DNA from: Chlorokybus atmophyticus
Taxonomy: Eukaryota; Plantae; Mesostigma and Chlorokybus algae
Reading direction: 5' to 3'
Length of the DNA: 64,000 bases
NCBI GenBank assembly: GCA_009103225.1
Contig: RHPI01001116.1
Coordinates: 1-64,000 of the forward strand
This document shows positions 1-64,000 of the stretch, piece after piece. The notes beneath the pieces are model-generated. The model did not search any database, had not been told where the DNA came from, and saw only the letters and a list, made by a program, of their open reading frames with translations. A program made the position numbers and the translations under genes. Position 1 is the stretch's first letter, and every line of letters begins with the position of its first letter.

Positions 1-60
1 AACAAGCACCACTCTGTTGTTGTTGCATGTCAGCAAAACCAACTCCCCTATCCCCAGGCA

Positions 61-1243
61 CAGGTAACGGGTCGTGGTGGCGTTTACTCCAGCTGCGCCA
101 GAGTGCGATGTCAAATGCAGACACGGATGAAGTTATTGTTGCTGTGGTGGTTGTCGTCATGGCGTGGTGTATGTTAGGGATGAGGGCGATGCCAGGAGGA
201 TAGCGGGCCTGCTCGACGCCTTGGGACAGCAAGTCAGAGGGGTGGAGGTTGTTGACAGGTGTGTGTCACACGGCCTGCACGCACTAGCACGCACGTGAAC
301 AGGCACACACGCGCGCACACATTCACGCACGCGCAGACAGACCCACACATGCGCACACACGCGCGCGCACATGCACGCGCACGCGCACGCTCATACACAC
401 ACTCTCCTGCACACAGCAGGAGGCTAGTAACTCATTTCTCCACACCAAACTCCTCACACAGGCTCTGCCAGCCGTCCATCCAATCCTTCATCGACGACAC
501 CTCTCCGCTTCGTTGGTGGGGAGGAGCGCGTCAACGATGCGAATCCCTTGTCAATCCCAACGACGTGGTCATCCATTGTGTGCTTCACGGACGTGCAGTG
601 GTACAAGCAACAGCGTGGTGTGCGTGTTGAGTTGCGAGACACGTGTTGCTCTTCTTATTCTTGTTGTTAGTCGTGGGGGGCGCAGGTGACAACAACAGCA
701 ACAAGTGTGAACATACAACTCAATAGCGGCTGGGTGGAGGCCATGGTGGCTGCGCACTCAAACAGCAAAACAAACACAACATTCTTCGATGTGGTCATCG
801 CTGGCATGACCATCTCAGCTGGAGACTCGATCATCAGCGGTTACCACGACTTCTACGGACACTCAACGCGAGGTACGTCGTTGCTCATGCGTTATGCGGT
901 ATGCACCCCGATCGTACCCAACACATCTCCAACATGCACGCAGGTCGGACCCGTTCGCCAACGCCCACATCCTCTACGGCCCCATCTGCACCCTCTCTCT
1001 GTCTCTCCCTCCCTCCCCACACACACACATCCCCTCTCTCCCCCTCTTCGCCGATTGTTACCGAGAGGGCGTGCTGGGAGGACATCGAGTGGTGCATGGC
1101 ACTGCGTACGTCTGCGCGCACATACAGTGCAACTACTACTGCGCGCGGGGGCGGGTACACCACACTGTTTTGTATCCATGCAGTCAGTCGTTGAGCATGA
1201 GTTTGAGGAGGCTGTGCTGGGGCTGTTTGTGAGTATATGGTAA
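61..1243 (+). pseudogene. Degenerate multi-exon gene 'X1' of unknown function, paralog of X2 (10089-11660); weak FIST-C-like resemblance
   Basis: Exon-like blocks between CA-rich introns: LLDALGQQVRGVEVVDR, SFIDDTSPLRWW, ISAGDSIISGYHDFYG, DPFANAHILYGP, VEHEFEEAVLGLF. They recur as diverged paralogs at 10300-11650. Frames do not join cleanly, and the family guess comes only from recalled motif order. Confidence 0.4.
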
Positions 1244-1344
1244 AGTTAATCATAACGAAACACTCTTTGCCAATCTCAACTACTCTGCGTACACACACAC
1301 ACACACACACACACAGACACACACGCACGCACGCACGCACATCT

Positions 1345-1560
1345 CTCACCTCCCTCCAAAAGTCCATGACTTTCGTCACCGCCGCCCTCACTCTCCCCTC
1401 CTCCACAATGCTCCTCACCGCCTCGATGAACAACCTTTGCAATCTCCACGCCATGGATTGATGGTTTGCGGCGGCGGCGGCGGCGGCGGCGGCGGGCAAA
1501 GTTTTGGGATGGACAGCTCGGCGGTCGAGCTGGTCTTCCGGAAAGAGGTATGCTTCTGTT
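1345..1560 (-). pseudogene. 3' exon remnant of an MDR/zinc-ADH-like paralog
   Basis: Minus-strand IVEEGRVRAAVTKVMDFWRE followed by a GTGAG donor is homologous to LVEEGRIKPAVTRVMDFWRE at about 12860-12930. Confidence 0.7.
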
Positions 1561-1718
1561 TTCACAGTCCACTGCGCCGCGTTGTGCTCGGCTGCTCTGC
1601 TTCAAACCACTGACTGCAGGCTTGTAGTTGGATACCCTCACTAGTATCACTTCGACTTGGTGCTGTGCTGCTGCAGCACCGCTGGTGGTGGTGGTGACTC
1701 GAGGCTTGCCGTGGATTC

Positions 1719-4700
1719 ATGGCTGCACAGCAAGCAACTCGGGAAGAAGGTTACGACGTGTTTCTCTGTCATCGGGGTCCGGACACAAAGAGGACATTCA
1801 GCGCATGGCTGAACCGCGAGCTTAAGAAGCAGAAGCTGCGGGTGTTCTTCGACGACAGGATACTCTGTATGGGAGATCTTTCTTCTGTGGAAATGGACTC
1901 AGCCATGCGAACGGCGAAATGCGGCATCGTGGTGTTGTCTCCGCAGTTCTTTGAGAGCTACTGGTGCATGAAGGAGCTGCGAGTGTTTCTGGATCGAGGA
2001 AACTGCATGCCAGCCTGTTACCATATCACTCCTGATGACATAGATGCAGAGGCGATCAAGAACAAGAAAGGTATACCGATTATTCACGGGGATAAACAAG
2101 TCGGTCCTCAAGTCTGTTTGTCATGCGTATGTGTGTCTATGCTTGCAGTAGGTACAGCCTGGGAGCATCACGGGGGGCAGCTGTGGACAAAATGCGGCAT
2201 GAATGAAGCGGACTGGACGCAAGTGATTTGTGAGCTCGCGGTTGTATGCATGGACGTTATGTCAAAACATGACAATTACGAGGACACCTATGTGGATTCG
2301 ATTGTGCAAAAAGTTTGCAAGAGGCTCAGACGAGTCTGCACAACAGGAAAGAGAGTCAACACGGTGCCATATCGTGACAAAAAGCTCTTCATTGGAAGGA
2401 GCCAAGAGATGACAGAGCTGAAGAACATGCTGAAAGATGAATGTGGCTGTGTCTGCATCCAAGGCATGGGGGGTTCCGGCAAGACGCACCTGGCGTTGAA
2501 GTACGCTTATAGCCATAAAAACCAATACGACAAACTGCTCTGGATTGCCGCCAGCAAAGACTTGTTGCAGGTTAACTTCCTTGGGTTGGCAGCTCCGCTG
2601 GGCATCAGCCTAGGCGCTGTCGACACCGGGTAAGAGCGTTTGCTAGCTTTGAGCAAGATTATGATGCTTATGTAAACTGTTAATGTGGTACGCTTGGTAA
2701 AGACCCTTTCATGACAGGTCTGGGACGATGCATTCGAGTGTGCGGGACCCGAACCGAGATGGTGTATTGACGATCCGGACAGCGCTTGAACAGTCTGAAA
2801 CCCCTTGTCTCCTGGTGTTAGACAACGTGGATGACGAGCATCAGTATCCGGGATACCTGCCGCGGGAAGGCCCTTGCCATGTCATACTGACTGCCCGTCA
2901 GCGTATGTATTCAACCAGCCAAGGCCTCCTGGAGCTGAAGAACCTTGAAGAGACGTATGCGTGTCAATTGCTCAAATCGGGTTTGCCGCCAGAGACTCCC
3001 GATGCAAAGGTCAAGGAGCTGGCTGTGGCTCTAGGGTGCCATGCTTTATCCCTATCAGTTTCTGCTAAGCTGATGCATGAGTATGGGAGCGGCCCGGAGT
3101 GGGTCTTGAACCTGCTTGACACTGAAGGTGTTGAGATCTTCAACCAGGAACTGGATGACCCCGAATTCCAAATTAGCCCGCGTCTAACAACTTTGTTTGC
3201 TACGAGTATGGAGATGATGTTGAGTGACGCCAGACATCCACCTCAGGCAGTTGCTTTGGCCAGAATCGTGTTGAGATTGGGTGGATGGTTTGCTGCAGCT
3301 CCAATACGGTTGGACCTATTGAAACAGGCTGCCTGTACATTGCTGGCGAAGGATGTTAGCATTGATAATATCCACGTTGCGGCTGGACTGCTCAACAAGT
3401 ATGCATTAGCGGAGCGGACTCTTGACGCAGGGATAGCTTTCCACCCTCTGGTGCAGAGTTTTGGCAGATGGGATGGCAAGAAAGAGGGAGTCCAGATCGC
3501 CCAGGCTGCGGTTCTGGCTATCGCTGAAGTCGGCGAGGTTGGACAAGACACGGAACACTTTGCGTATGCAGTGTCCATGGCTTTGCCGGAGGGTGGTGAC
3601 CCCAGCGGGATCAAGGTTCCGCTAGATGCGGACTATTTGCAGCGGGTCATTGACGTTGCACTGGCATTAGCGAGTTTTTATATTGACCTCTATGAGACAA
3701 CAAAGGCTTGGAATATCTTGCACAGATGTGAACGCATCTTGCAGCAAGTTGAATGTCAAGACATGACACTTTTGCCACATCTGTGGACTTTGCAAGGCGC
3801 TTGCTTGACACGCGAGGGCAGGTACGGCAAGGCTGAGGCCCTGCACAGACGGGCACTGGCGATTCGCGAAGCGCAGCTGGGATCGGACCACCCCAACACC
3901 GCGACGTCCCTCAACAACCTGGCATCTGTCCTCTACCAGCTGGGCAAGCACGACGACGCTGAGGCCCTGCACAGACGGGCACTGACAATTTGGGAAGCGA
4001 AGCTGGGATCAAACCACCCCGACACCGCGACGTCTCTCAGCAACCTGGCATCTGTCCTGTGCGATCTGGGCAAGCTCGACGACGCTGAGGCCCTGCACAG
4101 ACGGGCACTGGCAATTCACGAAGCGAAGCTGGGATCGGACCACCCCGACACCGTGACGTCCCTCAACAACCTGGCATTTGTCCTGTGCAAGCTGGGCAAG
4201 CTCGACGACGCTGAGGCCCTGCACAGACGGGCACTGGCGATTCGCGAAGCGCAGCTGGGATCGGACCACCCCGACACCGCGACGTCCCTCAACAACCTGG
4301 CATTTGTCCTGTGCGAGCTGGGCAAGCTCGACGACGCTGAGGCCCTGCACAGACGGGCACTGGCATTTTGCGAAGCGCAGCTGGGATCGGACCACCCCAA
4401 CACCGCGAGGTCCCTCAACAACCTGGCATCTGTCCTCGACCAGCTGGGCAAGCTCGACGACGCTGAGGCCCTGCACAGACGGGCACTGGCTATTTTGGAA
4501 GCGAAGCTGGGATCAGACCACCCCAACACCGCGACGTCCCTCGACAACCTGGCACAAGTCGTGTGCGAGCTGGGCAAGCACGACGACGCTGAGGCCCTGC
4601 ACAGACGGGCACTGGCGATTCGCGAAGCGCAGCTGGGATCGGACCACCCCGACACCGCGACGTCCCTCAACAACCTGGCATCTGTCCTCTGCGAGCTGGG

Positions 4701-7700
4701 CAAGCTTGACGACGCTGAGGCCCTGCACAGACGGGCACTGGCTATTCTGGAAGCGAAGCTGGGGTCGGACCACCCCAACACCGCGACGTCCCTCGACAAC
4801 CTGGCACAAGTCGTGTGCGAGCTGGGCAAGCTCGACGACGCTGAGGCCCTGCACAGACGGGCACTGGCGATTCGCGAAGCGCAGCTGGGATCGGACCACC
4901 CCGACACCGCGACGTCCCTCAACAGCCTGGCATCTGTCCTCTGCGAGCTGGGCAAGCTTGACGACGCTGAGGCCCTGCACAGACGGGCACTGGCTATTCT
5001 GGAAGCGAAGCTGGGGTCGGACCACCCCAACACCGCGACGTCCCTCGACAACCTGGCACAAGTCGTGTGCGAGCTGGGCAAGCTCGACGACGCTGAGGCC
5101 CTGCACAGACGGGCACTGGCGATTTGGGAAGCGAAGCTGGGATCGGACCACCCCGACACCGCGACGTCCCTCAACAGCCTGGCATCTGTCCTCTGCGAGC
5201 TGGGCAAGCTCGACGACGCTGAGGCCCTGCACAGACGGGCACTGGCTATTCTGGAAGCGAAGCTGGGGTCGGACCACCCCAAGACCGCGACGTCCCTCGA
5301 CAACCTGGCACAAGTCGTGTGCGAGCTGGGCAAGCTCGACGACGCTGAGGCCCTGCACAGACGGGCACTGGCGATTCGCGAAGCGCAGCTGGGATCGGAC
5401 CACCCCGACACCGCGACGTCCCTCAACAGCCTGGCATCTGTCCTCTGCGAGCTGGGCAAGCTTGACGACGCTGAGGCCCTGCACAGACGGGCACTGGCTA
5501 TTCTGGAAGCGAAGCTGGGGTCGGACCACCCCAAGACCGCGACGTCCCTCGACAACCTGGCACAAGTCGTGTGCGAGCTGGGCAAGCTCGACGACGCTGA
5601 GGCCCTGCACAGACGGGCACTGGCGATTCGCGAAGCGCAGCTGGGATCGGACCACCCCGACACCGCGACGTCCCTCAACAGCCTGGCATCTGTCCTCTGC
5701 GAGCTGGGCAAGCTTGACGACGCTGAGGCCCTGCACAGACGGGCACTGGCTATTCTGGAAGCGAAGCTGGGGTCGGACCACCCCAAGACCGCGACGTCCC
5801 TCGACAACCTGGCACAAGTCGTGTGCGAGCTGGGCAAGCTCGACGACGCTGAGGCCCTGCACAGACGGGCACTGGCGATTCGCGAAGCGCAGCTGGGATC
5901 GGACCACCCCGACACCGCGACGTCCCTCAACAGCCTGGCATCTGTCCTCTGCGAGCTGGGCAAGCTTGACGACGCTGAGGCCCTGCACAGACGGGCACTG
6001 GCTATTCGGGAAGCGAAGCTGGGATCGGACCACCCCAACACCGCGACGTCCCTCGACAACCTGGCACAAGTCGTGTGCGAGCTGGGCAAGCTCGACGACG
6101 CTGAGGCCCTGCACAGACGGGCACTGGCGATTCGCGAAGCGCAGCTGGGATCGGACCACCCCGACACCGCGACGTCCCTCAACAGCCTGGCATCTGTCCT
6201 CTGCGAGCTGGGCAAGCTTGACGACGCTGAGGCCCTGCACAGACGGGCACTGGCTATTCTGGAAGCGAAGCTGGGGTCGGACCACCCCAAGACCGCGACG
6301 TCCCTCGACAACCTGGCATAAGTCCTGTGCAAGCTGGGCAAGCTCGACGACGCTGAGGCCCTGCACAGACGGGCACTGGCGATTCGCGAAGCGCAGCTGG
6401 GATCGGACCACCCCGACACCGCGACGTCCCTCAACAGCCTGGCATCTGTCCTCTGCGAGCTGGGCAAGCTTGACGACGCTGAGGCCCTGCACAGACGGGC
6501 ACTGGCTATTCGGGAAGCGAAGCTGGGGTCGGACCACCCCAACACCGCGACGTCCCTCGACAACCTGGCACAAGTCGTGTGCGAGCTGGGCAAGCACGAC
6601 GACGCTGAGGCCCTGCACAGACGGGCACTGGCGATTCGCGAAGCGCAGCTGGGATCGGACCACCCCGACACCGCGACGTCCCTCAACAGCCTGGCATCTG
6701 TCCTCTGCGAGCTGGGCAAGCTTGACGACGCTGAGGCCCTGCACAGACGGGCACTGGCTATTCGGGAAGCGAAGCTGGGGTCGGACCACCCCAACACCGC
6801 GACGTCCCTCGACAACCTGGCACAAGTCGTGTGCGAGCTGGGCAAGCACGACGACGCTGAGGCCCTGCACAGACGGGCACTGGCGATTCGCGAAGCGCAG
6901 CTGGGATCGGACCACCCCGACACCGCGACGTCCCTCAACAGCCTGGCATCTGTCCTCTGCGAGCTGGGCAAGCTTGACGACGCTGAGGCCCTGCACAGAC
7001 GGGCACTGGCTATTCTGGAAGCGAAGCTGGGGTCGGACCACCCCAAGACCGCGACGTCCCTCGACAACCTGGCACAAGTCGTGTGCGAGCTGGGCAAGCT
7101 CGACGACGCTGAGGCCCTGCACAGACGGGCACTGGCGATTCGCGAAGCGCAGCTGGGATCGGACCACCCCGACACCGCGACGTCCCTCAACAGCCTGGCA
7201 TCTGTCCTCTGCGAGCTGGGCAAGCTTGACGACGCTGAGGCCCTGCACAGACGGGCACTGGCTATTCTGGAAGCGAAGCTGGGGTCGGACCACCCCAAGA
7301 CCGCGACGTCCCTCGACAACCTGGCACAAGTCGTGTGCGAGCTGGGCAAGCTCGACGACGCTGAGGCCCTGCACAGACGGGCACTGGCGATTCGCGAAGC
7401 GCAGCTGGGATCGGACCACCCCGACACCGCGACGTCCCTCAACAGCCTGGCATCTGTCCTCTGCGAGCTGGGCAAGCTTGACGACGCTGAGGCCCTGCAC
7501 AGACGGGCACTGGCTATTCTGGAAGCGAAGCTGGGGTCGGACCACCCCAAGACCGCGACGTCCCTCGACAACCTGGCACAAGTCGTGTGCGAGCTGGGCA
7601 AGCTCGACGACGCTGAGGCCCTGCACAGACGGGCACTGGCGATTCGCGAAGCGCAGCTGGGATCGGACCACCCCGACACCGCGACGTCCCTCAACAGCCT

Positions 7701-8901
7701 GGCATCTGTCCTCTGCGAGCTGGGCAAGCTTGACGACGCTGAGGCCCTGCACAGACGGGCACTGGCTATTCGGGAAGCGAAGCTGGGATCGGACCACCCC
7801 AACACCGCGACGTCCCTCGACAACCTGGCACAAGTCGTGTGCGAGCTGGGCAAGCACGACGACGCTGAGGCCCTGCACAGACGGGCACTGGCGATTCGCG
7901 AAGCGCAGCTGGGATCGGACCACCCCGACACCGCGACGTCCCTCAACAGCCTGGCATCTGTCCTCTGCGAGCTGGGCAAGCTTGACGACGCTGAGGCCCT
8001 GCACAGACGGGCACTGGCTATTCTGGAAGCGAAGCTGGGGTCGGACCACCCCAAGACCGCGACGTCCCTCGACAACCTGGCACAAGTCGTGTGCGAGCTG
8101 GGCAAGCTCGACGACGCTGAGGCCCTGCACAGACGGGCACTGGCGATTCGCGAAGCGCAGCTGGGATCGGACCACCCCGACACCGCGACGTCCCTCAACA
8201 GCCTGGCATCTGTCCTCTGCGAGCTGGGCAAGCTTGACGACGCTGAGGCCCTGCACAGACGGGCACTGGCTATTCTGGAAGCGAAGCTGGGGTCGGACCA
8301 CCCCAAGACCGCGACGTCCCTCGACAACCTGGCACAAGTCGTGTGCGAGCTGGGCAAGCACGACGACGCTGAGGCCCTGCACAGACGGGCACTGGCGATT
8401 CGGGAAGCGAAGCTGGGATTGGACCACCCCGACACCGCGACGTCCCTCAACAACCTGGCATCTGTCCTCTACGAGCTGGGCAAGCTGGACGACGCTAAGG
8501 CCCTGTACAGACGGGCACTGGCTATTCGGGAAGCGAAGCTGGGATCAGACCACTACAACACAGCGACGTCCCTCAACAACCTGGCATTTGTCCTGTGCAA
8601 GCTGGGCAAGCACGACGACGCTGAGGCCCTGCACAGACGGGCACTGGCGATTCGCGAAGCGCAGCTGGGATCGGACCACCCCGACACCGTGAAGTCCCTC
8701 AACAACCTGGCATCTGTCCTCTACGAGCTGGGCAAGCTGGACGACGCTGAGGCCCTGTACAGACGGGCACTGGCTATTCGGGAAGCGAAGCTGGGATCGG
8801 ACCACCCCAACACCGCGAGGTCCCGCCGCAACCTGGCACGCGTGCTCGGCGATCTGGGCAAGCACGACGACGCTGAGGCCCTGCGCAGACGGAACAGTTG
8901 A
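1719..8901 (+). CDS. TIR-NB-ARC-TPR NLR-like protein, copy A, with 40 TPR units. An in-frame TAA at 6319-6321 truncates it to about 1504 aa (2364 aa if read through).
   Basis: TIR: YDVFLCHRGPDTK...SPQFFESYWCMKEL. P-loop GMGGSGKT, Walker B LLVLDNVDD, sensor-1-like VILTARQ, MHD-like FHPLVQ. Intron 2630-2717 (GTAAGA...GACAG, phase 2) joins the two ORFs in frame. Possible stop-free 81-bp intron at 2071-2151. Confidence 0.93.
3832..8871 (+). repeat. Coding tandem array of 40 x 126-bp units encoding 42-aa kinesin-light-chain-type TPRs
   Basis: gctgaggccctg recurs at 3832, 3958 ... 8872, a span of exactly 40 x 126 with no net indel. Consensus AEALHRRALAIxEAxLGSDHPxTAxSLxxLAxVxxxLGKxDD. Confidence 0.97.
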
Positions 8902-8999
8902 ACACCCCCAACTAAGATACACCTAGGTTAGGAGTAAAGTTGAACACCCCCAACCCTGCGTAAACACTAAGATGTGGGCGCTGTGCATTACGACTCTGG

Positions 9000-9420
9000 G
9001 CTAGGATTGTTCAGTAGCCTGACCTGCTGCTGCCTTGTTCTCTTTCTCGCAGCACAACCCAAGGCTGGCTTCACTCTCTTAGGCCTGAGCTCAGGTCCGT
9101 CCAAGCATCGACAGTGGCATCAGGGGCCACGCATCCATCAAACAAAAGACTTACGTACGTGATGATGTGCCTTCAAAGGCTCTGCCACACAGGTGTGCTG
9201 AGTTGAAGGCATGTGCTGTGCGATGTGATGGAGTCGCACGGTGTTACATGGTGCTGAAACCGCTTTTGGTTTGCGCCCAATTCGCTTTTCAAGCAGTGCT
9301 TGCAAACGAGCCGTGCCGGCTGCCTGCGTCTATCGTAATTGAATATATGAAATATTGCAATAGACGCTGTTGATTGGGACGTAAGCATTGCTCGTGGAAG
9401 CGGTACATGCAGCATATGTT
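9000..9420. repeat. Block homologous to the region upstream of the MDR/ADH-like gene (about 15010-15390); also at about 26730-27080 and 32070-32450
   Basis: Shared cagcacaacccaaggctgg...ggcctgagctcaggtccgtc...ggggccacgcatccatcaaacaaa...cgtacgtgatgatgtgcc. Confidence 0.85.
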
Positions 9421-10088
9421 ACAACCACACACATAGGGCATTGGGTCTTTGGACGGAGAGTTACAGTGTAGTTCTGTTCGCAGATTGCCTCAGGTTGCTG
9501 TGATGTTGGGGGCCAGGTTGAGGCCTGCGGTTTTTGTAGTCAAACACTTGGCTGTTTGACTTGAAAGCAGGGAGCTCTTTTGGGACGTTGCCTTGAGATG
9601 TGTCGTGGCGTTGTGATAGTTGTGTAGTGAGTGACTCACCCTTTGCGCTTTTAGAAGATGATACATTACTTGTGTGTGTGTGTGTGTGTGTGACAAATGA
9701 GACATGAGTACAGTAGCAGTGACGGTTTTCCACGTCATGGGCCATTAACGCCACTGTCAGCTGTCACAAGCGTTGCCCTACCAGCAGCGGCAGTGTGAGA
9801 GGCGGGCCATGCCTGCGTATGAGGTACGCTTGCTCGTACGTTGTACACTGTACATATACGCTCCGAGTACTGTCTATATGAGCGTAGATTATATACACTC
9901 TACTGTGCATAGCGTGCAATACATGCGCTGTGTGTAGCACACTGTCGCGTGCAGGGGTGTTCACCAAAGATGGTAAACCGAGCAGCGGTAGCAAAGAGTT
10001 CTCGACCTTGCTGGTTGTCGTTGTTGCTTGCATGTGTGATATCCACTTGCAACAACAACAACAACAACAATTGTCCCCAACAATACTG

Positions 10089-11660
10089 ATGACGTCGTTG
10101 TCAGCGGCAACGGCATCAGCACGCGTGGCCGCTGCGGCGCGCGTGAGAGAGAGAGACGCGCAACACCATCAGCCTGCAAGGTAAGTCAGTGTGCGTGTGC
10201 GTGTGCGTGTGCGTGTGCGTGTGTCTCGCGTATCAGCGCGCACCACTCCGTTGAAAACATGAGCAAAATCACACTCCCCCTATTCCCATGCACAGGTATC
10301 AGGTGGTGGCTTGTCCTCCAGCTCCTTTCCCTCACACTGCGTCCTGCGTGCTCGGCTACACTCGCGGCCTGTACGAGGCCGTAAAACCCTGCGTCTCAGC
10401 GGCAGTCACACAGCCTCAGAACGCTGCTTTTCTTGATGCTCCGCCTCGAGTGCGATGTCGACGCAGACGCAAACACGGAGAAAGGGGTTGTGTTGGTGGT
10501 GGCGGTTGCCGTGCCGGGGGGCGATGCTAGGAGCGTAGGGTGCCTGCTAGACGCCTTGGGACCGCAAGCAAGAGGCGGGGTTATTTGTGGCAAGCATGTC
10601 ATCTGTGACAATCATGCACACACATTCACTGTGTGTGCGCGCATGTTTACACGCGCATCCGCATCCGCTTGCGCTCATACGCAAACACGCGCATGCACAC
10701 ACACACACGGTAACGTGCACACGCGCGCGCATGCGCATGCACACACGCACACACTCTCTCGCCCAGAGCAGACGCTAACAACCCATCATGCCATCGCTTC
10801 CATCCCACACGGACATCGCAGCCCTCCGTCATCTTTCTCATCGACGATGCCTCTCCATTTCGCTTGTGGTGTCGCCACGACGGCGTGACCCCTCATCATT
10901 CCTCACAACACCAATGTGGTCATACTCTTTCACCAGTGAAATCGCAACCCGGCCGCAGCGCGCAACAGCGGTCTGGTGCATGCGTGGGTTAAGTATGCTG
11001 CGGCCATCATGTGCTTCACGGGCGAGGACTGCCGGCCGCAGCGGTAATACAGCATTAGCATATTGTGCTGGAAATGCAAGACACATGCTGTTGCTGTTTG
11101 TGGGGTAAAAGGTCACAACAACAACAACAACATGTGTGAACATACAACGATAGCGGCTGGGTGGAGGCCATGGTGACGGTGCACTCGAACAGCAAACAAA
11201 CACACAAACAAACAACAAAATGGTCATGGCTGGCATGACCGTCTCAGCTGGAGACTTGATCATCTACGGTTACCACGACTTCTACGGGACACTCAACGCA
11301 AAGTACGTCGTCACGTATTGGTATGCACCCTAACCCCAACACGCACGCAACATGTACGCAGGTTAGACCCGTTCGCCAACGCCCACATCCTCTACGGCCC
11401 CAACCTGCACCCTCTCCCTCTCTCCCTCCCTCCCCACACACACAAACCCTCTCTCCCCCTCTTCTCGACGAGAGCGTTAGCCGCGAGGCCTCATGGGACG
11501 CATCACGTGGTGCGCGGCACTGCGTGCGTCTGCGCGCGCACGGGCGGGGTACACCATTGTGTTTTGTGGCGATGCGGTCGTCGAGCATGAGGTTGAGGAG
11601 TCTGTTACGGGGTTGTTTGCGCTGTTTGGTGAGTATGGACGGTGGCAGGAGAGGGCGTTT
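10089..11660 (+). pseudogene. Degenerate multi-exon gene 'X2' of unknown function, copy A
   Basis: A/S/R-rich first exon MTSLSAATASARVAAAA ending at a strong AAG|GTAAGT donor (10181). Later exons: VPGGDARSVGCLLDALGPQARG, GYHDFYG, DPFANAHILYGP, VVEHEVEESVTGLFALFGEYG. Confidence 0.4.
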
Positions 11661-12590
11661 GGAGTGTATGCGGGGTGAAGGGAAAGGAGTTTGGGCGGGT
11701 CACAATAGGTCATGTTGGTGATGAATGAGAAGAGAGTGCTGCCGGCGTGAGTACGTGTGAAGATAGGTGGATGTTTAGACTCTTCTTGCGCACGTGTGCA
11801 GGCTGTTGAGGGAGTCTTGCGTTGATGAAGTATGTCTGTTTGAACACGTCCAGCACCAACGCACTGGCACAGCAAGAGCGTGGACAAGCCTGCGATGCAG
11901 CTGTTGGGTGAAAGCACAATGTTCTTAACATGACATCATATTTGCATACAACCTGCTACTTTGCTTCGTACTCCTCGGCACTGCGCATGTCCAAAGGGTA
12001 CCTTTTACGCTAACTCCCATACGCATTGGCTATTAGGAAACAAAACACTACTATGCACGAATGTACATACAATGCGCGTGGCATATGCTCATGCATACTG
12101 ACAATCACCATCCCACAAGCACACCACTCACATTTCACGCTACCACGTAGTTCACCCGTGTACAAGTGTTAACCGCCCTGGTTTTGTGTATGTACAAATA
12201 ATGCGAAACGGAAATGCACATGCATAGTGTGCTCTGCCGGGATCGCAAATGGGATCGCAAACTGTGCTTGCATGCAAACGTTATATATACTCACTGTACA
12301 TGGTATGTGCAGCGTACTGTGCTCCTCTACCTCACACGGTCATGCACACACCCTCACGAGTCTGCTTGCGTGCAAATGGACTTGTGCAAGGCCAGAATCA
12401 ACACATAATTGTTGTTGTTGTCGCACAAATCACAGCTTTGCAAGTACCAGTGATGAGGCTCCCCCATCAAGCATAGCCACACTTGTGCTCGGGAAACACA
12501 ACAGCAGGTGTTTGGCAGACAACAAGATGTACATGCACTCGACTAAGGGTGGGTGTATTATCTGATCTCGGTCATTTCTTCGTCTCTTCT

Positions 12591-14787
12591 TCAGTCCTTG
12601 CGCACCACTAGGACGATCTTCCCGAGCGTCTCACGCTTCGCCACCGTCCCGTGCGCCTCCGGCAACTCCAACCCATAGAAAAAGATGTCAAGTCGCAGCA
12701 AGATAGACTACGTGCTTCTGCGTGCGCGGGTGCGCGCGCGCGTGTAAGCACGCATGAACATCAGCACACACGCAAGCGCGCGTGTATATATCGAGCTGTG
12801 TGTGCATATCTGTGTGCATGCTGATACACCCACTCCACCCCACCCCACTCCTCACCTCCCTCCAGAAGTCCATGACCCTCGTGACCGCTGGCTTGATCCT
12901 CCCTTCCTCCACCAGCCGTCGCAGTTTTCTTGTCCAGAATCACCCCCTGCCTCGCCTGTCCCAGTCCCCCGTCACCGCCCGCAGGAACACGGACTCGAAG
13001 GTTAAACGCCTGGCGCTTGCGGAAGAGGGCGGAGACGTCCGCAGGGTTAGTGCGGTTCAGGACGCTGAGGATGCAGAGCAAGCGGGTGTTTGTTCAAATT
13101 AGTGCAGGCCTGGCATGCGAGTGTTTTCTTGCGTGTGAGAGCGCGCTCGCGTGTGTGCTCGTGCGCGTGAGCGTGCCGTGCCACACCTCACCAAACTGTA
13201 TCACTGTCGCATTTCAAAAACCACACGCACGCATCTCATCCTGCAACGTGACTGTGAAGACACTCGCTTGACAATCCCCCCGAAGGCGTTCATCGCCCCA
13301 ACAGCGTCCTCCAAGATCTCAACCGGGTTCCCCGTGTTCAGGACATGATCCGACCTGCCGTTGACGGCGTCTCGCAGCTGCGGCGCCAGAGGACGCTTGT
13401 CGTTGATCACGGAGTCGGCATCGAACTTGCGAGCGAAAGACTCGCTCTCGGGACGAGAGGCCGTCGCGACCACGTGGTAGTTGAGGACCTTTGTGTGCGT
13501 ACGTGCGTGTGCATGTTTGCAAGGGTATGTGTGCGCGCAGGTTTGCGTAGGCGTCGTATGCTTCATGCGCGCGCTCGCAAAATACAGACATGTTTGCATG
13601 CATGAAAGCGTGCTGCCTGCATGCTCACACATGACAGAAGTTGGTACATGCACACACATGCATCTCTACTGCTGTCCATATGGGTGGGGCACATGCACGT
13701 GTGTCCACAGCTACAAGTTGGCCTTACCTGCTTCATGAGTTGTATGGCGATGGGTCCCAACGCCACCAGCGCCACCGATGACAAGTCCAATCGGTTGCGG
13801 AGGGACTTCATCATCGTATTCCGGCACGGGCTTGGCTTCATATGGTTCTGAACAGAGACGGATACTAAGTCATCGTGTTGTCGTTTCAGAAAGCATTGTC
13901 GAAAGACACAGCAGGGATACAAACACTAAGTACCTGCGTGCAGCTGTTCAAAGAGCGCTTCCCATGAAGTCAGCGACACCAGAGGCAGGGGCGGCCGCCT
14001 CCTCAAAGCTGAGGTTGCTAGGCTTGTGCCCGACAATACGCTCATCTACGGCCGTGTACTCCGCATTCTGCAGCACACAGAGTGTCACACATCCCAACAT
14101 AGTGATTGTGTGTAACAACATATTCCAACTTGCTGAGCCCTGGCTTGTGGGAGTGCCGGCAAAGTAGATGTCGTCACCGCGTTGGAACTTCCTGACATCC
14201 TTGCCGACGTCCTCCACGACGCCAGCGCAGTCGTACCCCCGAGCACGCGCACCTGCTCGCCCTCGGGGGGACTGCATGCACATGTTAGTTCTTACTGATG
14301 ATGACCAGCAGAACACACACACACACACACACATCCTCTCTCTTACGGTGCCGCGCAGCATACCGTCGACGGGGTTGACGGACACGGCGTGCACACGCAC
14401 GAGGAGGTCGCGGGGGTGGAGGTGGGGGAGGGGAAGATCAACCACCTGGAGGTTGCTAGCCTTGTTCTCGCCTGCGTGCGTGTGTAAGGGATTGTTGTTG
14501 TTGTTCAGACTAGAGAGACGGAGATGAACGCGTTGCCTGAGACAGCACAATGCTTGCGTGCATGCATGCATGCACGCAACTACTACAAAGATTACGAAGG
14601 TCAGGTGAAGCCAAGTAGCATAGCACGGCCTCCATGCAAACCTGTTGTGAGCACTCGTAAAGGTTGGATGCAGACAAGTATACAGCAGGTATACTGCAAT
14701 GCCACCATATGTGCAAGCTCACACGTGCCCATGCAGACACACATGCACATGCAGGCACACAGCACCTTTGAGGACGAAGGCTTTCAT
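12591..14787 (-). pseudogene. Medium-chain dehydrogenase/reductase (zinc-type ADH-like, quinone-oxidoreductase-like), copy A, frameshifted
   Basis: MKAFVLK; RDLLVRVHAVSVNPVD; GYDCAGVVEDVG; NAEYTAVDERIVGHKPSNLSFEEAAA(LP); LPEAHGTVAKRETLGKIV. There are 1-bp indels in C/G runs at about 13990, 13755-13805 and 12930-13005. Confidence 0.85.
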
Positions 14788-16453
14788 GGTCGACGGTGGC
14801 GCCATTGCTTCACGAGACCAGGAGGAGGCGCAAGTAAAGGAGAACGCTTTGGGCTTGAGAGAAAAGCTGCGGTGGCGATGGTGCAGAGCGGCAGCCCCAC
14901 CTCCTCTGTAGGCCAGCCTGCTTCTCTGGAAAACAAGCACAACACAGCGCCACCAATGCGAGAAGCAGATGGCCTTGGACCCGCCAACTTCAACGCAAGC
15001 ATCTGAAGCCCTAGGGTTGTTCTCTGTCTCTCAGCACAACCCAAGGCTGGCCGTCTCTCTTAGGCCTGAGCTCAGGTCCGTCAAGCATCGACAGGGGCCA
15101 CGCATCCATCAAACAAAGACTCACGTACGTGATGATGTGCCCTCAAAGCTCTGCCACGAATCTGCTTGAGATGAAGGCCTGTCCTGTGCGATGTGATGGA
15201 GTCAGTCACGGTGTTGCATGGTGCTGACACAGCTTCAGACTGCAACTGGTTCGCTTATCAACCCAGCAGCGCCGGCTGCCTGTGTCCATTGTCGTGGGGC
15301 CTCTACTATACGAATGGAATATTGAAACAGACATTGCTGATTGGGACGTGCGTGTACGATAGTCATGGAGTTACATGTACATGCAGCACATGTGTTTCCA
15401 CACTTGATGCGTGCAAGCAGGCCGCACTGCCGCTCCAGCCAATGCACACCTAACGTCCACACCTTTGCCAACCGGATTGCGACATGCACGCCAGCATCAT
15501 GAGCCTGGTTGCACTACACGGGATGCTCCATCATACGTGCTGTCACAAGGCATATATGGACATGCGCACTCTGTTGCTGCATGCCACAGATGCATACATG
15601 CAACCATCCGCACACACATACCATTATACAACCATGTACGTGCGGTCCAGAACTGCAACAAGAACTAGCTCCACTGACTTACTCCAGACATGGCAGCATA
15701 GCAATGATAACGGTTGACCCGCAAGCAAGCACAGCACCTCAGCTGCTAACAGCACACTTGTCGCAGCTAGCAGGTTCTCTTGCAGTTGCGAGCTGCGCGT
15801 GCCTCTGCCATACACTGTTGCTGATTCAGCTACTGGGCACAATGGTTCGCCACGCAGCCATGGTTGACACATACTCCAGCTTGCGAACAATGAAAGCCAG
15901 GAGATGTCGCCTTCACCTGCCTTGAGACCACGACTATAAGCAGCTTTGTTTGGGTAAGCGCACGAATCTGGCATTGTGTGTCACTACCAGGCAGGCGCAT
16001 GCGTTGATTGCAAAATAAGCTTTGGTGCTGCCTCGTGCAAATGCCCATCAATGTGGTTGGTATGCAGACACTGGCACCGATGGTCCTGCTTCTTTGGCTA
16101 TGCTGTCTAGCTGTTCGTTGATGGACTTGCGCGGCAACATCAAACCAGCGTATATAAGAGAGAGTATACTACATTGTGCGTTGGACAACACATCAGTTGC
16201 CACACCACAGCAAGGGGGGACCATGCCATCGTTAGGTGACCATCGTGTTGCCTACCATCACTATCAACGCCTCCACTGCGACTAGCCATCAGCTCAAGTA
16301 ATGACTACACTAAGCAATAGTGGGCCTTACTGGTTGCCACCTTGATGACCATGGGAGGTGGATGCCAAACATCAGTTGACCATGACCGCTAAGCATAACA
16401 GTAGCAAACGTTCTGACGAGCATGAAACGAAATATACACAACACTGAAGGCTA

Positions 16454-16887
16454 TCAATGTGGTTTGGGTGCTAGTTGATGCGCGTGAGTCCTTGTGGCTT
16501 TTGCTGGCAATGGCATGTACACTAAGCGGGCTATGTGAAAGTAGATAACCAGGCCGCTGACGTCCATGACGGTGCCAATGAAGAGCATGGAAGTTGCTGT
16601 TGGGTCCAAACTGCACAGAGCAACACACGCGTTGAGCGCAACAACAGGCGGCCAGTCATCAAGAAACATTACACTGGTAGGACCAAGACAAAGCATGAGA
16701 CTGGTAATGCAATGCTGCATCAGGAACGGAATAGCCTGAAAGCCAACTTACCCGAAATGTGCGCACATTAGAGGAATCAACCCACCCAGCAGGTTGGCCC
16801 AAAAGGATACCACTGGCAGGGTTAGAAAGATTGTCAAACCAAGCTGCGTAACACAGCAATAGTAAGTCATACGCTGAAGATGTTAAA
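16454..16887 (-). pseudogene. 3' fragment (last two exons) of the MgtE transporter gene, truncated at the duplication breakpoint
   Basis: LPVVSFWANLLGGLIPLMCAHFG and LDPTATSMLFIGTVMDVSGLVIYFHIARL are nearly identical to 33512-33945; the upstream exons are absent. Confidence 0.85.
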
Positions 16888-16937
16888 GGTAGCAAAAGAC
16901 GCTACCATAGCCTAGTGGTCGGAGCCCACTTGTTACA
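16888..16937 (+). mobile_element. 3' half of a TRIM-family LTR at the duplication junction
   Basis: gctaccatagcctagtggtcggagcccacttgttaca matches the LTR 3' end gctaccatagcctagtggtcgggccccaattgttaca (for example 62036-62071) and ends in ...TTACA. Confidence 0.8.
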
Positions 16938-17986
16938 CTTGTAGAGGTCATTCGGCAATATCGGAAAGCAATTGCGGGAACATTAATGTGCTAGGGATGC
17001 TTATGAATTCGGTTGCGAGTATTGTTGCCTTGGAGATCTCTCCTCGCACGGTGGCCGTCTTCAAATGCGCTTTCTCCACAAGCGCTTTCATCTCCTTCTA
17101 AACATTGTTAACGAAAAGGAGTTCAACGTCCAATTCCTTTGCATGCTTTACTAAGTCGCAGTTGTGGCTAGCAAACGTCTCGCGATGCAGGTATTGGGTG
17201 TCAACAGGTCAGCCTGAGCCTGCACACGTGTACATACCATATGCTGTGGTTGCGAAGATTCGACCACAAGGCAATTGACGACATAGATAGCGTACTTCTG
17301 CATGCTTATTTTGTAGACCTACCTTTCTTTTGCTGGCAAGTGATTTTTCATAAACTGCACAAATCTAAGAATTGGAATTCTTGGCGTGCTTTCACCACTA
17401 TTGTCTTCTTGAGGGATGGCGTTGGCTAACATCACCCACCGTTGCAAACTTGTATTAAACCAAACAAGAACTCTAAATGCTGCAATCAGTGTGCAAGTAC
17501 ACCCTCAATGCAAACGGTCCCTCAGTGACACAACTTGTTGGGGCAACGTGTTGGCCGACTCCACGCTCTAACGCACGCACGTACGTGAAATCATCCCATC
17601 TTCACCAACACTGCGCGTGGTCAGGACTGCCTCAAAACATACAGTCACTCAAGACATAAAAACCAAAACCGCGTAGCAACACTGCATGGCCTGTTGTTCT
17701 TTGAATAGAAAATATTACGCATTTTACAACAATTGTTTTGTCCACGAATCGTCCCCCCTGATCATGCAACACCCCTCCTGCCGCTCACCACACAAAAACA
17801 CCTCGTTTGCACAACATCCCTTGACCCAACCCCACAACATACCGAGGCAACGTGCCAAAACAACTCTTTGCTCAAAGAAACAAAGTAATGAACTACATAT
17901 GTAGGCCTCAACCTGGCCCAACATCAAGGCGAGGCAATGTGCCAAACCCAACACGAACAACAACACCAAACACACTCGCTCCCCGC

Positions 17987-18941
17987 TCAGAACACTCCCC
18001 CCCTTTCCCACGTGTAGCAATCCCCTCTCGACCTCTTCCCCTTCTCCAACACCTCATCAATCCGCGCAAGATCCTCTTTGCTCAACTCGAACGCGAACGC
18101 GCGTCGGTGGTCGTCGACGTGCGCGGCGTTGCGTGCCCCGACGATCGCGGCGGCCACGACGCCAGAGGGACGCTGCAGGACCCAACGCGTTGCAACGTTC
18201 GACACGCTCGCGTTGTGACGGTCGGCCACACTTCTCAGGACACCAAGGAGATCCTGGAACCAGTCCCAGCCGCCGACCTGAGTAAGGTTGACATTCGTGA
18301 GGCGAGGCGACATTGTGGCGGGTTGCTACTGAGCATACCCAGTAGAATTATGTACATATGCACGCTGTAGAAAGAGCTGTATGCGTGCGCGCACACACGC
18401 ACGTATACAGCTCTTTCTACATGAATCAGCACGCTGCATACACTGGCGTGTGCGTATATAAGCCTGCGTGCACACTAGATCTGCTGCTTGCTGATGCTAG
18501 TAGTACATAGTATATAGTACATCAAATGAAGTCAGGCATGGCACATGCACCAACCATTGCCGCCATGAGTAAACTATGCGCACACCTGCCATACCAACGG
18601 ACTTATACCCACCACACGCACCTGGTTTATGACGGACGCGTACTTCTGCTTGCTGTACGTGTTGATGTCCTTGCGCGCCTCGGCGAAGGTCTTGCCGAGG
18701 TACTTGTCGCTGAGGAAGCCGCCGGCCACAACACCATACGGCAGCAGCTTGACGTTGTTCTCACGGCAAAAGTCCACCATGCCGTTCTCGGGACGCCGGT
18801 CCAACAGGGAGTACTGAACCTGGATTTCAAGCGAAGGATGTCAGGTGGGAACGTGGGTATGTTGTTGGTGACACAACAATGACACATACGTGCAGGTGCT
18901 CAAACATACACACGCACGCACGGACACCCCTTGTACATAAA

Positions 18942-18981
<40 letters not shown>

Positions 18982-21274
18982 GCGCGCGCACGCGCACGCA
19001 CATGTGTACACGCACGCACACAATGGATGAGCACATGTATACATGCACACACACGCACACACACACTCGCACGTATGCACGCGCACGCGCATGCACGCCT
19101 ACTTGCGCGGCTTCAATCTTCACCCCTGCATCCATCATCTCCCGCATTCGCGGCACGTCGAAGTTGGTGACGCCGATGGCGCGGATGCGGCCCTGCGCCT
19201 GCAGCGTGGACAGGTGCTTGGCGGCCGTCACGTAGTTGGGGATGGAGTAGTCCTGAGACGCACAAAGAGAGTGAGGGAGAACCAGACAGTGACGTGAAAG
19301 TACGACACAACCACAAGGTTCTGTTCCGACAGTGCACTACACTTGCATCGACAAGCGGACTCGTGTCTGCATATGCAACTGAGTGAATGCATAGTTGCAG
19401 TTATTGATACACAGTTGCTTGTATGCTGCACTCACAACATGCGGTCAACAAGCACGGCACACACACACAGTGCAGTGCGCAGCACCCTGCACGCCAAGCA
19501 AGTCAAACAACACAAACGAGTTATCCAAACACGACAACAACCAAAGCCTGTCACAAACTGCAATACAAGTAACAGACAGAAACTATGCTGCGATGGGACA
19601 CACACATCATGACACACACACACACACACACACTCTCCTTTCCTCTCACCTGCCAATAAAACTGCACCATGTCGATCCTCTCCACCCCCATCCTCTCCCT
19701 GCTCCCCTCGACCTTCCTCCTGACGAACTCGAACGTGGGGTCCGCCTGGTCCTGGCCGAACAGACACATCTTGGTGAACACCGCGACGCCGCTCTTCTTT
19801 CTCAGAGTGGATAGGTAGCGGCCGATGAGGGACTCGGAGGGGCCGTAGATGTCCGCGGTGTCGAAGGTGGTGATGCCTGGGAAGAAGGAGCGGTGTGTGT
19901 GTGTGTGTGTGTGTGTGTGAAGATGCGTGCATGCGTGCGTGCAGGCAGGGAGGGAGGGAGGTGTGTGAGATCGTGCGTGCATGTATGTGCTGCTCTGCTC
20001 AACAGTGACGTTGGTTGGACTGCAAGTCTGTCTACATAACACATGCAGTCAGCAGCAAGGACTACTACTACTGGTGCCCCATACATGTATACACCATACA
20101 TGTACACGTACGCACCCACACACGCAAGCGAGCTCACACGATCAACCCCTCTTCTCTCTCACTCTCACGCTCACTCTCACACACACTCCAACAATTCTCT
20201 CTCTCATCTCTCCCTCACCAGCCTCCACGAACTTCTCAAAGTCCTGGACCGCCTCCCTCCCCGCGGTCCTGTCCGTGTCGCGCTCCCCCCTGTGCCCGCC
20301 CGACAGCTGCCAGCAGCCCTTGACGATCGCGGAGGGGAGGAGACCCGAGGGGGAGAGGGGGAGGCCGGGGGGGACCTGCGTGTGTGGGTGGGTGGGTGGG
20401 TGGGTGGGGAGGGAGGGGGAGGGGGTGTGCACCAGCTCGTGCGTGTGCGTGTGCGTGTGCACGTGTGCTTGTGCGCTTGCGTGTGTATGTGCTTGCTATC
20501 GCGATCTGTATGTTAGCCCGTTGCCTTCGGTGCCTTGCTGCCATGCGTGCGTGCGTGCGTGCTAGTGATTGTGCTGTTGCCTGAGCCAATGTAGTGGTGA
20601 TTGGGTTCTGATTGATGGTTGCAGAAGCCAGCCATGAGCGTGCATGTGCCTGTAATTGGCACAGCGAATGCTGAAATGCTTGAGAGTCCAGCAATGAAAA
20701 GAATGCACCGGATAGCGAATAGCGTACGAACGTCTCACACGGCAGCAAAGCAGGAGCAGTCAGACAGACAAGACAGAGATGATGATGATAGTCAATGGCT
20801 CAGACACAACATGACTGTGCGGATTGGGCCATGTCAACTGCTCCACTCTCAGTAATCCTACCATCGGCAAGTTGGTGGTGGTGACGGCTGCGGACGACGA
20901 CGTGGGCGAAGCCGCCGCCGCCGCCGCCTTCGCCTCCTCCTCAGAACCAGCGGCCGCGGCGGCCATTATCGCGGCGGGCCCTATCAGCAACGCCTCTCTG
21001 CGGGTGACGCTGGTGAGGTTGTGTGGCTGTGGTTGCGGCTGTTGTGAGCGTCGTCGGTGTTGGCGTCGCTGCTGCACGCGCGGGGAGGCTGAGCTGCGGT
21101 GGTATGCTGGCTGCGGCGGCGGTGTCGTTGAGGAGGAGTATGACGACGGCAAGATCGGCCGACTACGGCTTGTGGAGCGCTGCCGTCAGGCAGGCGTGGC
21201 AGCAGCGAGCAGCACGGCGACAGTGCCCCCCCGACCGCCGCCGACGCCACCGACGCCGCCGGCCACGCGAGCAT
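17987..21274 (-). CDS. Aldo-keto reductase family protein, probably plastid-targeted; 5' end uncertain
   Basis: Exons: AIVKGCWQLSGGH; ITTFDTADIYGPSE (catalytic D/Y); VFTK; IDMVQFYW; GRIRAIGVTNF; VQYSLLDRRPE; LLPYGVVAGGFLSDKY; VATRWVL...AIVGARNAAH. Ends WERGGVF-TGA. Confidence 0.9.
18943..18978. repeat. (CA)n microsatellite, representative of many intronic CA/GT tracts (for example 1290-1316, 9672-9691, 19893-19918, 27320-27361)
   Basis: Direct reading of the sequence. Confidence 0.9.
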
Positions 21275-21989
21275 GGCCGCTGCCAGGCATGAATGAAGCG
21301 GTGCAACACATGCAAAGCGATAGCATGCATGTCGCTGAGACTGGCGAGGACACTGGGCCAAGCCAAGCCAAAACCCAGGCCTAGGCCTAGGCCTGGGCCT
21401 AGGCTTGGCCTGGCTTGGCTTGCGGAGTCACTGGCACGAACTCTGTGCAGTGGACACGTGTGCGTAGGCAGAGAAGTTGAGTTGATTGCACTGTTTGTGT
21501 GTGTGAGAAAGGCGGGGATGCGTGCGTTGGAGGTACGAGAGCGTACATTACGCGCTCGCTCACATATATAACCCGCTGTATACACGCTGCATGTTGTGTC
21601 AGCTAGCGTATTGTGTACGCTCTACAGAGTACAGTACATGCACGAACACGAACGAAGCCGATCGGCATACTGTTCCATATGCCTGGGATCAAAGGATAAT
21701 GAGCAGCGGAAGCAAAGGAGCTTGTTGGTTTTGGTGGTGGTTTTCTGGTCGTCGTTGTTGCACGTGTTTCCGCATGCAACACAACGACAACAGATTCAGG
21801 TGCCTGCTTGCTACCGCTGCTGCTCCCACCCCCTTCCCAGAGACGCGCGACACAATTGGGTTGCATAGTGAGACGACGAGTACAGTACAGTGTGTGTGCG
21901 CGTGTGAGTGCATATGTGTGAGTATCAACCAACAAGCACCACTCTGTTGTTGTTGCATGTCAGCAAAACCAACTCCCCTATCCCCAGGC

Positions 21990-23018
21990 ACAGGTAACGG
22001 GTCGTGGTGGCGTTTGCTCCAGCTGCGCCAGAGTGCGATGTCGAATGCAGACGCGGATGAAGTTGTTGCTGTGGTGGTTGTCGTCGTGGCGTGGTGTATG
22101 TTAGGGATGAGGGCGATGCCAGGAGGATAGCGGGCCTGCTCGACGCCTTGGGACAGCAAGTCAGAGGGGTGGAGGTTGTTGACAGGTTTGTGTCATACGG
22201 CCTGAACGCACTAGCACGCACGTGAACAGGCACACACGCGCGCACACATTCACGCACGCGCAGACAGACCCACACATGCGCACACACGCGCGCGCACATA
22301 CACACACTCTCCTGCACACAGCAAGAGGCTAGTAACTCATTTCTCCACATCAAACTCCTCACACAGGCTCTGCCAGCCGTCCATCCAATCCTTTATCGAC
22401 GACACCGCTCCGCTTCGTTGGTGGGGACGAGCGCGTCAACGATGCGAATCCCTTGTCAATCCCAACGACGTGGTCATCCATTGTGTGCTTCACGGACGTG
22501 CAGGCGTACAAGCAACAGCGTGGTGTGTTGATATGCGAGACACGTGCTGCTCTTCTTATTCTTGTTGTTAGTCGTGGGGGCGGAGGTCACAACAACAGCA
22601 ACAAGTGTGAACATACAACTCAATAGCGGCTTGGTGGAGGCCATGGTGGCTGCGCACTCAAACAGCAATACAAACACAACATTCTTCGAAGTGGTCATTG
22701 CTGGCATGACCATCTCAGCTGGAGACTCGATCATCAGCGGTTACCACGACTTCTACGGACACTCAACGCGAGGTACGTCGTCGCTCATGCGTCATGCGGT
22801 ATGCACCCCGATCGTAACGGGTCGTGGTGGCGTTTGCTCCAGCTGCGCCAGAGTGCGATGTCAAATGCAGACACGGATGAAGTTATTGTTGCTGTGGTGG
22901 TTGTCGTCGTGGCGTGGTGTATGTTAGGGATGAGGGCGATGCCAGGAGGATAGCGGGCCTGCTCGACGCCTTGGGACAGCAAGTCAGAGGGGTGGAGGTT
23001 GTTGACAGGTGTGTGTCA
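21990..23018 (+). pseudogene. Gene X1, copy B, with an internal duplication of its first visible exon
   Basis: Homologous to 61-915. Bases 22815-23018 repeat the ...gggtcgtggtggcgtttgctcc... exon and end at an N (23019). Confidence 0.4.
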
Positions 23019-23353
23019 NTCCCCCTGCTCCACGATCCTCCTCACCGCCTCGATGATCAACCTTTGCAATCTCCACGCCATGGATTGATGGTTTGCTGCT
23101 GCGGCGGCGGCGGCGGCGGCGGCGGCGGGCAAAGTTTTGGGATGGACAGCTCGGCGGTCGAGCTGGTCTTCCGGAAAGAGGTATGCTTTTGTTTTCACAG
23201 TCCACTGCGCTGCGTTGTGCTCGGTTGCTCTGCTTCAAACCACTGACTGCAGGCTTGTAGTTGGATACCCTCACTAGTATCACTTCGACTTGCTGTGCTG
23301 TGCTGCTGCAGCACCGCTGGTGGTGGTGGTGACTCGAGGCTTGCTGTGGATTC

Positions 23354-36456: not shown

Positions 36457-39400
36457 ATGGAGGTTGCAGACACTTCAGCTGCCACGGACGTGCCTAACAT
36501 TAGAGTGATCAGCGGGCCGAGCAGCACCCAGCACAAAAGACGCAGCTCTCGGTACAGCTTTCGTCACCGTAGTGGTGCACATGAGACTGATCAGCCCGGT
36601 AAGTAACTTGGTGAGCTTTGTGAGCAAACATATGGTGACTGTCCACGGGTTTCCAGGTCCCGTATGTGGCCTTGAAGCTTCAACATCAACAGCATCAACC
36701 AGCGAGTCTTTTCAGACTTACAGAGAATGCTGGAACAGTTTCCAGCAAAGGATTCAGGTGTGCTTGCTTCGTACTGTTACGCAAATCTGTTCAGCTGCGA
36801 CTATGCCATCACTGTGGTATGCTTGAAGTGAGTTCACGCACGTGTTGTTGCAGGCTGTTTTTGCTGAATCCAACACTGCAGACTACGATAGCATAACTGA
36901 GTTCGTGAGCAACCGCTACGCAGAGCGACAGCGGACAATGGTCCATGCTCAGCATTTCAAGGACTCAAAAGCGTTGAAACGGGTGTCAACGGCTCTTGTC
37001 TTCACAGGTAGTTGTACTGCCCTGCCGGTCCATACTTGCAGGCAGCCTCTTTCAACTGTGATGCACCTCACAAACCACTTGCACATGGGTGCTGCAGGCG
37101 GCACTACCGCAGGCGACGGTAACATGTTTGAAGACCTCACCCAGCGTCTTCACCAGCACCACCATACGGCTCTGCTAAGACCGGAACATGCTGGGAGCAC
37201 TGGTGCAGTAATGGCTGCCTTGCTCGAGCAGCTGCATTGCCACGATAATCAGGTTGGTGTCGAGCCAAGAAGCATTTCCTACCTGGTTTCCTTCCAGCAA
37301 CATGTGCTGTATCGTCACTTGCATGCCTGCAAGACCAAACACAGCCGGTTGTTTTTGATGCGGACCTAAACATGTCAACTGCGTAATGAAACTTTTGCAG
37401 ATGTCACGGTATGAAACGCTGCAAAACTGGTACGCACACCTCGCAGCACCAGCTAAGACAGGAGCTGTGGTCATTATTGTACAAGCCACGGACTGCTTTG
37501 AGCGCTCTGTGTTAGACAACCTGCTAGCCTTGCTTGGGTAAGGTGTTTATCATGCAACTGCCGTGTCCTAAAGATGTTCCCCCCTCATTCATATATGATG
37601 CACTGCGGCAGCGAGCATGCAGATGTGATACCCTTCGTATTGATCCTGGGCGTGTCAACGACTGATTCCACCCTTCGACGTCAGATATCAGGGGCAACCG
37701 CCGCCTACTTGGATTGCAAGCGCTTCGATATACTCCCAGCCAGCTCACGCCTCAACACCCTTGTCAAGAAGGTCAGACCATGTTGGTGCATACACATTGC
37801 ATGCAGGCACTGTGCAGACAATGCCGATGTCCCATTGTTCGGTGATGGTAATTGCTTGATTGAGGCCTCTGTGATGCTACCTTGTGTTCCCAGGTGTTCT
37901 TGCAATCACCGGAAAGCTGTAGAAGTTGGCCAGTCTTGGGCCACGAGGCGGCAGCAGCCATGTTTAAATTGTTCAAGCAACATGACAGCACGCTTCACGC
38001 TGTCATGTCTGCACTGCATGTAAGGCCTCTGTTGTTTGGCGCCGTCTGATGGGTGTACAAAGCAACATGCTTCTTGTGCCGCTGCAGGTGTCTCTAGTAG
38101 AGCATTTCTATAACAACGCTCTCGGCTGCGTCTACTGTAGTCCACAGCATCACACGCAGGTGCGTCATTCACACCTTGCAGCCAGCAGCAGGCTGATAGT
38201 TGGCTACTGCAATGATGATACGGTGCAAGCTGCTTTGTGGTCGTGGTGTGCCATTCTGCTTGTTCTAACAAAGCTATCAAGCACAGTCTGCTCTGCAACC
38301 GCAGGAACATGCGCAGCGCACATGTGACACTCTTCCCAATGCTTCACTTGACATTGCGGCTTCTTTGCCATCCGCCGCAAACAAATCAAGGTAGAGCACA
38401 GAGTCGAAGGACGCATGTGTAAGTGCACATTGCACAAGTCCGTGTTGGGTGTGCTTGCATTGGGTATGCTTTCTTGCCGGTGGTGCTGTCATAGTGCACA
38501 AACAGATACCAACAGCACCAGCTGCTCATTGTGTCCAGCATTCCGGAGTCACAAGGTGCTGATAGATGGCGTGCAATACGGTCAGAGCTTGCCCTTGGAC
38601 TGCAACTTCTGCATGAACGCCACAAGACATGGTGTACAGCTGTACTGGTAAGTGTTGGCACACGTGCATTGGCAGGTGCTAAGAGCGTCAGTAGCGTTGT
38701 ATCAACTTGTGATCTGTAGCCTTCAGTGAGCCAGTGCAAGCACACAACTTTTTGTCTCCTGTTTGATGTTGCAGCGCTTGTGGGATCTGGCAGAAAGGGC
38801 GCCCAAGCACGCTAATATGTCATCACTTACCGAAGTGTACATCAGCTTTCTGGACTCAACTTTCTTGACCAGTGTCAAGTGCGAAGCCTTCTTGCGGCAT
38901 CTCCAGATCGCACTGGGGTAAGCATTGGTTGATGGCGCTTGACCGGCACCAGGCGCTGGTTGTGTAACATGGGCGTCGCACATGTAGCCAGCACAAAAGC
39001 GAAGTGTGGGAACAGCTGCTGCAGCAATGGGTGCTTGCGTTGGACTTCAGTGAAGAGCTGACAACTGGAGAGCAGCAGGTGCTTGGCAATGCTCGCGGCA
39101 CATGGTATTGCGCTATGTTTGCTTGCCTCCTTGAACACAAACTCACAATGTCAAGTTGTCACAACCTACAGCTTCGGACAACAGCCATTGCAGCAACACG
39201 TGCCCTGCAAGACGCAAAGGCTGCAGACTCGCAGACGGGTCCAACAACAACTGTCGTACCTGCAACCGCTGGCACTTGGAGAAACAATCGAGAGCGCAGG
39301 TGACCAACAAGTGGTCTGCGTGACTTGTTGCATGGGTGGTTGTCATGTGCATCCACATGCATCGCTATGGCTGTCATCAGCAATGCATCATGCTGCAGAG

Positions 39401-40583
39401 CTCTCTTGATGACGGCAATCAAGCCCAAGTCTCAAGTTGCTAAAGTGGCGGAGGAAGTTGCAGCCTCATTAATCACTGCACTACGGTATGCATAGCGTAT
39501 TGATGTTTGCTGTGCATGCCTCCTGTAGTGTGCACTGCGTGTGCCTTGCTTCACCAGCGTGCATGCAGAGCCCAACTGGCACCCGTGGAGTCACTTCCCT
39601 TCCATGAGGTGTACACTCTGAAGACAGCGGGAGCCATCAAAGCGGTGAGCACAGCATGCATGGTCAATACAATATGTCCTAACAGCGTGCTGGTAATCTC
39701 CACTGCAAAGCTTGTGGCGCTATGCAAACAAGCTGCGGTGCAAGTGACCTGCACAACTTGTGACCTTGACGGTTTACCGAGGATGGTACGCATTGCTTAC
39801 TTGAATGTTCTGCAGGCACTCAATGGATCGCATCGCACCGCCCTGCAAAGAGAATTGGCAGCTCCACAGAAAGCTCTAAACTGCCATTGCTGTGGTCGGG
39901 AAGCATTCGGTCCAACATCAGACGACACATGTGCAGCGTACGTAGGCATCCGCATACACTTCATGTCTTGGACATCTTGCATTTATCAACTGACATTGCA
40001 GAGCGCACAGGTACGGCTTACTGCAGCAGAGCCCTGAGTTTGTGGACATCTCCTATTGGTATCGCTCCTTTTGCAATCTGTGCGGATCTGCTAAACCCAA
40101 CGCGGCTGGAAAGGCCCCTTTTGCAGAGGATGGATCGCCTGAAGATGCTGCAGTTCTTACAGGTATGAACTAATATATGTCGCTCTGTCATCCTCTGCGA
40201 TAACCTTAGCTGCATTCTTGTTACTATAAGCAGCATGCAATCAGGCAGACTGCGTACCTGTGTGTCCCGCGCACATGTATGGGACCAACCCAGTTCATAA
40301 TGACTCTATGCGTGGATGTGTAGGTGAAGTGAACCTTGGACCTCCCAAGCGCGGCAGGAAGCGTAAAGCTGCATTGCAAGATAATGGGATCGAGCAGCTG
40401 AGTGTGCTGAACTCAGCCGCCATGCAGGCCCGGTTCTTCCGTGCTACCTCAGACCTGCATTTTGTGGGGCTCTTTGAAGAGAGCACACGGCGCAGAGGCA
40501 ACGCTCAGCGACTTGTGTTTGATGTGGTGTCTGAGCGCCAGTCGGGATCGATATCGCGAACTTGTGAGCAAAATGAGGTGTAG
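36457..40583 (+). CDS. ORC3: Origin recognition complex subunit 3 (multi-exon)
   Basis: FQTYRECWNSFQQRIQ; VSTALVFT|GGTTAGDGNMFEDL; VVIIVQATDCFERSVLDNLL; IPFVLILGVST; SLVEHFYNNAL; C-terminal winged-helix ARFFRATSDLHFVGLF...AQRLVF. Confidence 0.85.
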
Positions 40584-41287
40584 GTGTCTGGACAAGACCG
40601 TACATGTACACAGGCAACCTCTCATTGGTCACTGGCGTGATTGGCATGATTGCCCAAACCTGTCACCGTTATGTCACTGATGTCACTGCTGTTAGCATAC
40701 ACGGAGGTTTCGCATTAGCGACACCGCATGGCACTGCGGAAGTACGTGTGCACACGTGTTGCTTCTGCGTGCCGTGTGTATTTGATCACATCACAGTACG
40801 ATACCTGTACATCAAGCTGCAGAATCAAGAGTAATCAATAATCAAGCGTGCCTAAGTAACTGGGTCATTGGTATGACCTGTGAGCGTATACATTGCATCA
40901 GTATTTTAGCGCATGCTAAGCATGTTCTTGATATATGCTATACATGGAGCCACGCAACAGTTGCCGTTAACGACAACCAACCATGGTTAGTGGCTATTGT
41001 TTTGGTACTTTCCGTCACTTTCTTTGAGATCTGAGTTGACCGTGCAGCAGGGACACTGGTCTCGGACTCAGACATTAGATATTGTGTGTGTCCACCAGAA
41101 ACCTACCATTCTACTACGACACAAGCATGCTCAAATCTACACATAACCCCCATCAATGATAGCATTAGGGTAGCAACCCATTTGCATAACCACAATATGT
41201 GTGTAATGTGTGAGTGTCTCAACAGACTCTGCACGCGCGCGCACCCACCCACACACACACGCACAGGTTGGACCACACAAAGGACAC

Positions 41288-42290
41288 GTACTTGTTGTCA
41301 GGGACTTCGAGGGTCTGTTCGTTGGTGAGGTTTGAGATGGATTCGGACAGGTCAGTGATGTGGAGGTCAGAGCTGGTGGAGATTGCGGAGGTCCTCGAGG
41401 GCAGCTGGAAGGGTGGCCAGGCTGCAGTGGGAAGGAAGCTGCAGTGGGAAAACCTCCAACATCTGCACGTGGAGGAGGCGGAGGAGGGCCGCCTATACTG
41501 AGGGAAAGCATTGTTGTCCAGCACAGTCAGGGCGCTCAGCCGGTCGTTTACTTCTCAGGTCCTGAGCATGTGGGATGTCACATGCACGCACGCATGCGCG
41601 CATGTGCGTGTGTACATGCGCACGCGCACACACACGGGTGCGCACACTTCTGCAGAGACACATGTGGGCCTAAGCACGCGAACACACTTACTGTGCGTTT
41701 GTTGCGGGGGAGGTTGAGGCGCATCAGGTTGCCCTCATGTGTAGTTGAGGCGGTACGCACCCGTTCCCCGACAGATTCAACTTTCCCACCAGTATTCCCA
41801 CAAACGCCGCTTGCGTAGGAAACTGACTGTGCCTCTGCACGCTGTCGACGCTGACCAAATTAGCCAATTAGCATTTGCACACATTAGTTCCTTTGAACCA
41901 CACAAGCGCACGCGCAGGCGCACAGACATGCGGACACAAGCACGCAAGCAAAACATATTGACACACGCACATACACATGCGCAACCGCACGTACCAGCGC
42001 ATGTGCACGCACTTGCACTCGCACTCACATTCATCCTCTCTCGATGAAGTTTGGGCGACAGCCGCGCGAGTCTCATTTATAGTTTGTTTGAGTGTGGTGA
42101 AGAGGACACTTGCGTTGGTGCTGAGGTTCGGGTCCTTGATGTCCGTTAGGGCCCAGGCGATATGGCAAATCCGTCAAACCGTGACATGAGAGATTGATAG
42201 GCACAGTGCAACGGTGGTAGAAACGCCACATCAACAGATTGAACAACACACTCTCAAGGACCCAATCTTCTCTGGAATACTGCAAGCTGA
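41288..42290 (-). pseudogene. Possible decayed LRR-containing gene
   Basis: Exon-like fragments IPEKIGSL, ALTDIKDPNLS, NLMRLNLPRNKRT and DLSESISNLTNEQTLEVPDN resemble plant-type LRR motifs; stops intervene. Confidence 0.3.
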
Positions 42291-43075
42291 GAGATATGAG
42301 CAGAGTGAGTACTTGTGCGCACTGAGCAGATGGGACACGACTGCAGGCATGCACGCACGCGCACATGCACACGCATGCATGCATGGACACACAAGTATGC
42401 AAACACGCGCACACCCACGCGCACGTGGGTGCGTGTATGCGCGCATGTGAATGGGTGTGTGCGTATGTAAGCGTACTTCCATATCAGTTTATAAGGCCAG
42501 GCTCGTGCGCGCGCAACCTGTATGTGCGCGTGTGCGTATGTAAGCATGTGCGTGTGTACACAAATACTACCCATCTCTGTGCAATAGGACACCCTTGAAC
42601 TCACCTGCCACCGAACTCACTGCCCAGCATGCATTGCAGCAGGCTGTGCAAAACCGCACAGTCCTGCGGTGTTGCCAGCAGGCTTGGGCTGGTGTCACGC
42701 CATTGTTTATGCTCGCATGAATAGCCTGCAGGAGATGATGACACACGCGCATTTGCGCGGAGATGTAGGCTTGCATCAAGTGAATGCGCGAACACACGCA
42801 ATAATAAGCAATTAAATGGCAAGGTATCTCACGGCACACAGCTGGAACACTTACTGCAAGCTGAGTGTGAGACATCGACAATGCTACCATCATGTGTCAC
42901 CAAGTAAAGCTGCCATGCCTCCCATAACCCATCACATACGTATGCAGCAACAATAAGCTATACGCTACACATGGACACATCCGTGCGCAACAATGAGACT
43001 ATCCCTAACCCATAAGCTATCAATTGAATGGCTACAAACTAAAGTATACTGCTGCCTCTCAGCTGCAGCACTGAT

Positions 43076-46000
43076 CTAGCCTTGCCGGGCCTTCTTCCTG
43101 GTGCGCGGCTTGTGAGCATCGTCCTCACTTTCACTGTGATGCGTAATGTCTTCATCTTCGCTCTCATGCTCCTTCTCAGCATCGCCGTTGCCCTTGTACG
43201 CATCATTGGCGGCCCTCAGGGCTTCTTGCAATCCTTCCGGCTCACGATGCTCGCGTGCAGCCTGCCATTGCTTTGCATCAGCACACTTACACAACTGCAT
43301 ACATGCTGCTTGAGATCCTGCTAGCAACACCTTATATGCTTCTGCCATGACGCCCATGTTGTGTTTCATGGCGGCCTTGTGGTCCACAACGGGGGCGGGG
43401 TAGTCCTTGCCGATTATGCAGTTGGCTTTCTTCTGCACCTCAAGCGGGGCCGTCCACGGCTCATAGATATACGCACTGGGCATGTCGCACAGAGCCGGGA
43501 TGTACTTGCGGATGAACTTCCCGCCCTGGGCAGCAAAGAGAGAACTGCTTTGGCAAACAGATGGTGGCCCAACACCACGTGCACAAGTAACAAGGCGAAC
43601 ACACACTAGCAATGCCATATTGCAGCCACGAAAGTAGCACACCTTGTCGTATTTGCGCCCGAATGAGATGGGAGAGTAGACTCGTTGGAACTGGTGAAAG
43701 AAGGCGCTGGCGCTAAGCCATAGCCAATTGCCGTTGTTGATGCTCCAGTCGGCATCAAGCAAGTAGTGTTCAAACACGTCCCTCCCTAGCTCCCAGCTAA
43801 TCAACAGGTCCCCTCTGGTGAGGAAGCACGCCACGGCATGGCGCGCGAGATGATGCATCCAGCCTTCCGTCTTCAACTGTATCATGATGGCATCTATCCA
43901 AGGGTAGCCTGCGTGCAAGTTGAAGCAGTATTAGTAACTGAATATCAAACATGCTTCACTAGCTTGCAGGTCACCTGTTCGGCCTTCAGCCCATAGGTTG
44001 CTGAGACTCTTGTCATAGTTCCAAGGCACCTGCAGCAGAGCTTACTTTCGTTCTTTCTTGTCAACTGAACGTGCATGCAATCTACATTGATTACATTGGG
44101 AAGCAGCGTGAAGCGTATGTGTATATACGTGCAAATGTGTATAAAATGCAGATGACTTGCTGGAGTGGATGTGTGGCAGGCCTGGTCACCTGTTTGCACA
44201 GGGCATTGCCCTCCATGGCGTCAAAATGCTTCGTGTTATAACCAACAGTGTAGAAGAACTCCCGCCAGTAGAGCTGCCCAAGAAGAGACACTGGGGGCTG
44301 AGTCGTGCGCGGCCCAATGGCACGAAGTTTGATGTAGAAAAGGCGCGCAGAGACACACCTGCACGCCAGGCACCCCCCGCACTGTTAGAGACAGTCAACG
44401 TGCGCTAGACAGCAATATATCAGTGTCGCACAGTGGTATTGGTAATACTCTGCAAGTGAGCGCGCGGATGTGCAACGCTCAAGTGCTTGTGCATGTGTGT
44501 GCATCCGTGCATGTGTGTGCCTGCATGTGCGCGCCTGTGCGAATGTGCCCTCGCGTAAGCACATAAGATCAATGACTGAACCACTTTCGTTGCTAGCCAC
44601 CCTAACAATCAGTTGAAAATCTCCAACATGCAAACACATACAGCGCGTGGGACAAGGACATAAGGTACGGGCACAAGTGGGCCTCACCCAAACATAAGGT
44701 AAGGCGAAAGCACAGTTGTCCCCGGCGGTTCAAAGGCACTCGGATCCGTCTTAGGCTTCTCAAACTTGGCGACCCACTCTTTCTTGCTCATGTACTCGTC
44801 CAGCCTTAGCAACCCCTCAACCTCGCCCCCGGGAACTCTGCACGGCCCCAACTCCTCATGACCAAACTCGGTCACCGACGAGGGCGGCTCAGTCTGTTCC
44901 AAAGCAAAGGCACCCAAGGGACCCATCGCAGGGAGCTTGCCTAAACAGAAAAATGTCGAATGCTACAAGGGTATGCGCGCACACATGTGTGTGTATGAAT
45001 GCCTGTGCGCGTGCATGCGTGTGCCTGTGCATGTGTGTGTGTGCGTGTATGAGTGCCTGCATGTGCGTGTGTGGGTGTTAAACACAGTGTTAGTGATCAA
45101 TTGCTCTTGGATCTTTGTGCTAACCTGGGGCTGCCAGGGGCTCAGGAGGCGGGCCCATACGCGCGAGCATCTTCACGAAAGGGCCATATGATGCTGGTGC
45201 CTTGCCACCCGCCTGTGCAAACAAGATGGCAACTGATGACACCAGTTGCAAGCACGACAGTTGGTTCAATACCAACATATTGTGGCAATCACTCTGCTGC
45301 GTGTATGTACCGCTGCAATGGTGTCATCTGGATTGTAAAGCAAACAGCTGTCTTTCGCAACCACTTGCACGCCCTTTTTCTCCGCTATGTCCTGCGAGAC
45401 GAGTGTGAAGGATGTTCCACACTGTGCTGTGCTTACTGTGCAGCACACCAAGCAGCAACCCCAACATGATTACCATGCCTGTATGTGCTGGTCGCGCTCC
45501 CGCGCATGCGGCTCGTACGCCCTCTCGTAGCAGAGCTTTTTCACCTTCCACTCATCAAACACTCGTGGGAACACCTGATATTGGAAAGCAACAAACTCAT
45601 TCGCCTTCAGTATGGCAGATGTGCAAGCAGCAATGACAACGAGTACCTCGCGGGGGTTGCCACGTAGTACGACCAAGCGTGTCCCATGCGCGCGAAGGGA
45701 CTTGTCCAAATCTTGTAACGACTGAAACAGGAAGCGCAGTCGAGTCGGCCCACACCGAGCGCCTGGCTTGCATCTAGTCATAACAGGAGAAAGGGTTGAG
45801 AACTCTGGGTGAGTGCTGCTGTTGCTATTAAGCAGAACACGCTCAGGTGTATGCAAGCACCATGACCACTGCTTCTTGCATTGCACAAGGTGCTTCAGCT
45901 GCAGCATGTGATGTGATGCATTGTTTGATTCCGTCAACAAGCAAGGGGATTTGCTTTCGTAAGCAACGAACTCCGTTGCAAGGCAAGACCAGCCTTTAAA

Positions 46001-46274
46001 AGCACACTTTTCCGCGCCACGCGTCCAACTCTGGCTTCGTAAAACATTCAAGAAATAACAACAACGCAAACAAGTCAACAAAGAAAGTAACAGTAGCGCA
46101 AGGCTCAGCTGGCTTGCTGCCATGCAAGCTCCACCTGGACGGGTCCAGCACAAAGACCGGGTACAGCGGGCCTCCATCCTGCGCTGCCGCCAGCAGCGCC
46201 GGATTGTCGTGCAGCCTCAGACCACGCCTGAACCAGAACACCACTGCCGCCGTCGCCCCCGCCGTCGCCGACAT
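43076..46274 (-). CDS. UVR3: (6-4) photolyase / animal-like cryptochrome family protein
   Basis: [15 protein letters not shown]; [13 protein letters not shown]; [14 protein letters not shown]; [12 protein letters not shown]; [35 protein letters not shown]; [17 protein letters not shown]; IYEPWTAP...IGKDYPAP. Confidence 0.93.
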
Positions 46275-46501
46275 CGCCACGGAGGCACTCTCCACGCACA
46301 ATGCCGCACACAAGCAGTGTGCTGATGTGGCCTTCTGTGTGGCGCCAAAAACTTGCAGCCAAGGCTTTCCGCTGAGGTTCCGTGAGTGAAGCTCACAAGA
46401 AGCCGAGAAGCAGCTATGTTGAAGCCAAGCTTCGTAGCGTCAACTTGCCGCTTCTAGCTGACATCAGTGAGCTTGCCACGTGGCGGATTGCGGCAGGCGT
46501 C

Positions 46502-49500
46502 ATGGGGGCCGGCGACGGCGAGGAGGAGCAGGAAGAGGAGGTTGAATGGGACAAGCAAGACTACGAAGCGAGTTGTCAGTGTTGAGTGGAGTTGCTCGGA
46601 GCAGGCACAGCGACAGCCATGCAACTGGATCAGAGGTGCACATGAGTTTCGTGTGTGCTTGCCACGACATGGTCAAGCATGCAATACGCAGCAGCTAGTC
46701 ACTCACTGTCACAATGTTGCTGTATCGAATGCGTATGCTGGCCAAGCTTGCCACACTGTGCGTGCACAAAAGTAAGCTTGATTGGTCATGCTTAGTCCAG
46801 CGCAAGCGAACTTAAGCAGCATGCTCCTGTTTTCCTATACCCTACCAATGATATATTTTGCCCTCAAGATGACGTGTGTTTTAATGCGATAGCGGCTAGG
46901 CAAAACATGCCAAGGAGATTGAGGCTGCGGTTGGCAGACATCCTATGTGCTGGCCACATGCAGTGGGCAATACCGTCATTAGCACACTTTGCCTGCGAAT
47001 GGCATTGCAGCAGCAACTTAGAGTCGTCCGTAGCTGCTCACAGATGTTCGTTACCAGATATGGCAGCGGTTTCAGCGAGACCAATGTAACCAAGTTCGGT
47101 CTGTCGGCACGGGGCTCCAACAACCATACGGGGTACAAGTTTAGCCAAGACGTGATCTGGGTAAGGCTGGGGTGTCTAGTTGTACTGCAACATTTGTAGG
47201 TTGTTTGCTCTGCAGTCATGCTTGTGTTGGCCCATCTCCACATAGCATTCATGCAAGAAACATGTCCTCATCACCAATGGTTGATGTTGAACAGGTGCGT
47301 GAGGATGCTGGTAAAGTTGACATATGGTAAGTGACATCGTGACGGTTGCAACGTGTGAGAGGGTCTGATCGGCTTGTGTGAGATTGCTTCATTGCTCCGT
47401 GACAGGGTCGAGCGTCTGGACACCAGTGCCTGTGCCAGCATATCTTACCACACCGAGGATGGTCCAAGAGGCAGGTATATGCAACCTGGTGGTATTCAGC
47501 TGTTTGCTAGCGCTCGTGCAGCTCTCATGAACTGCTGTAGCAGCGCACTAGCAGCTTGCAACACAAGTAACCAAAAGGTACGGTGCATTGCAGGGAAGGC
47601 ATCAACTATATTGCAGCAAGTGGTCGCCTTACTTTCGAACCAGGAGAGGTAGTCTTGCGCACTTCTCAGGAACTGCATTAGCATGAATGCATTAAAGCAC
47701 GCATGCGTGCATGCGCACATGCTTGCAAGCATGTGCATGCGGTTGCGACTGCTTTGTTAGTAAACACGGCTTAGCACAGTAGGCCCAATCAAGTGCTGTT
47801 GCAGCACTGCGCATTCATCTATCCATTCATCCCATTCCTCTATCCACGCCAACAGTGTGTAATGGTCAGGCCAGGAAGGAAATAACCGTACACGTTGTAC
47901 CTGATGACATAAACTACACGCGGGCACGCTTTCATGTGCGTCTCAATGACGACAGTGGCCAGCTGCTTGCCAGTGCCACGGTGTTTGTGCACGACTCCAT
48001 CTCACGAACAGTTGCGGCAGTGTCATTTATCTATGACTCACGCATATTCCAGGTACACAGACTGCGCATGCTTGCAAATGTTGTTGAGCTTCGCTCTGCA
48101 CGTTTACAGCACATCCTGGCTTTGCTCTTATCAAGCTTGCTGACAGACCTTCTTAGGCGCAGCCATCGTGTTCAGCATTCTGATGCCGCCACTCCAGCTG
48201 CTGTACGTCTCAAAGTCACATGACAGCAATCTGCAGGTGCAGTAGCATTGGTGTGCGCACTTGCTTTTTGATATGAGTGGAGTGATTGCTTCGCTGTAAC
48301 TGCTGGTGGTACGTGCAGGTGGCTTACACATTCCTCTTTGGGCTCTTCCTGCTTGACATGCTCTTGCACAGGTATAAAATGTCGCACAGTGGTGTGGTCT
48401 CAATCCCCTCAAGTGCTATTGATCACAGCGCGTCCTGGCCTGCAGTTGGGCTCGCTGGCCACTGGGCTACCTGTTTACAACAGGCTTTGGAATGGACTTG
48501 TTGCATTTGGCTGGTGTTGTGACTCTTCTCGACTGGTTGGTAGCACCTATCCGAGAGGATCGTGTCTCTATGCCGCTGGACAGCATATACCTTTGGGAAG
48601 AAAGGCGCTTCATGTGGGGTCAGGTTTGTTTAGAGCTGCGTCGGGCAGTCCATGCCGGCTCTGCTAAACATCTCGTGCACAACAGGTGGCACGCACAATG
48701 AAGATCACACTGTTAATGGCGCAGTTCAGCGACCTGACTTTTCATCTGGTGTGCACTATGTTTTTGCACACATTATTGCGCCACAGTCCTTGTCCATCCT
48801 GTGACGTGGTTTGTGTCTGTGCAGGCGCAATGGGTGATTCTGCAGAAGAAACGCGCGCGCGTCGCGACTCAGTCTGCTATACAAAATACGCGGTCCAGAG
48901 TAAAAGCGTTGCGACTGCACTATGGTCCACAGTCACTGCGCTGGTTATTCCTTAGCGACAGGCAAGCACCTAGCTCAAATGAGGACAGAATGGTCGTCAT
49001 CAGCGAGGAGCGTCAATTGCTTGCACAGCCTACTCGAGTAAGCTTTTGCCAAAGCCAGATGGTGGTTGCCTTGCCCAATACAGATTCTCAACTCTTTGCA
49101 GGTGTTATTGTTGCTTGTAGAGAGCATCGTATCACAAGTTGTGCGGCTGGTGACTCTGGTGGCCGTCGTTGTGGTTATTGTGACCCTACCTCCGACTCGC
49201 TTGCAAGACCGAGGCCTTCTCGTGCTTGCCACAGCTGCCAGCTTAAACACTACGAGTGCCTCACTAGTTGGTCAACTGGCTGGTTCTTCATACGCCGCCC
49301 TTCCATTCGCAGGTATACCCCAGCTGTGCTACTCCATCCTCCCTTCATTGTTGGCGTGTAGTTCCAGGTCTGATACTGAGAACCGTGCAGATGACGACAA
49401 TTTTGTGTCATTCAACAGTCGCACAACTGACCTGGTGTTCCTTAAAGTCGATGGAAGACAGGTTGATAACTTTACTGACTATGCTCGCCTAGCAACTCTG

Positions 49501-50255
49501 CGACCGTGGTTTGAAATAAGGGCGTATGGCTACAATACAACCTCTTCAGGCTTTGCACGGTACTTCGCTGCTGACATATCCAAAAGCTTACTCTCTGGTC
49601 ATTGGGTTCAAGAAGTTTTGTTTGTGCTTGTCTCTGGCAATACTGCCTGTAGCATGTTTGACATGCCATCGCTTGATTGTATACATTCAGCGGGCTGATG
49701 AATGCATGCGGGCAGCTGCAACGTCACCATCAGTAAAGGGATTGTCGCATCTGTGGAGGATGACTGCGACAGCGCTTCCATTTACGACGCAACAAGGCTC
49801 ATCCACGATCTGGCCCAGCGGTTCCTGTTGCTCGCAGTCTTGCTCATCGGTCTTTCATTGCTTGGTATATTTTTTCTGTTGTTGGACGTGCTCGCAAGCC
49901 GCGTAAGCCCTCTTTTGCTTCTCCTCTCGCACGCGCGGATGCTGCGAGCAGCCATTGAAGACATGCTCGATGAATGGAAGAAGTTCATACAGGAGCAGGA
50001 TGCCTGTGAAGATCAGCATATGTCAACGGTATGGACATCTGCTGCGTGCACGGATACCATTCGTGCAGGCATTTGACATTGTCCATTCTTGTGCAGGATG
50101 CTGCAGATGGTGAAGGTCATAACTCACCAGCCGCTGACATTGCGGATGCTGAGTCTTCCATTTTCAGCGTGCGCAACGCGCCAACAAGCTCGCGTCAAGT
50201 GATTGAAGCCACTGGCGGAGCGGACCGGAGCCAGCTGGTGAACCATGTGGCTTAG
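46502..50255 (+). CDS. Unidentified multi-exon, probably membrane protein (may be more than one gene); boundaries approximate
   Basis: Protein-like exons at 47860-48050, 48820-49030, 49100-49610 and 49710-50025, including hydrophobic stretches (RFLLLAVLLIGLSLLGIFFLLLDVL). No family recognised. Confidence 0.4.
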
Positions 50256-50519
50256 TGAGAAGTTTTTTCAATTGTGTTGCATGTGTGCTGAGTGACCTAT
50301 GCCAGGCTCTTGCAAGGTGGCGGCTTGCAACCAGGGCAGCGCTGCGCTCAAAATCGACATTCAATGCTGTAAGGTTTCTGCAGCTTCTTCAAGCACGCTA
50401 CGAGATCATAGCAGGGCGCCCGCTGCGTCTTCTTATTGCAACCCTTCAGGTACTGCCGATGAACGTGCTTGCAGTATTTGTTACATGCTTGCTGGTATCA
50501 CCACTGGCACGTGGTGATC

Positions 50520-53111
50520 TCTGTTGTGGGACAGGATGCACAATCAGCGTTCGCATTGCCGATTTCCCAACAGCGCAGACATCTGCTGCACGCACGCGCG
50601 TATTATGAGTCCAAAGTCACGCCAGTCTTGCACACGCTGGCAAGACACTTGGACAGTGGCACCCTCACGCGTGTACGTCTTCTCTCGGCTGTGCGCCTTG
50701 CATGCAACAGTACAACACGAGTCACTTGCAAATTGCCACAAGCGCTAGCTTGCTGACTTGAGCACGAATTGCAGGAACATCTCGCAACTGCAGCCCAAGC
50801 CGTTGTGCCGCGGTTCTCATTCTCCCCAGCGCCAGGGTCCAAGCTCTCCCGCATGCTGAATGTTGCGACCGCGGTGGTTGACTTCATGCAAGTGCGTGTC
50901 TATGGGAGCACAGCGGCTTGTGCACGAAGTGGTAGAGATTGAAACTTCCCTTGCTCATGTATTGGTGGTGATGCAGGTCAACTTGTTGGCAGCAGCGGAT
51001 TCCCTCGACAGGCAGGTTCGCGAGACCCTCAAGCTGCAGGAGTCCAATCCTGTGACCAGCAGCTGCATAGAAGACTATGCGCTGACTTTGGTAACACAAG
51101 TTGCATTGATGTTGCGCGAGTTGTAATGCTGTCTACATGGTAGAGCAATGGCTCAACATATGCCCGGGCCAGGTTCGGCCAAGGATAAGGAGGAAGCTGT
51201 CGACGGTAGGCGTACAAGTATCGCACGACTTTGACAAGTTTAATGTCAGCCAACTCAGCCGCGAGATACTGTCAGCAGCAAAGCAAAGAATCGCGCAGCG
51301 CCTGGAGGCGTTTGAGCTGGATGTGCCAGGTCTGTGACTTGCAGCTGCTGCCATAGCTGTTGGACAAGCACCACATGTTTAGCAGAAGTCAAAAGTTACA
51401 TTGCGTATGCAGTCATCAATCCAAAAAGTCGCAACTCATGCTTGTCAAGTGCTGTGCAATACAGAAGGTTATGAGGTGCATGCTGTAAAGGGTTGTGAGC
51501 AGTACTGTTCTTACAGCTTCTGTTGTGTTATGGACAGGCTCGTGGCATTGTTTATAGCCCATGTTACATGATTACATCAAAGTTTGCAGCTGGCAGTGTA
51601 CACGCAGTGCTTGCTGACCTCTGCTATCGCAACCTTGTGTGCAGACTGGTACTGGGAGAGCACAAGTTCCGGACTTGCGGCAAACGTTGAGCGCGTGCTG
51701 GTTGAGAACGCGCTGCGGAGATTGGAGCAGAAGGGCGTGGCGGTTCCAGTGGAAATGCAGCGCAGCAGTCGCGATGTCGGAGCTCTCAGGCAGTCGCTTG
51801 AGGCGCAGCTCTGCCGGGAGTTGGAAGCCAAACTCTCTTCGCATGCTGCCTCTGCCGGGTCGCTGGGCTACGAAGACCTCAGCTGGCTGCTCATCAGCAG
51901 CGTGCAGGTCTGGCAGCGTCAGTAATGACCAACTCAAGCAATACAAGACAAGTTTGTCACACCAACACCGTCATCATTGAAGCAAGCACAGTAACAGGAC
52001 AGGACAGGACAGGACACCATTTCGTCATGATCGTCATCTTGTGTGCTCATCATTGAAAGATGGCATGTCATGATGTCAGACTGCATTGCCTGCGCTATGC
52101 TTATATAGAGGGAGAGACTTCCACAATGGTCCGCCCTGTAACTGTTGCTTCACCTTGCAACAGAGCGAAGATCCCATCGCGGCGCTGCTGTTAACGATTA
52201 AGGCATGCCTGTCAAAGGGCTGCCTGCCAGGGCAAATTGTGCAAAGGACATCTGTGAGAGCGAAGCTCCACAACGTCATAACCACCGCTTGCAGCAACAC
52301 AGTCCAGGGCAGCCGCTTGCAAAGGGTGCTAGAGGAGCAACTCAGTGCACAAAAGCTTGATGCCGGCACGCTGAGCCATGTGCTATCACAGCAAGCTGAG
52401 GTGTGTCTGAGTGGTTGCATCACATGCATGCCATTGAGCGCTCAAGCAAGTATGCGTACGGTTTCTTCAACAGTAGTAGTCCCATGTTGGTTCCATTAAC
52501 CATGCATGCTTCTGGAGTTAATCCTCATCCTTAGGTGATCTCCATGCTGTCTGAGGCCATAAACGAGGGTGTCAGCAAGGACAGTGCCAGGCGCGCTAGC
52601 CATCTTTTGCAGCAGGCGGCTGCGATCTTCAAGGTCATAGAGGAGCACTCTCTCGGGACAACCGTGGACGCCACGAGCAGGCATCTTTTGAACTTGCCCT
52701 TCCTTGCCGAGTGGGGCGTCCCGCTCAACCCTATGTCGACGGTCAACATCCCATTGAGCTTTGAGGAGGTCTGCGGCAACGACAGCGCACTCCGAGAGGT
52801 GTGTGTGTGCGGGCGTGCACTTGTTCTGTTCTAGAAGAGTGCAAGGACATGCGTGCGCGTGGTCGCGTGCTCTCAGGGCTTTGTGCATCCGTTATTGCAA
52901 GTATTGCAAGCACATCGGCAATGTGCTCTCGCGTGAACATGTTCGTCTTTTCTTGCAGCTGCTCGAGCTTCCAGTTGTTGCGGAAGCCACCGCGGTCGTG
53001 TTGTTTCGAGCTTTGGTACGCATGGGTTTCATCGTGGAGGTAGGCCAGCGGTTGTCCGCTAGCCATCGATTCGGGGCGTTCTGGCGATCCTGCTGGCAGA
53101 ACATGTGGTGA
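50520..53111 (+). CDS. Unidentified multi-exon alpha-helical protein; boundaries approximate
   Basis: Protein-like exons at 50880-51120, 51640-51905, 52160-52400 and 52535-52800 with GT/AG-bounded edges. No family recognised. Confidence 0.35.
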
Positions 53112-54940
53112 TGTTGGAGCTGTGGAGTTTTACTCCCACGGCTGAGTTATTCTTGACTAGTGACCGCTCAGGTTGGTGAGCTGTGATTCTGGGTAACCAA
53201 CTGTACGCGCAAGATCAACAGCACGAGCGGCATTGCAGCTGTTTATAAATTTGTTACATTACTCCTGCTGAGGGGTGGATGTTGGTGAAGTGGATCCATC
53301 ACAGGATTTACCTCTGATGTGATTGGAGTGCATAGCCTTGTAGCCCTGTACAGATTGTTATTGCCACGTTCTCTCAAACCAACTGTCATACAAATTGCAT
53401 CATTCTATGCTGGCTCTGTTGTACTGCGTTGTCATGGACTGCTGCTTTGCTTCCTTGTATCCTTGGCTGCTAGTGCTTACAATAACATTGTGCAGTATGC
53501 CCAGCAGTGCTGTTGGACTTGTGTACCGCTGCCCGCCTGTCTAGACGCCATATTGGATGCCAGTGAACATGCTCCTGCCGGGGGTGGTATAGGCTGCTCG
53601 ATAACAAGCACTCTTTATGCAGACGCATAGTGCAGCCATTGTGACTGCGTGCTCACTGTTATGCCGTCATACACGCAGCACCGGTATTACCATACATTCT
53701 TACCACACATCGTCTGTTCACACAGCATACATTCTCACGCTGCACACCGCCTTCATCTCCACACATCATACCACCATTCTCGATTGCTTGCTGATTGCTC
53801 GCACTACACGTATCTGTGGCCATGGTAAGCAGCAACAGCGATAACAACACCAATTCGATAAGCCTCTTAACCCACCCTACCTACCCACTCCACTCTCACA
53901 CAACTCAACTGCTTAGCTGCATAGCAAGCCATCTTGTTGTGTCCACAACTGTGAACAGGAGCATGTTATAAGATTTACCACAATGTACGAAATAAAGCGC
54001 TTGCGTACTTGATGCCAAACGGGAGTGACAGCTGTACCTACACTCTTAACATAGGTTTGGGTGCAGCATCGGCAACGAATCGAGTAGTAGTGCTGAGGAC
54101 GCCAACGTTGGTGGCGTGCTAAGTGTTGTTTTATAGGTGCTGTCACTGTCATGGTTAGATCAAGCGGTGTGCTGTGATGTGTGCTAAGCTGTGTAATGAT
54201 GTGTGTGGCACAGCTTTTTATCAGACACAATGATGGCGTGGGTGGCGTGAGTGGTAGAGAGCGACTGGTGTTGTGATGTATCATACATAACTTGCATGAA
54301 AGCTTCACATGTATGTATGGGATTACTTGCTTATTTCTGCCTTAACCACGCAGTACTACACGCAAAGTCTCTCATGAATATGCTTGCACAATCCGCAGTA
54401 TCCAGTAATGCTTCACAATGAGCACAGGAGTTCAAACTCCTGCTTTGGACCACATACCATGTCAGAACTCCTGACTCAGGAGTAAGTGATTTTACTGTAG
54501 GCATGACTTAGTTACACAGATCGACTGATAGTGTTGTAGTCTATATGGTGACAGTAGATCTGAGATGGCATACTACACCGACGAATGTGATTGTTAGTGT
54601 TGTAGTCTATGTGGTGACAATAGATTTTAGACGGATTGGTACATCAACGATTGTGACAAGTTGCAGGGGTTACAACAGTAATCAGCTGTAGGCGTGCAAC
54701 TTTGCACGAATATAGCCAGCACTACTAGCAAGACTGAGAATGGTTGGTTACCAAGGCACTACTGACTTAGTGTTTCCCCATGACATAGGCGAGACAGCCA
54801 AAAGCCATTTCCAATAAACTCGCAGTGGAAGCATCAACAGGTGCAAAGCTACTGCTACAACAGTAAAAAATTTACTGTAAGCCAAAACTATACAAACCAG
54901 CCACCAAAACTACAAGCTGTGCTGCTGAGTGTAATCAGCC

Positions 54941-56295
54941 TTACAATACATCAACTTCAACGCCTCCACGGCCAGCATCCTTCTTGGGCACAGTGATAGT
55001 GACCAAACCATGCTCGCATTGAGCCGCTGCGCGCGTACCATCTGCATCTTGTGGCAGTGTAAACTTCTCCACCCTCTCAATCGTGTCACTTGACCTGTTC
55101 GCGGTGACAGTGAGGCTGTTCCCAACAACCCGCACACGCACGTCCTCGCGGCTGTAGCCTGGCACCTCCACGCGGTAACGGTAGGAGGTTGGTGATGATG
55201 ATGAGCTAGTCCTGGCAGACGAAGTTGATGAGGCAGAGGGTCTTGCTTGCGAGTTTGAACTGGAGGTTGAGGCGGTTTCTGCTGAAGTCGTTCCAAAGGT
55301 CTCCCAGGTTTTGCGGAAGGTGTTCAGCATCTCTTCGTATGAAGGGTTGTTGCTGCCAGGCTTGGAAAATGGTCCCTTTTCCCAGGCTTGACGAAAAAGA
55401 TCTTCCAGGTTGGGAGGGGATGTGGAAGTGGAAGTCGAGGTGTTTCTGTCATATTGCGATTTGGCAGTCTGCACTTGTTCCTAATGACAAACCCAGTATG
55501 AGCAATGTGGCATGCACAAGCAGCTGGTGGCATGCAGCACCTGGCAGAGATGCATGATAGTAGGAGCGAATACATATACGCAAGCAGCTGGTGGCATGCA
55601 ACGCCTGGAAGTGATGCCTGCTATGCAAAACAGGTCATCCTACGCAAGTAAGTGGTCAAACAATCGCAGATGACACTGAATAGCCAGTAGAAATGTCACC
55701 AGGACATACACGCACACAAAAAGATCAGTCAATTGTGCCTCGAGCACACAACAACTCCTAAGCAGCCTCACACAACTCCCTACATGCAACGTGTGCACAC
55801 CGCAGCCACCACAACCAAAACGTACCCTTAGCCAGCGCTCCACCAGTGGCCTCGCCGCTGCCGCTGCTGCTCCAACGATTGGCGCCAAGGCCGCGGCCAG
55901 CTCAGCAACCCCTCCAAAGCTATTTCTGCGCCCGTATCCCTTCCCATACCAGCCCGCAGACTCGCCCCATGGCTCAAAGAAGGGGTCATTAGCTGAGGCA
56001 ACAATTCCCTTGCGGCGCTGCAAAGAATTGCATAATTGGTCAACAATCAGCACGCAACTAGTATGCTCACCAAGCCGTGACATACAAACAGGTGTGACTA
56101 CAAGTCAAATCCGCAGCAGACTCAACTTACCTGCACCAGTCTAGAAGGCAGGACAACGGCAGCATAGTGGCGACTGCCGCAGCAAGGGCGCTGTCGCACG
56201 AGCAGACGCGCACCGCTGAACTCGCTGGAAGACGAGGACGCAACGCTGCTGCTAGCTGTTGCCGCCGAAGCCACAGTCGCTGCCGCCGCCGCCAT
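54941..56295 (-). CDS. Small heat-shock protein (HSP20/alpha-crystallin domain), probably plastid-targeted; exons 56295-56131, 56017-55826, 55480-54941
   Basis: YRYRVEVPGYSREDVRVRV...FTLPQDAD...AQCEHGLVTITVPK. Both introns are GT-AG and phase 0. N-terminus is A/S-rich. A TATATATA lies about 55 bp upstream. Confidence 0.85.
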
Positions 56296-59200
56296 GATGC
56301 TCACAGATGCTACCACACTGACAAGGCTACTACAGCCAAAGTGCCAGCATATATATATACTTGCTCCTCAAAATGCTGCCCGGGCGCGGCTCGCTATTGG
56401 TTGTTTGCAGTGCGCGTCATAGCGCGGTGGTTGCCGTAAGCAATAGCCACCGTCGATAGACTCGCACTGGCCATCTCATGGCTGGTTATGTGCCACCAGA
56501 TACTCCGTTGCCACGCAAGCTTAATGATTGTTGCGGAAAGTGCAGTGCGCGGCCGATCTACCGTGGTAGACGCTTGGGCGTCGGATGCCCGCACTGTTGA
56601 ACGACCCGATGTGAATGCTGCATCGACTAGTTAGAGCAGTTTATTTGGAGGATGAACGTGAGCTGCATCCACAGGAAGCGAGTGAATCCGTATAAGTCTA
56701 AAGCAACTCACGGCAGTGCGTAAGATGCCTGTCAGGCTCCCAACTGTTCTGTTCTGGGCCATACCCTTTCCACTTATCTAAATAGCGGGTTGCGCGGCCA
56801 CAACTATTGAGTTTATGGTCCAAAATAGCTTCCACCTCGTATTCGAGCTTGCTATCCACCGTGACAGGTGGAGGTGGAGGCTGAGTCCTTCCGTCTGAGC
56901 GGTAAGGTATCAACAAGTTAACATGGAAAACGTTGTGTACACGCATGCTTGGGGGCAATTGCAGTCTATAAGCATGCGAACCTATCCTTTCAATGGTAGT
57001 AAAGGGACCTAATCATCTGGGAAGCAATTTGCTCGCTCCCGTACCCTTGATGGTTATATTCTTTGCATTGAGCAACACCTTGTCGCTCACATTGAAAGTG
57101 GCCATCTTTCGATGTTTATCAGCATAAGCTTGTTGTCTAGCTTGTGCTTCGGACAAGCACAGCTTAGCTCGAGCCAGATGTTCTTGCATCGCAACGGCAA
57201 AGTCCTTTGCCGCTGGTACAGAGAGTTCATTGCGAGGCATACGCAACGAAGCAGGTGTGTTCGGATGTATCCCGTAATTCAAGAGAACGGGGTTGCCATG
57301 CATTGTGTATCGCGAACTCCGCCATAGGCAATTACTTATCCCAATCTAAGTGGTCGGGAGACACATAATGTCGAATCATTCTTCAAGCACTTGATTTGCT
57401 CGCTCAGTTTGACCATTTGTTTGTGGGTGAAAAGCAGTCGACATGCTTTGTTTCACACCCAACAACCCACAGACTTTTCGCCAAAACGTTGAGACAAATC
57501 TTGAATCACAGTCTATTACAAGCTCGCGGGGAACCCCGTGTGCCCCAAAAAACCGTTTGCACAAACAAGTGTGCTAAGTCCCGTGCACTCACCGTAGTGG
57601 AGCATGGAACAAAATGCACCATTTTTGTAAGCCTGTCGACAAAAACAGTAATAGCTGTGTTTTTAGCAGCTGCTTCCGGAAGGTCAATAATTAAGTCCAT
57701 ACTAACACTGTCCCACTTTTGTTCAGGGATGCTTAACGGTTTCAGCAAATCTAATGTTTCTGTCGCAACGGCTTATTCGTTGGCACACATCACATGTGCG
57801 AGAGTGATCCACATCAATGGTCATTGACGGTCACCAGTACAACTGTTGCGCGTGCTTGAGCGTCGTATGCTTGCTCAAGTGCCCAGCGTACGGTGGGTTA
57901 TGCACTGATTGCATGCACTTTGTGCATAAGTCTGTGAAGTTAGGTATGACCAACTGCTCTCCTTTATACCACAGATTTTCCTTCTTGCTCATTTGAGAAG
58001 TGTTGGCCAGACTGTTAAACCAATTGTCTGTCGCATAGCCCTTCCATACCTCTTTTTAAAAGGGTTCTTGGTGGGTGCAATGCGCTGTATTCGCGAGCGC
58101 GTAAGTGCTAGGAGAACCGGACTGCGGCTAAGTGGATCAGCCATATTGGTGCGTCCGGGACGATATTGCCATGTGAATGTGAAACGAGATAAAAACTCAT
58201 TCCACCTGCCTTGTCGTCGGGATAAGTTTTGTTGCGTGTGAAATAAGGTAAGAGGATTGTAATCCGTAATTACTGAGAATTCCACCCCTTTTATGTATCA
58301 ACGCCAAGTGCGTAATGCATGCACAACACCGAGTAATCATGTTCGGTAGTTGTGTCATTACGTTCGGCAGGGTTGAATTTTCTGCTTTTATATGCATACG
58401 GCTTGTCGCCTTGAAGCACCACTGCACCACATCATATCACCATGATGGTGGATGCATCACTGACCACCACAAAAGGTTTGGTGTGATCCGGAAAAGCTAA
58501 CACGGGTGCCTTTGTCAATGCATTTTTATGCATGAGAAGGCTTTCTCATGTGCTTCTGTCCACCCAAACTTGACATCTTTATGAAGTAAAGATGTTAATG
58601 CATTGGCCATGGTCGAACACCCTTGCATGAACTTGCAAAAGTAATTGGCCAAGCCTAAAAAAGCTCGTAATTAATGCACATCTTTTGGTGGTGGCCAATC
58701 TTTGATTGCCGACACCTTGTGGGGATCAGGTTTCAACCCGTCCTTAACAATTACGTGTCCAGAAAGGGAAGTTTTTCTTGTGCAAAGTTGCATTTGGACA
58801 GGTTGGCAAAGAATTTGTGTTTTCGCAATTTTGACGACACCGTTTGCAAATGCTTGTGGTGTTCCTCCCGGGTTTTTTTATTAAACACAACAATATCATC
58901 TAGATATACCAGCACAAAGTGATACAGCTCATCCACAAAGACAGCATTTATAGCTGCCTGAAACGTTGCGGTTGCGTTCGTCAACCCAAAAGGCAACACT
59001 TTATACTTAAAGTGCCCTATAGGTGTACGAAAAGCTGTCTTTTGTACATCCTCAGGATGAATCCTAATTTGATGATAACCACTTGTCAGATGCAGTGTGC
59101 TAAACACTGTTGCACCTGACAACTTATTAAACATATCATCAATTCTGGGCAAAGGGTACCTGTTTTTTACAGTCACCTTATTTAATGCCCGATAATCCAT

Positions 59201-61061
59201 ACACATTCGCAACCTTGCCATTTTTTTTTGGGCACGAATAGAATAGGTGCTCCGAATGGGGAGATACTCTTGGTAATTAAACCTTTATTAAGCAACTCCT
59301 TTAGCTGCTTTCCCATTTCCGCATGCTCTAAGGGACTTAGCCTATGAAGAGGCCGCCATGGTGGCTTAGCTCCCTCTTCGAGTGGGATTGTGTGGTGAAT
59401 GTTTCTATCAGGAGAAAGCTTAGGGAGTTCTTCCTGAAAAACATCAGCATACTGCTGTGTAAGTGGTTGCACAACGGGGTCTTGTACACCATCGTTTTCA
59501 GGAGTTGTTACCTCGTGTAAGTGCAACAAGTACACTTCCTCTCGTTTGCGCATGCAACGCTTAAGTTGCATAGCTGAGAGGGGTGGAGTAGTATGCTTGC
59601 GATTATGTACCACATGTGCCATTTTTAAAGTGAAAGAGCGTATTCCCCTCTTCAAAGCGCACGTGCCATTTTTAGCATCAAGTAGCATACCCGCTTCGGT
59701 TTGCCACGGTTCACCTAACACCAAGTCAACATTGGGAATCCCAATGTGCACCACAATAAATGTGGTATGTGTTTTACAACCGGCAATAACAAAGCGTTAT
59801 TTCACTTCTCCTAAAGTATTAAGAGTAGAACCAGCTGCTCGTACATACAATGCGACTGGTGTGAATGCGATGTTATTTCTTTTCACCCAAGCGTGTTTCA
59901 CAAAATGTGGTTTGCACCTGTGTCAATTGATGATGTGCTCGAGGCACCCATAAACTGACTCTCAAAACGCCACTTAGTGGTCACACTGATTTACCGTCAA
60001 AAGTTGCCAATGTTGGAATGCCGTAACTGGTTGCGGTTTTGATAAAAATTACCTGCAATGGTAATGTTCCTATTTCGTTTCGCGTGAGTTGAGCAATTAC
60101 CTCCACCCCTTTTGAGTGTTTAGAGCATGGGCCATGATACCAAGGTACCACAACGCATGCAGTGAGGGAATGTTGCGATTGCAACTCGTGCAATTGGTTA
60201 ATTGCAAACAACAATTTAGAAGATGGCACATTGGTGAGAATACAACCACTCGTGTTAGAAACAACGGGGTTGTTTACATCAGTCCACACATCTGAAATAG
60301 CACACAAAGCAGAAACGTTATCAAAAAGTACAGAGGTTAATGTATCCCTCTGCAACATGCTACCAATCACGGACAGTTCATATTTGCTGTCCTTCTTTTG
60401 CTGCTTAGCTTGCTTGTTCTTGTTCGCATAGCAGGTACCCTCAGTGTGGCCCGACCTCTTGCAAAAGGAGCACACCAGGGCTGGCTGCGCAGCGAAAGAA
60501 GCACCAGCAAATTCAGCTGTTTTCACCTTCTTTGCAAAATGAGGCTTGCTGTCAGGTGAACGACGTTTGAGAGCTGCTAATGGCGCAGCAGGCTTTGCCG
60601 CTGAACGTACGGCGTTGTTAATAGCTGTCACCATCGTGATGAGCATAGCTCTTTGGCACGCCACTCCGCCAAGGTGGATGTATTGATGGCAACACGCGTA
60701 AGCAGCTTGTGATCCAAGCCATGCCTAAACATGCTCAACTGATCAGCATCACTGATAGGCAGACGGCCAGCATTGATTTTGCTGACACAGGATTGTAACT
60801 CCTGAATGTATTGTTGCATCGCATGACCATTCTGTCGCAGGTTGTAAAGTTGATTGCGAGCTTGCTGAGCAGGGTCGGTACCACCATAGCGCTGTTCCAT
60901 GAAAGCGCACAATTGGCTTACTTCCCGCCCAGGGTTCGCGTCACGTTGCTTACGGCGATGCCACTCTGAGAGAGCATCCTCCGGAATCAGCAACTCAGCA
61001 ACACGCAACTTTCCCTCCTTAGAAATGCGAAGGGAGTTGACATAGTGTCTAAGCTTCACAA

Positions 61062-62490
61062 TGTCACGGACGACTGAATAATAACGCCACAATGGCCGCA
61101 AAACACACTTCGTGCATTTGTGGCCTAGTGGTTTGTTACAATGGTAACGGAGCTTGACGTTTCAGGTTCAATTCCCGTAGGGGACTGAGGCAGATCCAAG
61201 GCAAAAACAAAACATTTGGGGCGGCTTGCCCTAGGCTGGGCGCTGTCACGAATTGGGATTATTTGTGACAGACCTCGCTCATGGTAGTGTCTTTTGCTAC
61301 CATAGCCTAGTGGTCGGGCCCCAATTGTTTCAATGATATTGGAGCTTGACGTCTCAGGTTTAATTCCCGTAGGGGACTGAGGCAGATCCAAGGCAAAAAC
61401 AAAAACATTTGGGGCGGCTTGCCCTAGGCTGGGCGCGGGATCACGACCTGCGCGCCGAGCCAGTTCAACCTAAGGCCGCGTGAGCGGTTGCGCTGCGATG
61501 GCAGGTTGCGCGGTGAGGATGGCCGTTTAGTCGGTCAGGACCGTTCATGGGCCGAATCCAACAGGCCGCAGGCAGACCGATCGTGGTACGGCCGCAAACA
61601 CGGCGACGTGGGCTAGTGCCTCATTGGATTATGAGGAACTCATGGGTTAAATTGGGGAGGAATGTCACGAATTGGGATAAATTGTGACAGACCTCACTCA
61701 TGGTAGTGTCTTTTGCTACCATAGCCTAGTGGTCGGGCCTCAATTGTTTCAGGCGCGGGATCACGACCTGCGCGCTGAGCCGATTCAACCTAAGGCCGCT
61801 TGAGCGGTCGCGCTGCGATGGCAGGTCGCGCGGTGAGGATGGTCGTTCGGTCATTCAGAACCGTTCGTGGGCCGGATCCAACAGGCCGCGTGCAGACCGA
61901 TCGTGGTACGATCGCGAACACGGCGACGTGGGCTAGTGCCTCATTGGATTATGAGGAACTCATGGGTTAAATTGGGGAGGAATGTCACAAATGGGGATAA
62001 ATTGTGACAGACTTCACTCATGGTAGTGTCTTTTACTACCATAGCCTAGTGGTCGGGCCCCAATTGTTACAATGGTATTGGAGCTTGAGACCGAAAACGT
62101 CCTGAGATCGAAACCGCCTAGCGGCGGTAGACCTAGAAGGATTTTTGAGGTTGTTGTTATCGATTCATGAAGGGTTGCGCGTCAATGCGCGACTTGCCGG
62201 ACGGCAGTCGGACATTCTGACGCGTCGCGCGTACCTGGAGCCGCCGCTGGGTAGTACCGCGCGACTTGCCTGACAACGGCTGACAATCGGTCACTCAGCG
62301 GCGCAATGCGCGCTGCGACCGCTCAGTGATATTTGCAAAAAGTTACACTGCTCAGTGACGAGAAGCTCTGTAAAAACTCACATGAGGACATTAGATACCT
62401 AAGTGGGGGGAATGTCACGGACGACTAAATAATAACGCCACAATGGCCACAAAGCACACTTCGTGCTTTGTGGCCTAGTGGTTTGTTACA
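61062..62490 (+). mobile_element. Chimeric tandem TRIM chain: LTR-79 (61062-61140), internal I, LTR-89 (61983-62071), internal II, LTR-78 (62413-62490)
   Basis: PBS TGGTAACGGAGC (61142) and TGGTATTGGAGC (62073) follow the LTR ...TTACA ends. Purine tracts TGGGGAGGAA and AAGTGGGGGGAA precede the TGTCAC starts. Confidence 0.85.
61244..61751 (+). mobile_element. Complete 508-bp TRIM nested in a copy of its own family; LTRs 61244-61332 and 61663-61751; TSD GGCGC
   Basis: 89-bp LTRs (TG...CA), a PBS-like tgatattggagc, a PPT, and GGCGC at 61239-61243 and 61752-61756. Confidence 0.92.
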
Positions 62491-62491
62491 T

Positions 62492-63004
62492 TGTTACAAT
62501 TGGGGCCCGACCACTAGGCTATGGTAGTAAAAGACACTACCATGAGTGAAGTCTGTCACAATTTATCCCCATTTGTGACATTCCTCCCCAATTTAACCCA
62601 TAAGTTCCTCATAATCCAATGAGGCACTAGCCCACATCGCCGTGTTCGCGACCGTACCACGATCGGTCTGCACGCGGCCTGTTTCGGATCCGGCCCACGA
62701 ACGGTCCTGACCGACTGAACGAACGACCATCCTCACCGCGCGACCTGCCATCGCAGCGCGACCGCTCACGCGGCCTTAGGTTGAACTGGCTCAGCGCGCA
62801 GGTCGTGATCCCGCGCCCAGCCTAGGGCAAGCCGCCCCAAATGTTTTGTTATTGCCTTGGATCTGCCTTAGTCCCCTACGGGAATTGACCCTGAGACGTC
62901 AAGCTCTGTTACCATTGTAACAATTGGGGCCTGACCACTAGGCTATGGTAGTAAAAGACACTACCATGAGTGAGGTCTATCACAATTTATCCCAATTTGT
63001 GACA
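62492..63004 (-). mobile_element. Complete 513-bp TRIM in inverted orientation; LTRs 62916-63004 and 62492-62580
   Basis: Reverse complement of the 89-bp-LTR TRIM. PBS TGGTAACAGAGC at 62914-62903; PPT complement ttcctccccaattt at 62581. Confidence 0.92.
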
Positions 63005-64000
63005 CACAAGCCAGTCGAAAATGGCTGTTTGCGTTTTGGGAGCAAACTCAGAAGGTCGAGCGAAAGCCTGAACAGGCGGTTCACTGCCATCACGTTGAAG
63101 GCGCTCGAGCATATTCAGAACACGTTTGCCTTCAATCATTTGTGTGTCTCCCAATGCCGCCCCACAAACGTGGTGAGCTTTGAGACTGTAGCTGCCATAT
63201 CAAAGAGGAAGTTAATGAGTGAGTCAATGGCCTCATGAGGATCCTCATCATAGGTGCCAAAGAAATGGTCCATAAAATTCTGTTTCGTTATGTGACCGGA
63301 AATTTTCAGGAGATGGTGGTGGAGGTGGGCCATCAGGCTCCATTAAGTCGTCCACGGTTGTACCCGCTTGCGATTCATCCGGTACAACATCTGGGTTTGG
63401 GACATCTTTCATGGAATGGTATTCCTCCTCACGGGATGGTTGCCCCTTTTCCGAATTTTCCGCTTTTGAGGTGGGCATCGAGTGCTTGTCCATTTGTCTG
63501 CACAACAGGCAAAATGGGATAGTGAGAATCTCACCAACGGAACAGGCTCAACAAAACAGTCGGATTGACCGTAAGTTGGCTTAAGTCTCAAACAGAGTCC
63601 AAACTAGTCTCGAATCAGGAATAGATGAATCCAACATATCACCAAATAGAAAAAGTCTGAATGGGATGATAAGGGCCCAACCTTAAAATAATCCCAAACA
63701 CAGTCCCGATTTTCAGCACTGAGGCAAAGAGGGAGTTGTTGGGACTACCCGGGTGAGGGGACAAATGTCCTAGTCCCGTCCCTCAAACTGTCCCAAACTG
63801 AGTCCGCAGTCTCTAGGCAAGAAGCCAGAGGGGGAGGGTTCAAAAACAGCCCCGAGGTGGATTTACGGACGGGGGTGTTGCCCACACAGATGAGTCGCAG
63901 CAGCAGGCAGTGATTGGCAATGGCAAAGCAATGATGATCAGCAATCACTAACTATGCACTGCAATAACTGTGCAACAATCACTGCGTGCAACTTAATGAC

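Follow-up and report, generated by a model that had tools for sequence, protein, structure and literature searches.

TNPs, formerly named XTNX, are more widespread among land plants than any other TIR proteins. Their NB-ARC domain is defined by Walker A, RNBS-B TTR, Walker B, GLPL and MHD motifs. It has been published that the TIR domain of a maize TNP kills cells independently of EDS1 and dependent on its glutamate, and that the TIR domain of a Chlorokybus protein triggers cell death in N. benthamiana. On the origin of the family the literature is split between "originating in algae" and the lack of orthologues in Klebsormidium or Chara. Fungal NLRs with high internal conservation (HIC) form a second described system, recognised by repeats with an identity above 85% over a minimum of 100 residues (Dyrka 2014; Ament-Velasquez 2026). 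In a third, the NB-ARC-TPR genes of the brown alga Ectocarpus, each 42-residue module is, according to Zambounis 2012 (PMC3341825), a phase-0 exon of its own that can be shuffled at the exon level.

The window analysed here is a 64,000-nucleotide stretch of the streptophyte alga Chlorokybus atmophyticus, and positions 1719-8901 hold a real NLR-like gene of the TIR-NB-ARC-TPR (TNP) type, which we call gene 1. It consists of three exons, and both introns lie upstream of the repeats, so that all 40 TPR units are contiguous in a single exon, as the first-pass annotation had proposed. The gene is laid out as follows:
1719-2070, plus strand: exon 1, with the start codon and the N-terminal part of the TIR domain (open reading frame, Pfam TIR_2 and TIR matches).
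1974-1976, plus strand: codon of Glu86 in WCMKEL, the putative NADase catalytic glutamate.
2071-2148, plus strand: intron 1, 78 nt, GT..AG, skipped by a joint in contigs of runs X3 and X4 and absent from the annotated paralog protein P0001.
2149-2629, plus strand: exon 2, with the end of the TIR domain, a linker and the start of the NB-ARC domain (Pfam NB-ARC and AAA_16 matches).
2630-2717, plus strand: intron 2, 88 nt, GT..AG, frame-shifting, skipped by a joint in X3 and X4 contigs.
2718-3831, plus strand: pre-array part of exon 3, with NB-ARC motifs and helical linker or capping helices (translation and motif search).
3832-8871, plus strand: TPR array, 40 units of 126 bp encoding 42-residue TPRs of the kinesin light chain (KLC) type (TRF, unit table, Pfam TPR_10 and TPR_12).
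8872-8901, plus strand: partial 41st unit, nine codons (AEALRRRNS) followed by TGA.

To compare the window with public data we used four runs (X1-X4) in the form of short-read contigs, in which a contig fitting several places was placed only once. The GT..AG joints at both introns are present in contigs of X3 and X4, which are RNA-type runs. Where gene 1 and its paralog differ, the X3 contigs have the base of gene 1 at 7 of 8 and 9 of 11 sites. Thus gene 1 is transcribed, as judged from its spliced 5' half. The end of exon 1 was set by the spliced joint together with P0001. Intron 1 is in frame and the raw open reading frame therefore runs through it, and splicing of intron 2 yields AVDTG/SGTM, matching P0001. 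Compared with the paralog, the coding sequence before the array has a dN of 0.011, a dS of 0.033 and an omega of 0.33, indicating that it is under purifying selection. The long open reading frames at 4178-8692 (plus strand), 4116-8453 and 4513-8427 (both minus strand) were dismissed as by-products of a repeat unit that is stop-free in those frames. A literature search for the Chlat1 gene identifiers found no paper naming them, and an exact look-up of the 1,197-residue open reading frame of gene 1 and of the paralog P0002 in a gene-position index returned neither.

The TIR domain was confirmed by Pfam (TIR_2, 2.5e-15; TIR, 5e-14), and the glutamate claimed for it falls on E86 of Roq1 in a gap-free alignment with Roq1 residues 9-92, in the same column as the E of WCLDEL in AtTIR and RPV1. 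The proposed NB-ARC domain was equally borne out, with a P-loop (Walker A), GMGGSGKT, at 2463-2486 in exon 2 and a Walker B motif, LLVLDNVDD, at 2809-2835 in exon 3. These are followed by ILTAR at 2884-2898, where the TTR motif of RNBS-B reads TAR, a GLPL-like GCHALSL at 3034-3054 and an MHD-like FHP at 3439-3453; the Pfam NB-ARC match in exon 2 spans only the first 60 profile positions. As in TNPs, C-terminal TPRs (the 40 TPR_10/TPR_12 units) take the place of LRRs. Land-plant TNPs are the best named relatives, with 28-33% identity over a TIR or NB-ARC stretch (E 1e-30 to 1e-51). In the ranking of an exhaustive HMMER search, unnamed metagenomic TIR-NBARC-TPR proteins came first (39%), followed by land-plant proteins combining TIR and NB-ARC, from Marchantia, Diphasiastrum, Physcomitrium, grasses and orchids; ferns were also matched. 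The C-terminal repeats of five relatives, one of them unnamed and metagenomic, were too degenerate for the Pfam TPR models at 1e-5.

The array contains exactly the 40 units of 126 bp that had been described, all in frame, with zero indels and nothing intervening. The AF2 model of the array (pLDDT 86) matches KLC TPR folds with a target-normalised TM-score (TMt) of up to 0.85, and helices precede unit 1 in the model. In sequence, the units match the PDB entries of KLC1/2 and of the P. anserina structures 4y6c and 4y6w. The terminal TGA frame is shared with the paralog, and P0001 and P0002 have the same C-terminus. Mean pairwise identity between units is 87% at the protein and 92% at the nucleotide level over 1,680 residues, and 82% for the terminal units alone. 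Most of the array is a higher-order repeat:
4462-8367, plus strand: units 6-36, alternating B and A types, with a period of 252 bp (15.5 dimers).
TRF gave 97% identity at a period of 252 versus 88% at 126, and units 6-36 differ from the unit two places further mostly at no position. Nucleotide identity is 99.5% within the A type, 98.1% within the B type and 88.7% between A and B; one A-type unit recurs nucleotide-identically 13 times. Among the 40 units there are just 20 distinct nucleotide and 19 distinct protein sequences. Thus 31 of the 40 units stem from a very young amplification of one two-unit (252-bp) block, and most of the apparent "variation" is A/B alternation. Rather than a diverse set of modules, the array is mostly a monotonous A/B amplification. 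The first-pass annotation overlooked both this two-unit period and an in-frame stop codon. The near lack of diversity in the central 31 units speaks against a diversified sensor, and these units might be a neutral runaway expansion.

The stop codon lies in the middle of the array:
6226-6351, plus strand: unit 20, B-type and mosaic (unit haplotype table).
6319-6321, plus strand: in-frame TAA at hypervariable codon 32 of unit 20.
It ends the frame at codon 1,478 of 2,338, after 19.7 repeats. The TAA is composed of the T of TTT, found in units with Phe at this position, and the AA of CAA, found in units with Gln. Unit 20 carries three changes, at unit columns 94, 100 and 106, all of which match units 3 and 38, and the exchange process itself has probably generated the stop in the gene as assembled. 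If so, this would be a cost of the mechanism, as recombining sense codons (TTT and CAA) at a hypervariable position can make a stop. Removal of the stop by splicing is unlikely, as there is no GT directly upstream of the TAA and no contig joint inside the array. Since the array is devoid of ATG codons, independent translation of units 21-40 is impossible. As assembled, gene 1 would therefore either encode a receptor of 1,478 residues with about 20 TPRs, behind which 20 units stay silent and untranslatable, or be a fresh pseudogene.

The stop, and possibly also the exact copy number, might instead be an artefact of assembly or polishing, in which case the true gene would be open over 2,338 codons with about 40 TPRs. 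Arrays of units that are 97-100% identical are prone to assembly errors, the unit 20 lesion is the only one within the 5,040 bp of the array, and contigs of all four runs differ from the window, each showing the paralog's base at position 2904. We nevertheless consider such an error unlikely. Mixed reads would have kept TTT or CAA together and could hardly yield a T-A-A mosaic within three neighbouring bases. Unit 20 also has two more bases of the donor type, 4 and 10 bp downstream, which make up a coherent conversion patch. Moreover, the B-type variants are placed non-periodically along the array, as expected of real long-read sequence, and contigs of X1, X2 and X3 were placed in the bin of unit 20 with no difference listed, which is suggestive only, as these are short-read contigs and none of the pieces listed bridged the unit.

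Further indications of exchange come from the paralogs of gene 1, one of which lies in the same window:
23354-26630, plus strand: gene 2, an intact tandem paralog with nine TPR units, corresponding to the annotated protein Chlat1 Chrsp35S05191 (P0001).
1882-2865, plus strand: 984-bp tract of gene 1, 100% identical to 23517-24500 in the paralog and spanning both introns.
All 755 residues of the open reading frame at 24363-26627, most of exon 3 of gene 2, match P0001, and in an informal comparison the protein was also in line with the splice junctions predicted for exons 1-2. Before the array, gene 1 and gene 2 are 98.5% identical. A third paralog, P0002, shows 89% protein identity over part of the NB-ARC domain. 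Repeat numbers are 40 in gene 1, 9 in gene 2 and 6 in P0002. The 984-bp tract contains no differences, against 30 in the 1,129 bp that flank it within the gene, and is a recent gene-conversion tract. A dimer was amplified in gene 1 versus a trimer duplicated in gene 2, and the A-type unit of gene 1 differs by one nucleotide from units 4 and 7 in gene 2. Taken together, the repeat numbers of 6, 9 and 40, the 984-bp tract and the mosaic unit 20 show ongoing unequal crossing-over and gene conversion. The shuffling of modules that the first-pass annotation had suggested is supported by all of these, including the dimer and trimer amplifications.

The same data can be read as those of a freshly dead duplicate, released from constraint after the tandem duplication, in which the A/B dimer multiplied neutrally through replication slippage or unequal crossing-over and a conversion event gave rise to a genuine nonsense codon. 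The distribution of variable sites would then be inherited from functional ancestors and silent on present function. This possibility, less probable than a working gene, is supported by the TAA in unit 20, the 31 nearly identical units that add no new diversity, and a repeat number far above the 6-9 of the closest paralogs and above the maximum of 21 quoted for fungal TPR NLRs. Furthermore, the best protein matches of gene 1 are Chlat1 proteins with the intact P0001 as the closest, and none was identical to gene 1, among the best 8,000 word-sharing candidates of 660-2,095 residues. It is countered by the transcription and correct splicing of a 5' half with gene-1-specific bases, and by a pre-array coding sequence with the omega of 0.33 given above and no further lesion. 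In addition, the stop lies in the last exon and leaves a TIR-NB-ARC-TPR(20) protein of 1,478 residues; this product has more repeats than the intact paralogs, thus truncation need not inactivate it.

Variation among the units was examined using the 28 distinct units of gene 1 and its nine-unit tandem paralog. Amino acid differences are concentrated at unit residues 12, 15, 22, 25, 28, 32, 35, 36 and 40, in good agreement with the roughly ten variable positions noted before, although three of the states then listed (T at 28, T at 32 and R at 35) are confined to the paralog at 23354-26630. This clustering exceeds chance in a variance test (P=0.004) and a top-9 test (P=0.013) based on minimal state counts with no prior; these values are only moderately significant. 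Changes are mostly nonsynonymous, as claimed, with 39 versus 13 synonymous state changes, yet these 75% equal the neutral expectation of 73% nonsynonymous sites. Accordingly, omega for the whole unit is about 1 by counting and 0.85 under M0, and we rejected whole-unit dN/dS as proof of positive selection. Such values of about 0.85-1 speak against a receptor reading.

When the units are registered with Pfam TPR_1, TPR position 1 corresponds to unit residue 24, and five of the seven codons with at least three amino acid states fall on TPR positions 2, 5, 9, 12 and 13 (P=5e-4), which are the concave ligand-contact positions (Magliery and Regan). The seven codons designated as concave a priori hold 19 of the 39 nonsynonymous and none of the 13 synonymous state changes (binomial 4e-6, Fisher 9e-4), and up to eight amino acid states occur at one groove position. 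Sites were mapped by canonical TPR numbering and DSSP helix limits rather than on 3D coordinates; on this basis the variable residues occupy the predicted ligand face (helix-A positions 2, 5, 9, 12 and 13, and residue 12 of helix B), where the first-pass annotation had expected them. In the per-codon test that it had proposed, M2a was favoured over M1a (LRT 20.3, P=4e-5, omega2=6.3), so that two codons, 12 and 32, exceed neutrality while the whole unit does not; the data set is small, and the tree of recombining 126-bp units and the multi-nucleotide codon differences can both inflate omega. Either diversifying selection or relaxed constraint acts at the predicted ligand face, with the scaffold conserved among distinct units.

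Relaxed constraint, with which a whole-unit omega of about 1 agrees, would suit a TNP-type STAND ATPase that has a housekeeping or stress role instead of sensing non-self or pathogens, and whose TPR face merely tolerates change. Among the TIR proteins of land plants, TNPs are the most strongly conserved, and a clear immune phenotype is missing in tnp mutants, an observation that speaks against an immune reading in general. However, housekeeping TPR domains are not usually 87% identical internally, nor do they show copy-number swings of 6, 9 and 40 or a groove position with eight states. Such traits are hallmarks of HIC NLRs, which have been linked to non-self recognition in fungi, and we regard a housekeeping role as quite improbable.

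In our view, gene 1 is probably one copy of a young tandem TNP-type pair, with a recombining repeat array, variation focused on one face and a role as a receptor. By homology, the C-terminal solenoid of 42-residue KLC-type TPRs would be the sensor, and ligand binding in its concave groove would release the NB-ARC switch. The protein would then oligomerise and bring TIR domains together, whereupon a Glu86-dependent NADase or nucleotide-processing activity might signal or kill the cell, without EDS1. The proposed identity as an algal immune or allorecognition receptor holds for the STAND/NLR-like architecture, but the immune role is by analogy only. The groove-focused variation, the high internal conservation and the copy-number swings point to the TPR groove as the ligand site of TNPs, and the locus offers a compact natural experiment, since its two tandem copies are 98.5% identical before the array but have 9 and 40 repeats. 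A bolder and decidedly speculative scheme is that the TNPs of Chlorokybus, an alga that branches early, at the base of the streptophytes, diversify rapidly in the fungal manner. Groove residues would be under selection, unequal crossing-over and conversion would keep reshuffling the homogenised TPR modules, and the 20 silent units behind the stop would form a linked donor store for gene 1 as well as for gene 2. The TNPs of land plants would in that case be the frozen remainder of a recognition family that was once hypervariable.

In KLC, cargo peptides lie in the concave groove of the TPR domain. The TPR domains of KLC1 and KLC2 (7ai4, 3zfw, 6swu) are the closest solved structures to the repeat in both fold and sequence (E 2e-45, about 40% identity), and the matched entries are TPR domains bound to cargo peptides. 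Unlike gene 1, KLC has six diverged TPRs and a coiled-coil N-terminus, and lacks an NTPase or TIR domain; the likeness is one of repeat type only.

Gene 1 shares with Ectocarpus the combination of NB-ARC and 42-residue TPR modules, clustering, birth and death, and modules inactivated by stops, and positive selection was claimed there for some modules; the available part of PMC3341825 describes no TIR domain in the family. Unlike in Ectocarpus, the 40 units of gene 1 share one exon and are exchanged by unequal crossing-over or conversion inside coding DNA. The two algae also belong to unrelated lineages, stramenopiles and streptophytes. A brown-algal origin or Ectocarpus-type exon shuffling was ruled out, the proteins being those of Chlorokybus (Chlat1) and the array lying in one exon. 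The former likening to brown algal genes thus does not hold for a streptophyte relative of land-plant TNPs that lacks the exon-per-repeat layout.

Land-plant TNPs such as ZmTNP-IIa and Marchantia TNP have the same domain order (Johanndrees 2022, PMC9806590), including a TIR domain with the catalytic Glu and an NB-ARC domain with P-loop and Walker B, and occur in lineages lacking EDS1. Unlike gene 1, they are low-copy and conserved and have long N-terminal extensions, whereas in the Chlorokybus clade the TPR_10/12 units are canonical, the arrays homogenised and the genes duplicated in tandem.

Fungal HIC-TPR NLRs likewise combine an effector domain and NACHT or NB-ARC with superstructure-forming, 42-residue KLC-type TPRs. 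The 87% protein identity over 1,680 residues lies above the fungal threshold, close copies differ in repeat number, and repeats are exchanged within and between genes (concerted evolution). In both, the few hypervariable positions lie on the concave helix face, in gene 1 as a predicted binding surface subject to the recombination and small-data caveats. Fungal arrays tend to even repeat numbers and A/B alternation, and gene 1 alternates A and B. It differs from them in having a plant-type TIR domain instead of HET, sesB, PFD or PNP_UDP at the N-terminus, a streptophyte-alga host with no RIP context, and more units than any fungal array quoted. The defining evidence in Podospora is polymorphism among individuals, whereas the repeat-number variation described here is that among paralogs. 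Repeat-based rapid diversification of NLR-like genes may have existed at the base of the plant lineage, or have arisen there by convergence. The array of gene 1 is the fungal pattern of high internal conservation in an algal TNP relative, and as such a known kind of system in a new lineage.

With two introns removed, gene 1, a TIR-NBARC-TPR (TNP-type) gene, forms a spliced frame of 2,338 codons with the following features.

1719, forward strand: start ATG, opening an ORF of 304 codons
2071-2148, forward strand: intron 1, 78 nt, GT..AG, in frame, predicted from the sequence
2463-2486, forward strand: P-loop GMGGSGKT, an NB-ARC motif
2630-2717, forward strand: intron 2, 88 nt, GT..AG, predicted from the sequence
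2728-6321 and 6577-8901, forward strand: downstream ORFs, in a frame other than that of the 304-codon ORF
2809-2835, forward strand: Walker B LLVLDNVDD, an NB-ARC motif

Translation of the two downstream ORFs showed that 2718-8901 is a single frame broken by one stop. Both introns are skipped exactly by contigs of X3 and X4, the RNA-type runs among four public short-read contig runs (X1 to X4), and they agree with the annotated protein of the tandem paralog, gene 2. Where diagnostic sites separate the two genes, X3 contigs with both introns removed match gene 1 at seven of eight sites between 2866 and 3124 and at nine of 11 between 3423 and 3811, indicating transcription and correct splicing of gene 1 or of a nearly identical allele. 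The first-pass annotation had made its receptor reading depend on a transcript, and one is found, in the form of contigs that are silent on whether it extends over the whole array. One X3 contig has an extra GT..AG joint at 2230-2346 within exon 2, which removes 117 nt, or 39 codons, and keeps the frame; with low depth and just 29 nt on one side, this joint may represent an artefact of the contig or a minor isoform. X4 contains a 2,078-nt spliced contig over 1700-3894 that is ~1.8% off gene 1, mostly at non-gene-2 bases, and lacks 5 nt at 2749, a frameshift; its source would be another strain or species, or a transcribed broken third paralog.

The N-terminus of gene 1 matches Pfam TIR_2 (2.5e-15) and TIR (5e-14), followed by the start of NB-ARC and then by very strong TPR_12 and TPR_10 matches. 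No gap is needed to align the TIR to plant TIR structures, and the alignment pairs Glu86, in WCMKEL, with Roq1 E86 as well as with the WCLDEL glutamate of AtTIR and RPV1. The retained Glu of WCMKEL and an NB-ARC with P-loop and Walker B, both reported from the first reading, are therefore borne out, and the further motifs ILTAR, the GLPL-like GCHALSL and the MHD-like FHP were also located. This architecture and the catalytic residues support, by homology to TNPs and TIR-NLRs, a putative STAND/NLR-like switch with a TIR output.

Among the candidates scored, the proteins closest to gene 1 all belong to Chlorokybus atmophyticus (JGI Chlat1), and one of these, P0001 (Chrsp35S05191, 1,036 aa), is 100% identical to all 755 residues of the ORF at 24363-26627 in gene 2, which occupies 23354-26630. 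When the TIR and NB-ARC part was searched exhaustively with HMMER, other Chlorokybus paralogs came out on top, then unnamed metagenomic TIR-NBARC-TPR proteins (39% identity), and next land-plant TIR and NB-ARC proteins of Marchantia, Riccia, Diphasiastrum, Adiantum, Ceratopteris, Physcomitrium, orchids and panicoid grasses. Since grasses and liverworts have retained TNPs alone and are devoid of TIR-NLRs, these land-plant relatives would be TNP-type, and they appear to match the TNP family described by Johanndrees et al. (PMC9806590). TIR-bearing NLR-like genes of Chlorokybus are already included in published surveys, and a Chlorokybus TIR has been assayed for cell death, so the family itself was already known. 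Our literature search found the repeat arrays of the Chlorokybus genes undiscussed and the Chlat1 gene identifiers unnamed.

Tandem Repeats Finder (TRF) described the array both as a 126-bp unit (40.2 copies, 88% identity) and as a 252-bp unit (20.1 copies, 97% identity). Cutting at 126 bp gave 40 in-frame units, the number claimed from the sequence, with zero indels and a 9-codon tail. No two among units 1-5 and 37-40 are the same, and units 6-36 show a strict B/A alternation. In the B type, residues 12, 28, 32 and 34 are Leu or Arg, Asp, Gln and Val, respectively; in the A type, residue 12 is Arg, residues 28-29 are Asn-Ser and residue 32 is Ser. At the nucleotide level, A-type units are 99.5% identical among themselves and B-type units 98.1%, against 88.7% between the two types, and one A-type unit occurs 13 times without a nucleotide difference. 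In total the gene 1 array holds 20 distinct units at the nucleotide and 19 at the protein level, and the mean pairwise protein identity of its units is 87% over 1,680 residues, which passes the criterion of >85% identity used for the "highly conserved repeats" of fungi. The units are of the 42-residue kinesin-light-chain type, with KLC1 and KLC2 as best solved relatives (E 2e-45), followed by the 42-residue repeat protein of Podospora anserina (4y6c/4y6w), and an AlphaFold model of the linker and units 1-8 (pLDDT 86) matched KLC TPR structures with a target-normalised TM-score (TMt) of at most 0.85. Of note, at 4116-8692 the other frames and the minus strand contain very long ORFs over the array (1,504, 1,445 and 1,304 codons); we rejected these as genes, since they exist only because the repeat unit has no stops in those frames.

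To locate the variation, the 28 distinct units that genes 1 and 2 contain were pooled. The minimum number of state changes was 39 nonsynonymous and 13 synonymous, on 92 and 34 sites, respectively, giving an omega-like ratio of 1.1. The changes are thus mostly non-synonymous, as first described, but this is also what neutrality predicts and is no evidence of selection. Their concentration at a few of the 42 positions did hold: nonsynonymous changes cluster on particular codons more than chance predicts (variance P=0.004, top-9 sum P=0.013), whereas synonymous changes do not (P=0.36), and seven codons (12, 22, 25, 28, 32, 35 and 36) have at least three amino-acid states. With the six units of the paralog P0002 included, eight states are seen at residue 32 and six at residue 12. 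In the Pfam TPR_1 alignment, canonical TPR position 1 corresponds to unit residue 24, which makes residues 25, 28, 32, 35 and 36 equivalent to TPR positions 2, 5, 9, 12 and 13, with residue 15 at position 34. Positions 2, 5, 9, 12, 13, 33 and 34 were described by Magliery and Regan as hypervariable, concave and ligand-contacting. Five of the seven multi-state codons belong to this set (P=5e-4), and this a-priori class of 7 codons took 19 of the 39 nonsynonymous and none of the 13 synonymous changes (binomial 4e-6, Fisher 9e-4). DSSP assigned residues 21-36 of the model to helix A, along which 22, 25, 28/29, 32 and 35/36, spaced i, i+3/4, would share a single face. Canonical numbering and helix limits together are in line with the concave groove where the variable sites had been expected. 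For a selection test, M0, M1a and M2a were fitted with our own code, whose M0 likelihood equals that of IQ-TREE, on an IQ-TREE GY+F3X4 tree of the 28 units. M2a was preferred over M1a (LRT 20.3, P=4e-5), with an omega of 6.3 for 6% of sites and posteriors >0.99 for codons 12 and 32. The proposed per-codon dN/dS check thus favours these two codons, but not the unit as a whole, for which M0 gave an omega of only 0.85. The M2a result is supportive of positive selection on unit codons and not proof of it, as such a test can be inflated by multi-nucleotide codon differences and by units that recombine with each other.

Both genes lie in a large tandem duplication, in which the first 12 kb of the window (1-12000) correspond to 21931-29666 with 94-96% identity in the flanks; it includes ~3 kb downstream of each gene, and collinearity breaks around 917-1387 of the first copy. 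Elsewhere in the window are a photolyase/cryptochrome neighbour at 43079-46177 on the reverse strand (FAD_binding_7 1e-53, DNA_photolyase 3e-16), an alcohol-dehydrogenase-like ORF at 13951-14571 on the reverse strand (ADH_N 1e-8), and a 320-bp tandem repeat at 61432-62068 (two copies, 92% identity). The pre-array coding sequences of genes 1 and 2 differ at 30 of 1,947 sites (dS 0.033, dN 0.011), and the omega of 0.33 indicates purifying selection on this part of both genes. All 30 differences lie outside 1882-2865, a 984-bp stretch with both introns that is identical in the two genes, where the flanking divergence of ~2.7% would predict ~26 differences; the stretch marks a recent conversion tract. 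An X1 contig (1891-3212) matches gene 2 in its bases at 2904-3124 but gene 1 at 2866 and 3026, and position 2904 has the gene-2 base in all four runs, a pattern that would reflect either conversion mosaics differing between strains or chimeric short-read contigs.

Unit numbers and amplification periods differ between paralogs. Gene 1 has 40 units, gene 2 has 9 and P0002 has 6, and the period is a dimer in gene 1, whereas units 4-5 and 7-8 of gene 2 form a trimer-register duplication. In this internal duplication (25845-26600), units 5 and 8 show 0 differences, units 4 and 7 show 2, and units 6 and 9 show 13. The more distant paralog P0003 (Chrsp5S06988 of Chlat1) has its own (AB)x3 block at the C-terminus, with three near-identical A/B dimers of 42-residue TPRs at residues 943-1190 after diverged units, and this block is an independent dimer amplification in the TNP-type family of Chlorokybus. 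The relatives P0004 and P0005 and the metagenomic proteins have ordinary diverged TPRs.

The single stop in gene 1 is a TAA at 6319-6321, codon 1479 of the spliced frame, within unit 20. This B-type unit has 3 nucleotide differences from the common B unit inside 13 bp (columns 94, 100 and 106), all in the state of units 3 and 38 (TTT GTC CTG TGC AAG), while columns 95-96 retain the B state. Codon 32 therefore combines the T of TTT (Phe) with the AA of CAA (Gln) into TAA. Because the three clustered changes all match one other unit type, we infer a short, patchy conversion tract as their likely origin, rather than independent mutations. As assembled, the predicted product has 1,478 residues and 19.7 TPRs, and gene 1 may be a working truncated receptor or a just-dead copy, and in both cases units 21-40, none of the 40 units having an ATG, would be untranslatable on their own. 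Alternatively, its frame may be open through all 40 TPRs and the stop an error of the assembly, which is the source of the T at 6319. Contigs of three runs fall in the unit 20 bin with no difference reported there; these are short-read contigs whose multi-fitting pieces were placed once, and no bridging piece is listed.

The putative sensor array of gene 1 behaves like the high internal conservation (HIC) arrays of fungal NLRs, which likewise have 42-residue TPRs, an even-number or A/B periodicity, changes in repeat number and hypervariable concave positions. Specific to the Chlorokybus locus are the size of 40 units, the clean higher-order repeat of dimers, a tandem pair of genes with 9 versus 40 units and a conversion tract, and a nonsense codon that arose at a hypervariable codon.
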